From sequence record OP114734.1: a stretch of DNA of 64,000 nt, one strand, 5' to 3'. The stretch comes from Escherichia phage vB_ESM-pEJ01. Both the position numbers and the translations under genes were made by a program. This document shows positions 1-64,000 of this stretch, piece by piece. How positions within the stretch are numbered: position 1 is the first letter of the stretch; every line of letters starts with the position of its first letter. The notes beneath the pieces are model-generated. The model did no database searches and was not told the origin of the DNA. It saw nothing but the letters and a program-made list of their open reading frames with translations.

Positions 1-36
1 GTAATAAATAAAACGGGTACTATACGAGGACTTCTT

Positions 37-291
37 ATGACAGAAGACATTTTGTTAAAACTCTATGATCGTCTGGATAACGAATTGGCAACATTGCGGG
101 GTGAAGTTCTCTATTTGTCTAAATGCAATACAGATCTGCTTAAGCAGATTGCAGAAAGGGATGATCAAATAAAATCCCTTTCAGGTGCATTACGTGATCG
201 CGACAAGGCATTAGAGATTTTACAGCGTGTTACCAATAAGGAAGAATTAAAAGACTTCTTACATGGTTATGCTCATGCTATCGATCTATAA
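37..291 (+). CDS. hypothetical small protein (84 aa, predicted coiled coil)
   Basis: ATG preceded by GAGGA; heptad-like charged/leucine pattern; followed by hairpin terminator; no family recognised. Confidence 0.4.
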   Translation: MTEDILLKLYDRLDNELATLRGEVLYLSKCNTDLLKQIAERDDQIKSLSGALRDRDKALEILQRVTNKEELKDFLHGYAHAIDL

Positions 292-295
292 TAAA

Positions 296-325
296 AAAGC
301 CCGTCATTGACGGGCTTAATTTTTA
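296..325. terminator. bidirectional intrinsic terminator hairpin between convergent ORFs
   Basis: stem AGCCCG/CGGGCT with 7-nt loop, A-run before and T-run after. Confidence 0.6.
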
Positions 326-1351
326 ATATGTATCAGCTAATTTAATTATGTTATCAAGTTCCGTGATTGGTAAAGTTTCTGTGTATCCATCTTTCAACAT
401 GGATTTATCAACAACGCCACAATGATAAGTTCTCTTTATTTCCTTTTCAAGTTCCCACGGAATCCAGCCATCAACACTTTGTTTGACGTAAACAAGTTTG
501 TGAACAAACTTAGATTTCTGCATATGTTGTTTCATTCTGGTTTCCGGTAATTCATTGGTTACACCAAACTTTATAAATTTATCATCTAACGTCTGGATAT
601 AAAAATATCCCATCTCAGATGGACGATAGCCAGAAGAACTACATTTCGGACACCCTTTAGCATTTCTGTTGAACGTACAATATCTTACGGAAAATTCTGC
701 ATCATGTTTTGTACATTTAAGTTTTATCCATGAATTTGCAGTACCTATCCATTCACCATCGACACCTATATATTCATACCCTAACTTTTTACATTTATCT
801 TCTATTCTAGATAGTGCATCTTCCACGGGAACGACATATTCCATCTTAAATTGTTCAGCCGCGCATTTCTGACAACCACATGTACCATGATTTTTAAAAT
901 CAAAGAACTTTGTATTCTTCCAAATATGGTCATGTTTCTTGCATCTAAGAATCATCTTAGTAATTTGTGATTTCCACCCACCAACAAATCCCAAAAATTC
1001 ATAATCAAGATCTTTACATTTTTCTTCAATGAATTTGGTTGCTTCCTCTTCTGTCATAACTCCCCTACATTGAGGGCAACCAACAATAACCTTTTTAGCA
1101 TAGAAACTATTACTGGAAACATCATAGACAGATCCATGCTTATTGCATTGGATAACAGATCTAGTCAATTTTCCTTTCCATTCTCCAGAAAATCCTAAAA
1201 ATGTATGGTCGACAAGTTTACACCTCTCAATAACTTTGTCCGCAAATTCTCTAGGAGATTTTGTTACTTTGTTTACTCTGTATTCTATTTCTTCCGGTTG
1301 ACGAAGATCATAAACGTGGGGATTGCTCCCCACGGAATTAATATTAAGCAT
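323..1351 (-). CDS. putative nuclease-like protein with three Zn-ribbon repeats and C-terminal GIY-YIG/T5orf172-like motif
   Basis: three ~55-aa repeats (Y-E-F-L-G-F..G-E-W..C.K-H..G-C-P-x-C); C-terminus GYFYI...KFGVT...R..QH; start moved to ATG at 1351 (RBS GGAAGGA), overlapping gene 2 stop. Confidence 0.5.
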   Translation of the reverse strand: MLNINSVGSNPHVYDLRQPEEIEYRVNKVTKSPREFADKVIERCKLVDHTFLGFSGEWKGKLTRSVIQCNKHGSVYDVSSNSFYAKKVIVGCPQCRGVMTEEEATKFIEEKCKDLDYEFLGFVGGWKSQITKMILRCKKHDHIWKNTKFFDFKNHGTCGCQKCAAEQFKMEYVVPVEDALSRIEDKCKKLGYEYIGVDGEWIGTANSWIKLKCTKHDAEFSVRYCTFNRNAKGCPKCSSSGYRPSEMGYFYIQTLDDKFIKFGVTNELPETRMKQHMQKSKFVHKLVYVKQSVDGWIPWELEKEIKRTYHCGVVDKSMLKDGYTETLPITELDNIIKLADTY

Positions 1352-2165
1352 CCTTCCACACCTTCCTTGCATCATAGTTTTTACCTTTAGAAACAAATTT
1401 ATATGTGTTAAGGTAGATAATATTGCTCCAGTCTTTCGGGCTAATCTCAACAAGTTTTGTTTTAATGTGTCCCGGTAGATATGCTTTGATCATGTGATCA
1501 CTTCCACGCATACCTTTTACATCGCTCCATTTGATTTTTAAGCGTGTTTTATTGCTCAAGGTAGGCGTAGATGCATATTGCTTTAAAAGTGCTTCCAGAA
1601 ACTGCTGACGGGCTTTAGGCGTTACATAGTGTAAGTTAAGACCCAACATTACAGTATTACCCGCCTTTGTCTTAGAATCACCCAGACAAATGATCAGCGG
1701 GAAAACATCCCAATATGGCAAAGTGTCTTTATACTTCGCATCATACATAAAGGTATAGATTCGCCCTACTTGCGGTTTTACAATCTGGTGTCCCTTTATT
1801 CCTGCTTTTATTGTTTTAGTAAACCACTCCTGTGATTTTTCTTTAGGACGACTCTTTGATACAGCACGCATAGACGCACGAAAATCATTAATCATCATCA
1901 TTGCGCGTTGCTGCTTATTGAGACCCTTTGCGCCTTTCCCTTTTAGTTTTTCAACTTCTATTGCTGTTTTAATTTCGCTGGCATAACGAGACATACTTTT
2001 AGTGAAAGTCGCATAGGCTACTCCCTTAGAATCTGCAAATGCTTTAGCTGTCATACCTTTGGCTTTTGCTTTCGCAAATTCTACACCCAATTCGACCCAC
2101 TGTTTAGACTTTCGCTTTTGGGGAGACGGCTTTTCGTCTTCTGTGATTATTTCAAATACGCTCAT
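1344..2165 (-). CDS. 2: DNA end-protector protein gp2
   Basis: 273 aa, lysine-rich N-terminus; position and orientation match T4 genes 2-4-53-5. Confidence 0.8.
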   Translation of the reverse strand: MSVFEIITEDEKPSPQKRKSKQWVELGVEFAKAKAKGMTAKAFADSKGVAYATFTKSMSRYASEIKTAIEVEKLKGKGAKGLNKQQRAMMMINDFRASMRAVSKSRPKEKSQEWFTKTIKAGIKGHQIVKPQVGRIYTFMYDAKYKDTLPYWDVFPLIICLGDSKTKAGNTVMLGLNLHYVTPKARQQFLEALLKQYASTPTLSNKTRLKIKWSDVKGMRGSDHMIKAYLPGHIKTKLVEISPKDWSNIIYLNTYKFVSKGKNYDARKVWKDA

Positions 2166-2176
2166 AATATTATCCT

Positions 2177-2650
2177 CTATTTGTTAAGCCCTTTAAAGCC
2201 AAATACTTTCTTTAATGCATGTTCGGTTATGATCTTAAACTCCATGTTATGCTTTTGGCATAATTTCACGGCAGCTAACCATTTTTCAGTATTTTTTGTG
2301 TACGTCCATACTTCATGCATATACCGTTGCTTTGTCTTCGCGGTCATTCTTTTTGGCTTTTCCGGTGGCCTTGTCTCTTTAGCTGGTTTAACTTCCCATA
2401 AATGCTCCTTGCCATCATCAAACTTAACGTAAAAATCCATAAAGTATCTGTGTCTTTTTCCGTCTGTTGATGACTCATAAGGAATTACTACGGTCTCAGA
2501 TCCCCATTTTGCAACTCTAGGATTGCGGTCTAGCCACTGCATGATCCATCTTTCCCAGCTTGAACGGTATGTGATTTTCCGTATATCCCCTTTATACTTT
2601 TCCTTATTCTCAGGAACATACTTGCCCTTATAAGTGTTAGATCCTCCCAT
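2177..2650 (-). CDS. 4: head completion protein gp4
   Basis: 157 aa; synteny between gene 2 and gene 53, divergent from gene 53. Confidence 0.7.
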   Translation of the reverse strand: MGGSNTYKGKYVPENKEKYKGDIRKITYRSSWERWIMQWLDRNPRVAKWGSETVVIPYESSTDGKRHRYFMDFYVKFDDGKEHLWEVKPAKETRPPEKPKRMTAKTKQRYMHEVWTYTKNTEKWLAAVKLCQKHNMEFKIITEHALKKVFGFKGLNK

Positions 2651-2665
2651 TTTAGCACCCTTTAT

Positions 2666-2673
2666 TATAAATA
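2666..2673 (+). promoter_or_regulatory. T4-type late promoter TATAAATA upstream of gene 53
   Basis: exact TATAAATA about 33 nt upstream of the gene 53 ATG. Confidence 0.5.
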
Positions 2674-2705
2674 CATAATACTATTTATCAATTGAGGGTG
2701 CTAAA

Positions 2706-3260
2706 ATGCTCTTTTCTTTCTTCCCTGCCATAGAATACAACGGCAAGATGATTACTGACATTGTGCGCAATTACCGCGCATATTTCAACGCAATAATTTC
2801 TGATTATAACATACAAACATATTACATTCAAGGTAGTCCACGACCGGAACAGGTTGCATATGAAGTATACGGAAACCAGCAACTTTATTGGATCTTGCTG
2901 ATGCTTAATGACGTATACGATCCGTTTCATGACTGGATCACCGATCAAGAGACAGCATATGAATCAGCCGAACAACGATATGCAAATGTAGGAGGAAATC
3001 AAGTATTATATCACGTTGATATTGACGGAAACAAGTATTGGAATCTTACCGAATATCCGAAAGGATCAAGCAATTGGTACGACAAAGGGGATATTCATCA
3101 CCGTCATTTGCAGTTTCATGGTGCACTGTCGGCGGTAGACACACTGGAAGATGCGATCCTCCGCAACGAGGAACGACGCAAGATCAAGATCATAGATCCT
3201 ACACAAATTAAACAATTTATTAACGCATTCATTCGAGAAATGGAAAAGGCTGATGTGTAA
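2706..3260 (+). CDS. 53: baseplate wedge protein gp53
   Basis: N-terminus MLF.FF..IEY and motifs YYIKGSPRPE, YGN.QLYW, KIKII match my recollection of T4 gp53; synteny. Confidence 0.85.
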   Translation: MLFSFFPAIEYNGKMITDIVRNYRAYFNAIISDYNIQTYYIQGSPRPEQVAYEVYGNQQLYWILLMLNDVYDPFHDWITDQETAYESAEQRYANVGGNQVLYHVDIDGNKYWNLTEYPKGSSNWYDKGDIHHRHLQFHGALSAVDTLEDAILRNEERRKIKIIDPTQIKQFINAFIREMEKADV

Positions 3261-3271
3261 GGTGATTAATT

Positions 3272-5071
3272 ATGCTAATGTTTAATAACTCCGTTAAATG
3301 GTTTACCGGAATTGTAGAAAACAGGGAAGACCCATTAATGTTAGGCCGAGTTCAGGTTAGGATTCATGGTATACATCCTTCGCTATCCGCACACGGTGAC
3401 ATTCAAGGTCTTCCAACCGAAGATCTATTATGGATTACTCCAGTACAAGATATTACAAGCGCGGCGATCTCCGGTATAGGTCAAAGCCCTACTGGTATTG
3501 TTGAAGGTTCAATGGTATTTGGTTTGGCCTTAGATGAACGTTATTTAAACTGCGTTATTCTGGGTACTATTGCCGGACAATATACAGAGAAACCACTCAC
3601 TACAGAAGGTTTTTGCGACCCTTCTGGTGCATATCCGCGTTATATTGGTAATGATGTTAATATTCTTGCTCGTGGTGGTATTAACCCAGAAACCGGACAA
3701 ACAACAAAACCTGATAGTGTCTATATTCGAGATGAAAACACTGGAGTTGCAGTAAATCCAGACGACGAGCCATTAGACCAAATTCCGGTTGACGATAACC
3801 CAGAATACACAATAGAAAAAATGCTGCGGGGCGATGAGGGATATCGCGAGAAATGGTATCTTGATTCAGAAGGATATCCGACAATAGGCATCGGGCATTT
3901 GATCATTTATAAGAAAACCAGTGATCTGGGTATTATCAATAATGAACTTTCTAAGCTGGTAGGGCGTGAAGTTACAAACGGAAGACTTACCGCCGAAGAA
4001 GTTAGCAAAGTATTTGCTGACGATATAGAAAAGACTCGCCGTGATATGCGTAAACATCCACGCATTGCACCAGTTTATAATAAATGTAATGCTTCTCGTC
4101 GTATGGCATTAGAAAACATGGCGTTTCAAATGGGCGTAGGCGGATTGGGTAAATTTAAAAATAGTCTCGCTGCAATGTTAGCAGAAGACTGGAAAAAAGC
4201 CTATGATGGATTGCGTCAATCAGTATGGGCTAATCAAACTCCAGGACGTTCTAGCCGTGTTTCTAAAATTATTCTTACTGGTAACTTAGAATCATATGGC
4301 GTAATTGCTCCAAAGAAAGAGGAATCAATTTCGGATGATCCGCGAGCACGTTTGAGAAATGCCCGTATTGCTGCCTATAAGACGCAGAGAGCAGAAGAAG
4401 ACCCAGAAGCACCGTTTACCCCACAAGACACACGAATCATGTTTAAAGAGCCTAAGAGTTCGTATTCTGCAAGGTATCCATATAACCATGTGTACGAGTC
4501 AGAGAGCGGTCATATTATCGAGATTGATGATACTCCTTCTCATGAGCGATATCATCGTAAACATCCTTCTGGTACATTTGAAGAAACCAGACCGGACGGA
4601 ACGAGGGTAGAAAAGATTGAAGGCGATGATTATCTGATCGTTAAACAAGGCCGGAAAGTAAACGTCAAGGGTAATTTGCAAGTTGTTGTTGAAGGTGACG
4701 CGCAAGTTTATTATATGGGTAATGTGATGCAAACCGTTGATGGTAACGTCACTGAATTTATTCGTGGCAATGTTAATCAGACCGTTGAAGGTACTGCTAA
4801 CATGCATGTTGTTGGTGATGTTATCGCACAGCTTGACGCTAATTTGACGGCTAACGTCAAGGGTAATGCTGAATTAATGATCGATGGTAACACTACCGAA
4901 ACAATTAAAGGTAACTATGATTTAACCGTTGAGGGTAATTTTAATATGACAGTCAATGGCACTAAATCAGATCAGGTTAATGGTGACTGGTCCCGTAATT
5001 GTGGTGCAAGCGTTAAAGATATTGCATCTGGTACAGTTAAAATTGATGGTAGCCGTATTGATCTTGGGTGA
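3272..5071 (+). CDS. 5: baseplate central spike / tail lysozyme gp5
   Basis: N-terminal OB region (WF.G.VE...LGRV.VR.HG), central T4-lysozyme-like domain (EGY..KWYLDSEGYPTIGIGHL), C-terminal beta-helix octapeptide repeats (V.G.). Confidence 0.95.
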   Translation: MLMFNNSVKWFTGIVENREDPLMLGRVQVRIHGIHPSLSAHGDIQGLPTEDLLWITPVQDITSAAISGIGQSPTGIVEGSMVFGLALDERYLNCVILGTIAGQYTEKPLTTEGFCDPSGAYPRYIGNDVNILARGGINPETGQTTKPDSVYIRDENTGVAVNPDDEPLDQIPVDDNPEYTIEKMLRGDEGYREKWYLDSEGYPTIGIGHLIIYKKTSDLGIINNELSKLVGREVTNGRLTAEEVSKVFADDIEKTRRDMRKHPRIAPVYNKCNASRRMALENMAFQMGVGGLGKFKNSLAAMLAEDWKKAYDGLRQSVWANQTPGRSSRVSKIILTGNLESYGVIAPKKEESISDDPRARLRNARIAAYKTQRAEEDPEAPFTPQDTRIMFKEPKSSYSARYPYNHVYESESGHIIEIDDTPSHERYHRKHPSGTFEETRPDGTRVEKIEGDDYLIVKQGRKVNVKGNLQVVVEGDAQVYYMGNVMQTVDGNVTEFIRGNVNQTVEGTANMHVVGDVIAQLDANLTANVKGNAELMIDGNTTETIKGNYDLTVEGNFNMTVNGTKSDQVNGDWSRNCGASVKDIASGTVKIDGSRIDLG

Positions 5072-5079
5072 GGTAACTA

Positions 5080-5646
5080 ATGGTTGAAATTCTTCCGATG
5101 AGTTCAAAATTGGAGGATATCAGCGAGCGAGAAATCTTTGAGGTGGTGTTCTCTTATAAAGCAACGCCACCGGATGCAAATACCACATACACGATTAAAG
5201 AGTTTAAGATCAGCGAGTATCGCCCTAATAAGGGCGTTACCGTTGAAGAAACTAAAATATCTGGTGAGTATCGGGATAGTTTTTCGCTTGGCGCGGATTC
5301 TCTTAAATATATAACGAAAGATAGAATTAAAAAATCTGCCGGAAGTTTTGATGATTTACCAGATCCAACTACCGCAGATCTATATTATTTTAACGCTCCT
5401 ACACGTCTACAGGAGGTTTATACTTATAAAGTAACCCTAACCTATATCCAATCTGTTTCAGAGTCTTCTGGTGGTTCCGGTGAAGGAAATAGTGGTGGTT
5501 CCAATAGCCGAGAGGGTGCTGGTGAAACTAATCCGCCTCCGGTAGTAACCGAGCACACAATAGAGAAAGTTTATACTCAAACCGTTTTTGGAAATTGGGA
5601 TGTGTGGAGTAAACAGTTAAGAGATTATGTACATAGGGGTGTTTAA
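5080..5646 (+). CDS. hypothetical protein at the gene 5.1 position
   Basis: 188 aa, RBS GAGGT, Gly/Ser-rich linker; position between gene 5 and the PAAR gene. Confidence 0.5.
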
Positions 5647-5939
5647 TGGCTGGATTATCCTACGATAAAGCTAAAACTACAGGGCACGGAAACTACCCAC
5701 CTACGGTAATTAATGCAACTCAATCTAAGGTATTTGTTGAGGGTATCCCTGTATTAGTCGAAGGAGACCCAATTACACCACATACAAAAACAACAAAGCC
5801 TTATGATACACACGGGGGAACTACGGTCGCCAGTACCCCGAAAGTATTTGTTACCGGAAAGAAAGCAATTCAAATGGCAGATCGTATTAGCTGTGGCGAT
5901 ACCGTCGCTATGGCATCACCGAAGGTATTCATAAAATGA
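5646..5939 (+). CDS. 5.4: PAAR-repeat spike tip protein gp5.4
   Basis: 97 aa, same length as T4 gp5.4; start overlaps upstream stop (TAATG); immediately downstream of gene 5. Confidence 0.8.
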
Positions 5940-7840
5940 CAAAGCAAAAGATTACACAAATTCCTGATATTTTTAATGCTGCTACATTCGATGAAATTAA
6001 AAGCGCATTAACAGACTGGATGAGAAACCAGGAAGAATTTAAAGATTTTGATTTTAATGGTGCTGGTATTAACGTATTGATGGACTTGCTCGCATATAAC
6101 ACTCTGTATATTCAGCAATTCGCTAACGCCGCGCTATATGAATCTTTTATCAGAACGGCAATTAAGCGTAGTTCAGTTGTTCAAGCCGCGCAAGATTTAG
6201 GATATTTGCCAGCAAGTAAAACTAGTGCATCGACTACAATTATGTTGCACGTAACACATCCGCGAAATCCGGCAAGTATTCGAATCCCACGAGGAACTAA
6301 ATTTATTGCAAGTGTGGATCGCCAGACTTCTTACCCGTTTGTGACTACAGAAGACGTTGTGAGCGTTTTAGGTTCAAATGGTTTATATACGCCTATGCTT
6401 AAAGTCGCACAAGGTCGTATTGTTCGTACAGAGATGTTATTTGATCCGAAGAAACAAATTCTGATCCGCGATCCTGATATTGACCGCGCTCAGGTTAAGT
6501 TGTGGGTAGATGGTGCTGAATGGAAAGACTGGACGCGAGAAAGTATTGTTAATGCAACTGGCGCTAGTAATATTTTCTATATGCGTGAAACCGTAGACGG
6601 ACATACTGAAATTTTCTTTGGTGAGGGTGAATCAACTTTATCTGCCGCTGGCGGTGCACTGGAAGCAAATTATATTGGTGGACTTAAGCCGTCAACTGGT
6701 GCTAATATTGTTATCGAATATATCAGCACTAAAGGCGCGGAAGCAAACGGTTCAGTTAATTTCACATACGCGGATACATTGGCATCAATTTCTATTGTTA
6801 AAATTATTGATAATCCGACAAATGATCGTGATTATGTCGGTGCAGATGGTGGTGGTGATCCTGAATCAATCGAACGTATCCGTGAACTTGCTCCGGTAAT
6901 GCGTGAATCTCAGCGTCGTTGTGTGACTGCTTCCGACTATGAGGCTTTTGTGTCTAGCCGTTTTGGTAGTATTGTTCAGGCGGTACAATGTTTCACCGAC
7001 CGAGAAAAACCGGGTTATGCTTTTGTTGCTGTTAAGCCTAAATCTGGCTTGCGCTTGACAACCGTTCAAAAAGAAGATATGCGGGATTATCTGGCAAAAT
7101 ATAACCTTGCCCCTATCACGCCGAGCATCATTGACCCAAACTATCTGTATATTAAACAGAATATTAAAGTTTCCTATTCAATCAATGACTTATCAGAATC
7201 AGAGCAGTGGCTGCGCGGTGCGGTTATTGATCAGATTGATGCATATTATACCGACGAAGTGGAAATTTTTAACCAGACCTTTAGTAAGTCTAAAATGCTT
7301 GCGCGTATTGACAAAGCTGATGTATCTGTGATAGGTTCTAGTGCAGAAATCGAGATGGTGCGAGAGATCGACAACTTCTATAAAGCACCGATGGCTGGAA
7401 TCAAGTTTTTAAACCAGTATAAGAGCGGAATCAAGTCTAGTTCATTCAACTTCGAAAAGGACGACAAGCAATATCCAATCCATTATGTAAGTACAGAAAT
7501 GAACAAAGAATCCGGTTTAGCTAAATTGCTGGTTGGACCTTTCCCTGTTGATTCTACAATCGCTTTACCGCACTATTCCGGCACTGATTTTGATAAAGAG
7601 GTTATTGACGGGGCGGACCTATACTTTGAGGTTGGAGAGGTTCAGCATTATGACGACCTTATTTCATGGGATCTGGGTAAACTGAATATCAATAGCGATC
7701 GCTTTACTGGTTCATATATTGAGTTGACAGCTAAACCGATTGCTGATAACATCTTTACTAAAGACGGTTCTTTGATCGTGTTTGAAAACGATCTCCGTCC
7801 TCAGTACACAACTATTAGTCTGGAGGCAATTGCTCAATGA
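5936..7840 (+). CDS. 6: baseplate wedge protein gp6
   Basis: 634 aa; synteny 5-6-7-8; ATGA overlap with neighbours. Confidence 0.9.
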
Positions 7841-10800
7841 TTAAAGCGCCTAGTGTAACTAGCTTGACAATAGAAAAATTGTCTGCTAATCAGGCGTATA
7901 TCACATGGGATGACGTAGGCGAAAACTTCTTTTATTTTGTGGAGTTAGCCGAAACCAGAACACGAGACGGGGAGATCATCCCCGTCGATGAGTTAAGCTG
8001 GGTAAACCTGGGATATACTGCCGAACAAAACTGGTTTGAGGATAAAAACCTTTTTCCAGAATATTATTACAAGTTTCGTGTAGCAGTAGCCGCAGAAGGA
8101 TTTGAACAAAGTAAATGGGTTGAGACAGAAGAGTTTCAGACATTTAAAACAAACGCATATAATTTTTCTATGATGCGAGAGTTCAACCTTGCAAACGAGT
8201 TTATAAAGGAAAAATTTACATACGATAATCGAGAGTATGTCAAGTTTAATACTGACCTGATTCAAGCATCATTGATGAAGGAAGATTTTGTCTTTAGTCC
8301 TGAATATGCAAACATGACAAATATCTCAAACTACATTGTAGTTGATGAGAACTTTCATGAAATACAGGACCACATAGAAAAAGTTTGTACTGATATAAAC
8401 CGCACTATGTTAGCGGAAATGAACGGTGTTTTGTACCTTTTCGAACGGTTCCAGCCGATCGTGAAAGTGTCAAATGATAAAGGCCAATCATGGAAAGCAT
8501 ACAAGGCTTTTAATGACCGTGTAGGCAATCCGGTTTCCCGTACATGCGTTTATCAGTCTAAAACCACTACTTACGTTTTAGGATATGACCGAATCTTTTA
8601 CGGACGACAAGCGAACGATACTCGATGGAGCGCGGACGATGTTCGATTTAGTGATGATACGATCACTTTTGCAAAGGTCGGTGACGAAAACGATTTAGGC
8701 TTTGACGTTGAGGTCTTTGGTGTATTTTCCAGATTAACAGGTGATACCACAAAATACGCCGAAGCTATGGCGTGTAGTGATGACTATTTGTGGGTTGGTG
8801 CTAAAGATGTTATTCGCCGGATTCGTCTTAAGAATACTCCTGTTGATACCGTACAGGGTTCGCCTACGTTTGGAGAAAAAATATTCGATCCTGATGTTAT
8901 CCGAGTAACAGGAAATGATAAAGCTGTCATTCAGAAAATGGATGTGATCGACGGTAAATTGCTTGTATTTGTTACGGGTGAAGTTAAACAGCGTTATCAA
9001 GATCCAACTAAACCAGAAAACGTTGTTCCGTCAGATGATGCGGGTGTATACTTAATAGGGAGTGATGGTCTGTCTTTTCAGAGAGTATTTGGCAACACTC
9101 CGCAGGAAAGGGAATATATTCAGCATGGGTTCAGTAATATGTCAACCAATGGTGATGAGGTGTTCATAAGCCATTATAATCATCACTTCGAAAGCATTTT
9201 ACCTGATCCAGAAACTGCCGAGAAATATGAATTGGGAGAAGCTGTAAAATATTCTCATGAGCCAACTTATCTAACTGATAAGAAAATACATCAAACTACT
9301 TTCAGAGCAAGTTATGATGATTTGCGTATTTGGGAGTTAGGACCGCAAGCGTATTATAATGAGGCCGATTATACATGGATGCGTCGAAACGGTGTCCGTG
9401 TGTGGATCACAAATGATAATCGCCCGTTGGTTGTTTATCCAGAGGTTATCTATACTCAAGAAGTTGATACATCTGGCATTCTTGACCAAAATAGGATCAA
9501 CCGAGAAGTTTATGATAAAGGGACCGTGACCTGTTATCTTAACAATGTTAAATTTGAAGGATTCAAACAATATGCATCCGGTGTAATGTTCCATAAAAAC
9601 ACAGGAGAGATCATAGGATTCTATCAATTTAATTATCGTGTTCGTGATCAGGTTGGTGTATATTGGAAACCTACAAATGTAGCATTTGTTGCTGAATTGC
9701 AAAATCAGGTTCGAGAGGTTCCCTGGGTTCCGGTTCACTACGATCGAGAGCAAGATCCAGATTTGCGGCCTTTACTGAATAAGATGACCCCTGATAGCTT
9801 TTTACTTGAGAACGAAAATTTCAGAAAATTCTCTGAATATTATCTGCAATTCTTAAGTGATGGTTCAGGAACATATTATAATAAACTAAAAAATCTGATT
9901 AAAAACAAATATCCACGCGAGCAAGATGCATATGAGTATCTTTGTTCAGAGATGAACAAACGAAACATCTATGCAGATAAAAACAAGCGAGATGCGGTCG
10001 TAAGATTCTTTGAATCCCGCAAATCAGATTTTTATTCCACTAAAGGCGTGGAGGCTTCTTATAAGTTCTTGTTTAAGCTACTTTATAATGAAGATGTGGA
10101 AATTGAGGTTGAATCACAAGCCGGACTAGAGTATGATATTGTTGTTAGTTCAACGAACATTGACGAGGATATCGTAGGTCGCACGATTTATACTCCAACC
10201 GGACGGGCTAACGTGACGTATCTTGAAAGGGAATATGAAGGTGGTCGCCTACGCTGGCGAGTAACCATTCATAACCTGATCGGGCGGTTCGAAGAAGGAC
10301 AAGTGATCAAATCAGAGAAAACAGCGTTTGAAGGGATGATCCTTGTTGGTGTACGTGGTAAAGAGTTGTTGAGTAGTTCAATCGACTATATCAACCGATC
10401 ACGAAGCCAATACACCATGAAGATTAAAAGTGCATTGCCAGTTTCGCGCTATGCAAATGATGTAATGCGATTCGTTCATCCTGTCGGCTTTGGGTTTATC
10501 GGTGTTACCCTGCTTACAATGTTCATTAACAGCGGGTTAAGCATGAAGCACACCGAGACTATAATTCAATCTCTGAAAAATTATAAGTTTGACAGCGGAT
10601 TGCCTAGCGTGTATCCTGATCGGGTGGCAGACCTTGACGTTGACGGAAACATTAAGAAAGACCCGCTTACCGGAAAAGCATTATATTTGACTTCACCTTT
10701 AATCGGTGATGAATTTCCGGTTCCTCCTGAATATGATCAGGAGAACAGCGAATTGTTCCACGGACTTAAAGCAAGCGAACGAAGATTTGCAATGAGTCCA

Positions 10801-10923
10801 CTGTTTGACCAGTCGGCGGTAACATTCTCTATGTTCCGTGAGCTTGTGGATAAACGGTTGAAGGATAATATAGGGAATCCACGCGATCCGAAGAATCCGA
10901 CACAGAGGAAAATTAATGGCTAA
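7837..10923 (+). CDS. 7: baseplate wedge protein gp7
   Basis: 1028 aa (T4 gp7 is about 1030 aa); synteny. Confidence 0.9.
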   Translation: MIKAPSVTSLTIEKLSANQAYITWDDVGENFFYFVELAETRTRDGEIIPVDELSWVNLGYTAEQNWFEDKNLFPEYYYKFRVAVAAEGFEQSKWVETEEFQTFKTNAYNFSMMREFNLANEFIKEKFTYDNREYVKFNTDLIQASLMKEDFVFSPEYANMTNISNYIVVDENFHEIQDHIEKVCTDINRTMLAEMNGVLYLFERFQPIVKVSNDKGQSWKAYKAFNDRVGNPVSRTCVYQSKTTTYVLGYDRIFYGRQANDTRWSADDVRFSDDTITFAKVGDENDLGFDVEVFGVFSRLTGDTTKYAEAMACSDDYLWVGAKDVIRRIRLKNTPVDTVQGSPTFGEKIFDPDVIRVTGNDKAVIQKMDVIDGKLLVFVTGEVKQRYQDPTKPENVVPSDDAGVYLIGSDGLSFQRVFGNTPQEREYIQHGFSNMSTNGDEVFISHYNHHFESILPDPETAEKYELGEAVKYSHEPTYLTDKKIHQTTFRASYDDLRIWELGPQAYYNEADYTWMRRNGVRVWITNDNRPLVVYPEVIYTQEVDTSGILDQNRINREVYDKGTVTCYLNNVKFEGFKQYASGVMFHKNTGEIIGFYQFNYRVRDQVGVYWKPTNVAFVAELQNQVREVPWVPVHYDREQDPDLRPLLNKMTPDSFLLENENFRKFSEYYLQFLSDGSGTYYNKLKNLIKNKYPREQDAYEYLCSEMNKRNIYADKNKRDAVVRFFESRKSDFYSTKGVEASYKFLFKLLYNEDVEIEVESQAGLEYDIVVSSTNIDEDIVGRTIYTPTGRANVTYLEREYEGGRLRWRVTIHNLIGRFEEGQVIKSEKTAFEGMILVGVRGKELLSSSIDYINRSRSQYTMKIKSALPVSRYANDVMRFVHPVGFGFIGVTLLTMFINSGLSMKHTETIIQSLKNYKFDSGLPSVYPDRVADLDVDGNIKKDPLTGKALYLTSPLIGDEFPVPPEYDQENSELFHGLKASERRFAMSPLFDQSAVTFSMFRELVDKRLKDNIGNPRDPKNPTQRKING

Positions 10924-11911
10924 TGAAAATAGTGTGATCTATCGCTCAATCATTACTAGTAAATTCAGAACGGAAAAACTTCTGAATTTCTATAATTCTG
11001 TAGGCGATGGGGCAAATCAAATTACAATTTATGGAACGTTTGGACGTTCGGAGCCGTGGTCAGAAAACGAAAAAGAGGTGGGCTTTGCCCCACCTTATCC
11101 GACCGATTCAACGGCTGGTGTTGTTGATATGTGGACCCATATGATGGGGGCGGTTAAGATTAACAAATCACTTCTTGATGCGGTTATCCCTCGTAAAGAT
11201 TGGGGTGATACCGGACAGGATAACCCGCGCACATTCTTTATCAATGACATTGTTGTTGTCAACTCAGCACCATATAACAGAACTGATGTTGGTAGCGGCT
11301 GGATGGTGTATCGCGTAACCGATGTTCCTGATCGCGGTTACTGCTCGATTTCAAGCATTGACGCTAAAGTAGAGTGTTTGAAGTTGGGCGGAAAGTGGAC
11401 ACCCACGCATGAATCAATTGCGCCACCTGTAGGAAAGGGCGATTCTATTGATATGGGTGATGGGTATCGTTGGGAATATCTGTACACAATTCCACCTGAT
11501 GCGGCGATCAACCGTTGCACCAATGAACATATTGTTGTACCGTTCCCCGATGAACTGCGACAAGATCCGGCGCGTTGGGGATATGATAATGTGATCACCT
11601 GGTATAATGACTATAATCTGCTTTATCGGCTGAAAGTAGTAACTTTGCGTTTTCAGGCTTATATGGACTCTGCGCAATTCCCAACTACCGCGTTAGTGGG
11701 TAATACTGGTTTCCGTCAGTTAAGCATTATCCTTAACCCATTGGAAAAGAAAGCACGCCCTAGCGATCCAGACGTTAAAGCGGTTCAAGATAAGTACCGT
11801 CCGCAAGACTTAGAGCCACACTCAGGCGAAATGATCTACATGGAAAACCGACAACCTATCGTTCGGTCATTAGATCAAACAGAACTTGTTTCTGTATTGT
11901 TTGAGTTCTAA
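10916..11911 (+). CDS. 8: baseplate wedge protein gp8
   Basis: 331 aa; synteny; overlaps gene 7 stop. Confidence 0.9.
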   Translation: MANENSVIYRSIITSKFRTEKLLNFYNSVGDGANQITIYGTFGRSEPWSENEKEVGFAPPYPTDSTAGVVDMWTHMMGAVKINKSLLDAVIPRKDWGDTGQDNPRTFFINDIVVVNSAPYNRTDVGSGWMVYRVTDVPDRGYCSISSIDAKVECLKLGGKWTPTHESIAPPVGKGDSIDMGDGYRWEYLYTIPPDAAINRCTNEHIVVPFPDELRQDPARWGYDNVITWYNDYNLLYRLKVVTLRFQAYMDSAQFPTTALVGNTGFRQLSIILNPLEKKARPSDPDVKAVQDKYRPQDLEPHSGEMIYMENRQPIVRSLDQTELVSVLFEF

Positions 11912-11925
11912 GTGTATGATTTAAA

Positions 11926-11952
11926 AGCCAATTCGAGAGAGTTGGCTTTTTC
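11926..11952 (+). terminator. intrinsic terminator after gene 8
   Basis: hairpin AGCCAA...TTGGCT followed by TTTTT. Confidence 0.6.
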
Positions 11953-11963
11953 CATTTTTGGTG

Positions 11964-11991
11964 TTGACAATCTTATTTGGTAAGGTATAAT
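11964..11991 (+). promoter_or_regulatory. sigma70-like early promoter (TTGACA-N16-TATAAT) driving the inserted cassette
   Basis: -35 TTGACA 11964-11969, -10 TATAAT 11986-11991; leader begins ACACACAT as in the PeSL units at 52-60 kb. Confidence 0.6.
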
Positions 11992-12020
11992 ACACACATC
12001 TAAACAACGGAGGATAAATT

Positions 12021-12278
12021 ATGGCACGTCGTAAATTTACAGATAATTGTGAAGCAATTCAGGTATCCCCTTGCGGTTGGGATGTGATCGCGAATGGTGA
12101 AAAGATCGGAGAGATCATCGATCATACTCATTCATCACTAGCCGATTATACCGATGAACTATGGGAGGGTATCAACTTCATGAATGACACTAAACGATTC
12201 AAGACTATTGATGAAGCTATACATTTTGTGTATAATCCAACTTTCGGTATGTGGAGTGATAGAAAATGGCACGCGTAA
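12021..12278 (+). CDS. hypothetical protein (85 aa)
   Basis: ATG with RBS GGAGGA; first gene of the inserted cassette. Confidence 0.5.
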   Translation: MARRKFTDNCEAIQVSPCGWDVIANGEKIGEIIDHTHSSLADYTDELWEGINFMNDTKRFKTIDEAIHFVYNPTFGMWSDRKWHA

Positions 12279-12598
12279 ATATTAAATTGCATTACACAAT
12301 GAATAAAGCTAAGTTCCCAATGCAAAAGCATTACTATGGTCTACGTGCACAAGATCCTAAACTCTATGGTACTCATTGGTTTTGTAAACATGATAACCAA
12401 TGGCACACATACGAAGAAATGCACGAGATGATGAAACAGGGTATTGAATTTAGTTATTCTAATTATGACCATCGTATAACTTGCATTCGAAAATTGAAAC
12501 GATGGATTCGTAAGAATCCGCAATTTAAAAACTTTGTGTTCTTTATGTCTCATACTTATCTGGGGCATAGCGTTACCGTAACAGCAAAGGTTAAATAA
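12266..12598 (+). CDS. hypothetical protein (110 aa)
   Basis: overlaps upstream ORF by 13 nt and downstream ATG by TAATG, suggesting translational coupling. Confidence 0.5.
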   Translation: MARVNIKLHYTMNKAKFPMQKHYYGLRAQDPKLYGTHWFCKHDNQWHTYEEMHEMMKQGIEFSYSNYDHRITCIRKLKRWIRKNPQFKNFVFFMSHTYLGHSVTVTAKVK

Positions 12599-13437
12599 TG
12601 GCACGACTTTCTAAACAAGAACAAAAATTACACGACCGAGCAATGGAGTTGATTAATTCAGATCGTCCATTGACATTTGAAGAAAAAGAATTTTGCTATA
12701 ATAACTATCATGGCGATGGGCTAGGTGGTTCCGGTGCATTCTTTACCCCAGAATGGCTTGCCTGGGATTTTACCATTGACGCACACTGCACAGGAAAAGT
12801 ATTAGATCTTTGTGCTGGGATCGGTCGCTTATCTTTTTGTATGTTACATCGTTGTAAGCCAGAAAAGATCGTATGCGTCGAACTCAATCCAGAATTTGCG
12901 CGGATTGGCAAGAGACTATTACCGGAGGCAGAATGGATCACCAGCGATGTATTCGAATTTGAGTCAAACGAAAAATTCGATGTGGTGATCAGCAATCCAC
13001 CTTTCGGGAAAATCAATACAACCAACACAAAGGATGTATTTGAGTACACTGGCGGCGAATTTGAATTTAAGGTTATGACATTAGGCCAGAAGTTTGCCGA
13101 TGTTGGCTATTTTATTGTTCCTGTGGGTTCCGCTGGTTTTGCTTATTCCGGCAGACCTTATTATGACGGGACCATGAAGTCTAATAAATATATAAAATGG
13201 AGCAAACAAACTGGTTTGGTGACTTATGCCGGATGTGGGATTGATACATCAATCTATCGCGATGAATGGCACAGTACCAACGTTTTAACAGAAGTGGTTG
13301 AGGTTCGGTATTACGAGAAAGAAGCCGTAGAAGCGCCTAAATCACGCCCTAACGAACAAATAGAAGAAAGTAAGGAGATTACCTTACCGAAACAGGAAAG
13401 CGAGTCTTGGACGCTCTCAGATTTGTTTGACATTTAA
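12598..13437 (+). CDS. putative N6-adenine DNA methyltransferase, gamma-class motif order
   Basis: FFTP motif, then AdoMet motif I VLDLCAGIGRL, then catalytic NPPF about 60 aa later. Confidence 0.7.
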   Translation: MARLSKQEQKLHDRAMELINSDRPLTFEEKEFCYNNYHGDGLGGSGAFFTPEWLAWDFTIDAHCTGKVLDLCAGIGRLSFCMLHRCKPEKIVCVELNPEFARIGKRLLPEAEWITSDVFEFESNEKFDVVISNPPFGKINTTNTKDVFEYTGGEFEFKVMTLGQKFADVGYFIVPVGSAGFAYSGRPYYDGTMKSNKYIKWSKQTGLVTYAGCGIDTSIYRDEWHSTNVLTEVVEVRYYEKEAVEAPKSRPNEQIEESKEITLPKQESESWTLSDLFDI

Positions 13438-13441
13438 TTAT

Positions 13442-13467
13442 AAGCCGTCCTTGTGGGCGGCTTTTTT
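13442..13467 (+). terminator. intrinsic terminator after the methyltransferase cassette
   Basis: hairpin AAGCCGTCC-TTGT-GGGCGGCTT followed by TTTTT. Confidence 0.65.
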
Positions 13468-13477
13468 GTATGTATTT

Positions 13478-13485
13478 TATAAATA
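13478..13485 (+). promoter_or_regulatory. T4-type late promoter TATAAATA upstream of gene 9
   Basis: exact TATAAATA 28 nt upstream of the gene 9 ATG. Confidence 0.55.
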
Positions 13486-13512
13486 ATACATCATAACATG
13501 AGGAATTAAACA

Positions 13513-14367
13513 ATGGCACAAGTTCCAAAGAAAAGAATAGACACAGGTACTGTCGGCAATCCATCGACTGGCGATATCTTATATGATGGCGGTAATAAAA
13601 TTAACGATAACTTTGATTCAATATATGACGCATTTGCTGATCAGCGGTTTAAAGACGTAGACCACGGCGTGGGAAGAATGGTTATTCATGCAACCGGATA
13701 CTATCAGAAGCATCCACGTCAAAGCTACGCTGGTTCCGCTGTTGAGATTGGGAGTCTACACGATATCGATACAACTCAAGGCGCACTTATTGCTATTCTA
13801 CCTAAAGCAAAGGTCGGTGAGGGTGTTGTATTCATAAATAGTAACGGTAGCCTTTCAACGACGACACCGCTCAATATTCGAACTCAAGCAGGTGATTCTA
13901 TTAGCGGTTATTCCGGTGATGCTACAATAACACAACCATTTTCAAAAGTCACTGTTTGGTGTACTGCCGTTGAAGGTAGTCGCGTAACATGGCGATTGGG
14001 TATTGAAAGTATGTTTACCGATACAACAACGCCATTAGATAAAACAGTTAACGTAACTGGAGTAGCAACAAACGTTGCTATTGCCGCAAAAACAGAATAT
14101 GTTTCCATCAAATTATTAACTACCGCTAGCAATACATCCGGTTCAAAAATGCGTTCAAGTGAAACGCTACTGATGATTGATTCTAAAGCCGGAAAAGTTT
14201 ATGCGACGGAATATGCAGTTTTGCAGAAGACAGAAGATGAACTATACACGGTTCGTTATTTCATCGGTTCCGGCGATAAAGTATATGCAGAGTATAAGGC
14301 TACTGGCGAAAATATTCGTTTAGCAGTTAAAGCCGTAGACACTATTAAAATCGGGGTTGCTACATGA
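13513..14367 (+). CDS. 9: baseplate long-tail-fibre socket protein gp9
   Basis: 284 aa; synteny 8-(insert)-9-10-11-12; N-terminal G.GD.L..GG.KINDNF motif shared with gp10. Confidence 0.85.
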   Translation: MAQVPKKRIDTGTVGNPSTGDILYDGGNKINDNFDSIYDAFADQRFKDVDHGVGRMVIHATGYYQKHPRQSYAGSAVEIGSLHDIDTTQGALIAILPKAKVGEGVVFINSNGSLSTTTPLNIRTQAGDSISGYSGDATITQPFSKVTVWCTAVEGSRVTWRLGIESMFTDTTTPLDKTVNVTGVATNVAIAAKTEYVSIKLLTTASNTSGSKMRSSETLLMIDSKAGKVYATEYAVLQKTEDELYTVRYFIGSGDKVYAEYKATGENIRLAVKAVDTIKIGVAT

Positions 14368-16166
14368 AACAATTAATTAATATCGGTGACGTTGTTGATG
14401 ACGGTACAGGTGATTATCTAAGAAAAGGTGGTCAAAAGATTAATGACAACTTTTCTGAACTTTATACTAAGCTGGGGGATGGTGATATCCCTCATGCATC
14501 CGGCGCGTGGAAAACTCACACACAACCAGTATTAAAACCAAATTTTGGTGATGCATGGGCGATTAATACAACGAACAACGCTGTTTCTGTTGAATTGCCT
14601 AAAGGAAGCGCGAGTGATTATAATAAAACAATTAAACTTCGTGATGTTTGGCGCTCATGGGCTGCACATAACGTAACGTTGAAGCCAGCACAAGGTGATA
14701 CCATTAAGGGGTCTCCAATCGACCGTGAGTTGTATAAAGATTTCATGGATGTTGAATTGGTTTATTGTGCGCCCGGACGTTGGGAATATGTCGAAAATAA
14801 ACGAGTAGATACTATCACCACTTCCGATTTAAGCACAGTCGCTAAGGAAGTTTATATTGCAACCGAAGGACAAACAGACTTCCCTAATGTGTTTGGTTCC
14901 AATACTTACAATATTCGAAATGTTGAAGTGTATTATCGCGGTAACTTGCTTTATTATGGCAAGGATTTAACCGATGATTCTAACTATGGTTCAATCGGTG
15001 AAAACGGTGATATTGTTCCTCTTGACGGTAAAAGCATTAAATTACGCTTCCCTTGTTCGGCGGGTGATACCATTCAAATCATCACTTATATGGACGGTAT
15101 CGCATCCTTCCGGTCAAGCTATATTACTCATACAATCCGCGTTTATGAAACAGGAATGACCACTTTGGAATCCATCCCAGGTGAAGTTTGGGTCGGTGAA
15201 CTTGCTAATAAGAAAGAGTTTACTAATGCTGAATTAGGCGTAAGTAAGCGAGATCTTATTAATCCAAATTCATTTGAATTGCTGATCAACGGCACACAAA
15301 TGATTAAAGCGGGTGATGCGGATTTACCTTCCTTTATTTGTGAAGGTGCTGACGGTGAAACGGAAGAAACCTGCGTACTTGCTGGCGGTCAATGGGTGGA
15401 ATCTGGTGAAGATTATTCATTAATGTTTGACGAAAACAGCGTGGTGACTGGTATTAAATTATCTAAAGCACTAGATAACAGAGACACTATCACAATTCGC
15501 TGGTTTAATAATGATATCGGAACATTAATGGAATGGGACGGTGTAGGCGGTATTAAAGAAAAAGCAGATAAAATTTATCTTAATAACGAAGATGAAGTTA
15601 CTCTGACAAATCGAATTGAATATACCGATTTCCAGAATCCAAGCCAAGCAACTAAACGCCCAATGGAAGATTATACAGGTCGTGTGATGGATATCTATTC
15701 CATCTTTGATATTTTCCATCCTATAGGCACAATTTATGAAAACGCGCATAACCCAGCTAACCCGGCGACATATATGGGAATTGGTACATGGGTACGTTAT
15801 GCGGAAGGAGAATTTCTGGCTGGTTGGTCTTCTGACGCAAGCGATCAAAACTTCGCACTAAACAACAACGATCTTGATACACATGGTCAACCTACACACA
15901 CCGCAGGTGGTAACGGTGGTGATGTTGCATACCAGATCAAGAAAAATATGATTCCTGAATTACAGAGCAACGATCGAGTTCTTGTAAAAGATGATAACGG
16001 AAATATTATTATCGGTGGTTGTCAGGTAGACCCTGATGCAGTAGGTCCAGCGTTTACCAAATATCGAGAAGATAATGTTAAAGTTAATCAGGGAAATACC
16101 GATCCATCAATGATGGGTATTCTTCCTCCATACAGAACTGTCTATCGTTGGCTAAGGGTAGGTTAA
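14364..16166 (+). CDS. 10: baseplate wedge / short-tail-fibre attachment protein gp10
   Basis: 600 aa (T4 gp10 about 602 aa); synteny; ATGA overlap with gene 9. Confidence 0.9.
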   Translation: MKQLINIGDVVDDGTGDYLRKGGQKINDNFSELYTKLGDGDIPHASGAWKTHTQPVLKPNFGDAWAINTTNNAVSVELPKGSASDYNKTIKLRDVWRSWAAHNVTLKPAQGDTIKGSPIDRELYKDFMDVELVYCAPGRWEYVENKRVDTITTSDLSTVAKEVYIATEGQTDFPNVFGSNTYNIRNVEVYYRGNLLYYGKDLTDDSNYGSIGENGDIVPLDGKSIKLRFPCSAGDTIQIITYMDGIASFRSSYITHTIRVYETGMTTLESIPGEVWVGELANKKEFTNAELGVSKRDLINPNSFELLINGTQMIKAGDADLPSFICEGADGETEETCVLAGGQWVESGEDYSLMFDENSVVTGIKLSKALDNRDTITIRWFNNDIGTLMEWDGVGGIKEKADKIYLNNEDEVTLTNRIEYTDFQNPSQATKRPMEDYTGRVMDIYSIFDIFHPIGTIYENAHNPANPATYMGIGTWVRYAEGEFLAGWSSDASDQNFALNNNDLDTHGQPTHTAGGNGGDVAYQIKKNMIPELQSNDRVLVKDDNGNIIIGGCQVDPDAVGPAFTKYREDNVKVNQGNTDPSMMGILPPYRTVYRWLRVG

Positions 16167-16167
16167 T

Positions 16168-16812
16168 ATGATTTCTAAAACACGTTCAAAAGCTAGTGTA
16201 TTTTCCAGCGATGCGGCGTTTATTTCATACGATCCAGGATCGAAAGATCCTGTTATCGGTGGTTCTCGTCCAATTGGTGGCGTTAATGTCGATCAATCAA
16301 GAAAAGGTTCCTATGTAAACAACGTTCAATCTGCAATTGATGACCTTTATTCATTGTCAATGATCCGAATTGGTGATGTGTTGGTTACAACCAACTCAAC
16401 TCCACCACAAGCCGCAGGACAGATTGAAACTCTGTCATTTTCTGGTTCTGTTAACAATCAACATAATCCAGACGCAAACAAAGTATTAATTGATGTTTTG
16501 GGTTATCCATTTATTGTTGATGTTGGGTCTTCCGGCGTTTCTCTATGTGAGAAAGTAACGGAAAAATTTACCGAACTAATGAATAAAAACATTATGTTCA
16601 AAGAAGTAAAAAGAAAAGGAAGTGGCAACGACCAATTAGAAATTCATTATATCGATTCTCTTGAACACCCACCAACCGATATTAACAAGTACGGAATTAC
16701 AATCACAGGAAATGTTGATTCTCCTGCTCGTGTTGGTTATGGTTCATGGTCTCGACTGGGTACAGAAGAGAAATTTGGAACTACCCTATATTATTTCAAA
16801 CGTATTGCATAA
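16168..16812 (+). CDS. 11: baseplate wedge protein gp11
   Basis: 214 aa; synteny. Confidence 0.85.
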   Translation: MISKTRSKASVFSSDAAFISYDPGSKDPVIGGSRPIGGVNVDQSRKGSYVNNVQSAIDDLYSLSMIRIGDVLVTTNSTPPQAAGQIETLSFSGSVNNQHNPDANKVLIDVLGYPFIVDVGSSGVSLCEKVTEKFTELMNKNIMFKEVKRKGSGNDQLEIHYIDSLEHPPTDINKYGITITGNVDSPARVGYGSWSRLGTEEKFGTTLYYFKRIA

Positions 16813-16823
16813 GGTGATGTATA

Positions 16824-18224
16824 ATGGCAAACAATACTATTAACCATGTAAAAGACGATGCTCAATACGTCAAGTTTAACCCTGTAAACGATTGGCCTCA
16901 AAGCATTACCAACGTACAAGCGGCTTTAGCCGCTATTAATGGCTTTGCCGTAAATGGATTACCGGACGCTACGGAAGATACAGCCGGGATCGCTGCAATC
17001 GCAACTCAGGAAGAAGTAAACGACGGCACTGTAGACAATAAGATCGTGACTCCAAAAACACTAGCTGTTAAAATGTCACGTCCAGATGCTACAAAAGAAG
17101 TAAAAGGAATTACCCGATTTGCCACGATGGAAGAATCGCTGCAAGAGAGCAACGAGAACATGGCAATCGGTCCAGACACACTAAACCATTACTTCACCAC
17201 TAAAAAAGCGTCAGAGAGCGTTCAGGGGACTATTAAGATATGTTCTCTTGAGGCGGCAAAGATTGGCAGCGATGACACAATGGCAGTAACACCTAAAAAG
17301 ATGCACACTGCCATTGCACAGATTGTGCCGGGATTAATTCCAGATCAAAACACAGCAACCGAAAGCGCACAGGGTTTAGTTCAGTTAGCAACTAATGCGC
17401 AGGTTTTACAAGGCCAGATTCGAGAAGGTTTTGCAATTAGCCCTTATGCATTTGCAAATGCTCGCGCCAATGAGAATCAGGCGGGTACTGTTAAGATCGC
17501 CAGCCAGTCACAGATGAATGCTGGTTCAGATGATACTGTAGTTGTTTCTGCTAAGAAGTTTGCAAGCACTAAGGCAACAACGTCTCAATACGGCATTGTT
17601 AAACTACGAGACACCGTAGGAAGTGAGGCTAACGCTGCACTATCAGCAAATGCTAAGGTTCTTCCTAGCACTGGCGGTACGGTAAGCGGAAACGTCTATA
17701 AAGGTTCAAACTCAGACGGCAACCAGTTTGTTACTAAAAATGAATTAGCGAATCACGCAATGCCAATTGGTGGTATTATCCTTTCTGGATTCAATGCCGA
17801 TCGAGGTGACTTTCTGATCTGTAATGGTCGTTCACTGAATAAAAATCAATATCCGCAATTATTTTCTGCGATTGGTTATACCTTTGGTGGTTCAGGTGAC
17901 AATTTTAATATTCCTGATATGCGCGGTTTAGTTGCTCGTGGTTGCGATCATGGAAGAAACCTTGATCCAGGTCGTCGATTTGGTTCTTATCAAGAAGACG
18001 CAATGCAGAGAATTACTGGTAAATTCCCTGTAGCTGACCGCTGGCGCGGTTGGTATGGTGGCGCATTTACTGCACAGCGCGGTCAATGGAGCACGAACTA
18101 TAAAAACGGTGGTGGTGATGATTGGGGTTCTACTGTTAACTTTGATTCAGGAAGATCCGTAAGAACGGCTAACGAGACTCGCGTCAAGAGTCTGGCATTA
18201 AACTATATCATAAGGGTGCGCTAA
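16824..18224 (+). CDS. 12: short tail fibre protein gp12
   Basis: C-terminal tail-collar-type motif (IILSGFNADRG...YPQLFSAIGYTFGG...FN.PDMRG); synteny. Confidence 0.9.
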   Translation: MANNTINHVKDDAQYVKFNPVNDWPQSITNVQAALAAINGFAVNGLPDATEDTAGIAAIATQEEVNDGTVDNKIVTPKTLAVKMSRPDATKEVKGITRFATMEESLQESNENMAIGPDTLNHYFTTKKASESVQGTIKICSLEAAKIGSDDTMAVTPKKMHTAIAQIVPGLIPDQNTATESAQGLVQLATNAQVLQGQIREGFAISPYAFANARANENQAGTVKIASQSQMNAGSDDTVVVSAKKFASTKATTSQYGIVKLRDTVGSEANAALSANAKVLPSTGGTVSGNVYKGSNSDGNQFVTKNELANHAMPIGGIILSGFNADRGDFLICNGRSLNKNQYPQLFSAIGYTFGGSGDNFNIPDMRGLVARGCDHGRNLDPGRRFGSYQEDAMQRITGKFPVADRWRGWYGGAFTAQRGQWSTNYKNGGGDDWGSTVNFDSGRSVRTANETRVKSLALNYIIRVR

Positions 18225-19993
18225 TGATTGAACAATTAAACATCCACGAGATCCCACATGTTGACGGTGTACCAAGCGAAGGACAGCACCGTATTAACTG
18301 GATCAAGAATGGCGAATGTTTAAGCGCAGCAACGACACAGACTGGCAATGACGGGACGCTTAACCGCGCCCCTGTTGCAATTCAAGAAAACGTTGCACGC
18401 GTAAACGAAAACGCAAAATCAACCGTCGCTAAAGTTAACGAGGTTGTAACGGCGGTTAACGATATTAAAACAACTTTAGGGGTAATTTCTGACGGAAGTA
18501 TCATTGATGTGGTTAACCAGACTGTCGCAAAAGTTGAATCCGTCGAAGAGAACTTAGGAGAAACAGCAAGAACTCTGCAAACAACGGTAGACGCTGTATC
18601 AGAACTTAACATCAAGATTGGTGATCGCCCCGCTGCCGATCCGAGCACAAGAACAATCTATGATGACATTTCTTTCATCAAACAAGAAATGGGTTCTTAT
18701 CCTAACTTTAATATCAATGGTTACCCTGATGCTGGTAGTTCCGGTTCTGGCATCAAATACCGAGTTATTCAGAATACCGCAGCATTAAATGACCACGGTC
18801 GCCGAATCATTCAGCTTGAAAACGACTGGCAAGATTCTGACGTAGGCGAGTTAACAAAACAAGTTAACAAAATGCGCAGTGAGATCGGCGACACGTCTCT
18901 TGCAACACAAGAAAATGTGTATGTTCGTCTCCGCACCAACGCAAGAAACATTGCTAACTTATCAAACGAAGTTCTAGAAGTCAAGAAAGCAATTTTGTTT
19001 GATTCAATCCCTGATATCGGGACTAAAGTCACTACGCTGGGAACTAATTATGAACGTCTAAACAATGATGTTAATGGTGTAGATTCCGGTATTCGTCCTC
19101 GTCTTCTGGCTGTCGAGAATAAGATCGGAACGCCTCAATCGGCTGGAAGCATTGACTATCGATTAACCAACACAGAGCGAGAATTTTTAGATCTTAAACA
19201 GGTTGTTGGTGTAAGCGGTGCTGACGGTTTGCGCGGTGAAGTTGTTCGACTTTCCAATGAGATTGGCACTGACAGCGATCGACATACTCTAGCCGGACGT
19301 CTTAAAGTTGTAGAAAACACTCAGGGTCGGTTAGAAGCAAGAGTACAGGACATGGAACAGATTGTAGGTGATCGCGAATCAGGTTTGACCGCTGGCGTTA
19401 TTAAACTATCAAGTGATATCTATGGCGATGATGGTTCAGAAGATCCATTTACTCAGAAAGGCGTGATTAAAATCGTCAAAGAGCTACAAACATCTAACGG
19501 AAACAAAGTAGATGATGTACCTGATGACGGTTTCCATTATCTGCGTAAGCGCGGAGAATGGGTGCAAGTTGCATATGCTACTGGAGCATTTAAAAATACC
19601 GCAGATATTACGGTTGAACTTGACGAACAGGATGTTTATAAACCGATTCCGCTTAACGACATGGCGGAAGAAGTTAATTCTCGTCAAATGGTGAAAAGTG
19701 AATCTGTTGTTACCGTTCAGGACAAAGGTTTATTCCGTTGTGTATTCCGTTGTGATGTACAAGCTCAACATAATGCAACATTCATTGTTGCGATTTTCAA
19801 AAATGGACAGATGGTACATGAAGCGAAAAATGGTCATTACGGAACAGACGAATTGATCAGCTATTCTACCAGTGCTTTCCTAAATATTGAAACGGGAGAT
19901 CAGATTAACATCCGTATTAAGGGTGTATCTGCCGAAGCAGTAGCACAGCCAGTACAAATTAAAGAGTTCCTCTTTGGGATTTCTCCGGTATAA
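18224..19993 (+). CDS. wac: fibritin (whisker antigen control) with C-terminal extension
   Basis: coiled-coil body; foldon-like motif DGFHYLRKRGEWV at about residue 435, followed by about 135 extra residues; synteny after gene 12. Confidence 0.85.
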   Translation: MIEQLNIHEIPHVDGVPSEGQHRINWIKNGECLSAATTQTGNDGTLNRAPVAIQENVARVNENAKSTVAKVNEVVTAVNDIKTTLGVISDGSIIDVVNQTVAKVESVEENLGETARTLQTTVDAVSELNIKIGDRPAADPSTRTIYDDISFIKQEMGSYPNFNINGYPDAGSSGSGIKYRVIQNTAALNDHGRRIIQLENDWQDSDVGELTKQVNKMRSEIGDTSLATQENVYVRLRTNARNIANLSNEVLEVKKAILFDSIPDIGTKVTTLGTNYERLNNDVNGVDSGIRPRLLAVENKIGTPQSAGSIDYRLTNTEREFLDLKQVVGVSGADGLRGEVVRLSNEIGTDSDRHTLAGRLKVVENTQGRLEARVQDMEQIVGDRESGLTAGVIKLSSDIYGDDGSEDPFTQKGVIKIVKELQTSNGNKVDDVPDDGFHYLRKRGEWVQVAYATGAFKNTADITVELDEQDVYKPIPLNDMAEEVNSRQMVKSESVVTVQDKGLFRCVFRCDVQAQHNATFIVAIFKNGQMVHEAKNGHYGTDELISYSTSAFLNIETGDQINIRIKGVSAEAVAQPVQIKEFLFGISPV

Positions 19994-20000
19994 GAAATTA

Positions 20001-20022
20001 AAGGGGCGTTAAGCCCCTTTTT
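20001..20022 (+). terminator. intrinsic terminator after wac
   Basis: hairpin AGGGGC-GTTAA-GCCCCT followed by TTTTT. Confidence 0.65.
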
Positions 20023-20039
20023 CGTTTATAGGTGATATT

Positions 20040-20972
20040 ATGTCAGGATATGTAACCAATAACCCAAGAGAATTAAAAGACGCTATTCTGCGTCGTTTAG
20101 GCGCACCAGTAATTAACGTAGAAGTAACAGAAGACCAGATTTACGATTGTATTCAGAGAGCATTAGAACTCTATGGGGAATATCATTTCGATGGGGTGAA
20201 TAAAGGATATAAAGTATTTCGTGTTAGTGCAGAGCAAGCGCAACACGGGGTATTTGATTTAAGCGATTCTGGAGTATTCGCAGTAACTAAAATAATTCGA
20301 ACAAACGTAGGTAGCGCGGCTACGATGGATGGTACTGCCGTTTATCCGTGGTTTACTGACTTTCTGTTGGGTTTAGCTGGTGTAAATGGCGGTTTAGGAT
20401 CTGGCTGTAGTAAATTTTATGGTCCAAATGCAATGGGTGGTGATCTAGGATATTTCGAACAGCTTATGAGCTATAGAGCCACTATGCAAAATATGCTCAA
20501 TCCGCTGCCAGATTATTGGTATAACAGCGCAAACGGACAACTTAAGATAACAGGAAACTTCCGAGAAGGTGATCTCATTGTTGTTGAATTATATGTTAAA
20601 AGCTATGTAGACGTTCCTGATATGATCGGCGCGGTTGCTGGTTATGCTCATGCGGGAGGATGTTCTACCGCTGGCGGGATTAGCGCCGTTTATGATAATC
20701 CAACTGCTGGTTTAAGCGGGATTGTTGCTGGCATGGGACCGATCAGTGAGAACAAGCAGGGCGCATATAATAACCGTTGGGTTAAAGACATGGCAACCGC
20801 TTTCACTAAGGAGGTGTGGGGGTCTATCATGGCTAAACATCAAGGTCTGCAATTACCCGGCGGTGTCACTGTTGATGGTATCCGAATCATTGAAGAAGCA
20901 CGCGCCGACATTGAGAAATTGCGACAAGAACTAGAATTATTAGATCCTCCGTTCGGCATCCTCATGATTTGA
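20040..20972 (+). CDS. 13: neck protein gp13
   Basis: N-terminus [24 protein letters not shown]...[20 protein letters not shown] matches T4 gp13 as I recall it; C-terminus LDPPFGIL. Confidence 0.9.
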
Positions 20973-21008
20973 TTTATTGGGGGAGTATTCCCCCATTTGG
21001 AGTAACAT

Positions 21009-21749
21009 ATGTTTAACAACACTCTTTTTGCTCGCCTTGAATCGCAAAAGGATTATGAGAATACACGACAAACAGAGATTCTTAATCCTTATGTGAACTT
21101 TCACAAATATACAAATACTCAGACGTTAGCCGACGTTATGGTCGCCGAGTCTATACAAATGCGCGGCGTCGAGATGTACTACATACCGAGAGAATTTGTT
21201 AAACCTGATATGATATTTGGGGAGGACGTACAAAGCAAATTCACTAAGGCGTGGAAGTTTGCAGCGTACATAAATTCTTTCGATGGGTATGAGGGTGCTG
21301 GCAATTTCTTTCAATCTTTCGGTTATACCGCTAATGATGAATTAACCATAACCATAAATCCAAATTTATTCAAACATCAAGTAGACAACCAAGAGCCTAA
21401 ATCCGGCGATTTGTTTTACATTCCTATGAGCAACGATTTATTCGAAATCTCATACGTCGAGCCATATCAGCCGTTTTTTCAGGCTGGCAAAAATGCCATG
21501 CGTAAAATTATTGCAGAGAAATTCGTGTATAGCGGTGAGGAATTGCGACCAGAATTACAACGCAATGAGGGAATTAATGTTGATGAGTTTGCGGATCTGG
21601 ATCTTGCACCGATCACTAATCTGGACGGGTTAACAGATATCAACTTAGATCAGTACAAAGAAGATAAGCAATTCAGAAGCGAAGGACAAGATTTTATTGA
21701 TCCGTTTGATCCTATTAATGGCAAGGGTTCACCTTTCGCCGATTTTTGA
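21009..21749 (+). CDS. 14: neck protein gp14
   Basis: 246 aa; synteny 13-14-15. Confidence 0.85.
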
Positions 21750-21775
21750 TAAATACTCATAAACAAGGGGGTCAA

Positions 21776-22609
21776 ATGTTCGGTTGGCACTATAATTCGT
21801 CAATTAGACGGTATATTGTATTGCTGGGTAATTTATTCTCCGGCGTACAAATTAAAAGGGTGCGTAGTGACGGTGAGCGGTTTATTAAAGTTCCTATCAC
21901 CTACGCAAAGAAAGAAAAATTCATGATGAGTCTGGACAAATATAACAATATCTCAAGTGAGGAAGACGTAGCAAAGGTAGAAACTATTTTACCGCGTATG
22001 TGTCTTTCTTTGATTGATATGACATACGCCCAGAACTTTAAAACCAATATTGCAAATAAGACAGTACCAAAATATACGGCTGATGGAATCAGGAGCGTAA
22101 CACAATATAATCCTGTACCATATAAGTTTACTTTCGAGTTAGGGATTTATACGCGTAACGAAGATGATATGTTTCAAATAATTGAACAGATTCTTCCTTA
22201 CTTCCAGCCTCATTTTAACTGTAAGATTAAAGAACTACACGGTAATGATGTATGGATTGATCGAGATATTCAGGTCACAATTAGTTCTATTACTCCAGAT
22301 GAACAGGTAGGCGAAGATAAGTTTTCTCGTCGTCGTCTTGAGTGGACCATTATGTTCGAATTTATCGGGTTTATATATCCTCCAGCTACCGACGTTAAGG
22401 GGGAAATTAGAACGATTTATCTTGATTTTCATGCCAATTCTCGTGAATTGAATCCTAGCGGTAATTTTGAATCAGTGGATCACGAGGTCGTTAAACGTGA
22501 CGTCGAGCAAGAAGATTGGGACGGAACTATCAAAGAATCATATTCTAGTGATATTCCAATACCAGTTGCACCGACTCCACCGGGTCCACGTAGTGTAAGA
22601 GAATTTTAA
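21776..22609 (+). CDS. 15: tail sheath stabiliser / tail completion protein gp15
   Basis: start moved to ATG at 21776 (RBS AAGGGGG) giving MFGWHYNSS.RRY...FIKVPITYA, which matches the T4 gp15 N-terminus. Confidence 0.85.
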   Translation: MFGWHYNSSIRRYIVLLGNLFSGVQIKRVRSDGERFIKVPITYAKKEKFMMSLDKYNNISSEEDVAKVETILPRMCLSLIDMTYAQNFKTNIANKTVPKYTADGIRSVTQYNPVPYKFTFELGIYTRNEDDMFQIIEQILPYFQPHFNCKIKELHGNDVWIDRDIQVTISSITPDEQVGEDKFSRRRLEWTIMFEFIGFIYPPATDVKGEIRTIYLDFHANSRELNPSGNFESVDHEVVKRDVEQEDWDGTIKESYSSDIPIPVAPTPPGPRSVREF

Positions 22610-22622
22610 GAGGTAATTTATT

Positions 22623-24943
<2,321 letters not shown>

Positions 24944-24974
24944 CGATAATGCATAAAAAGATGAGGAAATTCTA

Positions 24975-26972
24975 ATGACTCTATTATCACCGGGTTTCGA
25001 AACGAAAGAAACTACTCTCTCCACTACCATTGTGCAATCTGCGACTGGTCGCGCGGCACTGGTGGGTAAATTCCAATGGGGTCCAGCTTTCCAGATTATT
25101 CAAGTAACTAATGAGGTTGAATTAGTTAATAAATTTGGTCAGCCGGATAATAACACCGCAGACTATTTCATGAGCGGGGCTAACTTCCTCCAGTATGGTA
25201 ATGACCTGCGTGTTGTTCGTGTACTGAATAAAGAAAAAGCAAAAAACGCAACTGCACTGGCTGGTAACGTCGAGTTTGAAATCACAAACGAAGGTTCAAA
25301 CTATAAGGTTGGCGATAAGATTAAAGTAAAATATCAAAATACGGAAATTGAAACTGGCGGTAAAGTTACTAAAATCAGCGCAGAAGGTAAAATTAAGGGT
25401 ATTTTTATTCCAACTGGCAAGCTGATTGCACACGCAAAAGCAATCGGGGTATATCCAAAACTGGAAGGGTACACCGTAGAAATCACTTCTGAAACAGGTA
25501 ACTCAGGCGCATCGATCACTGTATCTGGGATTGTAGTAGACTCCGGTCTTCTCTTAACGGATCTGGAAACTTCCCGTGCCAATATCACAAGTCAAACTTT
25601 CTTGACTAAACTCAAGAAATATGACATGCCAGCGGTAAGCGCGATCTATGCTGGTGAGATTGGTAACTCTCTGGAAGTTGAAATTCTGGCACGTAGTGCG
25701 TTTAAGAATACTGCACCGGATCTGACCATGTATCCTTATGGTGGCGAGCGCACCGCAGCACGCAACCTGATTCCATACGCACCGCAGAATGATAATCAAT
25801 ATGCGTTTATTGTTCGTCGCGATGGTGTTGTGGTAGAATCCTATGTACTGTCTACTCTGAAAGGGGATAAAGACGTATACGGCAATTCTATCTATATGGA
25901 CGACTTCTTTGCTCGTGGTTCTAGCCAGTACATCTATGCAACCGCTCAGGGCTGGGTAGATGGTTTCAGTGGCATTATCTCTCTTGCTGGCGGTGTTTCT
26001 GCGAACGAATCCAGCACGAGTGACCACAAAAATGATCCGTTCATCGGTGCGATGATGCAAGGTTGGGATCTGTTCGCTGAACGTGAATCTATTCACGTAA
26101 ACCTGCTGATCGCTGGCGCGTGTGCTGGTGAGAGTGACGCATTTTCTACTGTACAGAAACATGCTGTTTCTATCGGTGACGAGCGTCAGGATTGCTTAGT
26201 AATGGTTTCCCCTCCGCGTAGCACTGTTGTTAATATTCCGGTGACTACCGCAGTAGACAACCTGATCCACTGGCGAGAAGGTAGTAATAGCTACACAGAC
26301 AACAACATGAACATTAATACCACTTACGCGGTTATTGATGGTAACTACAAATATCAATATGACAAATACAACGATGTAAACCGTTGGGTTCCGTTGGCTG
26401 CTGATATTGCTGGTTTGTGTGCTCGTACTGATGCTGTATCTCAGCCGTGGATGAGTCCGGCAGGTTATAACCGTGGTCAGATTATGAATGTTGTTAAGCT
26501 GGCTATTGAGCCTCGCAAGGCGCACCGTGATCGTCTGTATCAGGCCGCAATTAACCCGGTAATCGGTGCTGGCGGTGAAGGGTTTATCCTGATGGGTGAT
26601 AAAACTGCTACGACTGTTCCTAGCCCGTTTGACCGCATTAACGTTCGTCGTTTGTTTAACATGCTGAAAAAGAATATCGGCGATTCAAGCAAATACAAAC
26701 TGTTTGAAAACAACGATAACTTTACTCGCGCTTCCTTCCGTATGGAGGTTTCGCAATATCTAAGCACGATTCGCTCTCTGGGCGGCATTTATGACTTCCG
26801 AGTACAATGCGACACCACGAACAACACGCCGGATGTAATTGATCGTAACGAATTTGTTGCTAGTATGTTCATCAAACCAGCAAAATCGATCAACTATATC
26901 ATGCTCAATTTCACTGCTGTTGCAACTGGTGCTGATTTTGACGAAATTATCGGTCCAGCTAACCAGGCATAA
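24975..26972 (+). CDS. 18: tail sheath protein gp18
   Basis: 665 aa; N-terminus MTLLSPG...; synteny 17-18-19. Confidence 0.95.
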   Translation: MTLLSPGFETKETTLSTTIVQSATGRAALVGKFQWGPAFQIIQVTNEVELVNKFGQPDNNTADYFMSGANFLQYGNDLRVVRVLNKEKAKNATALAGNVEFEITNEGSNYKVGDKIKVKYQNTEIETGGKVTKISAEGKIKGIFIPTGKLIAHAKAIGVYPKLEGYTVEITSETGNSGASITVSGIVVDSGLLLTDLETSRANITSQTFLTKLKKYDMPAVSAIYAGEIGNSLEVEILARSAFKNTAPDLTMYPYGGERTAARNLIPYAPQNDNQYAFIVRRDGVVVESYVLSTLKGDKDVYGNSIYMDDFFARGSSQYIYATAQGWVDGFSGIISLAGGVSANESSTSDHKNDPFIGAMMQGWDLFAERESIHVNLLIAGACAGESDAFSTVQKHAVSIGDERQDCLVMVSPPRSTVVNIPVTTAVDNLIHWREGSNSYTDNNMNINTTYAVIDGNYKYQYDKYNDVNRWVPLAADIAGLCARTDAVSQPWMSPAGYNRGQIMNVVKLAIEPRKAHRDRLYQAAINPVIGAGGEGFILMGDKTATTVPSPFDRINVRRLFNMLKKNIGDSSKYKLFENNDNFTRASFRMEVSQYLSTIRSLGGIYDFRVQCDTTNNTPDVIDRNEFVASMFIKPAKSINYIMLNFTAVATGADFDEIIGPANQA

Positions 26973-27006
26973 TCAGTAAATTAGCATAGTTTAAAAGTTA
27001 AATCAA

Positions 27007-27025
27007 GCGGGGAGAAGTTCCCCGC
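27007..27025 (+). repeat. 19-nt hairpin GCGGGGAGAAGTTCCCCGC upstream of gene 19 (copy 1)
   Basis: 7-bp stem and 5-nt loop; identical copy at 27553-27571. Confidence 0.5.
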
Positions 27026-27045
27026 TCTATTAAGGAATATCAATT

Positions 27046-27540
27046 ATGGCACTCGATTTGAATGATATTACACGCGGTTTCGAGTCTGGCGATTTTGCTC
27101 GTCCTAACCTGTTTGAAGTTGAGATCCCTTATTTGGGGCAAAACTTTAAGCTGATGTGTAAAGCCGCAACTGTTCCTGCTGCAACCGTAGAAAAAATTGC
27201 TGTAGGCTATCAAAACCGTAAAATTAACATCGCTGGCGACCGTGTATACGACGACTGGACCATCACTGTATTCAACGACGACGCACACAAGATCCGTGAT
27301 GCTATCGTCGCATGGAGCGATCAGACACACGGTACTGGTTCGGCGATCACTGGTGCAACTCCTGCACAATATAAGAAACAAGCTATTGTTCGTCAACTTA
27401 ACCGTAACACCGAAGCATCAAGCGAAAAAACATTGTACGGTATTTTCCCGACTAACGTTGGTGAAGTAACCCTCGATTGGGATCAAAACAACGAAGTTGA
27501 AACGTTTGAAGTTACTTTTGCTATCGATTGGGTAGAATAA
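27046..27540 (+). CDS. 19: tail tube protein gp19
   Basis: 164 aa (T4 gp19 163 aa); synteny. Confidence 0.9.
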   Translation: MALDLNDITRGFESGDFARPNLFEVEIPYLGQNFKLMCKAATVPAATVEKIAVGYQNRKINIAGDRVYDDWTITVFNDDAHKIRDAIVAWSDQTHGTGSAITGATPAQYKKQAIVRQLNRNTEASSEKTLYGIFPTNVGEVTLDWDQNNEVETFEVTFAIDWVE

Positions 27541-27552
27541 ATATATTATCAC

Positions 27553-27571
27553 GCGGGGAGAAGTTCCCCGC
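27553..27571 (+). repeat. 19-nt hairpin GCGGGGAGAAGTTCCCCGC downstream of gene 19 (copy 2)
   Basis: identical to 27007-27025. Confidence 0.5.
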
Positions 27572-27598
27572 CTAATTTCTCCCAATTCGAGGTGAATA

Positions 27599-29164
27599 AT
27601 GTTTAGTAGATTAAAAATGCTTGCGCGTTGGGCTGATTTTGACAACGACAAATACGAAGAACAAATTAAAGATAAAGCAGAGTCTATCGCCGCACCTAAA
27701 AATAATGATGGTGCTACGGAAGTAGAAATTAATGATAATTCTCCGGCTAGCGCATGGAACTCTCTTACCCAGCAATTTTACAGCACCGACCAGAAAATCA
27801 GCACAACTAAGCAATTAGTTAACACATATCGCGGTTTGATGAATAACCATGAAGTCGAAAACGCTGTACAAAATATCGTTAACGATGCGATTGTATTTGA
27901 AGACGGTCACGATGTGGTTTCATTAAATCTTGAGGCGACTGGTTTTAGTGAATCTGTAAAAGAGCGCATTCATGAAGAATTTAAAGATCTTTTAAACACT
28001 ATCCAGTTTGAGAAACGCGGTCAGGATATGTTCCGTCGCTGGTATGTCGATTCGCGTATTTTCTTCCATAAAATCATCGGTAAAAATCCAAAAGATGGTA
28101 TCGTAGAATTACGCCAACTTGATCCGCGAAATCTTGAATATGTTCGCGAGATCATTACAGAAGACACACCGGAAGGTAAAATTTATAAAGCAACGAAAGA
28201 ATATTTCATTTACACTGTAGGCAATAGCTCTTATTGCGCAGGTGGTCAAGTATTCTCTCCTAATAGTCGCGTTAAAATCCCGCGTAGTGCCATTACATAC
28301 GCTCATAGCGGCTTGATGGATTGCGATGATAAATATATCATTGGTTATTTGCATCGGGCTGTTAAGCCAGCAAACCAGCTTAAATTGTTGGAAGACGCAA
28401 TGGTCGTTTATCGTATCACGCGTGCACCGGAACGCCGAGTGTTCTTTATTGATACCGGAAACATGAACAACCGCAAGGCTGCACAGCACATGAACTCAGT
28501 GGCACAGTCTTTTAAAAACCGCGTTGTTTATGATGCATCGACTGGTAAACTTAAAAACCAGCAAGCAAACCTATCAATGACAGAGGACTACTGGTTACAG
28601 CGTCGAGATGGTAAAGCAATCACCGATGTTACTACTTTACCCGGTGCATCTGGTATGAGTGATATCGATGATATTCGCTACTTTAACCGTAAATTGTATG
28701 AAGCGTTGCGTGTACCATTGTCCCGTAGTAATCTCTCTGATGCTAATATGGTTATTGGTGGTGATGGTTCAGAAATTACGCGCGATGAGTTGGAATTTTC
28801 GAAATTCATTAGAACTCTGCAAACACAGTTTTCGGAAGTATTGCGCGATCCACTTAAATATAATCTGATTCTTAAAAATGTAATTACGGAAGACGATTGG
28901 GATCGTGAAATAAATAATATCAAGGTGGTTTTCCATCGGGACTCTTATTATACAGAAGTTAAAGACGCGGAAATTTTAGAACGTCGAATCGGTCTAATCG
29001 AACGTATCGCCCCTTACATTGGTAAGTATTTCTCTAACCAGACAGTGATGCGTGACATTCTGAAATATACCGATGACCAGATGGACACCGAGAAGAAACA
29101 GATCGAAGAAGAAGCGAACGATCCGCGCTTTAAACAAACTCCCGATGAAATAGAGGATTTTTAA
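27599..29164 (+). CDS. 20: portal vertex protein gp20
   Basis: 521 aa (T4 gp20 about 524 aa); synteny 19-20-67-68-21-22-23. Confidence 0.95.
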   Translation: MFSRLKMLARWADFDNDKYEEQIKDKAESIAAPKNNDGATEVEINDNSPASAWNSLTQQFYSTDQKISTTKQLVNTYRGLMNNHEVENAVQNIVNDAIVFEDGHDVVSLNLEATGFSESVKERIHEEFKDLLNTIQFEKRGQDMFRRWYVDSRIFFHKIIGKNPKDGIVELRQLDPRNLEYVREIITEDTPEGKIYKATKEYFIYTVGNSSYCAGGQVFSPNSRVKIPRSAITYAHSGLMDCDDKYIIGYLHRAVKPANQLKLLEDAMVVYRITRAPERRVFFIDTGNMNNRKAAQHMNSVAQSFKNRVVYDASTGKLKNQQANLSMTEDYWLQRRDGKAITDVTTLPGASGMSDIDDIRYFNRKLYEALRVPLSRSNLSDANMVIGGDGSEITRDELEFSKFIRTLQTQFSEVLRDPLKYNLILKNVITEDDWDREINNIKVVFHRDSYYTEVKDAEILERRIGLIERIAPYIGKYFSNQTVMRDILKYTDDQMDTEKKQIEEEANDPRFKQTPDEIEDF

Positions 29165-29383
29165 ATGAAACAATTTATCGAAGCAATTAAAACTCGCGAT
29201 CTAACGCTGATCGAAAAAGAATTTGATAAGATCATGGAGGCTAAAAAAGCCCAGATCATCGAATCCCAGCGTGTCGAAATCGCATCCAGTGTCATGATCG
29301 AAGGTGAAGAAGAACAAGACCGCGATGATGAGGACAACGAAGATCGCAAAGACGATAAAAAAGACAAAGAAGACGACGAATAA
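29165..29383 (+). CDS. 67: prohead core protein gp67
   Basis: 72 aa with highly acidic C-terminus; synteny after gene 20. Confidence 0.7.
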   Translation: MKQFIEAIKTRDLTLIEKEFDKIMEAKKAQIIESQRVEIASSVMIEGEEEQDRDDEDNEDRKDDKKDKEDDE

Positions 29384-29395
29384 TAGGAAGCCAAC

Positions 29396-29803
29396 ATGAT
29401 TAAAGATTTTACTCCTAAAGCTGACTTGGAAACTTTTCTGCCGGAAGCACAGGAAAAATTGGACATGTTGGCTATGTTTGAGTCAGAAGAACTATTGAAA
29501 ATCGTTGAAGGTATCGCCGAAGATGAGCCGGAATTGGCTGTAGCAATGCTGTCTATCATCGACGGAATCACTGTAAACGAGGCAATGGTTAAACATGTAA
29601 ACGCACGCGGGGAAGTTGCACGTAAGAAAGATCGCAAAACCCGTGAGCGTAATGCTTACATGACTACTGGCCTAAGCAAAGCTAAACGCCGTCAAATTGC
29701 CCGTCGTGCTGCAAAAACCAAACGTGCAAATCCATCTATCGAACGTCATGCGGAACGTAAGCGCAAAAAAGCAATGCGTAAACGTAAGGCGTTAGGATTA
29801 TAA
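29396..29803 (+). CDS. 68: prohead core protein gp68
   Basis: 135 aa, basic C-terminus; synteny. Confidence 0.7.
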   Translation: MIKDFTPKADLETFLPEAQEKLDMLAMFESEELLKIVEGIAEDEPELAVAMLSIIDGITVNEAMVKHVNARGEVARKKDRKTRERNAYMTTGLSKAKRRQIARRAAKTKRANPSIERHAERKRKKAMRKRKALGL

Positions 29804-29814
29804 CAGGAAACAAC

Positions 29815-30510
29815 ATGGAAAAGAACGAATTACTGATCGAACAATGGGGCGTTCCTTGTGCTCGCGGTAGTTCGTCATTGCTTGAATCATTTGATGATAA
29901 GGCTACAGGAAATCTCTATATTCAAGGGATTTTCCTGCAAGCCGAAACAGTAAACCGTAATAAACGCTGGTATCCTCGCAGCGTTCTAGAAAATGCGGTT
30001 ACTAAATACATACATGAACAAGTTGAGACACATCAAGCTCTAGGCGAACTTAATCACCCAGCAAGAGCAATGCCAGATCCATCGAATGCTTGCATCATAA
30101 TTGAAAAATTGTGGTGGGAAGGTAATAACGTGATGGGTAAAGCCCGTGTTATTGAAGGGGATAAAGGCGCAGGTGATAAACTTGCCGCACTGATTCGCGC
30201 TGGCTGGATTCCTGGCGTTTCATCCCGTGGATTGGGTCGGTTGAAAGACTCTGGACGCGGATACAATATTGTACAGGAAGGGTTTGTGTTGACGGTTGGT
30301 GTTGATGTTGTATGGGGTCCGAGCGCACCAGATGCGTGGGTAACTCCGGTGGTTGAGTCAACGGATAGCGATTCTAGCGCGTCAGACGCACCAGAAAGCG
30401 TTAAAACCGAAAAAGTGACTAACCCTACAGCCCCACAACAAAACATCGTAGAATCGAATAATAGCGCGTTTATGGCGCTCGCAGAAGCGTTATCTAAACG
30501 CTATAAATAA
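29815..30510 (+). CDS. 21: prohead core protease gp21
   Basis: 231 aa; synteny before scaffold gene 22. Confidence 0.85.
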   Translation: MEKNELLIEQWGVPCARGSSSLLESFDDKATGNLYIQGIFLQAETVNRNKRWYPRSVLENAVTKYIHEQVETHQALGELNHPARAMPDPSNACIIIEKLWWEGNNVMGKARVIEGDKGAGDKLAALIRAGWIPGVSSRGLGRLKDSGRGYNIVQEGFVLTVGVDVVWGPSAPDAWVTPVVESTDSDSSASDAPESVKTEKVTNPTAPQQNIVESNNSAFMALAEALSKRYK

Positions 30511-30541
30511 TAACGTCGTTATCAACAAGAAGGTTATAACC

Positions 30542-31336
30542 ATGCTTAAAGAAATGCTGCTCGAAGAAGCAAAACAGATCACCGTAGACGTTGCTCTCGA
30601 TGACCTGTTTGAATCCGTCGAACTGTCGCCGGAAGTAAAAGAAAATTTTGGTACTATCTACGCTCAAGCGGTAAAAGCTAATGCTGTTGCACTGGCAGAA
30701 AGCCACATTGAAAAAATCGCCGCTAAAGCCGATGAACTGGTAGAATCAAAGGTCGAAGAAGCACGCACCGAGATTGAAACCAAACTGTACGAAGATGCAG
30801 ATAAATTCCTGAATCACTTAGGCGCTAAATGGCTGGCAGAAAATAAAGAAGCCGTCACCCGTAATATTAAAGCGGATCTGTGCGAATCCCTGATTGGTTC
30901 TCTGAAAGATGTTTTCGTTACTCACAATGTTGTAGTACCGGAAGAATCTGTAGACGTTGTTGCTGAACTGGACGAAGCACTCAAAGAAGAAAAAGAAAAA
31001 ACTTCTGAACTCTTTGATGCCAAACTGCAACTTGAAAGCGAAATTCGTGGCATGAAGCGCGAACAAGCGATCAATGAAAGCACGCGTGATCTTTCCGATA
31101 CTCAGAAAGAAAAAGTAACCGCGCTGATTGAAGGTCTGGAATATAGCGAAACTTTCGATAAGAAATTAACTGCAATTGTCGAAATGGTTGCTAAGAAAGA
31201 AGACAAACCAGCGAAGATTGAAGAATCACTAAATACTGATGCCGACAAGCTGAATGTTATTGCAGAAGCTGTCGAAGAATCAGAGAAAAAAGCAACTGTA
31301 GATTCCGGCGTATCTCGCTACCTGAATTTCATCTAA
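30542..31336 (+). CDS. 22: prohead core scaffold protein gp22
   Basis: 264 aa, acidic alpha-helical composition; synteny. Confidence 0.85.
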   Translation: MLKEMLLEEAKQITVDVALDDLFESVELSPEVKENFGTIYAQAVKANAVALAESHIEKIAAKADELVESKVEEARTEIETKLYEDADKFLNHLGAKWLAENKEAVTRNIKADLCESLIGSLKDVFVTHNVVVPEESVDVVAELDEALKEEKEKTSELFDAKLQLESEIRGMKREQAINESTRDLSDTQKEKVTALIEGLEYSETFDKKLTAIVEMVAKKEDKPAKIEESLNTDADKLNVIAEAVEESEKKATVDSGVSRYLNFI

Positions 31337-31354
31337 TGTAATTCAAATCTACTT

Positions 31355-31362
31355 TATAAATA
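31355..31362 (+). promoter_or_regulatory. T4-type late promoter TATAAATA upstream of gene 23
   Basis: exact TATAAATA about 34 nt upstream of the gene 23 ATG. Confidence 0.6.
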
Positions 31363-31395
31363 CTTTAGGTTAACAACAAACAAGGTTTAAAGAAC

Positions 31396-32982
31396 ATGAA
31401 AACTACCAAAGAACTGATGGAAAAATGGTCCCCACTGCTGGAAAACGAAAAACTGCCGGAAATCGCAACTGCGTCTAAGCAGAAACTGGTTGCTAAAATT
31501 CTGGAATCTCAGGAAGCGGATTTTGCTGTAGACCCGATCTATAAAGATGAAAAAGTTGTTGAAGCATTTGGTGGCTTTATCGCAGAAGCAGAAGTTGCTG
31601 GCGACCACGGTTACGATGCAAATAAAATCGCCGCAGGTCAAACTACTGGTGCAATCACCAACGTAGGTCCGGCTGTTATCGGTATGGTTCGCCGTGCTAT
31701 TCCTAACCTGATCGCATTTGATATCTGTGGCGTTCAGCCGATGAGCACCCCGACTAGCCAGATTTTTGCAATCCGTTCTGTATACGGTGCTGATCCGCTG
31801 AAATCCGGTGCTCGCGAAGCATTCCATCCGATGTTTGCACCTGATGTATTCCATAGCTCTCTTGCTGCTAAAGATGCTACCGCACAGTCTCCGCTGGGTA
31901 CTGCGTTCCAGAAACTAACTATGTCCAATGCTATCAATGTTGGTGATATTGTTTATCACGTATTCGCAGAAACTGGTATTGCTTATCTGCAAAACGTTTC
32001 CAGTGCACAGGTTACTCCGGCGAAAGTAGGTCAGGAATCCGAAGATGAAGTTGTAACCAAACTGATCGAAGAAGGCAAACTGGCAGAAATCGCGCATGGC
32101 ATGGCTACTTCCATTGCAGAAATTCAGGAAGGCTTTAACGGTTCCAGCAATAACCCGTGGTCTGAAATGTCAATGCGTATCGACAAACAGGTTGTTGAAG
32201 CGAAATCTCGCCAACTGAAAGCTCGTTACTCTATCGAAGTTGCGCAGGATCTGCGTGCTGTACACGGTATGGACGCTGACGCTGAACTGAATGCTATTTT
32301 GGCTAACGAAGTTCTGTTGGAAATCAACCGTGAAATCGTTGATGTAATCAACTTTACCGCTCAGGTTGGTAAAACTGGTATGACTCAGACCGTTGGTTCT
32401 AAAGCTGGTGTATTTGACCTGCAAGACCCGATCGATACTCGCGGTGCTCGTTGGGCTGGTGAATCCTTCAAATCTCTGATCTACCAGATCGACAAAGAAG
32501 CTGCTGAAATCGCTCGTCAGACTGGTCGCGGTGCTGGTAACTTTGTTATCGCTTCCCGTAACGTTGTAAACATTCTGGCTTCTGCTGATCAGGGTATCAG
32601 TCTTGCTATGCAGGGTGCTGCAAAAGGTCTGAATACCGACACCACTAAAGCTGTTTTCGCTGGTGTTCTGGCTGGTAAGTACAAAGTGTTCATCGACCAG
32701 TATGCTCGTCAAGACTACTTCACCGTAGGTTACAAAGGCGACAACGAAATGGATGCTGGTATCTACTATGCTCCGTATGTTGCTCTGACTCCGCTGCGTG
32801 CAACTGACCCGCAGTCTTTCCACCCGGTTCTGGGCTTCAAGACTCGCTATGGCATCGGTATTAACCCGTTTGCAGACAGCAAATCCCAGGCACCGTCCGC
32901 TCGCATCACCTCCGGTATGTTGAGCAAAGACAGCGTAGGTAAAAACGCATACTTCCGTCGTGTATGGGTTAAAGGTTGCTAA
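31396..32982 (+). CDS. 23: major capsid protein gp23
   Basis: 528 aa; strong codon bias typical of a highly expressed gene; paralogous to downstream gp24 (shared ELMQDLEA and SANPY motifs). Confidence 0.97.
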   Translation: MKTTKELMEKWSPLLENEKLPEIATASKQKLVAKILESQEADFAVDPIYKDEKVVEAFGGFIAEAEVAGDHGYDANKIAAGQTTGAITNVGPAVIGMVRRAIPNLIAFDICGVQPMSTPTSQIFAIRSVYGADPLKSGAREAFHPMFAPDVFHSSLAAKDATAQSPLGTAFQKLTMSNAINVGDIVYHVFAETGIAYLQNVSSAQVTPAKVGQESEDEVVTKLIEEGKLAEIAHGMATSIAEIQEGFNGSSNNPWSEMSMRIDKQVVEAKSRQLKARYSIEVAQDLRAVHGMDADAELNAILANEVLLEINREIVDVINFTAQVGKTGMTQTVGSKAGVFDLQDPIDTRGARWAGESFKSLIYQIDKEAAEIARQTGRGAGNFVIASRNVVNILASADQGISLAMQGAAKGLNTDTTKAVFAGVLAGKYKVFIDQYARQDYFTVGYKGDNEMDAGIYYAPYVALTPLRATDPQSFHPVLGFKTRYGIGINPFADSKSQAPSARITSGMLSKDSVGKNAYFRRVWVKGC

Positions 32983-33067
32983 TATAAGCCATTCCTGAAA
33001 AACTCCGGTCGGGTGCAATACCCGACCTATCATAAACCTTATGACAGTGTAAAGTGTTAATTCCAAA

Positions 33068-33096
33068 GGGAAGACTCGAAAGGGTCTTCCCTTTTT
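33068..33096 (+). terminator. intrinsic terminator after gene 23
   Basis: hairpin GGGAAGAC...GTCTTCCC followed by TTTTT. Confidence 0.7.
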
Positions 33097-33112
33097 GCGT
33101 ATTATATCCCGT

Positions 33113-33120
33113 TATAAATA
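33113..33120 (+). promoter_or_regulatory. late-promoter-like TATAAATA in the 23-24 intergenic region
   Basis: exact TATAAATA just after the gene 23 terminator; target unclear. Confidence 0.45.
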
Positions 33121-33481
33121 AGGTTGCAAGCCTATATTCTATTGGGAGCGAAAATAGATACACACAACAAAGACAGGAAGATGCAGAACATCGGTGGGTT
33201 GCTAGCCTAAATCCGGTGGCTATGATATGTGATTTCTTTTGATGCTGGATTTATTAAAACACAACAAACAATTCCACCAATTTTCGTAGTAACTGCATGG
33301 CAAAGGGACCAATGAATGAAATGAGCGTTCATGTTGATATTGGGTCGGATAGATTTGGTAGATATACAGATCTGGTGTATGCCGACCTTGTTATGACATT
33401 CCAGTGTGACGCTAGCGGTAATTTTTGGTTTTGGTACGCTGTTCCCCGAATTAACCCAAAATTCTCCATAAGGAGGAATGC

Positions 33482-33634
33482 ATGAGTAAGAAAGAAAACA
33501 GCTATGTTATGACTCGTAAGGAATACAACGAATTGATGTTAGCATTAGCTTATGCAATTATTCGTTCTGATCATGCAATTAATCTGGTAAACAAAGTTAA
33601 CCGTAGCGTTGATAATGTTTCTAGGAAGAAGTAA
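33482..33634 (+). CDS. possible small protein (50 aa)
   Basis: ATG preceded by strong RBS AAGGAGG; lies in the 23-24 intergenic region. Confidence 0.35.
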   Translation: MSKKENSYVMTRKEYNELMLALAYAIIRSDHAINLVNKVNRSVDNVSRKK

Positions 33635-33673
33635 GTTTATTTTTGGAATCCTTTGGATTCCTTTTTCTTTTTG

Positions 33674-33681
33674 TATAAATA
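33674..33681 (+). promoter_or_regulatory. T4-type late promoter TATAAATA upstream of gene 24
   Basis: exact TATAAATA about 38 nt upstream of the proposed gene 24 ATG. Confidence 0.55.
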
Positions 33682-33718
33682 TGATATATCCATTAAGGCA
33701 AATACAGGATTCATAAAC

Positions 33719-34960
33719 ATGACTCATATTTTTACTGAACTGTTGCGGGAATCTACTTCCTCAGTAGCTAACCAGACAGCGCGACCGCAACTATTATCAT
33801 TAACTCGCGCGGTAAACAACCTGATTTTCTCTGATCTGGTAGCAATCCAGCCAACGGATCAACCAGTATCTGCATTGTACGGCCTACGTTATCTTAATCA
33901 TGATGGTCAGATGACTTTCCGAACTGCTGCGACCTACGGTGGCGCGGCTGGTGATCGCACAGAGATTGAAGAGTTTTCAAAAGAAAAATCTTATGAAGAA
34001 GGCGCACTATTCAAATCAGGCGATGTTGTATACGAAGTTGTGACCGCTGGTACAGTCGGTGAAGATGCCGCAACTCCAGAAGCTGCGATCTTTAAAGGCG
34101 TAATGACAAACAAAATTCGTTTCTATAGCGATTGTGCATCGGTAGAATACTTTGAAGATAAAAACACCGAAATTTCGTCTACCTCTATGCAGTTTGATAA
34201 ATGGCAGGTTAATGTAGGTTCTCGTAAACTGAAAACCTCATTCACGACCGAATTGATGCAGGATCTTGAGGCAAGCCAAATCAACTCTGAAAACTCTGTA
34301 ATTGATCTTCTGGCTACTGTTGCTTCCGAAGAGATCAACAAAGATATTATTCAGAAGTTGATCACTGTATCATCTCGCTATAAAATTAAAGGGATCACCC
34401 CTGATGGCGTACTTTCTCTCGTTAGCGTTCAGGATGCACCAACACAAGCGCGTGAACTTTACCGCTACGCGTGCGAAATGAGCAATCAAATGTTGCGTAC
34501 TTCCTCCTTTGCTGGTACATACGTTTTGGCTTCTTCTCGCGTGGTTGGCCTCCTGCAATCTACCGGGTGGATGGAAGAAACCGACAATGCTCTAAGCGAA
34601 GGTCGTCTACGTTGCGGTCTGGAAGTGTACGCAGACACGACAACACCTTTCGATTATATGCTCGTTGGTTGTAAGCACATGATCGGTGATATGGAGAGTG
34701 TAGGTTCTCTGTTCTACTCCCCATATACAGAAGCCGACGGCGCTGGCGCGTATAAGAGCGTAATTGACCCTAATAGCTTCCAGCATCATGTAGCTATTAT
34801 GAATCGTTATTCACTCTCTGTCAACCCATACACATCAAAAGTTGATCAGGAAGAACACCAGGTCATCAAGGGTGACGATTGGGGTAAAATGGCTGGACGT
34901 TCAGAAATGTCCTACATTTTAGGAATCGAACTGCCACCGCTTGAGATTGACAACGCTTAA
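33719..34960 (+). CDS. 24: capsid vertex protein gp24
   Basis: start moved to ATG at 33719 giving MTHIFTELLREST..., matching the T4 gp24 N-terminus region (ELLRESTT); gp23 paralog. Confidence 0.9.
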   Translation: MTHIFTELLRESTSSVANQTARPQLLSLTRAVNNLIFSDLVAIQPTDQPVSALYGLRYLNHDGQMTFRTAATYGGAAGDRTEIEEFSKEKSYEEGALFKSGDVVYEVVTAGTVGEDAATPEAAIFKGVMTNKIRFYSDCASVEYFEDKNTEISSTSMQFDKWQVNVGSRKLKTSFTTELMQDLEASQINSENSVIDLLATVASEEINKDIIQKLITVSSRYKIKGITPDGVLSLVSVQDAPTQARELYRYACEMSNQMLRTSSFAGTYVLASSRVVGLLQSTGWMEETDNALSEGRLRCGLEVYADTTTPFDYMLVGCKHMIGDMESVGSLFYSPYTEADGAGAYKSVIDPNSFQHHVAIMNRYSLSVNPYTSKVDQEEHQVIKGDDWGKMAGRSEMSYILGIELPPLEIDNA

Positions 34961-35548
34961 CTAAATATCTAACCAAGACAAGTCAGATCCGCCCAAGATT
35001 TTTTCGACGGCGGATCTATTTTCTTGATGATATAAGTTAAAACATGGTATCCCATGTCTACGGGCAACATAAACAGCAATTCGAGTTCCTCCCGAAACGA
35101 TTCCATTAACTTCTTTCGCCCAGAATATCACACAATCTACAGGATCATCAAGTGTCTCACCTAAGACTTGAGCAACATTTCTAGAAAACAGATTTTGCAT
35201 GTATAACGGTATAGAACGAGGATTATCATAAACGTGTTCTAATTCATCCATCGCCAGATTCTTTTGTTCTAAGGTTTGCCATGCAATAACATCATGACCG
35301 TTATGCTTATGGTCATAAAACTTCCAAATTGGAATGAAAATTTTTCTATAATCTGGATCGTAATACTTCATGAAAGCATTGTCCATACCGTAAGCCCCTC
35401 CAGAATGCGCTACAACGCGATTTTCTGACAATACCCTCCCAATGGTACTAGCCATTATCAAAATGTCGTTAGGCGCTTTTCTAGAGCCTATCAAAGCACA
35501 TCTACGAAGTGGTTTTACTCCAAATAGATCTTGTAACTGGTCAAACAT
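34961..35548 (-). CDS. DprA/Smf-like (SLOG-type Rossmann) domain protein
   Basis: ALIGSRKAP...RVVAHSGGAYGMD resembles the DprA motif (GSR...SG.A.GID); second glycine-rich segment VSGGTRIAVYVARRHGIPCF; RBS GGAGGA. Confidence 0.55.
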   Translation of the reverse strand: MFDQLQDLFGVKPLRRCALIGSRKAPNDILIMASTIGRVLSENRVVAHSGGAYGMDNAFMKYYDPDYRKIFIPIWKFYDHKHNGHDVIAWQTLEQKNLAMDELEHVYDNPRSIPLYMQNLFSRNVAQVLGETLDDPVDCVIFWAKEVNGIVSGGTRIAVYVARRHGIPCFNLYHQENRSAVEKILGGSDLSWLDI

Positions 35549-35691
35549 AATATTTCCTCCATAGAAAGCAATATCATACTACAAGTTAATAACAAATGCA
35601 AGTATCCGCGTAGCGGAAGCGAGCACAGCGAGCAATAAAAACACTTCCAGTAATTGATTAATAAATGTTCGAAACAAATTTTTATTATTCT

Positions 35692-35727
35692 ATAAGATAA
35701 GTCTTCGTTTTGATCATAATTTAATCA
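35692..35727. repeat. imperfect direct repeat copy 1 in AT-rich intergenic region
   Basis: 26-nt core TCTTCGTTTTGATCATAATTTAATCA identical to 35851-35876. Confidence 0.5.
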
Positions 35728-35840
35728 TACATGTAAAAACTACACAAAAGGATATCGCTTCGCGAACCCCTACGGAGTATAACATTTGTGTTACAATATG
35801 TAGTGATTAATAATTAACCAAAGATACATTTTCTATGTTC

Positions 35841-35876
35841 TAAAGATCTTTCTTCGTTTTGATCATAATTTAATCA
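35841..35876. repeat. imperfect direct repeat copy 2
   Basis: same 26-nt core, 149 bp downstream of copy 1. Confidence 0.5.
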
Positions 35877-35927
35877 AACAGTATTAATATTGTGCACATG
35901 TAAACTAAAATTATGTTAATAACAGAT

Positions 35928-35958
35928 ACAAAAAAGCCGCCCAGAAGGACGGCTAATG
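35928..35958 (-). terminator. intrinsic terminator after the 145-aa gene
   Basis: on the - strand: hairpin AGCCGTCC/GGGCGGCT followed by UUUUUU. Confidence 0.55.
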
Positions 35959-35962
35959 TTAA

Positions 35963-36400
35963 TTATTTGTTGATAACGATCTGATTTCGGCGAATGGTAA
36001 CATTACTCTTAGAGATGATCAGATCATCCGGCACTACGTTAGTTTTGTATGGTTGGAATCGAACAAGCATCTGATTGCGTTTAGACCATTCCTTAATCTT
36101 GATTTCCATCTGGATATTGTTGCCTACGTGAGCAACCGCAATTTCACCTTTATTCTCATAGACCCACTTGCTGGTAACGTCTCCAGCAAAAGCCTTAATA
36201 ACTTGCAATGCTTCGTCGTATGCGGTAGAGCTGTGAACTTTCAGAAGGCCAGCCGTAGCAAGACGGGAGCAGGTGATCGCCGGAGATTGCCAAACATCAA
36301 CATTAATTTGCTCAATCAGAGTAACACCGCCCTGATCAACTGCTTTGAATGCTTCGAACATTGCCTTTTTCATTGCTACGTGGTTTTTACGGAATTTCAT
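35963..36400 (-). CDS. hypothetical protein (145 aa)
   Basis: ATG with RBS GAGGTG; no family recognised. Confidence 0.5.
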   Translation of the reverse strand: MKFRKNHVAMKKAMFEAFKAVDQGGVTLIEQINVDVWQSPAITCSRLATAGLLKVHSSTAYDEALQVIKAFAGDVTSKWVYENKGEIAVAHVGNNIQMEIKIKEWSKRNQMLVRFQPYKTNVVPDDLIISKSNVTIRRNQIVINK

Positions 36401-36446
36401 AATTAGTCACCTCTATTGATTAGTTATTCAGAATATTAATTACAAA

Positions 36447-36722
36447 TCAGGACATTGCCCGTTTGAATGCGTCCATTATAACAGTGTTATTTGGCTTGTC
36501 AACACGTTTTTGAACTTTATTTTTAAATTTTTTGTTGATGTGGTGTTTACGATAAACAACCTTTTCACGATTGGCGTAAGACTCTCGTGCATCTTTTACC
36601 ATCAACCATGCCTTAGCCGCATCTTGTCCGCTGATCCCGCCAATCTTCTTAGCAATATCAACAAAATTAAGACCGTGGTCTTCGCGTAGCATGTAAACCA
36701 TTAACGCTGTTTTCTTGTCCAT
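36447..36722 (-). CDS. hypothetical basic protein (91 aa)
   Basis: lysine-rich C-terminus; abuts the upstream ORF. Confidence 0.45.
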   Translation of the reverse strand: MDKKTALMVYMLREDHGLNFVDIAKKIGGISGQDAAKAWLMVKDARESYANREKVVYRKHHINKKFKNKVQKRVDKPNNTVIMDAFKRAMS

Positions 36723-36919
36723 TACTTCGCCTCATTGACGATTAACAGGATAGTGATCAGTACCGGAAACTGGATCATGACAGTACCAAAAAACCGGATA
36801 AACGCATTTTCTGACTTCCACACATGACATGCGACTAGCTGATAGACCATTGTTGCAACCAAAGCCAGAAAATACATCTCGATTGGTGCTTCTTTGATCA
36901 ATCGTACAATCTCATTCAT
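36722..36919 (-). CDS. small predicted membrane protein (65 aa)
   Basis: two hydrophobic segments; downstream of an early-type promoter. Confidence 0.45.
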   Translation of the reverse strand: MNEIVRLIKEAPIEMYFLALVATMVYQLVACHVWKSENAFIRFFGTVMIQFPVLITILLIVNEAK

Positions 36920-37046
36920 ACTTCACCTCATACATTCATAAACACAACAACGAATAATACAGTAACAGTTATCAACGCCATTTTCAACCCCATATTCATA
37001 ATATTTTCTTCTCCTCACTATGGACAGTAGCATGTCGATGCGTGCC

Positions 37047-37074
37047 ATTATAGGCATCTAAATCGCTCTGTCAA
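37047..37074 (-). promoter_or_regulatory. sigma70-like promoter (TTGACA-N16-TATAAT) downstream of hoc
   Basis: - strand -35 at 37069-37074 and -10 at 37047-37052; directed at the small ORFs at 36.4-36.9 kb. Confidence 0.55.
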
Positions 37075-37086
37075 GCACAAAAACAA

Positions 37087-37114
37087 AAAAGCCACCCCGA
37101 AGGATGGCTGATAG
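37087..37114 (-). terminator. intrinsic terminator after hoc
   Basis: - strand hairpin with UUCG loop (AGCCAUCC-UUCG-GGGUGGCU) followed by UUUUUU. Confidence 0.65.
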
Positions 37115-37120
37115 ATTTCA

Positions 37121-38335
37121 TTAAGCAGGATGCGTTTCACGAATGCGTAGAACTCGCTCTAACGTATCTCGGTCCAGTTTATGTAACTCTTTGGAATGAT
37201 ACATGAAACCATTGCGAGATTCCATGCAAGTGCAGTCACTATATTTTTCTTCCGCTGCCGCGATTGTCTCCAGATCTTTGGCGTACTTGCTGGTTGAATA
37301 AACTTCTCTGTTACGCCACTCTAACCCAGCCTCATTGAATTTAACAATCTCGTCAAATACCCACCATCCAATGTAGATAAATGAAGTTTTGCGCCACGGG
37401 ATCGGGTGTACGTAACGAAACATTTTAACAACTTCCATTGAACATTTTCTACTTGTACTTGTTGCAACTTCTACTGTTTCATCTTCGATCTGTTGATATA
37501 GTTTAGCAACACACCAGAATTTGGCTGTGTCATCGTAAGTAGCACTCTCTTTGAACAGATGACCGTCTGGAGTGATAGAAAATCCTTCCAGTGCTTCGCC
37601 AACCTCACTACCGATCAGAGTCGGTGGTATTTGCCCTTCGCGCTGCAAATACCAGTTATATTTGATCGTCAAATTAGGCATACCGCTAGAATCGCCTACA
37701 ATGTTCTCTGACACAACATAATTAAGTAAGATCTCATTACCTAGTGCCACGGTCTTTGATTCCACCACATCCTGATCTACGTTCATTGTTGCCAGCATGA
37801 TTTTAGTCGATGCGCTAGCGGCTGAATCTTCCGACTCACCCCACACTTTTACAGTATACACGCCGTTTTTATCTGCTGTAAATTCTTGGATCGTAATATC
37901 CTTTTTTGTGTCTATAACGCCATCGCCCTTACTCCAACTATAATGTAGTTCATAGTTGTCTGATGGAGTCTTCCCACCCGAAAATTTTACTGTTGCATGT
38001 AATTCTACGTTTGTTTGTGATGATACGTAGAAATGCTGCGGTTCGGTGATATTTACGATTAATTCAGCTTCTTCAATGAGGAAAACTTCAGATTCTACTG
38101 ATGTCATCGTATCGGTATCCTGTACCGTTACTTTATAGCTACCCGCATTTTCACTTGTTGCGTCTGCTACAGTTAGCGTAGCTGTGCTATTTTCATGCGG
38201 TTGGTCGTCTTTTGTCCATGTATATGTCAAATTGCTGGGTAATGGTTCGTCACCCGCTACAGTCGCCGTTAAGGTGAAACCATCTCCAGCAAGAAAACAT
38301 CTTTTGTCAGATTTAATTGATACTGTGAAAGTCAT
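37121..38335 (-). CDS. hoc: highly immunogenic outer capsid protein Hoc
   Basis: N-terminus MTFTV; Ig-like repeats; C-terminal capsid-binding region YVHPIPWRKTSFIYIGWWVFDEIVK...ESRNGF matches T4 Hoc (YVHPLPHR...GWWVMDEIQK...ESRNGY). Confidence 0.85.
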   Translation of the reverse strand: MTFTVSIKSDKRCFLAGDGFTLTATVAGDEPLPSNLTYTWTKDDQPHENSTATLTVADATSENAGSYKVTVQDTDTMTSVESEVFLIEEAELIVNITEPQHFYVSSQTNVELHATVKFSGGKTPSDNYELHYSWSKGDGVIDTKKDITIQEFTADKNGVYTVKVWGESEDSAASASTKIMLATMNVDQDVVESKTVALGNEILLNYVVSENIVGDSSGMPNLTIKYNWYLQREGQIPPTLIGSEVGEALEGFSITPDGHLFKESATYDDTAKFWCVAKLYQQIEDETVEVATSTSRKCSMEVVKMFRYVHPIPWRKTSFIYIGWWVFDEIVKFNEAGLEWRNREVYSTSKYAKDLETIAAAEEKYSDCTCMESRNGFMYHSKELHKLDRDTLERVLRIRETHPA

Positions 38336-38504
38336 ATAAAGCCACTCCCATAGAAAATCCGAATTTAATTAATTGAAATAGTTGATTGCCATCAACCAGA
38401 TAACCATTGCGAGATTCCAATACATGAGTATTAGAATAGTGATGCCACGAGGCCGAAATAGTATCGATCTCGTCTGGGTATTTGTTCTGTTTGATGTAAT
38501 ACAT
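38313..38504 (-). CDS. small ORF resembling the Hoc C-terminal tail (possible remnant)
   Basis: contains ESRNGYLVDGNQLFQ, like the Hoc C-terminus; in frame with the upstream inh-like ORF but separated by two stop codons. Confidence 0.3.
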   Translation of the reverse strand: MYYIKQNKYPDEIDTISASWHHYSNTHVLESRNGYLVDGNQLFQLIKFGFSMGVALYDFHSIN

Positions 38505-38600
38505 TGATTTTGTTAGACATGTAGTATCCTCTTTTTAATTGCATAACGGAACTACAATTAAAATTATAACAAATATTTCACAACTTTTATCACCCAAAAA

Positions 38601-39326
38601 TTACTTGAGTGTGTGGAATTGGCTGTGTTTAGTCTCTCGCACCTTGACAGACCCATCGCGTTTGATATAATAGATCAGCGACTTGAGGGTGTCGTGTACA
38701 TACGCGTGCGGGAAACGTTCTGGATACTTCTTCCAATCTGGAGTATTAACGATCCAGTCGAAAATCCACCACGGGCAGGAGTAGTAACCACGACCGCCAC
38801 CGATCAAGCAAATGGTCGGACGGAAGCCAGTAAGATCGCAAAATGAATCAGTGTCATGTGCTGGGGAACGATGCTCTGCTTCGTTAGAGAAAATGTTGGC
38901 TACCGGAGATTCCACTTTAACTTCCGGTGCTTCTTCAACATATGACTTAACTTCTTCGACCACTGGTTCAACTGCCGGAGATTCTTCTTTTGTTTCTTCA
39001 ATGACGATCTCAGGTTCTTTCATTGCTTCAACCAGAGACGGATCAACTTCGTCGAATACCACTTTATCATCTGCGGTGTCTGCTGCCAGAATAAGATCGT
39101 TAATACTGGTTCCTTCCGCCGGAGTTTCTTCTTCCATTTCGGAAGCCAGTTTAGTTAATTCTGTTTCTACGAACTCGATCATGTTCTCTAGCGAGAGCGT
39201 CTTTTTGACCTTTATATCAAATTGTTTTGCGTAGTCCGCTAATTCTGTTTTAGCGACTTTCTGTGATTCTTTGTCGTCGGACGCCGCAATAGCGCGGAGT
39301 TCTTCGAAATATTCTTTATCAAACAT
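38601..39326 (-). CDS. Inh-like head protein (by position) with acidic low-complexity centre and Hoc-like C-terminal motif
   Basis: position between hoc and uvsW as for T4 inh; E/P/V-rich acidic linker; C-terminal CPWWIFDWIV resembles Hoc GWWVFDEIV. Confidence 0.45.
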   Translation of the reverse strand: MFDKEYFEELRAIAASDDKESQKVAKTELADYAKQFDIKVKKTLSLENMIEFVETELTKLASEMEEETPAEGTSINDLILAADTADDKVVFDEVDPSLVEAMKEPEIVIEETKEESPAVEPVVEEVKSYVEEAPEVKVESPVANIFSNEAEHRSPAHDTDSFCDLTGFRPTICLIGGGRGYYSCPWWIFDWIVNTPDWKKYPERFPHAYVHDTLKSLIYYIKRDGSVKVRETKHSQFHTLK

Positions 39327-39352
39327 GTTATTCTCCTGATTGGGGGTGTTTG

Positions 39353-39360
39353 TATAAATA
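39353..39360 (+). promoter_or_regulatory. T4-type late promoter TATAAATA upstream of uvsW
   Basis: exact TATAAATA 37 nt upstream of the proposed uvsW ATG. Confidence 0.55.
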
Positions 39361-39396
39361 TTTGTATACTGTATTTATTGAGTGAGGCTATTCGCT

Positions 39397-40899
39397 ATGC
39401 AAGATATTAAAATTCACTTTCTGAACTACTCCCATGTTCAAATTGAATGTAGCGATTCAATTTTATTAGAAATGCGAGATTATTTTAGTTTTGAAGTCGA
39501 GGGAGCGCGGTTTCAAAAAAGATTTAAGTATGGTGGATGGGATGGGCGTATTCGTCTTTTAGATTACAACGGAAAGCTGCCAATCGGCCTAACTAAAACC
39601 GTGGGAATCTTCGCTAAAAATATGGGCTATAGCGTATGGGTAGATCCTCGCTTATTCGAAAAAGAACAAGTTACAGAAGAAGAAATTACAAAATGGTGTA
39701 ATGACTTAGAATTATATTCCGGTGCTAACAGGATCACCCCGCATTGGTATCAATCAAAGGCCGTCTTTGAAGGTATTCATCATAAACGCCGTATGTTAGT
39801 TTTGCCTACGTCCGCTGGTAAATCTGCGATTGCTTGTATGTTGTCTCGTTGGTACTTAGAGAACTACGAAGGGAAAGTGTTGATCATCGTTCCTACCACG
39901 TCGCTAGTGCTGCAAATGCGTGATGACTTTGTTGATTATCGCCAGTTTCCTTATGAAGCAATTCATACTATCATGAGCGGTACTAGTAAACACGTAGGTG
40001 ATCGCCTGATCGTTGTTAGTACGTGGCAATCTGCATGTAAACAACCTCGTGAGTGGTTCCAACAATTCGGGATGGTTATTGTTGACGAATGTCATAAAGC
40101 CACTGCTAAAAACCTGCTAAACATCGTTACTGATATGGATCATTGCCAGTTCAAAATCGGTATGACTGGTTCCCCGAAAGAATCAAAGTGCCATTTAATG
40201 CAGTATGTCGGGCTTTTCGGTGATATTTCTAAGATCGTGAGTATTGACCGCCTGATGGAAGAAGGCCAGGTGACAAAACTGAAAATTAACTGTCTTTTCC
40301 TTCGTTATACCGATGAGGAATGTAGCGCGGTTAAGGGGCGAGAATATGCGGAAGAGATCAAGTATATTACGTCTAACCCACGACGAAATAAGTTTGCTTG
40401 TAATTTGGCGCTAAAACTCGCTAAGAAGGGCGAAAACGTATTCCTGATGTTCCGCAATACTAAGCACGGAAAACTTATGTATGACGCGTTACAGAAGGTA
40501 CACGACAAGGTTTATTATATTGACGGTGGAGTTAAGACAGAAGAACGTGATGAATTTAAGAAAATGGCGGAGGGTGACACCGGGATCATTTGTGTTGCGT
40601 CTTATGGTGTGTTCTCTACTGGTGTTTCAATTAAGAATTTGCACCATGTTATTTTCGGTCATCCAGTGAAGGAATCAACTATCGTTCGTCAGAGTATCGG
40701 TCGTGCATTGCGCAAACATGGTTCTAAGGATATTGCAACGGTCTGGGATCTTATAGATCATCTGGCGGTGAAGACAAAGAGCAAGAATGCTAAGAAACAG
40801 TTTAGTCACCTTAATTATGCTCTTAAACATGCCCTTGAAAGAATAAAAATTTACAACACCGACCGATTTGAATATGTCACGAAAACCATCGAGATTTAA
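39397..40899 (+). CDS. uvsW: UvsW DNA/RNA helicase
   Basis: start moved to ATG at 39397 (MQDIKIHF..., T4 UvsW begins MDIKVHF); FSFE..G.RF..RF.YG.WDGRIRLLDYN and Walker A LPTSAGKS match T4 UvsW. Confidence 0.9.
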   Translation: MQDIKIHFLNYSHVQIECSDSILLEMRDYFSFEVEGARFQKRFKYGGWDGRIRLLDYNGKLPIGLTKTVGIFAKNMGYSVWVDPRLFEKEQVTEEEITKWCNDLELYSGANRITPHWYQSKAVFEGIHHKRRMLVLPTSAGKSAIACMLSRWYLENYEGKVLIIVPTTSLVLQMRDDFVDYRQFPYEAIHTIMSGTSKHVGDRLIVVSTWQSACKQPREWFQQFGMVIVDECHKATAKNLLNIVTDMDHCQFKIGMTGSPKESKCHLMQYVGLFGDISKIVSIDRLMEEGQVTKLKINCLFLRYTDEECSAVKGREYAEEIKYITSNPRRNKFACNLALKLAKKGENVFLMFRNTKHGKLMYDALQKVHDKVYYIDGGVKTEERDEFKKMAEGDTGIICVASYGVFSTGVSIKNLHHVIFGHPVKESTIVRQSIGRALRKHGSKDIATVWDLIDHLAVKTKSKNAKKQFSHLNYALKHALERIKIYNTDRFEYVTKTIEI

Positions 40900-40942
40900 T
40901 AAATAGGGGCTTTAATGCCCCTTTATTCTACGGAGATTAAAA

Positions 40943-41179
40943 ATGATTAGCTTTAAACGTTTTTTGGTTGAGGCCGCTATTGACGGTTTCATGCGTAAGA
41001 TTTATTCTTGTAATACTATCGAGGGATTAAATGAACTTGAGGCATATTATGAGAAGCGCAAGAAAGAAACAGAATTGAAACCTGCTGATGATATTTCGAT
41101 CCGTGATGCCATCGCTGGACGCCGTAAGCAACTGGAAGCGGACAACGAGCCGGAAGAGGAGCCGGAAGAGGATTTTTAA
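40943..41179 (+). CDS. uvsW.1: UvsW.1-like small protein
   Basis: 78 aa immediately downstream of uvsW, as in T4. Confidence 0.6.
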   Translation: MISFKRFLVEAAIDGFMRKIYSCNTIEGLNELEAYYEKRKKETELKPADDISIRDAIAGRRKQLEADNEPEEEPEEDF

Positions 41180-41183
41180 GATA

Positions 41184-41209
41184 TAAAAAAGCCCCATCAA
41201 TGATGGGGC
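41184..41209 (-). terminator. hairpin terminator (- strand) between uvsW.1 and the uvsY upstream ORF
   Basis: palindrome GCCCCATCA/TGATGGGGC with A-run on + strand (U-run on - strand). Confidence 0.5.
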
Positions 41210-41247
41210 AAAATAAACCAATTAAAATCGGTTATCAACAAATTACA

Positions 41248-41418
41248 TTAACAGCATTGTTTGCTCTACGAGTTGTTCTTGTTCTTCGCCGTTCGCATCT
41301 TCACTAATCGAACGTTCTGTTACTAGCTGTAAGCAGTAGCCAGTGTGAACAACGCCGTTTTCTGTCTGGACGGATAACGCATCCTCGACAGGTTGTTTAC
41401 AACAAATACAGATTTTCA
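41248..41418 (-). CDS. small Cys-rich protein (56 aa) at the uvsY.-2 position
   Basis: manually found ORF MKICICCKQP..., below the track length cutoff; position only. Confidence 0.4.
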
Positions 41419-41440
41419 TAAAAATTCCTCCTGCATGTAT

Positions 41441-41848
41441 TTAGCGACCAGATTCCAGCATACGCAATTCTATAGCATTCTTGATCGCAAAGCCACGAGA
41501 TTTAACGATATCAAGTGCGCGACCAGCAAAATCCATTACCATCTGGTAATATGCAATTTTCGTATCAAGCGGTAAGATCTCGTCGTCTGCTGCCATGACA
41601 ACTTTCAATTCTGATTTCTCATATTCAGCACGACACCAGTCATCACTACGGTTAGTGTAAAAATCAAGACGATTTTTCATAGCCTTTTTCTTTTTAGCCT
41701 CAAGAGCAATCGTCTCTCTTTTCGCCTCGCTGTAAATCCTTAACCACTTTGAGTATACTACCGGATTATTCAGCGCCTCCCATTGCAACTTAGTCGCATC
41801 GATCTTCATGTCAGCTTCTAATTGTTCTTTCAAATCGTTTAGGTCCAT
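41441..41848 (-). CDS. uvsY: recombination mediator UvsY
   Basis: 135 aa; KLQWEA.NN...YSKWL and C-terminal KSRGFAIKN match T4 UvsY (KSRGFAIKH). Confidence 0.9.
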   Translation of the reverse strand: MDLNDLKEQLEADMKIDATKLQWEALNNPVVYSKWLRIYSEAKRETIALEAKKKKAMKNRLDFYTNRSDDWCRAEYEKSELKVVMAADDEILPLDTKIAYYQMVMDFAGRALDIVKSRGFAIKNAIELRMLESGR

Positions 41849-41895
41849 AATATCCCCTTATTCACACTAAGACCTATATCATATCACACACAAAA

Positions 41896-42294
41896 TCACT
41901 TTGCAAGTCTTATGCGTAGTTGTTCAAGATCATCTGGGTTATCTATTACTGAAAAGTAGATTGATACTATGATCGAGTTGTCATCATACTGCGGAGTTAC
42001 TTCTACTGTCAGGTTTCGGACCCGTGGTTCATAGTTTCGGATCGCCTCATTGATGTTTTTTGATAAGGTATCCACTGTCAGTGGGTTCATGTTCTCAAAC
42101 AGTGATTTATTGAGATCGCATCCAAACAGTGGATCAAATGGACGAGATCCTTTGCGAGTAGTTACGATCAGTAGAATAGAATCCTTAACCGCTTTAATCC
42201 CTATGTTCTTTTTAACGTCGTTATTCCACGATCTGGATATATTGAGATCCAAATCAGTATACATCTGATTAATAGTTGCCATGTTATACCTCAA
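41896..42294 (-). CDS. 25: baseplate wedge protein gp25
   Basis: 132 aa; TTRKGSRPFDP.FGCDL and FSVIDNPDD..Q match T4 gp25. Confidence 0.9.
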   Translation of the reverse strand: MRYNMATINQMYTDLDLNISRSWNNDVKKNIGIKAVKDSILLIVTTRKGSRPFDPLFGCDLNKSLFENMNPLTVDTLSKNINEAIRNYEPRVRNLTVEVTPQYDDNSIIVSIYFSVIDNPDDLEQLRIRLAK

Positions 42295-42920
42295 AGAATT
42301 TTAAGGAAACTGGATAGACCTGATAATGAATATACACCAGATTCCCCGCATTCGCACTTGATCGGTACTGCCAGCGTGATTTGATTTCTTGTTAGCTCGT
42401 CGATCACTTCTTCCACTTTATCCGTGGTAAGCATATCCAGCACGCGGTCAAAGTCCTGTGCGTTCAGGTCGTCTATATTGAATTGCTGATCGCCGATCAC
42501 GATATATTCGATACATGCAATTACCATCTGCATAATATCAACATCTTCTGTAAACTTAGGTTGACGAAACTTGATTTTTACTTGTCCTAAGTCTAGAATA
42601 TATGGTTCAACTTCTGGTATCTGTGTGCGTGAAACATCAAGAGAGTATACTTTCTCTTTATTGCATACACCACACACCCAAGTAGCATCAATTTTCATCT
42701 TATTGAGGCTGTGACACCATAAGAGAAGAAAAATATATTCTGCTTCGCATTTCTCTAGCTCTAATGCATTGATCCCCGTACATTCATGTATGATCTCTAT
42801 AACAACCTCTGACAGCTTGCCAGTCTCTTTTGCTGCTACCAGTTTTTGAAATTCGCCGAAGGTGAAAGCACGGGCGTGTATCAACTTTTCGCCTAATTGG
42901 ATCTTGAAAAAGTATTGCAT
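42291..42920 (-). CDS. 26: baseplate hub subunit gp26
   Basis: 209 aa; synteny 25-26, divergent from 51; ATGA overlap with gene 25. Confidence 0.75.
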   Translation of the reverse strand: MQYFFKIQLGEKLIHARAFTFGEFQKLVAAKETGKLSEVVIEIIHECTGINALELEKCEAEYIFLLLWCHSLNKMKIDATWVCGVCNKEKVYSLDVSRTQIPEVEPYILDLGQVKIKFRQPKFTEDVDIMQMVIACIEYIVIGDQQFNIDDLNAQDFDRVLDMLTTDKVEEVIDELTRNQITLAVPIKCECGESGVYSLSGLSSFLKIL

Positions 42921-42990
42921 AATAAAACACCCTTTATAAACACATAGAATTATTTAGTATTTTATAAATACCCGAAAGGGGGATTATACC

Positions 42991-43761
42991 ATGAATATTA
43001 TCCGAATAAAACTACCGGAAGGTGTGCAGAGATTTAAACCATTCACGGTAAAAGATTATAGAGATTTCCTTCTGGTGTCAACTGAAATTAAGATGAATCC
43101 AGAAGAAGAACAAACGATTCTTGATGAGCTATTAGAAGAAATATATCCAGACGTAGATCCGGCATTTCGTGAATATATTTTCCTGAATGTCTTTACTAGT
43201 TCAATTGGTAAAACTAAGATACCGCTTTGTTTTACTTGCCCGACTTGCAACAAAGAAAGAAGAATGTTGCTTAACTTACAGGTTGAAGCACTAAAACCAA
43301 TCGTTCTAGAGGCCGCAGGGCTTAAAATAACTTTCCGGTATGTTAAACCATCAACCGACTATGCAAAAACGTTTCTGGATGCGATAGAGCGTGTATCTGA
43401 TGGTATTAATGACTATCTATGGACTGAATTGCCGGAAGAAGTTAGAGAACAGGTTATCGATTCAATCTCATTTTCTGAATTTGAAGAAGTTGTTAAGCAG
43501 ATGCACACAATCAAGATCGAACAAAAGATATCTTGTTGTGAGAGTCATGACCTGAAATACATAGGTCTTCTTCCATTATTCAAATTGTTGTTGAATCCAG
43601 ATGAGTTATTCATCTTTTATCGAATAAACCATCTATTGGCAAAATCAAATTATTCTATCAGTGATCTTATGGACATGTTACCCGTCGAGAGAAACATTGC
43701 ACTGACACTGGTCGAGAAAGACGTAAAAGAGGCAAACAATGCAAAGAACGGGGTTTCCTAA
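42991..43761 (+). CDS. 51: baseplate hub assembly protein gp51
   Basis: 256 aa; synteny 26-51-27; Cys pairs CFTCPTC. Confidence 0.75.
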   Translation: MNIIRIKLPEGVQRFKPFTVKDYRDFLLVSTEIKMNPEEEQTILDELLEEIYPDVDPAFREYIFLNVFTSSIGKTKIPLCFTCPTCNKERRMLLNLQVEALKPIVLEAAGLKITFRYVKPSTDYAKTFLDAIERVSDGINDYLWTELPEEVREQVIDSISFSEFEEVVKQMHTIKIEQKISCCESHDLKYIGLLPLFKLLLNPDELFIFYRINHLLAKSNYSISDLMDMLPVERNIALTLVEKDVKEANNAKNGVS

Positions 43762-44848
43762 TGTCTCAATAAAACTTTATCAGGATTATGAGGCATTTCT
43801 AAATCATCGCTTTATAGAATTGGGTGCTACCTTTGTTACAATGACTCTGCGTGATTCGATTCGTGGGGTGAACGAAGGATTGTTGCAATTCTATGATAAT
43901 AAGGCGATGCATACAAAATTAAATGGACGAGAGATCATTCAGATTTCGCTATCCACTGCTAATACAGATGAAGTGTTTAACCGAATCTATGGGATCTCTC
44001 ATAGTAATGTAACGATTGACCAAAAATCTGACAACATTTTAACATTCCAGTTAAAGAGCTATCACGAAACACTAAACCTTAAATTTTCTCGCTCATTAAC
44101 AAATAACGCTGTTAATAACGTAACTAGCATGATCGATGCCATCTATAAGGAAGTTCCTTTATGGAAACCTACTATAAAGGGTGATAACGTTGTTATTCCT
44201 CGTTGTCCGTGGGTTAGTACCATAAATGACTATATGGATTTTGTTAGGGTATACGGGCAAAGCGTAGAAACCGAGTCTTTCGTGTATTGCTGGGAAGATT
44301 TTGATGGTATAACGATCGCTGGACACGATACAATATTAAAAAATGAGCCAATACCAGCTATAATCTGTGAGCCTAGACTCATGGGGCAATTTATTGATAT
44401 GTCGCCTAATCTGATGGTTTTTAATTTCGAGTGGCAGACTAAGAGCAATGCTAAAGTTAAAAATTCATTTAGCAATGTGACATACACAACTATTGATTTT
44501 GTTACTAAGCAGTATAATAAAATTGTTGTTGGTAATGGGGATAATATTGCACACTTTGCTCATGGTGGCGCTTATGGTAATTTAACTTATAAGAATGCGT
44601 TTTTGGAAGGTTCTAAACTTGCCACAATAGAACAATATGATTCATATGCTACCGCCGTGTGTCACGGTAATTTTTCGTTGCGCCCTGGTATGGTTATTCG
44701 ATTCTTTGATGAGAAGCAACAAGCACGCAATGATTTTATTGTTGACGAAGTGGTGCATGAAATTAGCCGAGAGCAATCATTAACTCACCTGTATATGATC
44801 GGTAACAGCGAAGAATTACAGGAAGTCAAATTTGAAGGTAAGATATAA
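43739..44848 (+). CDS. 27: baseplate hub protein gp27
   Basis: 369 aa; synteny 51-27-28-29. Confidence 0.8.
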   Translation: MQRTGFPNVSIKLYQDYEAFLNHRFIELGATFVTMTLRDSIRGVNEGLLQFYDNKAMHTKLNGREIIQISLSTANTDEVFNRIYGISHSNVTIDQKSDNILTFQLKSYHETLNLKFSRSLTNNAVNNVTSMIDAIYKEVPLWKPTIKGDNVVIPRCPWVSTINDYMDFVRVYGQSVETESFVYCWEDFDGITIAGHDTILKNEPIPAIICEPRLMGQFIDMSPNLMVFNFEWQTKSNAKVKNSFSNVTYTTIDFVTKQYNKIVVGNGDNIAHFAHGGAYGNLTYKNAFLEGSKLATIEQYDSYATAVCHGNFSLRPGMVIRFFDEKQQARNDFIVDEVVHEISREQSLTHLYMIGNSEELQEVKFEGKI

Positions 44849-45366
44849 TGACAGAAACTAAACCTATGTTAAAATTTGTTGTTCCTGTAAAAAAATTAGA
44901 GATAAACGGGAAACATATCAAGATCCCAAAAATGGGGATTAAGCAACATCGATTATTAAAAGATGTTCGTAGCTGTGATGAAACATTAAAGATTCTTCTT
45001 GATTCAATCTGTCCTGGGTTAAACGCTGCCGAGTCTGAATTGGTTATGCTTAACCTTTGTGCGTTTAATGGTAAGTGTCTGGAAGAAAAAGATGGTCTTA
45101 AGCTGTCTGATGTGTATATTTGTACAGAGACTGAATTTACTTTAAATGGTAAAGTCTTTAAATTTAAAAATCCAATGTATACTTCTGACCCCATTATCGA
45201 TGACGCTGATTTCTTGAGTCATCATTATCACGATCCTAGCGTAGACTTCCATGATTTCCCAGCTTTTATTATGGATTGGGCTACAGGATTAAGAAAAACT
45301 ATTGCACTGGATACACCGGAAGGTACTATCTATGGTGGAATTAACATATTGGATCGCCTATCATGA
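44848..45366 (+). CDS. 28: baseplate hub distal subunit gp28
   Basis: 172 aa; synteny. Confidence 0.75.
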   Translation: MTETKPMLKFVVPVKKLEINGKHIKIPKMGIKQHRLLKDVRSCDETLKILLDSICPGLNAAESELVMLNLCAFNGKCLEEKDGLKLSDVYICTETEFTLNGKVFKFKNPMYTSDPIIDDADFLSHHYHDPSVDFHDFPAFIMDWATGLRKTIALDTPEGTIYGGINILDRLS

Positions 45367-47096
45367 ATGACGCATTAACATCATTTCGCGGGATGCGCAA
45401 GGAAGCGGAAGAAAACCCGATTGATAAACTTAACAAATTAGATAAACTTGATTCTATTGATAATTTGCAAGCCGCTACCGAATTGGTGGCGGAGACAGTA
45501 GAACAAAAATCTAATGAAGTTGTTGGTGCGGTAGAGGATAACACCGCAGCCAATGAATTGACGGCAGAGAATACCCAATCTACCGCTGGTAATACCCAAA
45601 AAACTTATGAAGAATTGCAAAAACTCAATAATTTCTCTTCTCAGATGAATGAGAAATTACGTGGTTTTGGTGTTATGATGGAACGTAGATTTGGTGTTGT
45701 CAGTAAAATGGCTAGCGGTATTGGTGCGATTGAAGAAGCACTGAAAAAACCGGAACAGCCGCAAACAATGCCATCACCTCAGCCAGTTTTGCCTACTGTA
45801 CCGGAACAGCCTAATAATGACAACTATCAAGGTCTTCCAAAGAAAAAACCAGATGTTGAGGAACGGAAGAAAAAGAACGCCACAGATAAGCGTAATGCCG
45901 ATTCTATGGAAAATCTTCTTAAAGTTGTTCGTGGAGGATTTAAAGAAACCATAGGTATCTCTAATAAGGTCTTAGGGATGTTATTTAAGATCACCTTGAC
46001 CGCTATGGCAGAAGCCGCAAAATGGGGCGCTATTTTGATGGGTATTGTTTTTGCCATCGACACCCTTATGATTCATTTCAGATATTGGAGTGATTTATTC
46101 GAAACAAAATTTGATGAATTTATGGATAAGGCCGGAGAATGGGCTGGACCAATTAGCGATATCTTAACCACGATTCGTCAAGTTCGAGATTATTGGTCTA
46201 AAGGCGAATATGGAGAATTAATTAAATCTCTTGTTATGGGTATTGGTGATGCATTCTATAAAACCTTTATCCAACTTGATCGAATTATCACTACTGGTAT
46301 TGCTAAAATTCTTCGCATGATCCCCGGTATGGGTGATTATGCCGATAAGTTAGAATACGGTGCTTTAAAGTCTGCTGTTGCTAAAGGCTATAAGCCAAAT
46401 GAAAGAGAACTTGAATTAATGGATAAGGTCGAGTCTGAACACGAAGAAGACAAATATGGAGAGCGCACAGGATGGACAGGAAAAGCCCGTGATATTGGCG
46501 AAGCTATTGGGGATTCTATTAAGGATAAAGTTAACGAAGGTCTTGTTAGTCTGGGCTGGAGAGATCAAAAGGATGTTGACGCAGAGAAACGACAAGAAGA
46601 ATTAAAACGCGGGGAATACAAGTCTGTTTCTGCTGAACAACGATCTGCTAGTCGTAAACTTAAAATTAAAAGTGAGGGAGCGATCAATAATATTAATGAA
46701 GTTATGGAGAATTTGAGCGGTGACTATGACAAAGAAAGAATGGGAGAGTTGAAAAAGGATATTGATGTTTACCGTGAGCAAGTTCAAGATCCTACATTAG
46801 TTGAAAGTGATCGTTCTCAGTTAGAGCGTCTTATTGAAAAATTTGATGAGATGTATGCTGATAAAACTAAGGGTGTGGTTCCAACTAATCCTGTTCCTGC
46901 AACTGAAACGGAAACAGCAAAACAAGCGGAACGTACTGAACAAATGCAGAAACAAGCTGCAATCCAGCAACAAACGACAAATCAGACCTCAAACGTAAAT
47001 AATACACAAATTGTAACAAACAATAGAACTATTAAACAGGGTGCACCAACAACTAGAATTGATGCTCCCGGTACAATTAATATGGGGAACTTTTAA
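45363..47096 (+). CDS. 29: tail tape-measure / baseplate hub protein gp29
   Basis: 577 aa (T4 gp29 about 590 aa), coiled-coil rich; synteny. Confidence 0.8.
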   Translation: MNDALTSFRGMRKEAEENPIDKLNKLDKLDSIDNLQAATELVAETVEQKSNEVVGAVEDNTAANELTAENTQSTAGNTQKTYEELQKLNNFSSQMNEKLRGFGVMMERRFGVVSKMASGIGAIEEALKKPEQPQTMPSPQPVLPTVPEQPNNDNYQGLPKKKPDVEERKKKNATDKRNADSMENLLKVVRGGFKETIGISNKVLGMLFKITLTAMAEAAKWGAILMGIVFAIDTLMIHFRYWSDLFETKFDEFMDKAGEWAGPISDILTTIRQVRDYWSKGEYGELIKSLVMGIGDAFYKTFIQLDRIITTGIAKILRMIPGMGDYADKLEYGALKSAVAKGYKPNERELELMDKVESEHEEDKYGERTGWTGKARDIGEAIGDSIKDKVNEGLVSLGWRDQKDVDAEKRQEELKRGEYKSVSAEQRSASRKLKIKSEGAINNINEVMENLSGDYDKERMGELKKDIDVYREQVQDPTLVESDRSQLERLIEKFDEMYADKTKGVVPTNPVPATETETAKQAERTEQMQKQAAIQQQTTNQTSNVNNTQIVTNNRTIKQGAPTTRIDAPGTINMGNF

Positions 47097-48154
47097 TGAA
47101 AATTAGTGTTATCAATGATGCCGTTGATAGCTTTAAAGCGGGGGTTAAAACCTCCGCTGGTTTTACCTCAAAAAATAAAGGGAAAACATTAACCGCTCAA
47201 TTCCCCGCTGAACGTGCTAGCGGTAATGATGCTAGCGGTTATTATATCAACGACTTATATAATAATGGTCTGTTATTCACTGCATACGATTATACATCTC
47301 GTACTACTGGTTCGTTGCGTGATTTCAGGAAAAAGAAAAATGTTGCTAGCGGTTTTGGTGGTAGCGTTAATATCGCTGGTTTTGATTTAAATTTGGGTGG
47401 GAGAAATGCTGCATTTGACCGAGAGGCAATTGCTAATATTCTTCTTCCTCGTAGTCAATCTGACGTTGACGCTGCTAGCCATAAGTTTAATGATGTTGGT
47501 GAATCTGTTATTTCTCGCGGTGGTGGTACTTTAGGCGGTGCTCTTTCTAATATGGCATCTACTGCCGTTTTTGGTGGTATCGAAAGTATTACTGGTGGAT
47601 ACCTTGCCGATCACGGTGAACAGATTTATAATACTGCGCGAAGCATGTATGCTGGTGCTGACGCACGAACTAAAAACTACGTATGGCATCTAACCCCACG
47701 TAGTATTGAAGACCTTCGCAATATTCTGATCATATACGAAACGTTTTTAGAGTTGTCTTATGGGTCTAGTGGTATTTCCAGCACCGCAAAAGAATTAAAA
47801 GCGGAAGTTGATGCGTGGTATAAAAATACACTATTGAGAAAATCCACCCCAGAGGAAGCGAAGAGAAATGATACTCTGTTTGAAGGGATCACCGATTTTC
47901 TATCAAACGCAATTACTGTATCTAACCCGACAATATGGATGATCTCTAACTTCGGCAAGCGTACATCGTTTGAAGGGCGTAGCGATGCATTTGGTCCCGC
48001 TCAGATCTCAAGTGTACGTCTGGACAAGTCGCCTGATGGTAAGTTTAATGGCCTTGCTATTTCTCCTAACTTGCCCAGTACATTTGTTCTGGAAGTATCA
48101 TTTAGAGAGATCTTGACACTTTCCCGTGGTACTATATTTGGGAGTGTGGTATAA
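47096..48154 (+). CDS. 48: baseplate-tail tube junction protein gp48
   Basis: 352 aa; synteny 29-48-54. Confidence 0.8.
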   Translation: MKISVINDAVDSFKAGVKTSAGFTSKNKGKTLTAQFPAERASGNDASGYYINDLYNNGLLFTAYDYTSRTTGSLRDFRKKKNVASGFGGSVNIAGFDLNLGGRNAAFDREAIANILLPRSQSDVDAASHKFNDVGESVISRGGGTLGGALSNMASTAVFGGIESITGGYLADHGEQIYNTARSMYAGADARTKNYVWHLTPRSIEDLRNILIIYETFLELSYGSSGISSTAKELKAEVDAWYKNTLLRKSTPEEAKRNDTLFEGITDFLSNAITVSNPTIWMISNFGKRTSFEGRSDAFGPAQISSVRLDKSPDGKFNGLAISPNLPSTFVLEVSFREILTLSRGTIFGSVV

Positions 48155-49086
48155 TGTTTGATTTAAATGATTTTAACGAACAAGCCGCTAACCTTGACTT
48201 TCAGCGATCTAACTTATTCAGCGTGGCATTTGCCACCACTCCAAGTAATAAGACACAAGCGATCCTAGAAAGTATGGGCGGTGCGGTATATGATATTATA
48301 CCAAATGCATTAAATGACTATTTCGGGATTACTCGTGGTGATTATACTGACGCATTAACAAATCTTGCTGTACAGGGTGTTAGGCGTGCTGTTGATTCAT
48401 CCGGTGTCAAAAAGTATCTTTTAGGTGCAATGTCATCCCGCGTAGTTCAATCTCTTCTGGGGCAATTTGATGTTGGTACATATGCGCTTGACTGGTTCAA
48501 TATGGCATATAAGACAAGCGGTCTTCTGGTGTATGCTGTTAAGGTTCCAGAAAACAGATTGAATTATGAAATGGACCGTAACCACAATGCGCCAAACATT
48601 CGAATTACCGGACGTGATTTTGATCCGCTTGTATTGAGCTTTAGAATGGACTCCAGCGCATCAAACTATAGAGCAATGCAGGATTGGGTTAACTCAGTAG
48701 AAGACCCCGTTACAGGGCTTCGTGCGCTTCCTGTTGACGTTGAAGCAGATATTCAGGTTAACTTACATAACCGAATGGGAGTTCCTCACACGATCATGAT
48801 GTTTAATGGTTGTGTTCCTGTTGGTGTGAGTGCACCGGAATTAACCTATGAAAATAACAACGAAATTACAACATTCGATGTTACTTTTGCGTATAGGACT
48901 ATGCAAACTGGTGCTGTAGGAGAGCAAGCCGCTCGAGAATGGATTGAGGATAAGGCAATAAACGCAATAACAAACACTTTCGGCAATAATTTACTTGATA
49001 GTGGGTTATCTGCTGCTGGTAATGCTTTATCGCGTCTAAATGGCGTTGGTGGACGTGTGGTGAATACTGTCACTAACTGGTTCTGA
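48154..49086 (+). CDS. 54: tail tube initiator protein gp54
   Basis: 310 aa; synteny; shares the FEVTFA motif family with gp19 and gp48. Confidence 0.8.
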   Translation: MFDLNDFNEQAANLDFQRSNLFSVAFATTPSNKTQAILESMGGAVYDIIPNALNDYFGITRGDYTDALTNLAVQGVRRAVDSSGVKKYLLGAMSSRVVQSLLGQFDVGTYALDWFNMAYKTSGLLVYAVKVPENRLNYEMDRNHNAPNIRITGRDFDPLVLSFRMDSSASNYRAMQDWVNSVEDPVTGLRALPVDVEADIQVNLHNRMGVPHTIMMFNGCVPVGVSAPELTYENNNEITTFDVTFAYRTMQTGAVGEQAAREWIEDKAINAITNTFGNNLLDSGLSAAGNALSRLNGVGGRVVNTVTNWF

Positions 49087-49092
49087 TAAACG

Positions 49093-49120
49093 AAAGGCGG
49101 GGATAATCCCCGCCTTTTTA
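49093..49120. terminator. bidirectional terminator between gene 54 and the convergent lipoprotein gene
   Basis: hairpin AGGCGGGG-ATAAT-CCCCGCCT flanked by A-run and T-run. Confidence 0.65.
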
Positions 49121-49603
49121 TTTTGCTAAATCATTGCAATATTTTAGTGCCTTAGTTTGAAATTCTGAGCTGTTAAGTTCTTCATAACGGTCATAATCAC
49201 CGTTTAATGCTGCCTTTCTTGCTTCTTGCTCTATCTGCATGTCAGACATGATAATACAGCGATCCCGCGCTTTCATCTTCTCAAGTTGTATAGACTCTTC
49301 TTTCTGCTTGCGCAATTCTTCTTGACGCTTCTTTTCTTCTTGTGCTTTCTCTTCCCGCGCTTCTTTGATTGCCTCCTTGAACATCTGCGTTTGTGGTGCT
49401 AAACCAACTTTAACTCGATCTACGTCTCGACGTTCCATTTTAGAAATAAAGCATGATTCGATCTGATCATCACTTGCATATGCTGCTTTACATTCACGAA
49501 GCAAGAAAACCGGATCTGATTTAGCATTCATCATAGCTTCCATGTTGGCACAACCAGTAAGCATGAATGCAGCCGCAAGACCAATCAGTTTAATCATTTT
49601 CAT
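49118..49603 (-). CDS. putative lipoprotein
   Basis: N-terminal signal peptide with lipobox LTGC (MKMIKLIGLAAAFMLTGC); charged coiled-coil middle region. Confidence 0.6.
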   Translation of the reverse strand: MKMIKLIGLAAAFMLTGCANMEAMMNAKSDPVFLLRECKAAYASDDQIESCFISKMERRDVDRVKVGLAPQTQMFKEAIKEAREEKAQEEKKRQEELRKQKEESIQLEKMKARDRCIIMSDMQIEQEARKAALNGDYDRYEELNSSEFQTKALKYCNDLAK

Positions 49604-50424
49604 TTAGTCACCTCACCGAAAATTGTAAATTGTCTACGATTCTCATCGCCGAAAGATTCTACTACGTCGTTTACCTTGACGCAAGTCCCTCGCGGTAAAA
49701 TTACTTCACATTCGCAAGGGTTCCATGCAATTGACCCAACAACAAAACCTTTATGATCTTTTACGTCAATTACCCATGATACATTACAAGAATGTTGCAT
49801 CTTTCCGGTCATTGATTCATATCGATTCTCACAATAAAGGCTAGTGCTGTTTGATAGCCATCCTCCAAAGATGATCGGTGTCATGCTGGTAGATACAAAG
49901 TTTTTAAAGGTAAACTCCTTATCTTCAATGATACGCTCTATTGTCTGAATGTCAAGATGTTGACCTCGATAAAGAGTACCGTTTAACTTTTCGGTTTTAT
50001 CCATGACACAATCCATCAAATCAACAATCTCTGATATCTCATCGGTCATGTCTTCTTCCCCTAAGAGAGCACCATTTACCCATTCGTATTGTTCAGACAC
50101 ATAATCACAGATTGCATTATATTCTGCTGGGGTTATGTTGTTATGTTTGTAATGTTTGAATACATTATCTCCAAAGTCTTCGGAGTGTACTTCATACATC
50201 ACATTAATGATTTTCTTGACAAATCCATAATCTTGTGTCTCGCGCTCAAGGAAGCGGATAACCTTCACATAATCATCAAAGTTAATCTGATCGCTGATCA
50301 TCTCAGTGATCATGTAACCATTAATCCCCTCAATGTCATATGTTTCGATGTAATTATCCATACGTTCCATCATTGATTCGCGTGATTCTTCTGAAAGACG
50401 AAAATCCTGTAATTTCTTGAACAT
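49600..50424 (-). CDS. Alt-like ADP-ribosyltransferase paralog (short form)
   Basis: R-S-E triad: LYRGQ, FVSTS, CECEVILPRG; aligns with the C-terminal domain of the adjacent 683-aa Alt (YRG, KNYVSTS, IFGGW, ECEILLPRG). Confidence 0.7.
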   Translation of the reverse strand: MFKKLQDFRLSEESRESMMERMDNYIETYDIEGINGYMITEMISDQINFDDYVKVIRFLERETQDYGFVKKIINVMYEVHSEDFGDNVFKHYKHNNITPAEYNAICDYVSEQYEWVNGALLGEEDMTDEISEIVDLMDCVMDKTEKLNGTLYRGQHLDIQTIERIIEDKEFTFKNFVSTSMTPIIFGGWLSNSTSLYCENRYESMTGKMQHSCNVSWVIDVKDHKGFVVGSIAWNPCECEVILPRGTCVKVNDVVESFGDENRRQFTIFGEVTK

Positions 50425-50440
50425 TTTAAACCTCCCATAT

Positions 50441-50476
50441 AACAGAAAACGGGGCTAGTATAAAACTAGTCCCCGT
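50441..50476 (-). terminator. hairpin terminator after alt
   Basis: - strand hairpin ACGGGGACTAGT/ACTAGCCCCGT followed by UUUUCUGUU. Confidence 0.55.
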
Positions 50477-50485
50477 TTGAGTCAA
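50457..50485 (-). promoter_or_regulatory. putative promoter TTGACT-N17-TATACT overlapping the hairpin, upstream of the Alt-like gene
   Basis: same architecture as the PeSL-like units at 52-60 kb. Confidence 0.45.
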
Positions 50486-50502
50486 CCATTATTTCTTAAA
50501 AA

Positions 50503-52554
50503 TTACATTTTAAATTTATCTGGCATTGCGTCTACAGATACCAGATCAGCGATAAGCTGACGTAGAGTTGCCTTATCTGCTTTCTTACGTTCGGTTTTAG
50601 CTTCGCTAATGAAGCTGGAGAAAGACAGGTCAGAAGCAGGTTTAATAACACCTTCACGGATGAATGCATCACCGTCCGCGATCATCTCGCCAGATTCTTG
50701 TAATGCTGCCAGTTCATTTTTGTTCATAATATGTGCCTCAATGTAATAAGTTTCTTGTGAATCAGTCGATGCCGTGGCACTAGTTACCGTATCAAAGGAT
50801 AACACAACACCGCGAGGAAGTAAAATCTCGCATTCTTTGTAAGCAAATGCTTTGTTACCTACTGGCAATACAGGGATGTTTTCCGCGCCAGCAATGGAGA
50901 AAGCAACATTAGCGCCACCTTCACCGCGAGAGCCAGCCATAGAATCAACACCAGCAACGGCACTAGCCACGTTTGCATTCCAGCCGCCAAAAATGTTAGG
51001 TGCAAGGGAAGTGCTCACATAGTTTTTAAAGTAAAACGCTTTTTGCTTACGTGCAGTTTCCCACATTTGCGACCGGAAGTCCATACCACGATACAGAATA
51101 GTACCCGGATCAAGTTTAACGCCATAGTTGGAGAAGGCATTATCCAGTGCATCGCACATCTTGACCAATTCTTCTGGATCTGCGATGCCTTCAAACTCTT
51201 CCAGCTTACGGTCGGTTAGGAAGTTGTTCATATTGATGTATGCTGCATCGGCATATTCGCTCAACACAAAACCTTCCGCGCCTGGCAGATCAAGATCAAT
51301 ATCTGCCATCATTTCACCCATGTTGCTAGCAATTGCTTCAAACATACCGGACGCAACATTACGTAGGGCATCGGTTTTAATCTGGGTGATATGACTACGC
51401 AGCATTTCAGCTTTTACATCTGCTGGCATAGACTGGTCTACTCGATCCATTGCCAGGGCGGTGATCTTGTTTTCGAATACTTCCTCGCTCATGATTTCTT
51501 TTAAGCGTTTGACCGAGGCTGCGATAACTTCCGCAGACAACGGATCATATTGATCCTGAACTTTTACCAGTTCGCTTACTGCGTATTTTGCATCGGCTTC
51601 GCTTTCAAAAATAGTACGCATGAAACCATAGCGAGTGATAATATCACTTGTCCAGTCATTCAGAGAACGGGCGGTTGAACGTTCTAAGGCTTGACGGTCA
51701 ATCAGAGTATTAAACTGTTTCTTAGGTTCGGCTTCGGTGATATCTTCTTCCGGTTTAAGATTAATTTTTTCTGGATGATTCACATAGTCGCTGTTATAGG
51801 TCGCTTGAGTTTTCAGCATTTCTTCTTTAGTCAAACGAGATTTAGCCGCTACGCGTTGTTCCGCTTCCGCGTTTCGTTCTTCTTCTGACACAAGACTAGC
51901 CGCATACGCTTCATCTTTAGTCAGAGATTCACCGGTAGCCTTAGATACCCAGCGATCACCTAAATCACTTTCTACTTTAGTGAACAGGGAATCATCAAGT
52001 TTAATCCCTTTAATCTTATCAATCGCCATACCGCGACGCTTGACAACAACTAAAGCGATCTTTTTGCTGGTCATTACTTCCTGCTGGAATACTTCAAACT
52101 TCGGTGTACGACGCACCAAACGCTCTATAACGCGCTTAACCAGTTCGGTCTTACCTTTCATGCGGGATACGTTAAAACGGAACATAACAGCGTCTAATTG
52201 CGCTTTACGGGCTGTTTCCATAACCACATCAAAAGCACTTGCCATAACTGCAATCGGGTTATCACCTAGACCATTTTTAAGCTGTACAATACGACCGCTT
52301 TTGTTCATTTCGCACAGTACAACATGTGCGGTCTTGTCACCCATACGAATGATTTTAGGTGTTTTGTTGGTGAAGTTACAAAGACGGACAATCACATCTT
52401 TATCGCGTGTCTGTACTGCAAAAAGCTGTTTAGGATTCTGCTTAGGCTTTAAGCACTGTACCGGGGCAATACTACCAAAGTTTTCTTCCTCTTCCGTCAA
52501 CAGCCATTTCTCGAAAGATTCAATCATTAGATCGTCGATTTCTAAGTTAAACAT
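50503..52554 (-). CDS. alt: ADP-ribosyltransferase Alt
   Basis: 683 aa (T4 Alt 682 aa); C-terminal ART domain with ILYRG, YVSTS, ECEILLPRG; position between gene 54 and gene 30. Confidence 0.8.
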   Translation of the reverse strand: MFNLEIDDLMIESFEKWLLTEEEENFGSIAPVQCLKPKQNPKQLFAVQTRDKDVIVRLCNFTNKTPKIIRMGDKTAHVVLCEMNKSGRIVQLKNGLGDNPIAVMASAFDVVMETARKAQLDAVMFRFNVSRMKGKTELVKRVIERLVRRTPKFEVFQQEVMTSKKIALVVVKRRGMAIDKIKGIKLDDSLFTKVESDLGDRWVSKATGESLTKDEAYAASLVSEEERNAEAEQRVAAKSRLTKEEMLKTQATYNSDYVNHPEKINLKPEEDITEAEPKKQFNTLIDRQALERSTARSLNDWTSDIITRYGFMRTIFESEADAKYAVSELVKVQDQYDPLSAEVIAASVKRLKEIMSEEVFENKITALAMDRVDQSMPADVKAEMLRSHITQIKTDALRNVASGMFEAIASNMGEMMADIDLDLPGAEGFVLSEYADAAYINMNNFLTDRKLEEFEGIADPEELVKMCDALDNAFSNYGVKLDPGTILYRGMDFRSQMWETARKQKAFYFKNYVSTSLAPNIFGGWNANVASAVAGVDSMAGSRGEGGANVAFSIAGAENIPVLPVGNKAFAYKECEILLPRGVVLSFDTVTSATASTDSQETYYIEAHIMNKNELAALQESGEMIADGDAFIREGVIKPASDLSFSSFISEAKTERKKADKATLRQLIADLVSVDAMPDKFKM

Positions 52555-52597
52555 TTTATATCCTCTAGTTGATAACCTATAAACCTATATTTATGAA

Positions 52598-52620
52598 AAG
52601 GGGGCTTAACGCCCCCCTTT
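52598..52620 (-). terminator. hairpin terminator upstream of alt
   Basis: - strand hairpin GGGGGGCGUUAAGCCCCC followed by UUUU. Confidence 0.6.
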
Positions 52621-52621
52621 A

Positions 52622-52834
52622 TTATAATGCACCATCGAGCAATTGCTCTAATGTGTATCCTGAATAGTCTTTTTCAATCAGGATATATTTTCCTACTCGT
52701 TTAATACAACCGCGCATTTCAACGTATTCTGCGTAGTTGATGGTGCGAGTTGTTCCATCTTCTAGCAAAGCAGTACCGATTTCGTTAATGCGGTCATAAG
52801 TTACGTCGGTAATGATGATTTCGATGTTAGCCAT
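52622..52834 (-). CDS. hypothetical protein (70 aa)
   Basis: start moved to ATG at 52834 (RBS AAGGAG); N-terminus MANIE identical to the ORF at 54721. Confidence 0.55.
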   Translation of the reverse strand: MANIEIIITDVTYDRINEIGTALLEDGTTRTINYAEYVEMRGCIKRVGKYILIEKDYSGYTLEQLLDGAL

Positions 52835-52870
52835 TTGATACTCCTTAGTAGTTCGTTTCGGTATGTGTGC

Positions 52871-52900
52871 ATTATAGGGGATCACCGATCCCCCTGTCAA
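52871..52900 (-). promoter_or_regulatory. PeSL-like early promoter unit 1 (TTGACA-N18-TATAAT, palindromic spacer)
   Basis: - strand -35 at 52895-52900, -10 at 52871-52876; spacer GGGGATC...GATCCCC. Confidence 0.6.
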
Positions 52901-52907
52901 CAACTTT

Positions 52908-53426
52908 TTAGTTATTTTTTAATTGTTCATCTTGCAATAATGCAATCACATGCTGGCGATGCTCTTCTGATTGAGGCACACCAAAAAAGTTTGTTTTGTA
53001 GAAATACTCTAATCGGTCTTCTCGTGTGCTCTCTTCCATCATGATCGCGGGTAGTCCGAGATTTCGGAAACGTCGCTTTTCTGCTGGCGTAAAATCACTG
53101 TAATACAACATAGAATCATCATTACCAGCAATGCTAAACTCATCCTTCATGAAAGAGAATATTGCGTTTAAACGCTGTTTACCGTCCACGATTTCGATCT
53201 CATAGCGAGAGCCATCATCAATCTTAGCCATTGCGATAGAGCCTACCGGAAAATCATTAATCATGTTTTCGATAAACATACGTTTGTTTTCGGTGTCCCA
53301 TACCAAAGGACGCTGATAATCTGGGTTCATGTTGATATAGCCATCTTCTAACCATGCCTCATAAACAGAGATGACAAAGTTTTTAGTATTGGTATAGTAA
53401 CGGCGTTTAGGCGTTAAACGGTTCAT
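52908..53426 (-). CDS. DUF262 / ParB-like nuclease-domain protein
   Basis: motifs NPDYQRPLVWD and VDGKQRLNA (DGQQR-type); start moved to ATG at 53426 (RBS AGGAG), 1 nt after the upstream stop. Confidence 0.65.
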   Translation of the reverse strand: MNRLTPKRRYYTNTKNFVISVYEAWLEDGYINMNPDYQRPLVWDTENKRMFIENMINDFPVGSIAMAKIDDGSRYEIEIVDGKQRLNAIFSFMKDEFSIAGNDDSMLYYSDFTPAEKRRFRNLGLPAIMMEESTREDRLEYFYKTNFFGVPQSEEHRQHVIALLQDEQLKNN

Positions 53427-53427
53427 G

Positions 53428-53760
53428 TTATAGTCTCCTGAATGGATCATCACGTAAATCAATATCTTTTAAGAACTCATCCCATGAATGGCGGATATTA
53501 TTCTTAATTCTCCAGATAAGCGAAGGGATTGAACGCTCTCCCATCTGGAAGTATGGATCATATGATCCGTATGCCCAATATGCTACTACAATTCCGCAAT
53601 CAGTGCAATAGTATTCTATCTCGCTTGCTGGCGACCAAAGTCCATCAATATGATCACGGATCTTGCTTTCAATGTTATGACTATGGCAATCAGGGCAACG
53701 GATGCAATGACCTTGTTTGTCATAATTTGACGTTAGCGAATACTTAAACAATCTCATCAT
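53428..53760 (-). CDS. Zn-ribbon protein (110 aa)
   Basis: CIRCPDC...H and CTDCG cysteine pairs; start overlaps upstream stop by 4 nt. Confidence 0.6.
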   Translation of the reverse strand: MMRLFKYSLTSNYDKQGHCIRCPDCHSHNIESKIRDHIDGLWSPASEIEYYCTDCGIVVAYWAYGSYDPYFQMGERSIPSLIWRIKNNIRHSWDEFLKDIDLRDDPFRRL

Positions 53761-54473
53761 AGATCCTTATTGGCTTCAAATACTGCCTTTGCGAATCCTC
53801 GCGGGGTAAGTGACCTGATAGTCTTTGTTCTGGTTCCTTTCCCGCCTAGCTTAGAATGCTGTTTACTGTACCCTTTATTAATCGGCAACGGTTTCTTTTC
53901 TGGCATTATAAAGCCTTGTCCGGTCCATAAGCAAGTCTTTTTCGGGTACATATCACGGGCGGCAATATACTCAGGAAACGTAGGATGTATATCATCTTCC
54001 GGCAAATAACCGCCATATTCCCACGGGTGGAACATGTAATCAGGCTTACGCCACATGCTAGAGATAACGCTTACAGGATTCTCTATCATGTAGGGAACTC
54101 CTAGCCATTCACCCAAATAAGCGGTTATTTTAGCTGCCCGTACATCATGAACTTGAATCAACGGTCCTTGTTCTAGTTTCTTTCGTTCAAAGTGCGCAGC
54201 GCCACTAACAGCTAAATTGGTGCACGGTGGGAATGCAAAGATAATATCCGGTTTCCCCCATTCAAGGTCCATTGCTCTTTCCAGCCAGTTCAAATCAATC
54301 CAGGTGTTTACATAGGTAATGTTTTGATGTTCAAATCGGGTATTATATTTTTTGTATGTACCGTGGTCGCCATCGTCAGCATTAAAGCAGATCACCTTAT
54401 GACCTGCTTTAGCCCATTCTAACCCCATTATCCCCGATCCGTCAAAGTTGCAGAATATTAATTTTTGTTTCAC
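53757..54473 (-). CDS. compact DNA C5-cytosine methyltransferase-like protein (no large target-recognition domain)
   Basis: motif I FCNFDGSGIMG, motif IV FAFPPCTNLAVSGA (Pro-Cys), motif VI MIENPVS, motif IX-like IRSLTPRGFAKA in canonical order; GTG start overlapping upstream TGA. Confidence 0.65.
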   Translation of the reverse strand: MKQKLIFCNFDGSGIMGLEWAKAGHKVICFNADDGDHGTYKKYNTRFEHQNITYVNTWIDLNWLERAMDLEWGKPDIIFAFPPCTNLAVSGAAHFERKKLEQGPLIQVHDVRAAKITAYLGEWLGVPYMIENPVSVISSMWRKPDYMFHPWEYGGYLPEDDIHPTFPEYIAARDMYPKKTCLWTGQGFIMPEKKPLPINKGYSKQHSKLGGKGTRTKTIRSLTPRGFAKAVFEANKDL

Positions 54474-54721
54474 GCTGCCCCCATTGGTTTGATAGTAACA
54501 GAATCTAAAAGACCTTTGTTAGCCAGTTCGCGGCAAGTTTTCAGATCCGCAACTTCCCAGCCAGCCGCAATCAGGTTATCGATTAGGCTGTTAGCAACTT
54601 CTTCGCTCATGAAAGAGCACTGTTTGCCGATGGTGTAGCGTACACGCTGTAATTTCAGTTTACGGAAGCCTTTAACGTTCAGGTCTTTAGCGATTTTCTT
54701 TGCGGTTTCGATGTTAGCCAT
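54470..54721 (-). CDS. hypothetical protein (83 aa), first gene of the four-gene operon
   Basis: ATG with RBS GGAGAA directly downstream of PeSL unit 2; N-terminus MANIE. Confidence 0.55.
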   Translation of the reverse strand: MANIETAKKIAKDLNVKGFRKLKLQRVRYTIGKQCSFMSEEVANSLIDNLIAAGWEVADLKTCRELANKGLLDSVTIKPMGAA

Positions 54722-54761
54722 TGTTTGATTCTCCTAAGTGGTATCTCGTCTTGATGGTTGT

Positions 54762-54790
54762 ATTGTAGGGGAGTTATCCTCCCCTGTCAA
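54762..54790 (-). promoter_or_regulatory. PeSL-like early promoter unit 2 (TTGACA-N17-TACAAT)
   Basis: palindromic spacer GGGGAGGATAACTCCCC. Confidence 0.6.
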
Positions 54791-54804
54791 CACTTTTTAT
54801 AAAA

Positions 54805-54972
54805 TTATTTGTTAATTTCTGGTGCGTTGCTAGGATAGTAACCTTCTTTAACTCCGAGATATTTCGCAACCATCCCTACAATCTTCTGTGCTACTACAAT
54901 GTCAAATTTCAGATAATCTTCGCCGTGGGTTTCAATGATATATGCTTCACATGCTGCTTTAGTCTCGAACAT
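54805..54972 (-). CDS. small protein (55 aa), paralog of 58083-58250
   Basis: manually found ORF MFETKAACEAYIIETHGEDYLKFDIVVAQKIVGMVAKYLGVKEGYYPSNAPEINK; RBS GGAGAA. Confidence 0.55.
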   Translation of the reverse strand: MFETKAACEAYIIETHGEDYLKFDIVVAQKIVGMVAKYLGVKEGYYPSNAPEINK

Positions 54973-55005
54973 TTTGATTCTCCTATTTCGTTTCGTTATG
55001 TGTGT

Positions 55006-55034
55006 ATTATAGGGGATCTCCAGATCCCCGTCAA
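55006..55034 (-). promoter_or_regulatory. PeSL-like early promoter unit 3 (TTGACG-N17-TATAAT)
   Basis: palindromic spacer GGGGATCTGGAGATCCC with two GATC. Confidence 0.6.
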
Positions 55035-55048
55035 CAACTTTTTTAAAA

Positions 55049-55330
55049 TTATTCGTGATTAGTTTCGATGTTGTGCATTTTGCACCAGTTCAGCCAATCA
55101 CCCAGATCCTGATAGTTAATGCTTTTATCTGCTGCCATCGTTTTTGTCTTGATACCCATATGTGCGTTATGAGTAAGCATTTTTACAGTGAACTCAATTT
55201 TATCACCTTTAGCTTTAACATCAACCAGTTTGGTCCACTGGCTACCAGCGCCGCGAATGTTCATACCAACGATGTTTCCGATGTATGCTTCTTTGTTTTT
55301 CAGGATTTCGGTTGCTTTGATGAATTTCAT
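55049..55330 (-). CDS. hypothetical protein (93 aa)
   Basis: ATG with RBS GGAGAA downstream of PeSL unit 4. Confidence 0.55.
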   Translation of the reverse strand: MKFIKATEILKNKEAYIGNIVGMNIRGAGSQWTKLVDVKAKGDKIEFTVKMLTHNAHMGIKTKTMAADKSINYQDLGDWLNWCKMHNIETNHE

Positions 55331-55363
55331 TTTTGATTCTCCAGTTCGTTTCGGTATGTGTGT

Positions 55364-55392
55364 ATTATGCTATGTTCTTACTTTGGTGTCAA
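55364..55392 (-). promoter_or_regulatory. PeSL-like early promoter unit 4 (TTGACA-N17-CATAAT)
   Basis: no spacer palindrome. Confidence 0.5.
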
Positions 55393-55400
55393 CAACTTTT

Positions 55401-55670
55401 TTAGATATTTTCAGAAATAAATTTTAAAACTTGACGTAAATGTTTCTCATCTTTGATAGTCGCCGGAAGTTCTTCTTTTACTTCCTGTGCAAGATAGATA
55501 TTTCCGTTCCAAGTGAAAGATCCGTCTTCGTTTACGCGATAGCTGAACATCCACTCGCAATCATTTTCGATTTCATATACACACAGAAGGGTGTAATCGT
55601 TAAAGCTATTGATTTCAAGGTCGAAGCCGTGACGTTTTGCAAAGTTGGTAGTGGTTTTAGTCAGCGCCAT
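55401..55670 (-). CDS. hypothetical protein (89 aa)
   Basis: ATG with RBS GGAGAA downstream of PeSL unit 5. Confidence 0.55.
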   Translation of the reverse strand: MALTKTTTNFAKRHGFDLEINSFNDYTLLCVYEIENDCEWMFSYRVNEDGSFTWNGNIYLAQEVKEELPATIKDEKHLRQVLKFISENI

Positions 55671-55710
55671 TGTTTGATTCTCCTAAGTGGTATCTCGTTT
55701 CGATGGGTGT

Positions 55711-55739
55711 ATTATGCTATAGGCGTGATCTGGTGTCAA
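55711..55739 (-). promoter_or_regulatory. PeSL-like early promoter unit 5 (TTGACA-N17-CATAAT)
   Basis: leader nearly identical to unit 6. Confidence 0.5.
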
Positions 55740-55763
55740 CAACTTTTTTAAAATTTTATGCAA

Positions 55764-55788
55764 TAAAAAGCCGACACTAAGGTCGGCT
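55764..55788 (-). terminator. intrinsic terminator after family member A
   Basis: perfect 7-bp stem AGCCGAC/GTCGGCT, U-run on - strand. Confidence 0.65.
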
Positions 55789-55795
55789 AATAAAA

Positions 55796-56104
55796 TCATT
55801 TAGACAAATAATCATTCAGTGCAATCCGGTCGGCATGTTCCGGCGTTACGTCAATCGCAATCAGTTTAACGCGTGCTTTCTTGCGACCTGGGTTTTCTCG
55901 TAACCAGTGCTCATGACCGTGAACATTTTTATACTGCGATGCTTCTTCGAAGGTACGGATCGGACCTGGGTAATCAGCGTAAAGGATCTCTAGGTCATCG
56001 GTGATGTAAAAATATACGTTGTAATTGCTGTTCTCTAGTTTAAGCAGAGACATTCGGAACATTGGGAGATTTTCGCGGGTAAATTCAAAGATATTATCTT
56101 TCAT
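55796..56104 (-). CDS. H-x-H-W family small protein A (102 aa)
   Basis: start moved to ATG at 56104 (RBS GAGGA); C-terminal HGHEHWLRENPGRKKARVKLIAIDVTPEHADRI. Confidence 0.55.
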   Translation of the reverse strand: MKDNIFEFTRENLPMFRMSLLKLENSNYNVYFYITDDLEILYADYPGPIRTFEEASQYKNVHGHEHWLRENPGRKKARVKLIAIDVTPEHADRIALNDYLSK

Positions 56105-56130
56105 AGTATTATCCTCAATAGTTGGATGAA

Positions 56131-56150
56131 ACGGGGGCTTAACGCCCCGT
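56131..56150 (-). other. hairpin of the GGGGC-TTAAC-GCCCC family
   Basis: same stem-loop as at 52601-52620 and, in the gene-sense orientation, 20002-20018. Confidence 0.4.
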
Positions 56151-56153
56151 ATA

Positions 56154-56441
56154 TTAAAACAGCCCTTCCTGTACACCGTAGTAGAGTTCATCGCTGATAA
56201 TTTCATTAATGCGACGGTGTGCATATTCCTGATTTGCGAAGTTGTCAGCAAGTTCTACTTTAGTTTCGCCGTCATGAGTCCATTTAGTGATAACTTTACC
56301 ATCTGCAAATTTGAAGTTGAACTCTTTAGCTACCGCATCGCGTACCAGACGTGCAAACTTGTTGTTGCGGATTGCATTGTCGGTTTCGTGTGCAGCGTGA
56401 GCGAATTTGTTAACTTTCAGAGTGATAGTAATGTATGCCAT
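56154..56441 (-). CDS. hypothetical protein (95 aa), paralog of 59727-60038
   Basis: RLVRDAVAKEFNFK versus REVRKALAKEFNTK in 59727-60038; RBS GGAGAA. Confidence 0.55.
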   Translation of the reverse strand: MAYITITLKVNKFAHAAHETDNAIRNNKFARLVRDAVAKEFNFKFADGKVITKWTHDGETKVELADNFANQEYAHRRINEIISDELYYGVQEGLF

Positions 56442-56487
56442 AATTTGATTCTCCTAGTTAGAAAGTGTATCTCGTTTCGATGGGTGT

Positions 56488-56516
56488 ATTATGCTATACA
56501 CCCGATCTTATGTCAA
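56488..56516 (-). promoter_or_regulatory. PeSL-like early promoter unit 6 (TTGACA-N17-CATAAT)
   Basis: leader nearly identical to unit 5. Confidence 0.5.
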
Positions 56517-56522
56517 CACTTT

Positions 56523-56801
56523 TTATAAAATAATTTTTTGATATTTTTCTATGATGTTCGTGTAAGTCACATCAACCGCTATCACCGTTGCTTCGAATCC
56601 ACCGTTTAGCCAATGGCTATGGTCATGATCGTGAAAGAAACCAAGACCAGTACGAAGACCTTCTTTATATTCGGCGCGTACATTTAGATCATCATCGATA
56701 AACAGATAAAACCATGAATTTTTACTAGGATTGATGATACAACCTTTCAGATTAGGGAGAATATCACGACTAAGAATAAACTTATCACCTACTTTGAACA
56801 T
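56523..56801 (-). CDS. H-x-H-W family small protein B (92 aa)
   Basis: start moved to ATG at 56801 (RBS GAGGAA); C-terminal HDHDHSHWLNGGFEATVIAVDV. Confidence 0.55.
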   Translation of the reverse strand: MFKVGDKFILSRDILPNLKGCIINPSKNSWFYLFIDDDLNVRAEYKEGLRTGLGFFHDHDHSHWLNGGFEATVIAVDVTYTNIIEKYQKIIL

Positions 56802-56815
56802 AATATTTTCCTCAC

Positions 56816-57124
56816 TTATAAAGTTTGACCGTTGTTTTTCGCGTAATGCTGAATGCGTGCTTGATCTGCTTCCGCTGGTGATAGATTCCATGCAACCACT
56901 ACAACTTCTGACGCATCGTCATCCGTTTCTGATACCCAATGATTGTGATTCATACAGTTATTTGCTATCGAGTGAGCAAATGATTTCATCACTGGAGACG
57001 TATAATCATAGTAACGGATTTTCAGATTTTCATCAACATACAAGTAGATCGTATAAGGTTTATATTCAGTAACCAGTAACAGACAGTTACGCAATTCTGG
57101 GAAAATCTTTTTAGTTAATTTCAT
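56816..57124 (-). CDS. H-x-H-W family small protein C (102 aa)
   Basis: start moved to ATG at 57124 (RBS GAGGA); C-terminal HNHWVSETDDDASEVVVVAWNLSPAEADQ. Confidence 0.55.
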   Translation of the reverse strand: MKLTKKIFPELRNCLLLVTEYKPYTIYLYVDENLKIRYYDYTSPVMKSFAHSIANNCMNHNHWVSETDDDASEVVVVAWNLSPAEADQARIQHYAKNNGQTL

Positions 57125-57125
57125 T

Positions 57126-57344
57126 TTATAATCCTCGGTCTCGGCTATAGTACACGGTACGCCATACAATTTCATGTTTCGTGTCGCTCCAGCACACGAT
57201 CTCATTTACTCTTAAATCTTTGTTATCAACAAAAGATGAACATTGTGACGCTTCTTTCATCATTTTATCTGCTGTTTTCTCATCAAATACAGCACAGATT
57301 TCTTTATACACTCGATAATCTTTGAATTGACTCTGAATACCCAT
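57126..57344 (-). CDS. hypothetical protein (72 aa), tandem paralog of 57304-57561
   Basis: SQFKDYRVYKEI...KMMKEASQC versus SKFKEYKAYQQI...KMMEDASKC. Confidence 0.5.
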   Translation of the reverse strand: MGIQSQFKDYRVYKEICAVFDEKTADKMMKEASQCSSFVDNKDLRVNEIVCWSDTKHEIVWRTVYYSRDRGL

Positions 57345-57561
57345 AATTAACACCATTCCAACCAATTGTTTTTGAGAAAACGTCTATCCACTGTTGAGTG
57401 TAGCATGTTTCTTTCCATGATACAATACGAGTGGAATAATGGTTTTTGTTTCCAGAAAAGGACGGGCATTTTGATGCATCTTCCATCATCTTTTCGGCGA
57501 ACTCTGGTGCGTATACTCGCAGGATCTGTTGATATGCTTTGTATTCTTTAAATTTGCTCAT
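57304..57561 (-). CDS. hypothetical protein (about 85 aa), tandem paralog of 57126-57344
   Basis: overlaps the downstream paralog by about 40 nt; start ambiguous (57561 or 57567). Confidence 0.5.
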   Translation of the reverse strand: MSKFKEYKAYQQILRVYAPEFAEKMMEDASKCPSFSGNKNHYSTRIVSWKETCYTQQWIDVFSKTIGWNGVNYGYSESIQRLSSV

Positions 57562-57826
57562 AATCATTCACTACCTTATCAGCTTCTTTTGTTGTTTTTA
57601 CATCAACTGCGATAACTCGTAAAGGTTCGTCATGGTTCCACCAGTGGTCATGAATATCAGCTTGTGATTTATCACCAAAGGAATCACGAATATCATTTTT
57701 ACATTTATAGCTAATGTGACCTTCATAGTCAACATAAAGGTAATTATCGAAAATCGGCGTTTTTAAGATCATACCGAAAAATCTTTCTTTGTGTGTCTTA
57801 TCCAGCGTTACAGTAATTCGCATCAT
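57548..57826 (-). CDS. H-x-H-W family small protein D (92 aa)
   Basis: RBS AAGAGGAA; C-terminal IHDHWWNHDEPLRVIAVDVKTTKEADKV. Confidence 0.55.
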   Translation of the reverse strand: MMRITVTLDKTHKERFFGMILKTPIFDNYLYVDYEGHISYKCKNDIRDSFGDKSQADIHDHWWNHDEPLRVIAVDVKTTKEADKVVNDYEQI

Positions 57827-57838
57827 AATATATTCCTC

Positions 57839-58018
57839 TTAGAAAGGGATGGTCATTTCTTGAGCTTGTACATTCTCGTTAGGATTAAACTTCATCCAAC
57901 CGATATTGTCTACCAGCATATGTACATTTTTATCATATCCTACGTGAGTAGTCAACACTAAATGTGCTTTACCTTCAACGATGATTTCCATGTACTTCTG
58001 AACTTCGATAGCTTTCAT
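57839..58018 (-). CDS. hypothetical small protein (59 aa)
   Basis: manually found ORF MKAIEVQKYMEII...; RBS GGAGAA downstream of PeSL unit 7. Confidence 0.45.
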   Translation of the reverse strand: MKAIEVQKYMEIIVEGKAHLVLTTHVGYDKNVHMLVDNIGWMKFNPNENVQAQEMTIPF

Positions 58019-58050
58019 TTTGATTCTCCGTTTGTTGTCTTGATGGGAGT

Positions 58051-58079
58051 ATCTTACTACTCCCTTTAATCATTGTCAA
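58051..58079 (-). promoter_or_regulatory. PeSL-like early promoter unit 7 (TTGACA-N17-TAAGAT)
   Basis: palindrome GGGAGTA...TACTCCC overlaps the -10. Confidence 0.5.
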
Positions 58080-58082
58080 CTA

Positions 58083-58250
58083 TTATTTGTTAATTTCCGG
58101 TGCGTTGCTCGGATAGTAACCTTCTTTAACACCTAGATATTTTGCAACCATTCCGGTGATCTTCTGTGCTACTACGATATCGAATTTCAGGTAGTCTTCA
58201 CCGTGGTTTGCTACAATGTATGCTTCGCATTCTGCTTTAGTCTGGAACAT
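58083..58250 (-). CDS. small protein (55 aa), paralog of 54805-54972
   Basis: start moved to ATG at 58250; MFQTKAECEAYIVANHGEDYLKFDIVVAQKITGMVAKYLGVKEGYYPSNAPEINK. Confidence 0.55.
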   Translation of the reverse strand: MFQTKAECEAYIVANHGEDYLKFDIVVAQKITGMVAKYLGVKEGYYPSNAPEINK

Positions 58251-58284
58251 TTTTGATTCTCCTATATCTCGTTGGTATGTGTGC

Positions 58285-58313
58285 ATTATAGGGGATCGGT
58301 GATCCCCTGTCAA
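58285..58313 (-). promoter_or_regulatory. PeSL-like early promoter unit 8 (TTGACA-N17-TATAAT)
   Basis: spacer GGGGATCACCGATCCCC on the - strand, same palindrome arms as unit 1 with inverted centre. Confidence 0.6.
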
Positions 58314-58320
58314 CAACTTT

Positions 58321-58623
58321 TTATTCTTCATCTTTATCTTGATATGCGTACTTCATAAATTTGTCTGCTACTTTGTCCGCGTTTTCAGGTTCTACGTCTG
58401 ACGCTAGGACAACAGCTAGTTCGGTTTTGTCGTTTCCATCATACCAATGATTATGAGTGTCGTTTTCTTCGATATAAAACGAATCGTTTGGAGTTGTGCG
58501 ACAATATACGTCTAAATTCCCATCGATATAAAAGATCCAATCCGAATACAAAATGATTGTTTTAGCAAGATTTTTATTGTCTCTTACAAAAGGTTCCGCG
58601 ACAAATAGCTTAGTTTGTTCCAT
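58321..58623 (-). CDS. H-x-H-W family small protein E (100 aa)
   Basis: start moved to ATG at 58623 (RBS GAGGAA); C-terminal HNHWYDGNDKTELAVVLASDVEPENADKV. Confidence 0.55.
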   Translation of the reverse strand: MEQTKLFVAEPFVRDNKNLAKTIILYSDWIFYIDGNLDVYCRTTPNDSFYIEENDTHNHWYDGNDKTELAVVLASDVEPENADKVADKFMKYAYQDKDEE

Positions 58624-58639
58624 AATATTTTCCTCAAAA

Positions 58640-58828
58640 TTATACAGCTTCGTAAACTTCCCAATGTTCAGCACCAACACGCTTAACGAAAAGGTTTTCT
58701 TTGATGTTATTCATAAACGTCTGGATGGATTTAATGCGGTTGGAAGGTTTCCAGTCTTCGTTGGCATTGCGGTGATACATAATATTACCAGTTCGCTTAT
58801 ATTCAGCAACCATTTTAAGACCACACAT
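58640..58828 (-). CDS. hypothetical protein (62 aa)
   Basis: ATG with RBS GAGGA; preceded by hairpin 58848-58866. Confidence 0.5.
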   Translation of the reverse strand: MCGLKMVAEYKRTGNIMYHRNANEDWKPSNRIKSIQTFMNNIKENLFVKRVGAEHWEVYEAV

Positions 58829-58847
58829 AATATTATCCTCAATTTGT

Positions 58848-58866
58848 GGGAGAGTATTACCCTCCC
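58848..58866 (-). other. hairpin GGGAGAGTATTACCCTCCC (degenerate PeSL-like element)
   Basis: palindrome containing a TAATAC -10-like hexamer; no clear -35. Confidence 0.35.
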
Positions 58867-58884
58867 GATTATTGTTATACTACA

Positions 58885-59187
58885 TTACGCAAAATGGCGT
58901 GTCAATGCTTCTTTTGCTGTTCCGCTAAGATTCTCGATCTCTCCTGGCATAACATCAACCGCCAGAACTTCTACAACATCCTCTGATCCTAACCAGTGAG
59001 TATGACCTTTGTAGAACTTGATATCCCATTTATCGCTATCGCTAGCCCACCACACATCACCGTCTATAAAGTTGATGTAAAGCACACTACGACACATTGA
59101 ATTAGTTACTTTCAATACTGCGCCTTTCATCTCTTCCACGGTATGGTCTTCCATTTTGAAGACCTCGCCTACCTTAACTTTTGCCAT
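58885..59187 (-). CDS. H-x-H-W family small protein F (100 aa)
   Basis: start moved to ATG at 59187 (RBS GGAG); C-terminal GHTHWLGSEDVVEVLAVDVMPGEIEN. Confidence 0.55.
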   Translation of the reverse strand: MAKVKVGEVFKMEDHTVEEMKGAVLKVTNSMCRSVLYINFIDGDVWWASDSDKWDIKFYKGHTHWLGSEDVVEVLAVDVMPGEIENLSGTAKEALTRHFA

Positions 59188-59188
59188 G

Positions 59189-59455
59189 TTACATGCTCCG
59201 AATATGTTTAGATGCATCTTCCAGTTCGTCGATAGTGACACTGTGAGCCAGTAAGTGTACTGGTTGTGGTTCTTCACCTTCCATAGTATTGATCAGATGA
59301 CCGTTTCCTGGGTGGAATGTATCGTTGCCGTTCCAAATAGCATACACATCATCTTCTGTTACGTAGATAATAAGTCCAATCGGTGATTCTGGTAATTGAA
59401 AAATTTTACCCACTGCATCTTTGCGATTGTTTACGATATCTTTTACTGTCTTCAT
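59189..59455 (-). CDS. hypothetical protein G (88 aa), possibly a divergent family member
   Basis: RBS GAGAGG; YVTEDDVYAIW...H.....LLAHSV..DELEDA loosely resembles the family layout. Confidence 0.5.
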   Translation of the reverse strand: MKTVKDIVNNRKDAVGKIFQLPESPIGLIIYVTEDDVYAIWNGNDTFHPGNGHLINTMEGEEPQPVHLLAHSVTIDELEDASKHIRSM

Positions 59456-59474
59456 TTAGTTACCTCTCGTTAAA

Positions 59475-59654
59475 TTACATCACAATCACGCCAGCCGTTG
59501 AAAGTTGATGTTTCAACTGAGCATTTTCTGCTACTGTCAAATCAATGATTTCTTGTGACGCTGCAATCATATAGCCATTGGTGATATTGTTTTGCATCAG
59601 TTCAATGGTCTCTTCGTTGTAGCGGATTTTAGCGATGATTTCGTTGAAGTTCAT
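59475..59654 (-). CDS. hypothetical small protein (59 aa)
   Basis: manually found ORF MNFNEIIAKIRYNEE...; RBS GGAGAA downstream of PeSL unit 10. Confidence 0.45.
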   Translation of the reverse strand: MNFNEIIAKIRYNEETIELMQNNITNGYMIAASQEIIDLTVAENAQLKHQLSTAGVIVM

Positions 59655-59688
59655 AATTGATTCTCCTAGTTCTTTTCGGTATGTGTGT

Positions 59689-59718
59689 AGTATAGGGGAG
59701 TTTAACCTCCCCTGTCAA
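59689..59718 (-). promoter_or_regulatory. PeSL-like early promoter unit 10 (TTGACA-N18-TATACT)
   Basis: palindromic spacer GGGGAGGTTAAACTCCCC. Confidence 0.55.
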
Positions 59719-59726
59719 CAACTTTT

Positions 59727-60038
59727 TTAAAGTTTTTCCATGATAACGGTCATAATTACATCTTCTGCGCGAGCGGTCAGATTATCGGCGTCAGCATGTG
59801 GGCGGTTGGTTGTTACAGAGATAACACCGTTGCGCACTGGTTTAATATTGATATCAAGATGGTCCGCGAAACGTTCGCCAGTTACAGAATGAATTTTGGT
59901 GTTAAATTCTTTTGCCAGTGCCTTGCGAACTTCACGAATCAGGGTAGCGTTTTTCAGTTGGTTCTCCGCGCTCATGGTCTTCTGGGTGTTCATGGTTCCG
60001 TCGAAGTCAATCATTGGCAGCGTTACGATGTATTTCAT
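59727..60038 (-). CDS. hypothetical protein (103 aa), paralog of 56154-56441
   Basis: RBS GGAGAA downstream of PeSL unit 11; shared REVRKALAKEFNTK region. Confidence 0.55.
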   Translation of the reverse strand: MKYIVTLPMIDFDGTMNTQKTMSAENQLKNATLIREVRKALAKEFNTKIHSVTGERFADHLDINIKPVRNGVISVTTNRPHADADNLTARAEDVIMTVIMEKL

Positions 60039-60083
60039 TTTTGATTCTCCGTTTAAGAAAGTATGTTTCGTTTTGATGTGTGT

Positions 60084-60112
60084 AGTATAGGGGATATGTG
60101 ATCCCCTGTCAA
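60084..60112 (-). promoter_or_regulatory. PeSL-like early promoter unit 11 (TTGACA-N17-TATACT)
   Basis: palindromic spacer GGGGATCACATATCCCC. Confidence 0.55.
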
Positions 60113-60125
60113 CAACTTTTTTGAA

Positions 60126-60602
60126 TTATTTTTCTTGATGCTCGCGCTCGTACTTTTCGAAATAAAATTCTACTGGCTGGTCATGAATTGACAGCAAGCC
60201 AAAGCGTTTAGCCGCTCGCAATCCCATATTGCGCTGAATGTACTTCTGGAAGTTCTCGCGTATACACTTACGCCAGTATTCTAAGCCCATACAGCTTTTA
60301 TAAAGATTGCATTGCACACACGCCGGATTCATGTTATCAAGTATATCATGTTCCGGTTTATGCATTCCTACAACCTTATACTTCCACGATCCATCATCAT
60401 TACGGGCAATTCGTCCATTTTCATCATAGACTACCTTTGAGCGTCGCAATACTGGTTTGATGTGGTCTGCGTGCCAGCGATCCCCTAGTTCCTCGCCACA
60501 ATAGGCACAACGTCCACCGTATTTCATTTTCAGGATCTGGCGTTGCTCTTTCTTTGACAATTTTTTAGGTTTAGGGGCTTTCGCCCCTTCATTATCACAC
60601 AT
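60126..60602 (-). CDS. HNH endonuclease-family protein
   Basis: C-x2-C...H-A-D-H...C-x2-C (CAYCGEE, WHADHIKP, CVQCN); ATG overlaps the ligase stop by 8 nt. Confidence 0.7.
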   Translation of the reverse strand: MCDNEGAKAPKPKKLSKKEQRQILKMKYGGRCAYCGEELGDRWHADHIKPVLRRSKVVYDENGRIARNDDGSWKYKVVGMHKPEHDILDNMNPACVQCNLYKSCMGLEYWRKCIRENFQKYIQRNMGLRAAKRFGLLSIHDQPVEFYFEKYEREHQEK

Positions 60603-62091
60603 CGAATACCTCTTTTACTGTATTTGCAGTGGTCTTGTCGTAGCGAATACGTTTGATGATTGGGAGAAATAAAGAGAACTCCGGTTCATCTTCTTTACGT
60701 GATTTGCTGCGGATATACCCGTTGCATGTCATCTCAATGACTTTTCCGATCAGGTTATGCCGATCAGCCCATAACATTTCTCGGTCAAGTTCATTTCGAC
60801 GATCGAACGGAATTACACGTTCAATACCATCATCACATTTTTCGGTTGTAGTGTCGGTTAATCCCGATCCGGTGTTAGTCATCATTCGTCCGCACGCACT
60901 ACGGACAGTAAAACCGCCTACCTTATTAGGATCTTTACTATGCGGATATACATCAACAATTTCAGCGTCGAAGTCAATCACTTCTTTAAATTTAACCTGG
61001 TCTTTACTACGGCGATCTTCAAATACACCATGTAAATTTTTAAGGATAATACCTTCTAAGCCCATGTTTACATAGCGATGATATACTTCGCGAGCTTCAT
61101 CGATATTGTTAACTACAGTGTTTTCGATTATCTGAACACGAGGATCGTTAAGTTCTTCAACAATCTGTTTTAGTTCTTCGAATCGATCTTTATATTGCTT
61201 AGTTGCTTTCTCGTTTCCGTAATACACATCACGGTCGATAACATCCCAGACAGTATAAACAATACATTGGGCTTCTTCTTTTGGAATAGTTCCTTTAAGT
61301 GATTTGTTGAGGATACCATTTCCGGTCTGACGATCTGCAACAACGGATTCTTTCACTGCTTCCGCTACTGGCGTTAATGGCATTTCCTCTTCTTCAAATA
61401 TCCATGACAGAGTACCATCATAAACGCTTTCAACGAAGTTCTGCGCTGGTGTTTGCGAAAGGGTAGGCATATATACCAATTCGCCATCTAGAACAATTCC
61501 ACGGCCTCGTAGACGCTCTAAAACCGCAAACAAATCATCAAGTCCCTGATAGGTATTACCTGAACGGGTATAGATTGCTAATGTTTCCCCGTCAATATCA
61601 GCCATACCACGAGCGCCATCGCTTTTAAGTTGTGCATACGCCGGATACTTGATATTAGCAATAGTCTTATCAGAACATGACGATGCAAGGTGGCACGGCT
61701 GCTGGGGGATCAGTTTCTTCCATACCTTGTTTGCAGTGGTAGCGGAACAACCGCATTCCAGATCACGATTCAGGACCATCATTGCAACTTTAGCATCATC
61801 TTCTGACAAGCAAGTCAGAGTATCGGTAACTAGCTGTAATGCTGCGTTACCAGTTACTTGACGCGTGGCAAGTTTATTTTTAAAGACCTGTAATGCACCG
61901 GATAAAGACAATACAGACGAATAACGCGATGGTTTATCGTATTTCTTTACGCCAAACGTAACCTGTTTGCAATATGCCAGATAAAAGCATTCTTTCAGAG
62001 TTTCATTGCTTGCGGATTCTTTCAGGATCTTTTCTTTCAGCGATGTTTTGTCGGTCGCTGCAAGCTGGTTAATGATATTAAGAATTGACAT
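60595..62091 (-). CDS. 30: ATP-dependent DNA ligase gp30
   Basis: start moved to ATG at 62091 (RBS GAGGTG; track used GTG); adenylation motif KSDGAR, RDLECG and LASS motifs match T4 DNA ligase. Confidence 0.9.
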   Translation of the reverse strand: MSILNIINQLAATDKTSLKEKILKESASNETLKECFYLAYCKQVTFGVKKYDKPSRYSSVLSLSGALQVFKNKLATRQVTGNAALQLVTDTLTCLSEDDAKVAMMVLNRDLECGCSATTANKVWKKLIPQQPCHLASSCSDKTIANIKYPAYAQLKSDGARGMADIDGETLAIYTRSGNTYQGLDDLFAVLERLRGRGIVLDGELVYMPTLSQTPAQNFVESVYDGTLSWIFEEEEMPLTPVAEAVKESVVADRQTGNGILNKSLKGTIPKEEAQCIVYTVWDVIDRDVYYGNEKATKQYKDRFEELKQIVEELNDPRVQIIENTVVNNIDEAREVYHRYVNMGLEGIILKNLHGVFEDRRSKDQVKFKEVIDFDAEIVDVYPHSKDPNKVGGFTVRSACGRMMTNTGSGLTDTTTEKCDDGIERVIPFDRRNELDREMLWADRHNLIGKVIEMTCNGYIRSKSRKEDEPEFSLFLPIIKRIRYDKTTANTVKEVFDV

Positions 62092-62557
62092 TTTCACCTC
62101 GTTTTGTTAAACGTTCACGAATATCATTGAGGATACTACAAAATTCCGATTCAGTCAATATAGTCTTTAACGGATCAGTTCCACCTATGCTATGACGTAA
62201 TTTCTTATTTCCGGTAGCGAGTAATGCTTTACAAAATTCTGGGTTATTCCGTGCCATCGTAACAAATGCCAGATGTACCAGTCTGTAATAATGCTCACTC
62301 ATTCGATGAATCTGGCGACCCTGAAAATATAACAGGTGATTCTCAATCTTTTCAGTTCTTCCGGTTCTTTTTGCTTTGCCACCGTGCATCAAAAAGATTT
62401 CTCTTTGTCTCTGGGGGTTCTTAAATCTTAGCCCCTGTAAAAATCCTTCTGTGCTGTTAATATCGCAACCAAATAAACGGAATGGTCTTTTATTGAAATT
62501 ACTCAATTCACCCGATGGATAAGGTCCACCCGCATAGATATCAATTTCAGAAGTCAT
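62078..62557 (-). CDS. NADAR (YbiA-like, DUF1768) domain protein
   Basis: IYAGGPYPSGELSNF, STEGFLQGLRF and ALLATG parallel the E. coli YbiA motifs (FSNF, TSEHYFQAQKF, ALLLAT); stop overlaps the ligase start. Confidence 0.75.
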   Translation of the reverse strand: MTSEIDIYAGGPYPSGELSNFNKRPFRLFGCDINSTEGFLQGLRFKNPQRQREIFLMHGGKAKRTGRTEKIENHLLYFQGRQIHRMSEHYYRLVHLAFVTMARNNPEFCKALLATGNKKLRHSIGGTDPLKTILTESEFCSILNDIRERLTKRGENVNS

Positions 62558-62710
62558 TGAAACTAATCTCGCTAATTAGAGAGAACGGATCATAATCGTC
62601 ATTAGGAATATCGATAGTAATCGAATGAGGATTTACCCATACACCAAACTGGCCTTCTTCGGTGAATACTTCGGTATGGATTTCGTGGATGTTTACATTC
62701 ATAGTTTTCA
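62551..62710 (-). CDS. possible small protein (53 aa)
   Basis: manually found ORF MKTMNVNIHEIH...; overlaps the NADAR start by 7 nt; weak support. Confidence 0.3.
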
Positions 62711-62794
62711 TAATAAAATTTCCTTAATAATCAATAACTTACAAAATCATATAGCCAAAATATAGGCGGGATTATTTCCCGCCGTTTAAAATCA

Positions 62795-63118
62795 TTAACC
62801 GTAAACTACCACAATATTCTGTTTGTGTGTTACAGTCCATTTCAGGTCGATCTCTTCTTCCTTCTTAACGCCGTTAATAACGTCTGGATGAGGAACTTTA
62901 TTAAGTTTCCCATGAGGAAGCAATACAGTCTTGCCCAGCAATTCTTTATCAACGTTATCACCGATATCAATAATTTTACCGACTAAAGGAATCTCTCCCA
63001 TAGTTCTTTTTTGCTCGATGATAATACCAAAATCGCTCTTTACTTCTGTCCCTGCGCTTTCCGCTTTAGCTTCAATGATCACATAGTCACCAAGTGCTTT
63101 AGGAGTTTTAACGGTCAT
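62795..63118 (-). CDS. 31: GroES-like co-chaperonin gp31
   Basis: 107 aa; GDYVII...GE.P...NVPHP pattern matches T4 gp31 (GEYVIL...NVPHP). Confidence 0.75.
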   Translation of the reverse strand: MTVKTPKALGDYVIIEAKAESAGTEVKSDFGIIIEQKRTMGEIPLVGKIIDIGDNVDKELLGKTVLLPHGKLNKVPHPDVINGVKKEEEIDLKWTVTHKQNIVVVYG

Positions 63119-63154
63119 AATTTTCTTACCTCTTCAATTCATCTCAATAGTAAA

Positions 63155-63766
63155 TTATTTATATTTCGCGACCTTTGGATTTCGCCGCAGACCGGAATGT
63201 ATTTGCGCTATACAACAATAAGAAACATTAAACATATCAGCTATAATTTGCTTCTTAACTTTTCCTTTAAGCCGCATTATTTCTTCGACTTGCGCATTTG
63301 TCAGTTTTGCCCGTGAGTGGTTTTCACCGACATTGTTATTGAGTCCAGTTCTAAATGAATGTCTCATATTTTCTAGTAAGGTTACTATTTCTAGATTCCA
63401 CACATAATTGCAGGTTTTTACACCATTGATGTGATTAACCTCAAGTCCGGTAACGTCTCCTAGAAATGCATTTGCTACAAGTCGATGTATCTTTTCGGCT
63501 TTAACTGAGATTTTACCATTGTCGTTTTGTTTTGACAATGTTGAATAATAATATCCATATCGGTCTAAAATTGGTTTTATTATTTTACCAGCACGTTTTT
63601 GTTTTACGAGCTTAATATTACCGGGAGAAACTTCTCTATAAAATTCGATACTTCGGTCAATAGATCTCAACCTACCATAATTAGAGATTTCATACCACGG
63701 ATAACCTACAGCTTGTCTCCATTCTTCCGGTGCTGGTAATATGATATTATCATCTTTTGTTTCCAT
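63155..63766 (-). CDS. HNH homing endonuclease (NUMOD4 / HNH / C-terminal HTH)
   Basis: WYEISNYGRLRS (NUMOD4-like), HRLVANAFLG...EVNHINGVKT (HNH), C-terminal helix-turn-helix-like NVSYCCIAQIHSG; start moved to ATG at 63766 (track used TTG). Confidence 0.75.
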   Translation of the reverse strand: METKDDNIILPAPEEWRQAVGYPWYEISNYGRLRSIDRSIEFYREVSPGNIKLVKQKRAGKIIKPILDRYGYYYSTLSKQNDNGKISVKAEKIHRLVANAFLGDVTGLEVNHINGVKTCNYVWNLEIVTLLENMRHSFRTGLNNNVGENHSRAKLTNAQVEEIMRLKGKVKKQIIADMFNVSYCCIAQIHSGLRRNPKVAKYK

Positions 63767-63768
63767 TG

Positions 63769-64000
63769 TCAACTGCCACCGTGAATTTCGACGATCTGCG
63801 CTGGAGTCAGCCCGTCCACATTAATCAGACTATCAAGCCCAAAACTACGGAAACCTTCAACTGCAATTTCATATACTGGCAAAGATGTTTCTGATTCTTT
63901 ACGCGGTTTTTCAACATTCGGAACTAACCACTTTTCGTATGTTTCGAAAGGCATCAGTGCCGGATCTCGCGTGGCGATCATATCTCGGACAGTACCATCT
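63769..64000 (-). CDS. partial CDS (C-terminal part; 5' end lies beyond the window)
   Basis: reading frame stays open to the window edge; identity not recognised. Confidence 0.4.
   Translation of the reverse strand, partial: DGTVRDMIATRDPALMPFETYEKWLVPNVEKPRKESETSLPVYEIAVEGFRSFGLDSLINVDGLTPAQIVEIHGGS

Follow-up and report, generated by a model that had tools for sequence, protein, structure and literature searches.

Few mechanisms for the modular shuffling of accessory genes in large virulent phages are both concrete and backed by experiment; promoter-early stem-loops (PeSLs) are one of them. PeSLs were defined and assayed by Arbiol, Comeau, Kutateladze, Adamia and Krisch (2010, Genome Biol Evol 2:140; PMC2839356) in the coliphages RB49 and Phi1, in the hyperplastic region (HPR) spanning ORF185-212, where each is built of a stop codon in an AT-rich tract, a TTGACA-N17-TATAAT promoter, a Gn-loop-Cn stem-loop, a Shine-Dalgarno (SD) sequence and an ATG; PMC4122927 also describes the RB49/Phi1 PeSL as TTGACA-N17-TATAAT plus Gn-loop-Cn. 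The PeSLs/PmSLs of T4/PST and KVP40/nt-1 (Comeau et al. 2014, PMC4122927) are likewise composites of promoter and stem-loop, occur in hyperplastic regions and are tied to indels between close relatives, a likeness shared by the repeats of the T-even internal-protein locus (Repoila 1994, as cited in PMC2839356). They differ in a lineage-specific promoter consensus (TTTACW.., TTGYVH..) and AT-richer stems, and are analogues, not sequence homologues, of the units described here.

The stretch analysed (the window: 64,000 nucleotides of Escherichia phage vB_ESM-pEJ01, OP114734.1) is 94-97% identical to RB49/Phi1-type Krischvirus genomes and, on this sequence comparison, is itself a Krischvirus of the RB49/Phi1/GEC-3S type. 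Ten units, all on the minus strand, occupy 52835-60125 (about 7-7.5 kb) in the HPR between alt and the DNA ligase gene (gp30), in synteny with Phi1 ORF185-212 and RB49p185-212. The same genus, locus and build make it highly probable that these compact intergenic cassettes of the Krischvirus alt-to-ligase HPR are RB49/Phi1-type PeSLs. The initial annotation had likened the units to PeSL cassettes, known in T4-type phages as hot spots of recombination, and the synteny bears this out. Such cassettes were already known at this locus, having been described and tested in 2010 in close RB49/Phi1-type coliphages, so the array is real but ordinary: the window is one further genome that fits the published model and leaves existing knowledge unchanged. 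What it adds is that one unit is a chimeric deletion scar, that ORF186 has apparently been lost more than once, that a unit-plus-ORF module has been duplicated and that the units are not the sole points of exchange.

Architecture of the array

The ten units, with the genes that they separate, are as follows.

52835..52907, minus strand: u52900, between o187 and o185; -35 at 52900-52895; spacer hairpin GGGGGATC-GGT-GATCCCC; -10 TATAAT at 52876-52871; SD GGAGTATCAAA; ATG at 52834
54722..54804, minus strand: u54790, o191/o190; TTGACA; spacer hairpin GGGGAG-GATAA-CTCCCC (fold -19.4 kcal/mol, z -5.2); TACAAT at 54767-54762; predicted promoter of o190, o189 (methyltransferase), o188 and o187
54973..55048, minus strand: u55034, o193/o191, corresponding to Phi1 PeSL193/191; TTGACG; hairpin GGGGATC-TGGA-GATCCCC, its first G being the final base of the -35; TATAAT at 55011-55006; predicted promoter of o191
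55331..55400, minus strand: u55392, o194/o193; TTGACA-17-CATAAT; no stem-loop (fold -2.0 kcal/mol, z +0.7); full consensus leader; predicted promoter of o193
55671..55795, minus strand: u55739, o197/o194; TTGACA-17-CATAAT with no hairpin in the promoter; separate canonical terminator at 55788-55769 (AGCCGAC..GTCGGCT + TTTTT) in the AT-rich upstream tract; predicted promoter of o194
56442..56522, minus strand: u56516, o199/o198; TTGACA-17-CATAAT; hairpin GGGTGTAT-AGCATA-ATACACCC overlapping the -10 (fold -16.9 kcal/mol, z -4.4); predicted promoter of o198 and o197
58019..58082, minus strand: u58079, o205/o204; TTGACA-17-TAAGAT; hairpin GGGAGTA-GTAAGA-TACTCCC overlapping the -10 (z -5.3); predicted promoter of the six-gene cassette o204-o199
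58251..58320, minus strand: u58313, o206/o205; TTGACA, GGGGATC-ACC-GATCCCC, TATAAT; predicted promoter of o205
59655..59726, minus strand: u59718, o210/o209; TTGACA, GGGGAG-GTTAAA-CTCCCC, TATACT; predicted promoter of o209, o208.1, o208, o207 and o206
60039..60125, minus strand: u60112, o212/o210; TTGACA, GGGGAT-CACAT-ATCCCC, TATACT; long leader; predicted promoter of o210

Each unit, about 70-125 bp long, runs from an A-rich upstream tract through GTTGACA, a 17-18 nt spacer, the -10 hexamer and an A/C-rich leader to GGAGAATCAAA and the ATG. In every unit a TAA stands 5-25 nt before AAAAAGTTG, the upstream gene's stop falling in the AT-rich tract as in published PeSLs. Pairwise identity between units is 48-78% (mean 63%), with longer identical runs, and a profile built from the ten recovers them at E values of 1e-12 to 5e-21, as it must by construction. 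The family was found solely in 58 Krischvirus-type records. As expected of PeSLs, the units are concentrated in the HPR upstream of ORFans: the cargo ORFs have no Pfam family or belong to PHROGs of unknown function, the exceptions being the methyltransferase, a GmrSD_N protein and an HNH endonuclease.

The promoters score at least 11/12 in nine units and 10/12 in the remaining one, and match the RB49 early-promoter consensus of Nolan et al. (G at -36 and -33). Scores of at least 11/12 are reached at 17 sites in the window (2.67 +/- 1.47 in shuffled sequence), and nine of the 17 fall in the array's 7 kb, all on the minus strand. With up to three mismatches, AAAAAGTTGTTGACA occurs 18 times (4.6 expected), a count reached in 0 of 100 shuffles. 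Every one of the eight exact copies of GGAGAATCAAA in the window (0.07 expected) lies within a unit, the other two units differing from it by one mismatch, so that an SD and start codon close all ten. The pattern GGGGA-N5-10-TCCCC occurs nine times (0.06 expected), and unit spacers account for six of the nine.

Where the initial annotation counted at least 11 units in this range, ten are present; its ten coordinates (52871-60084) are exact, each marking the last base of a minus-strand -10 hexamer, and the density that it gave, a unit for every one to six genes, is confirmed (1, 4, 1, 1, 1, 2, 6, 1, 5 and 1 genes per unit). The -10 variants that it named, TATAAT, TATACT and CATAAT, are all present, with TACAAT and TAAGAT to be added, and the second palindrome, given there as GGGGAGG...CCTCCCC, reads GGGGAG...CTCCCC.

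Hairpins and promoter function

A G+C hairpin occupies the spacer in six units, overlaps the -10 in two, is replaced by a separate upstream terminator in one and is absent from one. Nine of the ten units therefore have the stem-loop expected of a PeSL, in the positional classes described for RB49/Phi1, and the palindromic spacer of the initial annotation holds for six units and fails for four. Folding energies of eight units lie between -11 and -19 kcal/mol (z -1.8 to -5.3), with z <= -2.6 in seven of the eight. The spacer hairpins have no U-tract and none was called by a generic intrinsic-terminator scan; their function as terminators therefore rests on one published reporter assay, in which the RB49 PeSL211/210 stem-loop lowered lacZ expression like rrnB T1 (PMC2839356). 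Its orthologue here, u60112, differs by 2 nt, and the two stem-loops are 1 nt apart, in the loop. Similarly, u58313 is the orthologue of Phi1 PeSL206/205, which showed promoter activity of about 13,000 Miller units (PMC2839356), and differs from it solely at the -10 (TATAAT vs TATACT) and the next base. Both units are thus within 1-3 bases of an assayed sequence. The promoter tests and circle PCR asked of this array are of the same kinds as those published in PMC2839356.

These data suggest how a unit would work. The near-consensus sigma-70 promoter and A-rich UP-like tract would be used by host RNA polymerase immediately after infection, each unit transcribing one to six small accessory ORFs. 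The hairpin, in or next to the promoter, would be transcribed solely by read-through from the upstream cassette and would attenuate or terminate that transcript, insulating neighbouring cassettes. Both steps are experimental for the near-identical published sequences; for the window we infer them from sequence. The conserved A/C-rich leader and GGAGAATCAAA SD region would, we infer, provide uniform, strong translation initiation. Lambdoid morons (Hendrix et al. 2000, as discussed in PMC2839356) are likewise autonomous accessory genes with their own promoter and terminator; in that discussion, they differ in having no conserved flanking repeats and in regulatory signals not thought to mediate mobility.

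Six promoters have their palindrome placed precisely in the spacer, the position at which a bound repressor would block RNA polymerase, and RB49-type phages have no MotA middle mode, making another early shut-off device conceivable. The palindromic spacers could then be operators, with a dimeric phage or host protein binding GGGGATC-N-GATCCCC to stop early transcription and the RNA hairpin incidental. We regard this as extremely unlikely. There are at least four unrelated stem sequences in differing registers (spacer, over the -10, upstream), and loop length varies between 3 and 6 nt. Pairing in the stem survives the double change from T-A to G-C that separates the GGGGATC and GGGGAG types and, in u55034, is kept by recruiting the last -35 base at the cost of its consensus. 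Such variety indicates that selection has acted on the pairing itself and not on a sequence to be bound, and the isolated stem-loop terminated transcription in a reporter without phage proteins (PMC2839356).

Evidence for recombination between units among close relatives

As direct repeats of about 70-100 bp, the units would further serve the phage homologous recombination machinery, crossovers between them deleting, duplicating or inserting unit-plus-ORF modules and swapping promoter halves between positions. This step is supported by the sequence comparison below and by the mini-circles found by inverse PCR for ORF192 and ORF210 (PMC2839356). The window was compared with ten relatives, and differs from RB49 and Phi1 at the isolate level alone: it lacks ORF186, ORF189.1, ORF192, ORF195-196.1 and ORF211 and carries the 268-bp o208.1, while the ORF192, ORF210 and ORF211 polymorphisms are common to the published and present arrays. 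The initial annotation had staked its reading on units coinciding with indel boundaries, and six of the eight cassette indels do break inside units, four of the six with 42-106 bp of junction homology. The association has P = 3e-5 against a uniform-position null and P = 0.06 against a stricter null that places indels at gene junctions alone, 10 of 24 of which carry a unit.

ORF186 is absent from the window and JK32 and present in nine relatives. The 5' part of u52900 is that of FL20 PeSL187/186 and its 3' part that of PeSL186/185, with the crossover in the common CATACCGAAACGAA; judged from this alignment, u52900 is a chimeric deletion scar, which RB49 and Phi1 lack. ORF186 appears to have been lost on two occasions, once in the window and once in JK32, and both genomes keep their own local hairpin allele. 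The ORF192 insertion of RB49, G2494 and FL38 lies at u55034 (breakpoint 55048-55053), and that of ORF195-196.1 in RB49, Brandy and JK32 at u55739 with 96 bp of junction homology. FL20, Brandy and JK32 have lost the ORF210 cassette, which u59718 and u60112 flank; homology at the junction is 106 bp, and these natural deletions match the predicted product of mini-circle excision. ORF211 is inserted in RB49, E26, G2494 and G2248 at u60112 (breakpoint 60133-60142). Base by base, the junction units at the ORF186, ORF191 and ORF210 deletions are chimeric, and o191/o205 represents a duplicated unit-plus-ORF module bounded exactly at units. Apart from two indels, then, the locus shows the indels and chimeras typical of PeSLs, and the comparison supports the recombination model.

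Those two indels, ORF189.1 and the 268-bp o208.1, lie off units, and allelic blocks of about 70% identity at 57100-57850, within the six-gene cassette, are not unit-bounded. Since these sit at plain gene junctions, the units are not the sole exchange points; the cassette-assembled island of the initial annotation is upheld as regards recombination at units and overstated as the sole mechanism.

Whether the hairpins themselves direct exchange is a separate matter. At orthologous positions, whole-hairpin alleles are swapped among genomes at the spacer-palindrome units, with ACC/GGT reverse-complement loops at four such positions, while three units without a spacer palindrome are invariant or nearly so (the u55392 spacer is unchanged in 11/11 genomes). 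One published RB49 crossover maps inside a loop (PMC2839356), and the HNH endonuclease gene o212 adjoins the array. The 2010 authors themselves raised a model of active sites, in which the phage would have a protein dedicated to recognising the GGGG...CCCC hairpin or cruciform, be it a recombinase, a structure-specific nuclease or the HNH endonuclease next to the array. The array would then be an integron-like, site-specific cassette system and not a passive substrate of homologous recombination. We consider this very unlikely. Crossovers vary in position, falling in the leader (ORF186), between -10 and leader (ORF191) or in the AT-rich tract (ORF192, ORF211), which fits homology-driven rather than site-specific exchange. 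Of the six events bounded by units, four have 42-106 bp of homology at the junction. The remaining loop types each have a single orientation, so loop flipping is not general; u55739, with no promoter hairpin, still hosts an indel; and a scan of the region's larger ORFs gave no integrase or recombinase domain, nor has one been identified in RB49/Phi1.

Integron cassettes (attC, IntI integrase) do resemble the array in being small single-gene modules with short imperfect palindromes and circular intermediates. The array differs in having no integrase among the ORFs scanned, no attC R/L box structure and a crossover position that varies within the unit, and its cassettes each have their own promoter, whereas integron cassettes are promoterless. 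An integron cassette array, which would call for a tyrosine-recombinase integrase, attC sites with a fixed crossover point and cassettes lacking promoters, was accordingly rejected on the lack of a recombinase domain in the ORFs scanned, the variable crossovers and the promoter-bearing cassettes.

In a further reading, extrusion of the spacer palindromes as hairpins of DNA in vivo would actively promote exchange, with either a structure-specific nuclease or template switching as the means. We think this very unlikely; if true, PeSL arrays would be a recombinase-free yet structure-driven cassette system, whose footprint would be the ACC/GGT reverse-complement loops and the whole-hairpin allele swaps at orthologous positions in near-identical genomes.

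Outlying elements

Three further hairpin elements lie in or near the array.

50425..50502, minus strand: promoter and stem-loop upstream of the second Alt-like gene; TTGACT-17-TATACT; hairpin CGGGGACTAG..CTAGCCCCG + TTTT overlapping the -10 (fold -20.6 kcal/mol, z -4.7)
52600..52616, minus strand: GC hairpin GGGGGCGTTAAGCCCCC, after o185 at the array's 3' end, before alt
56131..56150, minus strand: GC hairpin ACGGGGC-GTTAA-GCCCCCGT, between o198 and o197, inside the u56516 transcription unit

The first had been listed as a related copy at 50457. It is indeed a promoter (50485-50457) with a stem-loop over the -10 and fits the PeSL definition, but has no detectable homology to the array units (profile E 4.5); it is unchanged in all relatives compared. 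The other proposed copy, on the plus strand at 11964, proved weakly related to the units (profile E 0.003). Annotations of GEC-3S, G2494 and G2248 place a terminator at the position equivalent to the 52600..52616 hairpin, and those of GEC-3S and G2494 do so at the equivalent of 56131..56150.

Unit structure and correspondence to published PeSLs

By sequence reading and a scan for TTGAC-N16-19--10, we found ten promoter-hairpin-leader units on the minus strand of 52700-60300, each named here by the coordinate of its -35 (u52900 to u60112). On one side of the array is alt (50503-52554), on the other the DNA ligase gene (60595-62097). Each unit opens with an AT-rich tract enclosing the stop codon of the upstream gene, followed by AAAAAGTTG, a -35 (TTGACA; TTGACG in a single unit), a 17-18 nt spacer and a -10 (TATAAT, TATACT, CATAAT, TACAAT or TAAGAT), after which an A/C-rich leader, ACACACATACCGAAACGA and variants, runs to GGAGAATCAAA and ATG. 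A MAFFT alignment of the ten gave 26 invariant columns and a mean pairwise identity of 63% (range 48-78%). The predicted transcription units that they head comprise 1, 4, 1, 1, 1, 2, 6, 1, 5 and 1 genes. The initial annotation had described at least eleven units resembling promoter-early stem-loops (PeSLs), as recombination-prone cassettes, in 52860-60115; its unit coordinates were correct, each being the exact end of a -10 hexamer, ten units occur in that range, and its second palindrome, GGGGAGG...CCTCCCC, actually reads GGGGAG...CTCCCC. The outlying copy that it placed at 50457 (u50485, minus strand) has a promoter and stem-loop and no homology to the array units, and the one at 11964 on the plus strand is only weakly related to them. 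A weaker promoter-like site at 58905-58846 (minus strand; TTGACA-17-TAGTAT, 10/12), with its -35 within the end of o208 and a GGGAG..CTCCC stem-loop 3' of the promoter and upstream of o207, could represent an eleventh, degenerate unit, of the class with its stem-loop downstream of the -10.

The unit pattern is far beyond chance. A unit 15-mer with up to three mismatches matched 18 times (4.6 expected), GGAGAATCAAA occurs in 8 copies (0.07 expected), every one within a unit, and GGGGA-N5-10-TCCCC in 9 (0.06 expected), 6 of them in unit spacers. The window contains 17 promoter matches of 11/12 or better, where shuffles gave 2.67 ± 1.47, and 9 of the 17 fall within the units' 7 kb, each of them on the coding strand; a generic promoter scan at 9/12 gave no overall enrichment (45 sites versus 35.9 expected), the enrichment being limited to the near-consensus class. 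These statistics, together with the constant placement at gene starts and the uniform orientation, led us to reject readings of the units as chance, low-complexity or MITE/REP-like sequence. At a permissive threshold, Rfam placed no known RNA family over leaders or hairpins in 49000-62500, where its sole match was a chance snoRNA-like hit (E 0.44).

Sixty-three phage records, every one an RB49/Phi1/GEC-3S-type Krischvirus, match this region at 94-97% identity, and it is syntenic with Phi1 ORF185-ORF212 and RB49p185-212, after which genes are numbered here (o in the window, ORF in relatives); GEC-3S carries deposited promoter annotations at equivalent positions. PeSLs were first defined in Phi1 and RB49 (Arbiol et al. 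2010, PMC2839356) as a repeated motif of AT-rich upstream region, consensus sigma-70 promoter and polyG/polyC stem-loop, the latter taking any of five positions with respect to the promoter, closed by an ORFan's SD and start codon, with about 50 per genome, mostly in hyperplastic regions. The complete PeSL206/205 (between ORF206 and ORF205) gave approximately 13,000 Miller units from lacZ, and down-mutations in the -35 or -10 arose in most cloned PeSLs (PMC2839356). The concept was later widened to T4/PST and KVP40/nt-1, with the RB49/Phi1 type restated as TTGACA-N17-TATAAT plus a Gn-loop-Cn stem (Comeau et al. 2014, PMC4122927), and Nolan et al. 2006 (PMC1524935) state that mapped 5' ends of early transcripts fit the early-promoter consensus of RB49. 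Among the units here, u58313 departs from Phi1 PeSL206/205 at the -10 and next base only, and u60112 from RB49 PeSL211/210 at two bases. A one-unit query matched 58 records, every one from a Krischvirus-type coliphage and with 6-10 copies detectable per record, a distribution that fits the lineage-specific PeSL types of 2014 (PMC4122927). The PeSL interpretation is supported; the feature is already known, having been experimentally characterised at this locus in RB49/Phi1.

Hairpin position, pairing and alleles

Folding placed a G+C hairpin within the spacer of six units (u52900, u54790, u55034, u58313, u59718 and u60112) and overlapping the -10 in two (u56516 and u58079); u55739 has a separate canonical terminator just upstream (55788-55769), and u55392 is hairpin-free. 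The PeSL211/210 stem-loop was reported to cut read-through like rrnB T1 (PMC2839356). As no U-tract follows the spacer hairpins and a generic terminator scan called none of them, a terminator role rests on that one published reporter assay. Unrelated stems occupy different registers relative to the promoter, loops are 3-6 nt long, stems of the GGGGATC and GGGGAG types differ by a T-A to G-C double change, and in u55034 the last -35 base (TTGACG) serves as the first stem base. These sequence features suggest that pairing, not a binding sequence, has been under selection, and so weigh against reading the palindromes as operators. Covariation counts on the spacer hairpins would be uninformative, since TTGACG-type units pair one base shifted and there are essentially only two stem types. 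Elsewhere, two identical 19-nt hairpins, GCGGGGAGAAGTTCCCCGC, lie on either side of a gene of about 0.5 kb (27006-27026 and 27552-27572, plus strand) without a sigma-70 promoter, the first followed by an SD/start region like the unit SD (GGAATATCAATTATG).

Spacer hairpins are swapped wholesale at orthologous positions between near-identical genomes, with four types upstream of ORF209 among the genomes compared. Invariance of units without a spacer palindrome held for u55392 and u50485, and nearly for u58079, but failed for u55739, which varies by point changes, and u56516, which has two types. In u52900, u58313 and their orthologues in ten relatives, the ACC and GGT loops of GGGGATC-NNN-GATCCCC are exact reverse complements, and both are present at four orthologous positions in the 11 genomes, reflecting either a single ancient flip that conversion disseminated or repeated flipping. 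We rejected flipping of loops in general, both orientations being seen for the ACC/GGT pair only.

Gene gain and loss at unit boundaries

We aligned 50000-62500 with GEC-3S, Phi1, G2494, FL20, E26, RB49, G2248, FL38, Brandy and JK32, and found eight distinct presence/absence polymorphisms.

Presence/absence polymorphisms between the window and ten relatives (gene; state; breakpoint; junction homology)
ORF186; absent in window and JK32; u52900; 42-78 bp
ORF189.1; absent in window; plain gene junction; 16 bp
ORF191; present in window, absent in Brandy and JK32; u54790 and u55034; 90 bp
ORF192; absent in window; AT-rich tract of u55034; 4-6 bp
ORF195-196.1; absent in window; u55739; 96 bp
o208.1 (268 bp, 59188-59452); present in window; plain gene junction; 3 bp
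ORF210; present in window, absent in FL20, Brandy and JK32; u59718 and u60112; 106 bp
ORF211; absent in window; just upstream of u60112; none detected

As the initial annotation had anticipated, indel boundaries coincide with units, six of the eight events breaking within or at the edge of one; the other two (ORF189.1 and o208.1) do not. Since units cover 10.7% of the region, the association has P = 3e-5 under a uniform-position null, and P = 0.06 under a null confined to gene junctions (10 of 24 with a unit). Blocks of approximately 70% identity at 57100-57400 and 57500-57850, inside the six-gene cassette, end at ordinary gene boundaries, so the units are important but not the sole exchange points, as Comeau et al. 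2014 (PMC4122927) also conceded; a third such block, 58313-58620, begins at u58313. Across 57100-57850 (minus strand), o201, o202 and o203 are allelic at about 70% to Phi1, GEC-3S, FL38 and others, with flanks at 97-100%; o201 and o202 are paralogues (39% identity). The HNH endonuclease gene o212 (60126-60602, minus strand) adjoins the array and separates it from the DNA ligase gene, and the relatives' ORF211 indel falls at its 3' end.

At base level, u52900 proved chimeric, matching FL20 PeSL187/186 base for base on its 5' side and PeSL186/185 likewise on its 3' side. Both contain CATACCGAAACGAA, where the crossover falls, between -10 and SD, the same zone as in the published ORF192 mini-circles; circles carrying ORF191-194, ORF192-193 and ORF210 were recovered by inverse PCR, with crossovers within PeSLs (PMC2839356). 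JK32, which has the same ORF186 deletion, retains the hairpin allele found in Brandy, a close relative of JK32; two separate origins of the deletion are therefore probable. Two further segments share homology:

54805-55045, minus strand, o191 module
58083-58322, minus strand, o205 module

Their 55-aa proteins are 89% identical and their DNA 84% over 242 bp; as this homology runs from AAAAAGTTGTTGAC of the upstream unit to the stop codon, the pair is a duplicated unit-plus-ORF module. Site-specific recombination is made less likely by the scatter of crossover positions and by the length of the junction homology. In 2010 a likeness to integrons had already been proposed, as had a protein that might bind GGGG...CCCC, and the idea that the hairpin may actively promote exchange was raised as well (PMC2839356), a possibility on which our data only touch.

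Cassette genes

A second translation-start motif, GAGGAWAATAYTATG, has 7 copies against 0.05 expected and marks internal (non-first) cassette genes; besides copies at 2163 and 36997, it occurs at:

56102-56116, minus strand
56799-56813, minus strand
57824-57838, minus strand
58621-58635, minus strand
58826-58840, minus strand

Six paralogous ORFs of about 92-102 aa (o197, o199, o200, o203, o206 and o208; 55796-59187, minus strand), spread over three cassettes, share the motif H-x-H-W ... (V/I)A(V/I)DV and match PHROG 9345 and related families without known function. The four-gene cassette under u54790 (o187-o190; 52908-54721, minus strand) encodes a GmrSD_N/DUF262-only protein (Pfam E 3e-20), a small zinc-ribbon protein, an ORFan and a DNA methyltransferase (PHROG 757; no Pfam match), and may serve as a module for DNA modification or anti-restriction.

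Follow-up and report, generated by a model that had tools for sequence, protein, structure and literature searches.

The repeated promoter units on the minus strand of the window (the whole 64,000-nucleotide stretch of Escherichia phage vB_ESM-pEJ01 DNA that was analysed) are most probably the promoter-early stem-loop (PeSL) cassettes already described in RB49-like coliphages. We assign a probability of roughly 0.78 to this reading taken jointly with two further proposals, namely that the GATC sites in these promoters are a by-product of one stem family and that a hairpin loop found in two orientations reflects inversion. The cassettes themselves are already known, and the loop flip is a minor new detail.

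The window comes from an RB49-like (Krischvirus) T4-type coliphage with minus-strand genes. Identity of the region to Krischvirus phages, Phi1 and GEC-3S among them, is 94-98%, and the orthologous sites carry promoter annotation in GEC-3S. The PeSL cassettes of RB49 and phi1 were described by Arbiol et al. 2010 (PMC2839356), and the window region is the same PeSL region of the same lineage, a hyperplastic region between alt and DNA ligase. The first-pass annotation described the sequences of the units well, but it did not recognise them as known PeSL cassettes, whose palindrome had been described as a terminator or attenuator. The units are as follows.

Unit 1, 52871..52900, minus strand: early promoter TTGACA-GGGGGATCGGTGATCCCC-TATAAT, with -35 TTGACA (52895-52900), an 18-nt spacer (52877-52894) and -10 TATAAT (52871-52876); drives the ORF185 homologue (52622-52834).
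Unit 1 hairpin, minus strand: GGGGGATC-GGT-GATCCCC, with GATC at 52880-83 and 52887-90; RNA hairpin predicted.
Unit 2, 54762..54790, minus strand: early promoter with -10 TACAAT, whose GATC-free spacer hairpin GGGGAGGATAACTCCCC has a fold energy of -19.4 kcal/mol (z = -4.7).
Unit 3, 55006..55034, minus strand: early promoter TTGACG-GGGATCTGGAGATCCCC-TATAAT with hairpin GGGATC-TGGA-GATCCCC and GATC at 55015-18 and 55023-26; drives the ORF191 homologue.
Unit 4, 55364..55392, minus strand: early promoter with spacer CCAAAGTAAGAACATAG and -10 CATAAT, without hairpin or GATC.
Unit 5, 55711..55739, minus strand: early promoter with spacer CCAGATCACGCCTATAG and one GATC at 55727-30, without hairpin.
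Unit 6, 56488..56516, minus strand: early promoter with one GATC at 56504-07 and hairpin GGGTGTAT/ATACACCC over -10 CATAAT.
Unit 7, 58051..58079, minus strand: early promoter with hairpin GGGAGTAG/(T)ACTCCC over -10 TAAGAT, without GATC.
Unit 8 (PeSL206/205), 58285..58313, minus strand: early promoter TTGACA-GGGGATCACCGATCCCC-TATAAT, with -35 TTGACA (58308-13) and -10 TATAAT (58285-90); drives the ORF205 homologue.
Unit 8 hairpin, 58291-58307, minus strand: 17-nt spacer GGGGATC-ACC-GATCCCC, with GATC at 58294-97 and 58301-04.
Unit 10, 59689..59718, minus strand: early promoter upstream of the ORF209 homologue, with the GATC-free hairpin GGGGAGGTTAAACTCCCC.
Unit 11 (PeSL211/210), 60084..60112, minus strand: early promoter GGGGATCACATATCCCC; in its hairpin, GGGGAT-CACAT-ATCCCC, TATC replaces the GATC of the right arm, and the one GATC is at 60100-03.

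Unit 11 lies outside the range covered by the first-pass annotation (52871-58313).

These ten sites match 10-12 of the 12 sigma-70 hexamer positions at a spacing of 17-18 nt. An AT-rich tract (AAAAAAGTTG or similar) lies directly 5' of the -35 box in all units, every unit has GGAGAATCAA-ATG, and the ten cassettes can be aligned over ~110 bp (alignment A1) with a mean column identity of 67%. Hairpins occupy the spacer in units 1, 2, 3, 8, 10 and 11 and extend over the -10 box in units 6 and 7; units 4 and 5 have none, and no structure was predicted for the unit 4 spacer (fold z = +0.6). The predicted hairpins have energies of -11 to -19 kcal/mol (z = -2 to -4.7). Likewise, the stem-loop of published PeSLs is most often located between -35 and -10, or over -10 (PMC2839356). 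The anatomy held in common thus comprises an A-rich tract, TTGACA-N17-TATAAT, a G(n)-loop-C(n) stem between or over the promoter boxes, a Shine-Dalgarno site and a small ORFan downstream.

Furthermore, units 8 and 11 are orthologues of cassettes on which PeSL function was tested: PeSL206/205 of phi1/RB49 is a very strong promoter (~13,000 Miller units), and the PeSL211/210 stem-loop, with its GGGGATC-type stem, is an efficient terminator (PMC2839356). Cassette-to-cassette deletions are seen in the window as they are among RB49 and phi1 PeSLs, and in RB49 a crossover was placed inside the loop of a stem-loop (PMC2839356). ORF186 is absent from the window, having been deleted between two cassettes, and unit 1 is the chimeric cassette left behind. 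In 15 of 21 genomes the unit 1 stem-loop is found in front of ORF186, and another cassette serves ORF185; the fused cassette is common to the window, PHB13, phiS, JK32 and Sf20. The presence of ORF192, ORF195/196 and ORF211 also varies between close relatives. Window units and PeSLs show no difference in kind; what is added here is detail, namely the GATC sites within one stem family and the occurrence of the ACC/GGT loop in two orientations. Other T4-like lineages have PeSL stems with GATC-free consensus forms (Comeau et al. 2014, PMC4122927), and neither PMC2839356 nor PMC4122927 mentions GATC, methylation or loop inversion.

Like intrinsic (Rho-independent) terminators, the spacer hairpins are G+C-rich and lie at the end of the upstream gene, and terminator activity has been published for one such stem-loop. 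However, intrinsic terminators have a U-rich tract after the stem, whereas no U-tract follows the spacer hairpins of the window, whose tail is UAUAAU (the -10 box). A simple intrinsic-terminator scan calls none of the spacer hairpins, and canonical terminators in the same region do pass. For these reasons, the terminator role rests on one published reporter result.

We propose that each cassette is a repeated intergenic module of ~100 bp that combines an A-rich upstream tract, a near-consensus sigma-70 promoter, a palindrome and a leader. The promoter would act early, on host RNA polymerase. The G-run/C-run palindrome, here placed within the -35/-10 spacer and followed by the conserved leader with its Shine-Dalgarno site, would form a hairpin in RNA coming from the upstream gene and so terminate or attenuate read-through transcription, as published for orthologous cassettes. 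The GATC pairs would then be a by-product of one stem family, GGGGATC...GATCCCC, which carries a self-complementary GATC in each arm and may have passed from cassette to cassette through duplication and through the known PeSL-PeSL recombination.

The placement of GATC given in the first-pass annotation is correct, with pairs in units 1, 3 and 8 and single sites in units 5, 6 and 11. Across 11 spacers, 9 GATC occur in 156 possible positions compared to 0.94 expected from the window-wide rate, and 6 of the 11 carry at least one (shuffle P = 5e-5), although a pair counts as one event, since the self-complementary GATC in one arm of a perfect GGGGATC-loop-GATCCCC stem is automatically mirrored in the other, and the GATC-bearing cassettes are paralogues (67% identity in A1; genes downstream of units 3 and 8 89% identical to each other) and therefore not independent samples. 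GATC is also the most over-represented palindromic tetramer in the window (1.66x). In GEC-3S, 12 of ~39 early promoters contain GATC, which always starts at spacer position 3-5, with or without a stem, in spacers that are otherwise divergent. This fixed position could plausibly be explained by common descent together with chimeric recombination. Nevertheless, the enrichment beyond base composition and the fixed position in GEC-3S promoters are the evidence against the by-product reading.

These same observations would favor early promoters that are sensitive to Dam, as the first-pass annotation had suggested. Methylation of the spacer adenine (N6-methyladenine) would then tune promoter strength or timing, for example by distinguishing fully methylated injected DNA from newly replicated DNA, or the sites might recruit a binder of hemimethylated GATC such as SeqA. 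The enzymatic premise is sound: relatives encode a T4-Dam homologue (PDB 1YFJ, E = 3e-64), and the phage lineage has further methyltransferase-like proteins, among them a methyltransferase-fold protein with Eco57I/N6_Mtase hits that is encoded in the window (12598-13437). With a phage-encoded Dam, however, the sites are probably constitutively methylated. As in the Dam-regulated promoters IS10 pIN, dnaA, pap, agn43 and P1 cre, GATC lies within the promoter region, and both host and phage methylate it. In IS10 pIN, dnaA, pap and agn43, the regulatory GATC is conserved and overlaps the -10 or -35 hexamer or the binding site of a regulator. In contrast, all GATC sites of the window lie at spacer positions 3-14 and overlap neither the -35 nor the -10 hexamer, and paired sites are 7-8 bp apart, which is not a whole helical turn. 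DH5alpha is a dam+ strain. The PeSL206/205 orthologue is strongly active in that strain (PMC2839356).

Comparison with 22 related genomes also speaks against a role for methylation. Whether the hairpin at a given promoter locus contains GATC differs between phages, and natural isolates use the promoter in either state. At the loci of ORF209 and ORF190 a GATC-free hairpin takes the place of the entire GATC hairpin; upstream of ORF209, 11 of 21 genomes have a GATC hairpin and 10 have GGGGAGGTTAAACTCCCC. Variants that destroy GATC still pair via G·U, as in GGGGGTC...GATCCCC (RB49 and G2248) and GGGGTC... (Phi1). The single sites are as variable as their neighbors: GATC is missing in 4 of 19 unit 5 orthologues (GAAC in three, GACC in one) and in 3 of 22 unit 6 orthologues (GGTC in two, GATA in one), and single-GATC columns have 0.5 minority alleles per column compared to 0.69 in neighboring columns. 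Judged from these sequences, GATC looks dispensable, and the 22 relatives lend no support to selection on it. Methylation-sensitive promoters are left without comparative support, and we consider them unlikely.

A broader version, in which GATC just downstream of the -35 box (spacer positions 3-7) is a selected feature of many Krischvirus early promoters that is read via Dam methylation, strikes us as very unlikely. Such a mark could allow early promoters to be shut off by telling parental DNA, which is fully methylated, from DNA that has replicated, or it could be an entry point for MutH or SeqA that makes cassettes recombination hot spots. The hairpin family would then be merely one carrier of the mark.

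The spacers of units 1 and 8 were also claimed to be reverse complements of each other, which is exactly so apart from one extra G in unit 1 (18 compared to 17 nt). Identical arms enclose opposite loops, GGGGATC-ACC-GATCCCC and GGGGATC-GGT-GATCCCC, whether units of the window or different genomes are compared. The window has a single pair of perfect-arm hairpins with three-nucleotide loops, and the chance that the loops of this pair are exactly reverse-complementary is ~1/64. Among 94 GGG(G)ATC-type hairpins from the 22 genomes, the loop is GGT in 22 and ACC in 21. Together these make up 43 of the 67 three-nucleotide loops, and 43 of the 56 in which both arms have an intact GATC. Both loops are found at five orthologous loci, in some cases on flanks that are identical at 199-200 of 200 positions (AV108 and kvi with ACC, RB49 and JSE with GGT). 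At the unit 8 (ORF205) locus, the loop is ACC in 11 genomes, GGT in 5, GGGA in 3 and TGT in 1, and both ACC and GGT occur there on two different upstream haplotypes. The flipped center is thus a real, recurring variant among related phages.

One could instead regard the palindrome as a double-stranded target of a protein dimer, for instance a factor for recombination or regulation, which would recognise the 17-bp duplex in either orientation; equal recognition would allow both orientations to persist at similar frequency. Units 1 and 8 do present the same duplex in opposite orientations, and the predominance of ACC and GGT among the loops fits such a site. Yet no candidate protein was identified, stems of several unrelated sequences are found in this position and replace one another at a single locus, and other cassettes have the stem over the -10 box or elsewhere. 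Moreover, loop variants such as ATC, GGC and TGT accumulate at a roughly neutral rate, and the conservation of pairing, G·U included, points to RNA. A dimeric-protein site is improbable on this evidence. Stepwise point mutation without inversion (ACC to GCC to GGC to GGT) is the least probable origin of the two loops: although both intermediates are known (GCC from SFHK24; GGC from Makalu003 and from a metagenomic contig) and GGC and GCC differ by a single central transversion, the intermediates are rare (3 of 94 hairpins) and belong to seemingly derived haplotypes, ACC and GGT are each common and replace one another between nearly identical flanks, and three substitutions would have to hit the exact reverse complement (prior ~1/27 to 1/64).

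Recombination or repair within a hairpin, the origin proposed in the first-pass annotation, is the most economical reading, given that close relatives have either ACC or GGT at one and the same orthologous promoter. The ACC/GGT center would represent one 17-bp duplex in both orientations. Its likeliest origin would be hairpin-loop inversion via template switching or intrastrand exchange in single-stranded DNA, after which the flipped loop may have spread by short-patch exchange between cassettes. Loop orientation appears to be functionally neutral. The data fit either in-place inversion or short-patch exchange, and cassette-wide flanks would hide a short conversion tract. Among the 94 hairpins, the loops GGGA (27 hairpins, and 18 of 19 unit 3 orthologues), ACG (9) and ATC (7) were never found in flipped form, which argues against frequent in-place flipping, and no loop except ACC/GGT showed an unambiguous flip. 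Two further reverse-complement pairs are rare (GGC/GCC and TGT/ACA), and each would need no more than one or two point changes.

Hairpin-associated "minute inversions" are known from non-coding chloroplast DNA (Kelchner and Wendel 1996, as cited in PMC2903610). According to this secondary account, they also have short inverted-repeat arms, have loops that are exact reverse complements in close relatives, and recur across lineages; their hairpins lie in intergenic or 3' regions and are thought to act in RNA stability. The element described here differs in being from a phage, with 7-bp arms and a 3-nt loop within a promoter spacer. Unlike the chloroplast inversions, it has many paralogous copies that can exchange, and because of this, spread by recombination is inseparable from repeated inversion.

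Little is at stake for the cassettes, which are established. Should the GATC sites matter, phage Dam would be tied to early transcription or modular shuffling; nothing found here points there. The details absent from the two PeSL papers are the Dam sites in one stem family and the loop that occurs in both orientations at the same promoter. Among sister phages, this dimorphism includes PeSL206/205, the cassette that differs between phi1 and RB49. In alignments of PeSL promoters, one flip event shows as three apparent substitutions. To track short-patch exchange or hairpin-mediated inversion during T4-type recombination, the loop dimorphism offers a convenient and apparently neutral marker.

The minus-strand early promoters designated units 1 to 11 are already known elements: they are PeSL cassettes, the promoter-early stem-loop cassettes described from RB49-like phages (Arbiol et al. 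2010, PMC2839356). RB49 and phi1 carry approximately 50 of these cassettes each, and their layout ends with a Shine-Dalgarno site followed by the start of an ORFan (PMC2839356). Every PeSL feature that was tested is present in the units, and an alignment of the window's ten cassettes spans ~110 bp at a mean column identity of 67% (alignment A1). Gene order identifies unit 8 as the orthologue of PeSL206/205 and unit 11 as that of PeSL211/210, and the same sites are labelled as promoters in the annotation of GEC-3S. PeSL206/205 yields ~13,000 Miller units in DH5alpha, the PeSL211/210 stem-loop lowers downstream lacZ to the same extent as rrnB T1, and recombination between adjacent PeSLs deletes, inserts or circularises the intervening genes (PMC2839356).

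The surrounding region (52500-58700) is 94-98% identical to ~60 genomes of Krischvirus, the RB49-like or “pseudo-T-even” coliphages, including FL20, Phi1, GEC-3S and ECD7. Its coding strand is the minus strand, and between alt and the DNA ligase gene it holds many small ORFs whose function is unassigned.

Promoter units and genes of the cassette-rich region
50503-52554: alt, one border of the region
52871-52900, minus: unit 1, TTGACA-GGGGGATCGGTGATCCCC-TATAAT
52908-53462, minus: GmrSD_N/DUF262-domain protein (Pfam E = 4e-20)
53428-53760, minus: small zinc-ribbon protein
53757-54473, minus: ORF189, 238 aa, labelled DNA methyltransferase in the annotation of relatives
54762-54790, minus: unit 2, spacer GGGGAGGATAACTCCCC
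54805-54972, minus: ORF191 homologue, 55 aa, behind a GATC-hairpin cassette
55006-55034, minus: unit 3, TTGACG-GGGATCTGGAGATCCCC-TATAAT
55364-55392, minus: unit 4, palindrome absent
55711-55739, minus: unit 5, spacer CCAGATCACGCCTATAG
56488-56516, minus: unit 6, spacer TAAGATCGGGTGTATAG
58051-58079, minus: unit 7, -10 box covered by hairpin
58083-58250, minus: ORF205 homologue, 55 aa, behind a GATC-hairpin cassette
58285-58313, minus: unit 8, TTGACA-GGGGATCACCGATCCCC-TATAAT
59689-59718, minus: unit 10, spacer GGGGAGGTTAAACTCCCC
60084-60112, minus: unit 11, spacer GGGGATCACATATCCCC
60126-60602, minus: HNH endonuclease-domain protein (ORF212 homologue), at the edge of the region and adjoining DNA ligase
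60595-62097: DNA ligase, the other border

The units are near-perfect sigma-70 promoters. RNA folding in the transcription sense places a hairpin exactly within the spacer of units 1, 2, 3, 8, 10 and 11, with energies of -11 to -19 kcal/mol and z = -2.0 to -4.7 for 56-nt pieces. The predicted fold of units 6 and 7 spans the -10 box, and no fold is predicted for units 4 and 5. What lies 3' of the hairpins is UAUAAU, the -10 box, instead of a U-tract, and a simple intrinsic-terminator scan called none of the unit hairpins while calling canonical terminators of the same region. A terminator or attenuator role for these hairpins thus rests on the published reporter result, beyond the present analysis. 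Elsewhere in the region, the hairpin GGGGGCTTAACGCCCC occurs in two copies (52597-52620 and 56130-56152), each followed by a T-rich run on the minus strand; these resemble canonical terminators and are located after the ORF185 and ORF198 homologues.

The first-pass annotation counted the GATC sites of each unit correctly throughout and proposed that they may make the promoters methylation sensitive. GATC indeed exceeds base-composition chance in the spacers (9 observed versus 0.94 expected over 156 positions in 11 spacers), with at least one copy in 6 of the 11 (shuffle P = 5e-5), yet three points deflate this excess. First, a GATC pair amounts to a single event, because the site is self-complementary and a perfect stem mirrors the copy of one arm in the other. 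Second, the GATC hairpins form one paralogous stem family on paralogous cassettes, either GGGGATC...GATCCCC or GGGATC with a TTGACG -35 box. Third, GATC is frequent across the whole window (387 versus 260 expected from dinucleotide shuffles, 1.49x) and is its most over-represented palindromic tetramer (1.66x the mononucleotide expectation). Other palindromic tetramers are strongly depleted in the window (GGCC 0.25x, CTAG 0.46x, AGCT 0.54x), and this bias could stem from codon usage or from avoidance of restriction.

All cassettes between alt and ligase were then compared among the window and 21 related genomes, grouped by downstream gene. The cassettes of the relatives were taken from GenBank phage records; an ORF194-based locus search gave few Krischvirus contigs, and an IMG/VR scan with TTGACAGGGG-N9-10-CCCCTA returned mainly chance matches in unrelated contigs, its useful hits being confined to ECD7 plus one or two Krischvirus contigs. 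GATC-bearing and GATC-free hairpins alternate at the same locus: upstream of ORF209, 11 genomes have a GGGGATC-type hairpin and 10 have the GATC-free GGGGAGGTTAAACTCCCC or a close variant, and upstream of ORF190 the GATC-free GGGGAGGATAACTCCCC type (18 genomes) is replaced by a GATC hairpin in 3. Where one GATC is destroyed, pairing is retained through G·U, as in GGGGGTC-ACC-GATCCCC (RB49 and G2248), GGGGGGTC... (JK32) and GGGGTC-GGGA-GATCCCC (Phi1), and the most frequent allele at the ORF210 locus has TATC in its right arm. The single sites of units 5 and 6 are lost in 4/19 orthologues (GAAC three times, GACC once) and 3/22 orthologues (GGTC twice, GATA once), respectively. Minority alleles number 0.5 per GATC column versus 0.69 per remaining spacer column, and the GATC columns show no extra constraint. 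In other T4-like lineages the consensus PeSL stem differs from this one and lacks GATC (PMC4122927). Pairing is what stays conserved over all these comparisons, which points to a role at the RNA level, and GATC itself looks dispensable.

The premise that phage DNA is methylated is sound. The Dam protein of GEC-3S aligns with T4 Dam from end to end (PDB 1YFJ, E = 3e-64; Pfam MethyltransfD12), and the window encodes a methyltransferase-fold protein (12598-13437, plus strand; MTS, Eco57I and N6_Mtase matches) inside the baseplate gene block, with its own consensus sigma-70-type promoter at 11964-11991. Because the lineage encodes Dam, the spacer sites are likely to be methylated constitutively. 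Known Dam-regulated promoters typically have a GATC that overlaps with one of the hexamers or with the site of a regulator, which is not so in the units. Methylation-sensitive promoters are therefore unlikely here, and the sites, being interchangeable with GATC-free hairpins and not conserved among the 22 genomes, lend the proposal no support. Cytosine in RB49 DNA is ordinary (PMC4041780).

One observation cannot be fully explained. In GEC-3S, 12 of ~39 early promoters contain GATC, and the first copy starts at spacer position 3-5 every time; this fixed position is the basis of an improbable alternative reading, in which the site would be a selected feature. Four of the 12 (record positions 48093, 59056, 119063 and 131830) have no spacer hairpin, and their spacers are otherwise dissimilar. 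Longer strings common to hairpin alleles and some GEC-3S spacers, such as GATCACG in CCAGATCACGCC and GGGGATCACGTATCCCC, fit chimeras from crossovers within spacers, of the kind reported in RB49. The fixed position could therefore reasonably be put down to descent with recombination.

Recombination between cassettes is evident at unit 1. In 15/21 genomes ORF185 is preceded by TTGACA-TAACAGAGGGTGTATAT-CATAAT, and there a GGGG(G)ATC-GGT-GATCCCC cassette precedes ORF186. Most relatives carry the 180-bp ORF186 between ORF185 and ORF187, but it is missing from the window (52835-52930), PHB13, phiS, JK32 and Sf20, where its cassette has been joined straight onto the leader of ORF185. This loss and junction make unit 1 a recombinant PeSL, the remnant of a cassette-to-cassette deletion that matches the published model exactly. 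Identity between the ORF191 and ORF205 homologues, which follow units 3 and 8, is 89%. Both come after a GATC-hairpin cassette, which means that gene and cassette were duplicated as one. An extra ORF211 near ORF212 and DNA ligase is present in some relatives only. Upstream of unit 1, three co-directional genes (52908-54473, minus strand) share one transcription unit and may form a DNA-modification or anti-defence module; ORF189 among them has no significant Pfam match (top, C-5 methylase, E = 0.087).

The spacers of units 1 and 8 had been described as reverse complements of each other. This holds for the arms and loop (GGT versus ACC), but unit 1 has an extra G, giving spacers of 18 versus 17 nt. 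The flipped centre itself extends well beyond the window.

Loops of 94 GGG(G)ATC-type hairpins in 22 genomes
GGGA: 27
GGT: 22
ACC: 21
ACG: 9
ATC: 7
ACA: 2
GGC: 2
GCC, TGT, AGT and TGGA: 1 each

Both ACC and GGT occur upstream of ORF186, ORF191, ORF205, ORF209 and ORF210. Around the ORF205 cassette, the 200 flanking bases of AV108 and kvi (ACC) match those of RB49 and JSE (GGT) at all but 0-1 positions, and at this locus either orientation is found on two distinct upstream haplotypes. PeSL206/205 of phi1 and RB49 differ by this flip, and inversion goes unmentioned in the PeSL papers (PMC2839356, PMC4122927). As double-stranded DNA the two forms are one 17-bp duplex in opposite orientations. Hairpin-loop inversion, which would yield a reverse-complement loop between unchanged arms, is the most economical origin suggested by these alleles; chloroplast spacers offer well-documented cases of it at short inverted repeats (Kelchner and Wendel 1996, cited in PMC2903610). 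Stepwise point mutation (ACC to GCC to GGC to GGT), with the reverse complement arising by coincidence, has both intermediates observed, but these are rare, and such a coincidence is considered very unlikely.

None of the 94 hairpins has GGGA, ACG or ATC in reverse-complement form, which disfavours a high general flipping rate, and no inverted counterparts were found for the asymmetric variants (extra G; left-arm A-to-G). GGC/GCC and TGT/ACA give no evidence of further flips (2 matches among 3+3 single-step derivatives, P ~0.23 by hand calculation), the former pair being one central base apart. In these data, spread from cassette to cassette would look like repeated flipping in place, because common flanks would mask a short conversion tract. 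Among three-nucleotide loops with perfect arms, 13/56 are neither ACC nor GGT, about the share expected from neutral drift at the present divergence, so selection on the loop need not be invoked. Loop inversion is a reasonable reading that now has comparative backing, but it adds only a little to the described PeSL system.

Follow-up and report, generated by a model that had tools for sequence, protein, structure and literature searches.

A PeSL-bounded four-gene block of Krischvirus probably combines independent early accessory genes with a compact C5-cytosine methyltransferase

We analyzed a window of 64,000 nucleotides, the whole stretch of Escherichia phage vB_ESM-pEJ01 (OP114734.1) under study, in which four closely packed minus-strand genes are flanked by two PeSL cassettes. 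In our judgement this block is most probably a mosaic whose early accessory genes are independent of one another and surround a stand-alone methyltransferase; it is an ordinary Krischvirus module and not a new split enzyme. Sequence identity to RB49 and KFS-EC is ~97%, which identifies the window as Krischvirus (RB49-like coliphage), and the block corresponds to RB49p190/p189/p188/p187, with the enzyme annotated as a DNA methyltransferase. It was found in all of the ~56 Krischvirus genomes compared, with all four genes kept. An earlier, sequence-only reading had allowed that the block might be a common, characterised T4-like module, and this holds in part: the block is common to Krischvirus and, of its four products, the enzyme belongs to a characterised family. 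The features, in the order of transcription, are:

54762..54790, minus strand: PeSL early promoter of the four-gene unit, with -35 TTGACA, a GGGGAG...CTCCCC stem-loop and -10 TACAAT; 11/12 consensus match
54470..54721, minus strand: 83-aa protein (RB49p190, phrog_14908)
53757..54473, minus strand: predicted 238-aa compact C5-cytosine DNA methyltransferase (RB49p189, phrog_757), GTG start
54432-54446, minus strand: motif I FDGSG of the methyltransferase
54222-54230, minus strand: its catalytic PPC
54075-54083, minus strand: its ENP
53799-53816, minus strand: its RSLTPR
53428..53760, minus strand: 110-aa zinc-ribbon protein (RB49p188, phrog_2993)
52908..53426, minus strand: 172-aa stand-alone DUF262/GmrSD_N (ParB-like NTPase-type) protein without a nuclease domain (RB49p187, phrog_1583)
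52871..52900, minus strand: next PeSL cassette, directly past the last stop; 12/12 consensus

The genes form one tightly packed minus-strand unit with PeSLs at both ends and open reading frames as the sequence-only reading had described them. The upstream cassette reads TTGACA-GGGGAGGATAACTCCCC-TACAAT and its stem-loop folds at -19.4 kcal/mol (z -5.8); the other PeSL folds at -14.0 kcal/mol. The strict PeSL pattern occurred 5 times in the window where 0 were expected, and relaxed copies gave 7-member repeat families to which both flanking cassettes belong. Inside the unit, promoter- and terminator-like matches stayed at chance level (10 against 8.7 expected). With a sigma-70-like -35 and -10, a GC-rich stem-loop in the spacer, repeats in the region and their position at the flanks of the unit, the cassettes are of the type described in RB49/phi1 by Arbiol et al. 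2010 (PMC2839356); Comeau et al. 2014 (PMC4122927) present PeSLs as composite promoter-terminator motifs. The cassette past the last stop is the promoter of the following unit and the probable terminator of the four-gene unit. As in RB49/phi1, the unit is bracketed by cassettes of the same type in a region whose small ORFs are polymorphic for presence or absence, whereas gain and loss inside this unit (p189.1, methyltransferase) occurred at coupling junctions and not at PeSLs. The DUF262 gene starts at an ATG with an AGGAG Shine-Dalgarno, giving 172 aa; the mechanically listed 184-aa TTG ORF is probably too long, because the RB49 annotation has the 519-bp version.

The 83-aa gene ends and the methyltransferase gene begins in a 4-nt overlap of the TGA stop with the GTG start (GCGTGAAAC), and the methyltransferase and zinc-ribbon genes share a 4-nt ATGA overlap (CTATGATGA), or 1 nt with the second ATG, as in RB49. 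Overlapping stop and start codons, as claimed earlier, are thus present at these two junctions; the third, between the zinc-ribbon and DUF262 genes, is TAAcATG with a 1-nt spacer and no overlap. The coupling had been taken to argue for stoichiometric co-expression. In the RB49 gene table, junctions are either very tight or leave gaps of 45-122 nt (in most cases 65-85 nt, which is as long as a PeSL cassette), and close packing is the default inside the PeSL units of the region. In RB49, TB34, SAP and KFS-EC the p189.1 gene lies between the 83-aa and methyltransferase genes, and it is absent in the window. The direct GTGA junction, specific to the window, is the product of a p189.1 deletion, which recombination between two similar coupling junctions explains. 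With tight junctions generic and one of them the product of a recent deletion, the argument from coupling to stoichiometry is not supported.

The 238-aa protein has the C5-methyltransferase superfamily motifs in canonical order (motif I FxGxG, motif IV Pro-Cys, motif VI Glu). Residues F10-x-G12-S13-G14, P82-P83-C84, E131-N132-P133 and R220-S-L-T-x-R225 were invariant in 25 family members, which bears out the assignment of motifs I, IV (Pro-Cys), VI and IX made from sequence. The remark that the protein has no room for a normal target-recognition domain was also correct, as that region is minimal, a very small stretch between motif VI/VIII and motif IX. The match to phrog_757 was full length (E 1.3e-89, residues 1-237), with a single domain of ~230 aa. 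This large family spans 7,330 protein clusters and is represented in 1,523 phage records, with members of about 230 aa (219-259 aa among the matches listed).

Sequence similarity to canonical C5-methyltransferases is marginal. Profile searches had been proposed for all four proteins; the DUF262 protein scored above its Pfam cut-off, and the methyltransferase matched PF00145 only over residues 10-93 and below threshold (E 0.087, 12.7 bits, gathering cut-off 22), with a precomputed PF00145 match in a few family members. A phmmer search of the PDB returned no match for the methyltransferase, its profile reached motif I of M.HaeIII only (E 0.82), and hhalign to E. coli Dcm aligned motif IV alone (E 0.12). 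Since these searches were near-empty, comparison of folds was needed. Structure prediction of the protein alone, also proposed earlier, gave a confident model with a class-I SAM-methyltransferase fold, nearest to known C5-methyltransferases, and DNMT3A/B were among the best structural neighbours. The resemblance to the DNMT3A/DNMT3B catalytic domain (13-17% sequence identity, TM about 0.45-0.5) is one of fold, not of family membership, and the protein showed no sign of DNMT3-type oligomer interfaces. Canonical C5-methyltransferases (PF00145: M.HhaI, M.HaeIII, E. coli Dcm) share the class-I fold, the motif order and the catalytic Pro-Cys, but the 238-aa protein is ~90-230 residues shorter and lacks the large target-recognition domain. 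It is a member of a common compact phage 'Dcm-like' C5-methyltransferase family.

A characterised relative is the Dcm of the KarlJaspers-like phage K42, to which the protein is 55% identical over its full length. Expressed alone from a plasmid, K42 Dcm (711 bp) makes 5mC, raised on msDNA as determined by LC-MS, and it triggers retron Ec86; the C82A/E128A/K175A/K176A mutant is inactive for 5mC (bioRxiv 10.1101/2023.08.16.553469). All four residues are conserved in the 238-aa protein (C84, E131, K177, K178). The CCWGG specificity of K42 Dcm was assumed from E. coli Dcm, not mapped (bioRxiv 10.1101/2023.08.16.553469). The K42 enzyme and KarlJaspers bas06_0055, both phrog_757-type proteins of ~236 aa, share the invariant FDGSG, PPC, ENP and RSLTPR; they differ in setting, as the Krischvirus enzyme is encoded in a four-gene PeSL unit of a T4-like myovirus and the K42-type enzyme in a Drexlerviridae siphovirus. 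The effect of the Krischvirus enzyme on Ec86 may also differ, because the propagation host of RB49 is E. coli B (PMC4041780) and the B-derived BL21(DE3) carries Ec86 (bioRxiv 10.1101/2023.08.16.553469).

A C5-methyltransferase had seemed unexpected if the phage, like T4, had hydroxymethylcytosine. The phage is RB49-like, and there is no such conflict because RB49-type DNA has ordinary cytosine: HpaII and NheI both cut the DNA of RB49, a phage without the hydroxymethylase (PMC4041780), and in the Krischvirus TB34 HPLC/MS gave canonical cytosine and no detectable modified nucleoside (PMC13390438). TB34 DNA is also uncut by BrxU, which cuts 5mC DNA. Sparse methylation fits the published RB49 and TB34 data; alternatively, the enzyme could be inactive on phage DNA in TB34. 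In the window CCWGG was depleted (25 observed, 80 expected) and palindromes were strongly avoided, and the latter points to a history of unprotected cytosine DNA.

The last gene had been assigned to DUF262/GmrSD_N without a nuclease, and this proved right: Pfam GmrSD_N (PF03235) matched with E 3.2e-20 (73.5 bits, cut-off 33.2), and the signatures DYQRP (residues 36-40) and DGKQR (81-85) are present. PADLOC reported NsnA (3.7e-20), and profile matches in the PDB were BrxU 7p9k (8e-6) and SspE (0.011). Relatives share invariant YQR..VW, DGKQRL and NFxGVPQSxxH, and short ones were found in 301 phage records. GmrSD, BrxU, SspE and Menshen NsnA have the same DUF262 core with QR..VW and DGxQR, but compared with GmrSD the 172-aa protein is one third as long, and we found no DUF1524 or His-Me finger, fused or adjoining, nor any DUF1524/HNH domain or adjoining nuclease gene. 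At most it resembles the sensor/NTPase half of GmrSD-type enzymes, and it does not belong to the restriction-enzyme family. A single-sequence AlphaFold model was unusable (pLDDT 38.6; the alignment search gave 4 matches).

This domain raises the question of whether the methyltransferase and the DUF262 protein act as a counter-defence pair, in which the latter would bind methylated DNA or poison host GmrSD/BrxU, SspE and Dazbog-like enzymes. DUF262 is a modified-DNA-sensing or NTPase module in GmrSD, SspE and Dazbog, BrxU cuts 5mC DNA, and in every Krischvirus the two genes share a transcript. In addition, five Henunavirus-like loci have a short DUF262 gene ~1 kb from a DNA methyltransferase of the unrelated NPPY type (Hena1 gp037, tried as a compact Dcm, was ruled out on this ground). 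Against this, most short DUF262 genes (RB43, vB_Mm5, ST64B, two metagenomic contigs (L010, L011) and 73/80 IMG/VR loci) had within 5 kb no homolog of either methyltransferase used as query, the types covered being compact Dcm and the NPPY enzyme of Hena1, and no compact-Dcm locus outside Krischvirus has DUF262. We consider such a pair unlikely, and equally doubtful the idea that it shields the phage from the liability of its own 5mC marks. A related proposal, for which we see only a small chance, is that the DUF262 protein, possibly with the zinc-ribbon and 83-aa proteins, is a counter-defence module against host systems that sense methylation, either type IV enzymes of the DUF262 type or retron Ec86; if true, this would let Krischvirus carry a C5-methyltransferase without penalty.

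Linkage of the four genes was not seen elsewhere. Within 5 kb of non-Krischvirus methyltransferase loci in IMG/VR the DUF262, zinc-ribbon and 83-aa genes were absent in 78/78 cases, and compact Dcm was absent at 78/78 non-Krischvirus DUF262 loci. Single contexts (SSE121, RB43, vB_Mm5, ST64B, 9g and metagenome contigs) concur, and in SSE121, KarlJaspers and P0004 compact Dcm has no conserved neighbours. The diverged metagenomic contig L010 carries the 83-aa, p189.1-like and zinc-ribbon genes, a 46-aa ORF and DUF262, without a methyltransferase. A functional link among the 83-aa, zinc-ribbon and DUF262 genes is possible, because these three are syntenic in L010, the one diverged relative found.

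The zinc-ribbon protein has the cysteine layout C22-x2-C25 ... C52-x2-C55, with C22, C25 and C55 invariant and C52, E47, W62, Y64 and G65 near-invariant. Its stand-alone relatives form 164 clusters of 55-140 aa, and the partner genes are missing beside its homologs from Nonagvirus and Felixounavirus. A role as mini HNH/His-Me nuclease partner of DUF262 (C22xxC25...D37H38...C52xxC55) was rejected, as across 33 members conservation is limited to the Cys residues, E47 and WxYG, with D37 and H38 unconserved and neither a His nor an Asn of an HNH motif kept, and the protein had no HNH match in Pfam. RB43 ORF183c (112 aa, upstream of the RB43 DUF262 gene) showed no similarity to it and was dismissed as a homolog. 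The 83-aa protein is 100% identical in most of the 56 Krischvirus records; relatives elsewhere (45 clusters, some of them from Salmonella islands and from a phage contig of P22-Cro type) come without the other three genes, as do the prophage homologs in a large protein database. Searches for diverged operon copies with this protein returned only a known Krischvirus in IMG/VR and none among JGI metagenome contigs. Its matches to PPR proteins (E to 9e-10) were discarded as evidence, because each adds up ten weak matches of ~4 bits to the repeats of designer proteins. PADLOC matched the 83-aa protein to the C-terminal region of RT_UG35 (E 2.6e-5).

The sequence-only reading had suggested a split modification enzyme, in which a methyltransferase poor in target-recognition sequence needs the zinc-ribbon and/or DUF262 protein, perhaps also the 83-aa protein, for targeting, with coupling setting the stoichiometry. 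The very small region before motif IX, the close packing and the retention of all four genes in ~56 Krischvirus genomes would agree with this. We find it highly improbable, as the K42 homolog is active alone, DNMT3A/B likewise work with a minimal target-recognition domain, and the tight junctions, one of them left by a recent deletion, are generic in the region. Moreover, the subunit genes do not co-occur across lineages outside Krischvirus, with partners missing at every one of the 78 loci, and L010 has the putative partners without the methyltransferase.

Between SAP, for which modified cytosines were reported, and TB34 all four genes are identical, and the locus differs only in a PeSL of 79 bp that is duplicated between the homologs of p187 and p186 and in a few 1-nt indels outside genes; the locus is thereby ruled out as the cause of the SAP modification, since TB34 is unmodified. 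That the enzyme has another product or substrate, by carboxymethylation with carboxy-SAM or by initiating a TET-type pathway (5mC, then 5hmC, then a glycosylated form) that would explain the SAP cytosines, is hardly credible: the K42 homolog gave 5mC, the duplicated PeSL is the only sizeable local difference, the SAP authors found neither dioxygenase nor glycosyltransferase (PMC13390438), palindrome avoidance indicates past unprotected cytosine, and full cytosine replacement is impossible for a site-specific enzyme.

Taken together, our results favour a mosaic of independent genes. The locus is probably a single early transcription unit, bounded by PeSLs and lying in a hyperplastic part of the Krischvirus genome, and cassette and junction recombination probably brought together its four unrelated accessory genes. 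By analogy with the 55%-identical homolog, the 238-aa protein would act as a stand-alone SAM-dependent DNA cytosine-C5 methyltransferase with Cys84 (PPC) as nucleophile and Glu131 (ENP). From its sigma-70-type early promoter it would most likely methylate sparse, putative sites on phage (and host) DNA, and marked sites may be protected against some host restriction enzymes. The cost would be exposure to defences that methylation triggers, retron Ec86 among them. The 83-aa, zinc-ribbon and DUF262 proteins would be independent accessory products, the last most likely an NTP-binding DNA-binding protein or modified-DNA sensor in phage-host or phage-phage conflict.

The analysis mainly removes a false lead, as a homolog of the compact methyltransferase works alone and is sensed by retron Ec86. 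A methyltransferase without a target-recognition domain is no oddity of one phage, since the compact family is among the commonest phage methyltransferase families; Pfam misses it, and its fold and motifs, instead of a mapped specificity, are the basis of the name 'Dcm-like'. Short nuclease-less DUF262 proteins likewise recur across ~300 phage genomes. For Krischvirus, the locus illustrates gene gain and loss inside an operon by recombination between near-identical translational-coupling junctions.

The block at 52908-54721 was resolved by ORF calling in the window into four minus-strand ORFs of 83, 238, 110 and 172 aa, bounded on both sides by PeSL cassettes (promoters with embedded stem-loops).

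Features of the unit and its surroundings
54762-54790: PeSL upstream of the unit, TTGACA-GGGGAGGATAACTCCCC-TACAAT with an embedded GC stem-loop
54465-54480: coupling junction in the window; the RB49 coupling junctions lie at L001 6255-6270 and 6013-6030
52871-52900: next PeSL cassette, directly after the unit
50503-52554: Alt-like RNA-polymerase ADP-ribosyltransferase gene, 683 aa, just downstream of the region, likewise in RB49

The stem-loops of both flanking PeSLs fold in the folding computation, and the strict PeSL pattern has five copies in the window vs. 0 in shuffles, with relaxed copies forming seven-member repeat families across 50-64 kb. The 83-aa and 238-aa genes overlap by 4 nt (GTGA), as do the 238-aa and 110-aa genes (ATGA; 1 nt if the second ATG is used), and the 172-aa gene starts at the ATG at 53426, the upstream TTG start probably being incorrect. 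The PeSL-bounded, tightly joined unit of the sequence-only reading is thereby borne out, except that its third stop/start overlap, between the 110-aa and 172-aa genes, is a 1-nt spacer (TAAcATG). The first 15 nt of the 83-aa gene (54707-54721), ATGGCTAACATCGAA (MANIE), are shared with the p185 homolog of the next PeSL unit (52821-52835), and a 77% repeat (54686-54764 vs. 55635-55713) spans the 5' UTR into the gene start. Since such repeats run past the 5' UTR, the cassettes seem to include the ribosome-binding site and the first codons as well. A 172-nt direct repeat of 85% identity (54804-54975 and 58082-58253) covers a 55-aa ORF (p191 homolog) and is probably a duplicated PeSL-unit gene.

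The Pfam DNA_methylase match of the 238-aa protein is below threshold (E 0.087) and sequence searches of the PDB found almost nothing; in PHROGs it falls in phrog_757 (E 1e-89). At E <= 0.001 it has 7,330 relatives in a large protein database, the best 120 of these being 219-259 aa long, and the compact methyltransferase is encoded in 1,523 of 50,697 phage records, including Drexlerviridae, Vequintavirus, Webervirus, phiKO2, Campylobacter phages and others. The motifs FDGSG, PPC(T)..SG, ENP and RSLTxR are invariant in 25 family members, and the confident AlphaFold model (pLDDT 89) has C5-methyltransferases as its closest structures (DNMT3B, DNMT3A, a C5-carboxymethyltransferase, a prophage methyltransferase, EhMeth and M.HhaI). 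The C5-methyltransferase assignment is thus upheld, and so is the lack of room for a normal target-recognition domain (TRD), as the stretch between the motif VI/VIII region and motif IX is only ~60-70 residues long; the nearest structural neighbour, DNMT3, is TRD-poor as well.

The family is known and has an experimentally characterised homolog. The KarlJaspers protein is 55% identical to the 238-aa protein over the full length, and the 711-bp 'Dcm' of a KarlJaspers-like phage is a family member. Expressed alone from a plasmid, this Dcm raises 5mC on retron Ec86 msDNA, as measured by LC-MS, and triggers Ec86 defence, while a C82A/E128A/K175A/K176A mutant does neither; its CCWGG specificity was assumed, not mapped (bioRxiv 10.1101/2023.08.16.553469). 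The equivalents of all four mutated residues are conserved in the 238-aa protein.

The 172-aa protein is, as proposed, a bona fide DUF262/GmrSD_N domain by profile searches and motif conservation, and no nuclease was found in it. A total of 301 phage records carry short DUF262 relatives, among them those of RB43/RB16, Slopekvirus, ST64B and Henunavirus. In Erwinia phage Hena1 (L007 1403-3516) such a gene follows an unrelated NPPY-type (N6/N4) DNA methyltransferase ~1 kb downstream, and the same layout recurs in the Henunavirus-like L037, L040 and L045-L047, a second, independent DUF262-methyltransferase pairing. This loose association, together with co-transcription of the two genes here, seen within one genus only, would favour a DUF262 protein acting as counter-defence partner of the methyltransferase, which we regard as improbable. 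The DUF262 protein is most likely an NTP-dependent protein that binds DNA or senses its modification.

Tiny stand-alone zinc-ribbon proteins make up the family of the 110-aa protein, which comprises 164 clusters and has members in Nonagvirus and Felixounavirus, among others; a role as HNH-type nuclease partner of DUF262 was rejected, since the family conserves neither His nor Asn. The 83-aa protein occurs in Krischvirus alone among sequenced phages, with relatives of 43-65% identity on Salmonella islands and on other phage contigs. In two Salmonella enterica chromosomes (L176/L177, 4001-4249) a 65% homolog opens an inserted element adjoining the csg operon and is followed directly by a large serine recombinase. 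Another homolog is labelled 'predicted transcriptional regulator' by its JGI source, and the protein itself (54470-54721) has a PADLOC match to the C-terminal region of a UG35 defence reverse transcriptase (722-785 of 938, E 2.6e-5).

Five lines of evidence point to the block being a mosaic. A DUF262, zinc-ribbon or 83-aa gene lies within 5 kb at only two of the 80 closest IMG/VR compact-methyltransferase loci, both Krischvirus, and the same two are the only ones among 80 short-DUF262 loci with a compact methyltransferase nearby; the individual contexts of the genes elsewhere agree with this absence of partners. A metagenomic contig (L010) keeps the order of diverged 83-aa (72-73%), zinc-ribbon (65%) and DUF262 (56%) genes, together with a p189.1-like gene and an additional ORF of 46 aa, and its operon lacks the methyltransferase. 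In RB49, TB34, SAP and KFS-EC the 81-aa gene p189.1 lies between the 83-aa and methyltransferase genes; it is absent from the window. The RB49 junctions p190/p189.1 and p189.1/methyltransferase closely resemble each other (GGGGGCAGCGTGAAAAGAAAATTAAT and GGGGCGTATATGAAACAAAAATTAAT, near-identical over ~25 nt), and both downstream proteins begin (V/M)K(R/Q)KLI. The window junction is a recombinant of the two that deletes p189.1 exactly, so the GTGA coupling is a recent deletion scar, and operon genes appear, from these sequences, to be gained and lost at duplicated coupling junctions. In the RB49 gene table, tight junctions are typical of all PeSL units of the region that hold more than one gene. 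Coupling, which had been taken as a sign of stoichiometric co-expression, therefore says little on stoichiometric complexes. The homolog's solo activity, the missing partners outside Krischvirus and L010 speak against the proposed split enzyme with targeting subunits.

The region is ~97% identical to RB49, KFS-EC, phi1, JSE and to some 56 further Krischvirus genomes, and its four genes correspond to RB49p190, p189 (annotated 'DNA methyltransferase'), p188 and p187. The block is thus a conserved Krischvirus feature that had been annotated before, and the 238-aa protein does not fall in an unrelated fold. Compared with RB49, the window lacks p186 (~52904; L001 4207-4386), missing in KFS-EC too, and ORFan192 (~55040; L001 6837-7313), which is excised as PeSL mini-circles (PMC2839356).

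The anticipated clash with hydroxymethylcytosine is void, because RB49-type phages carry ordinary cytosine: RB49 is without hydroxymethylase and its DNA is cleaved by HpaII and NheI (PMC4041780), and in TB34 no modified nucleoside was seen by HPLC/MS, nor does BrxU cut its DNA (PMC13390438). Restriction-type palindromes are strongly avoided across the window (1-64000), with 0 copies each of GAATTC, AAGCTT, GGATCC, TCCGGA, CAGCTG, CCGCGG, AGCGCT and AGTACT (expected 8.6-28.5), 25 CCWGG vs. 80 expected (O/E 0.31) and 27 GGCC vs. 73 (O/E 0.37); CCGG and GATC are not depleted. From this extreme avoidance we infer a genome long under restriction with unprotected DNA.

Glucosylated hydroxymethylcytosine has been reported in Krischvirus SAP, without known pathway genes, while the 99.96% identical TB34 is unmodified (PMC13390438). 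At the methyltransferase locus, a few intergenic indels and one duplicated PeSL are all that distinguishes them:

L003 (SAP) 1888-1966 vs. L002 (TB34) position 1887: 79-bp tandem PeSL duplication between the p187 and p186 homologs

The duplication creates a small extra ORF, SAP_052, and makes up 79 of the 112 bp of genome length difference. Since all four genes are identical in SAP and TB34, the operon does not explain the SAP modification.

Taken together, the observation is confirmed and its interpretation partly supported. The unit most likely combines independent accessory genes into a mosaic that is expressed early, and its 238-aa enzyme would most likely be a stand-alone C5-methyltransferase marking sparse sites. 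If CCWGG were the target, its depletion would mean that roughly 0.2% of cytosines are methylated, which would be compatible with DNA scored as 'unmodified' by HPLC and the BrxU assay. Methylation would presumably protect against some restriction enzymes, at the cost of possible detection by methylation-sensing defences. What value the block retains lies in the specificity of its methyltransferase family, which is very common among phages, and in the role of stand-alone phage DUF262 proteins.

Follow-up and report, generated by a model that had tools for sequence, protein, structure and literature searches.

The shared leader of small early genes in a Krischvirus coliphage as the downstream half of PeSL cassettes

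The T4-type phages RB49 and phi1 carry repeated elements that have been named 'promoter-early stem-loops' (PeSLs; Arbiol et al. 2010, Genome Biol Evol 2:140, PMC2839356). In each PeSL a sigma-70 consensus promoter is combined with an AT-rich region and with a hairpin made up of a G-run and a C-run; conservation spans approximately 100 bp and has a Shine-Dalgarno (SD) sequence and an ATG at its end (PMC2839356). About 50 copies are present per genome, mostly in hyperplastic regions and 5' of ORFans, and both promoter and terminator activity have been shown for the RB49/phi1 PeSLs 193/192, 206/205 and 211/210 (PMC2839356). Pairs of PeSLs recombine into mini-circles, as demonstrated by inverse PCR and sequencing, with mini-circles reported for ORF192 and ORF210 (PMC2839356). 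A PeSL that lacks the hairpin is a 'half' PeSL in the terms of a later paper (Comeau et al. 2014). Arbiol et al. themselves drew the comparison with morons and with the gene cassettes of integrons (PMC2839356), which are likewise small accessory genes, gained or lost singly as units together with the signals for their own expression. The mobility of PeSLs relies on homology between cassettes, and neither on an integrase/attC system nor on illegitimate recombination.

A second described system concerns the SD sequences of early messages. In T4, the RegB endoribonuclease and ribosomal protein S1 cut such sequences between the GG and the AG of GGAG (PMC1702504; PMC3014915). The target is an 11-nt single-stranded GGAGRAYARAA, with a T4 optimum of GGAGAAUAAAA, and is found mostly in the SDs of early genes (Durand et al. 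2006, NAR 34:6549, PMC1702504; reviewed in Uzan & Miller 2010, PMC3014915). The preferred site has GGA, then G (or U) as its fourth base, A at positions 6, 8, 10 and 11, and no C at position 9; T4 gene 1 RNA owes part of its resistance to having C at positions 8 and 10 (PMC1702504). The RegB of RB49 has been reported to cut its own SD, GGAU, in vivo.

Ten PeSL-type cassettes between alt and DNA ligase

We analysed a 64,000-nucleotide stretch of DNA from Escherichia phage vB_ESM-pEJ01 (OP114734.1; hereafter 'the window'), which belongs to an RB49/phi1-like T4-type coliphage (Krischvirus). Its region from 52.5 to 60.5 kb is 94-97% identical to Krischvirus genomes (including G2494, FL20, E26, Phi1 and GEC-3S) and lies between alt, annotated in those relatives as an RNA polymerase ADP-ribosyltransferase, and DNA ligase, matching ORF185-212 of Phi1. 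Between these two genes the relatives carry approximately 25 small hypothetical genes, and the counterpart region of GEC-3S has eleven annotated promoters. In the window, the minus strand carries the genes and repeated elements of the region, and Pfam returned no family for any of the nine proteins scanned from downstream of the cassettes. A literature search for a Krischvirus transcriptome yielded nothing relevant.

A search of the minus strand for TTGAC with a -10 box behind it located ten near-consensus sigma-70 promoters at 52.8-60.1 kb, each followed by a related leader and an SD block. We refer to these units by the minus-strand position at which the -35 element starts (60112, 59718, 58313, 58079, 56516, 55739, 55392, 55034, 54790 and 52900); their start codons lie at 60038, 59654, 58250, 58018, 56441, 55670, 55330, 54972, 54721 and 52834, respectively. 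The ten units are the top ten sigma-70 matches within 52.4-60.3 kb, agreeing with the consensus at 10-12 of 12 hexamer positions across a spacer of 17-18 nt. In nine of them a conserved (T)AAAAAAGTTG, which forms the AT-rich region, stands immediately 5' of TTGACA, and at the 3' end all ten carry GGAG(A/T)ATCAA(N0-3)ATG. A spacer hairpin of the form GGGGNN...NNCCCC can be read from the sequence of units 60112, 59718, 58313, 55034, 54790 and 52900, and one that overlaps the -10 box from that of units 58079 and 56516.

The cassette upstream of the ORF190 homologue (MANIETAK...), with which the preliminary description was concerned, occupies 54719..54802 on the minus strand. It comprises the AT-rich/UP region, a -35 element (54785-54790), the stem-loop GGGGAGGATAACTCCCC, a -10 element (TACAAT, 54762-54767), a discriminator (54756-54761), a predicted transcription start at 54755 and a 5'UTR (54722-54755) that includes the SD block (54722-54734), followed by the ATG (54719-54721). 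Its counterpart in RB49, the spacer between ORF190 and ORF191, is a sequenced mini-circle crossover site (PMC2839356). The cassette of the ORF185 homologue (MANIEIII...; 52832..52912, minus strand) is a chimera, discussed below, with its -35 element at 52895-52900, stem-loop GGGGGATCGGTGATCCCC, -10 element at 52871-52876, predicted start at 52864 and SD block GGAGTATCAA at 52835-52844. That of the ORF191 homologue (54970..55046, minus strand) has a -35 element of TTGACG (55029-55034), stem-loop GGGGATCTGGAGATCCCC, a -10 element at 55006-55011, a predicted start at 54999, the leader AUAACGAAACGAAAUA and an SD block at 54973-54983.

Two units, both on the minus strand, differ in their hairpins. 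The PeSL-type cassette of the ORF193 homologue (55328..55404; -35 at 55387-55392, -10 CATAAT at 55364-55369, predicted start at 55357, SD block at 55331-55342) has no G/C stem-loop that is obvious from its sequence. The cassette of the ORF194 homologue (55668..55788) has no hairpin inside the promoter and instead a terminator hairpin just upstream, at 55769-55788; its -35 element lies at 55734-55739, its -10 element at 55711-55716, its predicted start at 55704 and its SD block at 55671-55683, with a type-B leader, AUCGAAACGAGAUACCACUUA, in between.

The remaining cassettes, again on the minus strand, follow the same order. Upstream of the ORF198 homologue (56439..56528) we find a -35 element at 56511-56516, the -10-overlapping stem-loop GGGTGTATAGCATAATACACCC, a -10 element at 56488-56493, a predicted start at 56481 and the SD at 56442-56454; upstream of the ORF204 homologue (58016..58091), a -35 element at 58074-58079, the -10-overlapping stem-loop GGGAGTAGTAAGATACTCCC, a -10 element of TAAGAT at 58051-58056, a predicted start at 58044 and the SD at 58019-58029. 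The cassette of the ORF205 homologue, a paralogue of the gene that starts at 54972, spans 58248..58325 (-35 at 58308-58313, stem-loop GGGGATCACCGATCCCC, -10 at 58285-58290, predicted start at 58278, SD at 58251-58262), and that of the ORF209 homologue 59652..59730 (-35 at 59713-59718, stem-loop GGGGAGGTTAAACTCCCC, -10 at 59689-59694, predicted start at 59682, SD GGAGAATCAAT at 59655-59666). The ORF210 homologue is preceded by the cassette at 60036..60124, with a -35 element at 60107-60112, stem-loop GGGGATCACATATCCCC, a -10 element at 60084-60089, a predicted start at 60077, the long leader AUCAAAACGAAACAUACUUUCUUAAAC and an SD block at 60039-60050. ORF210, whose homologue follows unit 60112, was the second gene that Arbiol et al. 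found in mini-circles.

The leader shared by these genes is the downstream (3') half of the PeSL cassettes of RB49-like T4-type phages, and is as such already known. Every sequence-level feature of a PeSL is present in the window cassettes, with unit 55392 lacking an obvious hairpin. They share with the PeSLs of RB49 and phi1 the phage group, the hyperplastic region and the ORFans (185-212); the succession of AT-rich region, TTGACA-N17-TATAAT, G-run/C-run hairpin, SD and ATG; and the presence of indels and crossovers inside the element. Judged by their sequence, units 55392 and 55739, with no hairpin inside the promoter, would fit the PeSL definition only loosely, and 'half' PeSL would be a fitting term for the former. 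The suggestion in the preliminary description of a repeated cassette was correct, in that both leader and SD block belong to the PeSL. What has been found is a re-discovery of PeSLs, a published mechanism of modular gene shuffling in T4-type phages, rather than something new; these elements would switch on small accessory genes at a high level, and they provide short patches of homology for shuffling them.

The SD block is a property of the cassette and not a genome-wide habit. Of the 276 genes in the complete genome of Phi1, which is 94% identical, 31 have GGAGAATCAA with at most one mismatch; a sigma-70 promoter lies directly ahead of 28 of these 31 (Fisher p = 1.5e-19).

The published PeSL accounts differ from ours in emphasis. 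The PeSL papers align the elements on promoter and SD; the CAT start and the CGAAACGA core are absent from them, as is any report of two-class usage of translation initiation regions (TIRs) or of the same leader in other phage families. The words 'leader' and 'RegB' do not occur in the text of Arbiol et al. (2010), nor 'leader' in that of the 2014 paper. Two points go further than the preliminary description: the element has already been described, and the leader also acts at the DNA level, as a recombination patch.

Similarity, start site and predicted folding of the leaders

The preliminary description held that the leaders all begin with one motif and end with another. Its second half stands: the SD block in GGAGAATCAAA(N0-2)ATG is exact in eight of the ten units and has one mismatch in the other two, and GGAGAATCAAA occurs 12 times window-wide against 1.9 expected, a count that none of 100 shuffles reached. 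The first half holds in part only. The 18-mer given as the common beginning, ACACACATACCGAAACGA, is found exactly once (55346-55363, in unit 55392) and with one mismatch three times, so that four of ten leaders come within one mismatch of it, while the remaining six are related variants such as ACACCCATCGAAACGAGATACCACTTA and ACAACCATCAAGACGAGATACC. Unit 54790 itself, for which 54722-54800 had been given as the extent of the leader, carries the variant ACAACCATCAAGACGAGATACCACTTA and not the 18-mer.

The leaders are nevertheless more alike than a common promoter and SD would explain. When promoter and SD were removed, so that only the nucleotides after the invariant CAT and before GGAG were left, the mean normalised alignment score was 0.068 versus -0.198 in composition-preserving shuffles (z = 9.6, 0/500), and ungapped identity over the first 12 nt after CAT was 0.55 versus 0.34. 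Since this similarity lies far above that of the shuffles, the observation of a shared leader stands in a weakened form: it is partly confirmed, real but overstated. Owing to indels in mid-leader, the leaders differ in length, from 26 to 40 nt.

The likely first transcribed base is the A in the invariant CAT, which lies 7 nt past the -10 box. This is suggested by the spacing and by the early promoters of RB49, where positions -3 to -1 are C and the mapped 5' ends agree (Nolan et al. 2006, PMC1524935). With the start placed there, ACACAC would be the promoter discriminator rather than part of the RNA; the first six bases of the motif previously taken as the beginning of the leader thus probably lie upstream of the transcript. 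Across 56 promoter-proximal genes of Phi1, the profile that follows the -10 box is ACACCCAT. From the sequence together with the RB49 papers we infer the start site, the early timing and the expression level of the window cassettes.

The predicted 5'UTRs are 26-40 nt long, with an A content of approximately 50% and, except in the SD, little G. We considered whether their conservation could be that of a structured cis-regulatory RNA (a riboswitch, an attenuator or a protein-binding hairpin) or of a small RNA, and find this extremely improbable: nothing further than sequence conservation speaks for it, the leaders vary in length through indels in their middle, and they are predicted to fold barely at all. 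Minimum free energies for the ten 5' ends are -0.4 to -2.6 kcal/mol, with z-scores from -0.1 to +1.4, and nine of ten are less stable than their shuffles (z positive). A search of Rfam at E <= 1 gave no family on the leaders, the single match being a chance snoRNA elsewhere (53082-53127). The near-zero folding energies and the lack of an Rfam match together exclude a structured operator or riboswitch. The mean unpaired probability from SD to AUG is predicted at 0.47-0.72, and by these folding predictions the properties of the leader would fit fast ribosome loading.

It had also been proposed that the repeated cassette may extend into coding sequence, on the ground that two units share their first five codons. 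The sharing itself was borne out: a 16-nt coding patch, ATGGCTAACATCGAAA (MANIE), is present in two identical copies on the minus strand (52819-52834 and 54706-54721), both copies are found in ten of ten Krischvirus loci examined, and the two proteins are otherwise unrelated in an all-against-all BLASTP of the ten products. One could take this, along with the enrichment of AAA or GCN second codons behind the cassette (18/31 versus 65/244, p = 7e-4, a mild bias), to mean that the cassette supplies a common N-terminal peptide or a downstream translational element to its genes. We consider that very unlikely, as only one of 45 pairs consists of unrelated proteins that are alike past the region of the start codon; the other similar pair, the genes starting at 54972 and 58250, are true paralogues with 89% amino acid identity over their full length, and the remaining eight N-termini differ. 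AAA and GCN second codons are, moreover, a general trait of well-translated E. coli genes. The extension thus amounts to one 16-nt patch and one paralogue pair, and as a general rule it is rejected.

Recombination within the leader and its core in other phage families

Orthologues of the ten downstream genes were collected from ten Krischvirus loci and the 105 nt upstream of each were compared. The segment from the -10 box to the ATG is nearly invariant and stays with the downstream gene, whereas the -35 element, the hairpin and the upstream half have often been exchanged for those of another cassette. Mismatches between window and orthologues amount to 1.9% in mid-leader and 1.1% in the SD block, compared with 0.4% at codon positions 1 and 2 and 4.5% at position 3 (7.3% in the discriminator, inflated by cassette swaps); these rates are rough, with the window as reference in every comparison and hence no phylogenetic independence. 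As a test of purifying selection they are weak, the Krischvirus isolates diverging by 1-5% only, and comparison across families is the more informative.

Gene gains and losses could be mapped to the same segment. ORF186 is missing from the window as well as from KFS-EC and JK32, with the junction inside a shared CATACCGAAACGAA, and unit 52900 is the resulting chimera, its left half corresponding to the Phi1 PeSL of ORF186 and its right half to the PeSL of ORF185. ORF210 (the window gene at 60038) is absent from FL20 and JK32, where the junction lies in CCCCTATAnTACACACAT and a chimeric cassette stands upstream of ORF209, and ORF191 (the window gene at 54972) is absent from JK32, with its junction between ACACACAT and CAAGACG. 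All three mapped indel junctions (3/3) fall between the -10 box and approximately +13, the same zone as the published mini-circle junctions, which indicates that the conserved start of the leader is a working recombination patch. As a recombinant with its junction in the leader core, unit 52900 supports the published PeSL model from independent isolates.

We regard it as highly probable that the leader, as the 3' half of the PeSL, serves both as an early-expression 5'UTR and as a recombination patch in front of orphan genes. PeSLs are repeated modules of terminator, promoter and ribosome-binding site that stand 5' of orphan genes, here in the hyperplastic region that alt and gene 30 delimit. 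By our reading, each has an A-rich element upstream, then a near-consensus sigma-70 promoter, in or over which a GGGG...CCCC hairpin usually lies, and after it a C-rich discriminator, the CAT start and a leader of 26-40 nt. As RNA, this leader would be a short, A-rich, G-poor and unstructured 5'UTR with a strong SD and an A-rich spacer, and may give immediate high-level early expression to any ORF placed behind it. As DNA, the segment from the -10 box to approximately +13, along with the SD block, provides the longest run of identity between cassettes and a patch for homologous recombination, by which flanking ORFans are deleted, inserted or swapped, as the junctions mapped here and the experiments of Arbiol et al. 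show. Such recombination in turn homogenises the cassette copies.

That last point could be taken further, with the similarity of the leaders being a neutral by-product of cassette duplication and gene conversion and having no function beyond carrying the SD. The cassettes demonstrably recombine, which homogenises copies, and leader subtypes are combined mosaically with different promoter spacers; no clean line can be drawn, inside a single genome, between purifying selection and homogenisation by recombination. We consider this reading unlikely, however. Leaders diverge less among orthologues than third codon positions do, and the core (CATCGAAACGA, CACATACCGAAACGAAC) follows directly after the -10 box in Drexlerviridae, in Lavrentievavirus and in other viral contigs, under different promoter architectures and, as detailed below, next to coding sequences that have diverged far more than the core.

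A sensitive BLAST search with one 96-nt cassette gave matches also in Lavrentievavirus phages of Proteus and Salmonella, whose repeated cassettes read TTGACA-17-TATATT-ACWCACATMGCCGGAACGAACCGGAAACTTAAACC. When viral contigs were scanned for exact patterns, the type-A core turned up after TTGTCA-17-TACAAT in a contig of 67 kb, and the type-B core, CCCATCGAAACGAGATAC, in T1-like phages. A repeated cassette of JMPW1, atuna and Stevie consists of an ATAGCAC...TTGYTAAAAC box and an extended -10, followed by nnCCCATCGAAACGA, and one copy in Stevie ends in GGAGAATCAAAAATG. The product of the window gene at 55401-55670 (behind unit 55739) has homologues in many T1-like phages; in three of these the homologous coding sequence is 60-65% identical while CATCGAAACGA is identical at 11 of 11 positions, and in one contig the identity extends to 19 of 19.

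The cassettes of T1-like phages (Drexlerviridae) and Lavrentievavirus thus have the start context and leader core in common with ours (CCCATCGAAACGA..., CACATAGCCGGAACGAAC...), and the T1-like phages additionally, in the one case given, the SD block, as well as the homologous gene. They differ in their upstream half: in T1-like phages the box and an extended -10 (TGnTATAGT) take the place of TTGACA-17-TATAAT, whereas Lavrentievavirus keeps the TTGACA-N17 promoter with a -10 of TATATT and has its real SD further downstream. The same core under a different upstream promoter architecture means that recombination confined to Krischvirus cannot explain the core sequence. A limited check of the literature found no published description of the T1-like or Lavrentievavirus cassettes.

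Host origin or mimicry of the leader was also considered and rejected. The 96-nt cassette had no match in 5,426 E. coli genomes, and the core CACATA(N)CCGRAACGAAC had 118 matches, in unrelated taxa, among 596 Gb of bacterial genomes, which is at or below a rough random expectation of approximately 280 and hence no enrichment.

A core that is shared at the transcription start across phage families, is not enriched in bacterial genomes and is absent from E. coli points to strong selection tied to the position of the start, to travel with genes between unrelated virulent phages, or to both. One specific form of this would make the first 10-20 transcribed nucleotides (AUCGAAACGA.../AUACCGAAACGAAC...) a portable, strongly selected early-expression leader, common to virulent enterobacterial phages that are otherwise unrelated (RB49-like myoviruses, T1-like siphoviruses, Lavrentievavirus and further viral contigs), kept by a common host process whatever the promoter architecture and, in Krischvirus, fused to an SD that RegB and S1 can cleave. 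We put this forward as a doubtful but specific proposal; promoter escape by RNA polymerase, 5'-end-dependent stability and ribosome or S1 loading are candidates for the host process. If it is correct, a captured ORFan would receive a burst of early expression and then a programmed shut-off. The shared core would also suggest that strong phage early promoters require a particular sequence in their initially transcribed region or 5'UTR, and that promoter-plus-gene cassettes are exchanged between unrelated virulent phages. Within the finding, only the presence of the core in other families, absent from the PeSL papers, has some novelty; what goes beyond those papers is this occurrence of the same core after the -10 boxes of other families, together with the candidate RegB/S1 site described next.

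The SD block as a candidate site for RegB and S1

The preliminary description had raised the alternative that the leader is a common operator for a translational regulator, and RegB/S1 cleavage gives that idea a concrete and testable form. The SD block, perhaps along with the whole leader, would then be primarily a regulator site, most likely one at which RegB and S1 cut GGAG and so inactivate the early messages driven by the cassettes, a reading compatible with the identification as PeSLs. The block GGAGAAUCAAA matches the RegB/S1 consensus at 10 of 11 positions, GGAG is present in all ten units, and the block is predicted to be single-stranded. Its 3' seven nucleotides, AAUCAAA, agree with RAYARAA at six of seven positions, the exception being position 8, which has C in place of the strongly preferred A.

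The lineage encodes the nuclease, in that Phi1 regB (phi1p094, with its locus outside the window) is a clear member of PF10715 (E = 1e-48). Sites of at least 10/11 that overlap the SD are present at 23 of 56 promoter-proximal genes of Phi1 versus 4 of 219 others (p = 1.7e-14), although the 23 are copies of one cassette and not independent. One of the four exceptions is the SD of regB itself, GGAUAAUAAAA, the gene whose SD is reported to be cleaved in RB49. The 11-mer, exact in eight of ten units, is also more stereotyped than ribosome binding alone would need. Apart from the C at position 8, the points against cleavage are that the RegB of RB49 is only approximately 42-44% identical to that of the T-even phages and that the same GGAGAATCAAAAATG is present in a T1-like phage that has no RegB, homologues of RegB having been found in T4-like genomes only.

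Taking both sides together, we hold a primary role of the block as a regulator site to be possible but tentative, and grade in the same way the weaker proposal, drawn from the match to the consensus, that shut-off by RegB and S1 may be a function added to those of the PeSL. As a third role of the leader, next to those at the RNA and DNA levels, the block GGAGAAUCAAA may then terminate expression after the early period; the cassette would in that case be a full expression module, first on and later off. In common with the RegB/S1 sites of T4, the candidate is an 11-nt single-stranded GGAG plus A-rich sequence over the SD of early genes in a RegB-encoding lineage. The T4 sites are scattered over individual TIRs, whereas the candidate site here lies within a repeated mobile cassette and has C rather than A at position 8.

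RegA was considered as the regulator and set aside as less likely: the TIR of the cassettes is not U-rich near the AUG, and another stereotyped TIR, GAGGAWWAUAUUAUG, looks more RegA-like.

A related early promoter and leader was found in the structural-gene block, on the plus strand at 11964..12023, where it reads TTGACA-16-TATAAT-ACACACATCTAAACAAC-GGAGGATAAATT-ATG (with the ATG at 12021). Its discriminator and start context are those of the ten cassettes, but its SD block is a different one.

Leader cores and cassettes in other phages

The T1-like Drexlerviridae possess a repeated early cassette of their own: it combines an ATAGCAC(TTT/GAA)TTGYTAAAAC box with an extended −10 box overlapped by a hairpin, and downstream of these comes a CCCATCGAAACGA leader core identical to that of Krischvirus; one copy of this cassette ends in GGAGAATCAAAAATG. 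We located it in loci (coordinates locus-internal) of phages JMPW1 (L152:1055-9373), atuna (L149:1123 and 2427) and Stevie (L150:1125 and 1863), as well as in IMG/VR contigs (L140 and L143-L147). Leader cores are also found immediately 3' of −10-like hexamers in two more viral contigs, as TACAAT-GGCCCACATACCGAAACGAACTAC in a 67.5-kb IMG/VR contig (L018:9-25) and as TAGAAT-AAACCCATCGAAACGAGATAC in a 33.6-kb contig (L148:10025-10042).

Phages of the genus Lavrentievavirus (Casjensviridae) likewise contain their own repeated terminator/promoter/leader cassettes, visible in Proteus phage ASh-2020a (L006:1267-1360 and 3030-3115), in Salmonella phage SD-11_S17 (L007:3022 and 4498) and in a further locus, L021. 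Their leader, ACWCACATMGCCGGAACGAACCGGAAACTTAAACC, is ∼85% identical to the type-A variant of the Krischvirus leader, but their real SD is situated further downstream.

The ORFan at 55401-55670 (minus strand), a homologue of Phi1 ORF194, has homologues in 431 phage records by protein comparison, including T1-like siphoviruses (57-65% amino acid identity) and Phapecoctavirus (∼48%), among others. In three T1-like loci the leader core is retained before the homologous gene. This gene and its retained leader core provide evidence that promoter-leader-gene units have been swapped between unrelated virulent phages.

A second translation-initiation region

A second stereotyped translation-initiation region, GAGGAWWATATTATG, is matched eight times in the window at two or fewer mismatches (0.25 expected). 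Six of these matches, all on the minus strand (56102-56116, 56799-56813, 57122-57136, 57824-57838, 58621-58635 and 58826-58840), lie within the hyperplastic region, interspersed among the promoter cassettes; the others, on the same strand, are at 2163-2177 and 22101-22115. The same type of region precedes 34 genes in the related phage Phi1, 22 of them not promoter-proximal. With its U-rich sequence over the AUG, it resembles RegA-type operators more closely than does the initiation region of the cassettes.

Variation among cassettes and neighboring genes

A consensus early promoter is present inside the late structural-gene block (11964-12023, plus strand), upstream of a small ORF homologous to Phi1 ORF140. 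It has the same ACACACAT start context as the PeSL cassettes, but a different SD block, GGAGGATAAATT.

Two 55-residue paralogues (54805-54972 and 58083-58250, minus strand; protein 89% identical, DNA 85% over 172 nt) are each driven by their own cassette and each followed by another; the relative JK32 has lost the counterpart of the first.

Gene 55049-55330 carries the short repeat AACATCGAAAC at its 3' end (...HNIETNHE*; 55063-55078, minus strand), and gene 54470-54721 carries it at its MANIE start (54706-54721, minus strand). CATCGAAAC, which also forms the start of the type-B leader variant, occurs five times in the window (∼0.5 expected). The sharing of AACATCGAAAC and CATCGAAAC could be left over from an ancient crossover, or it could be coincidental.
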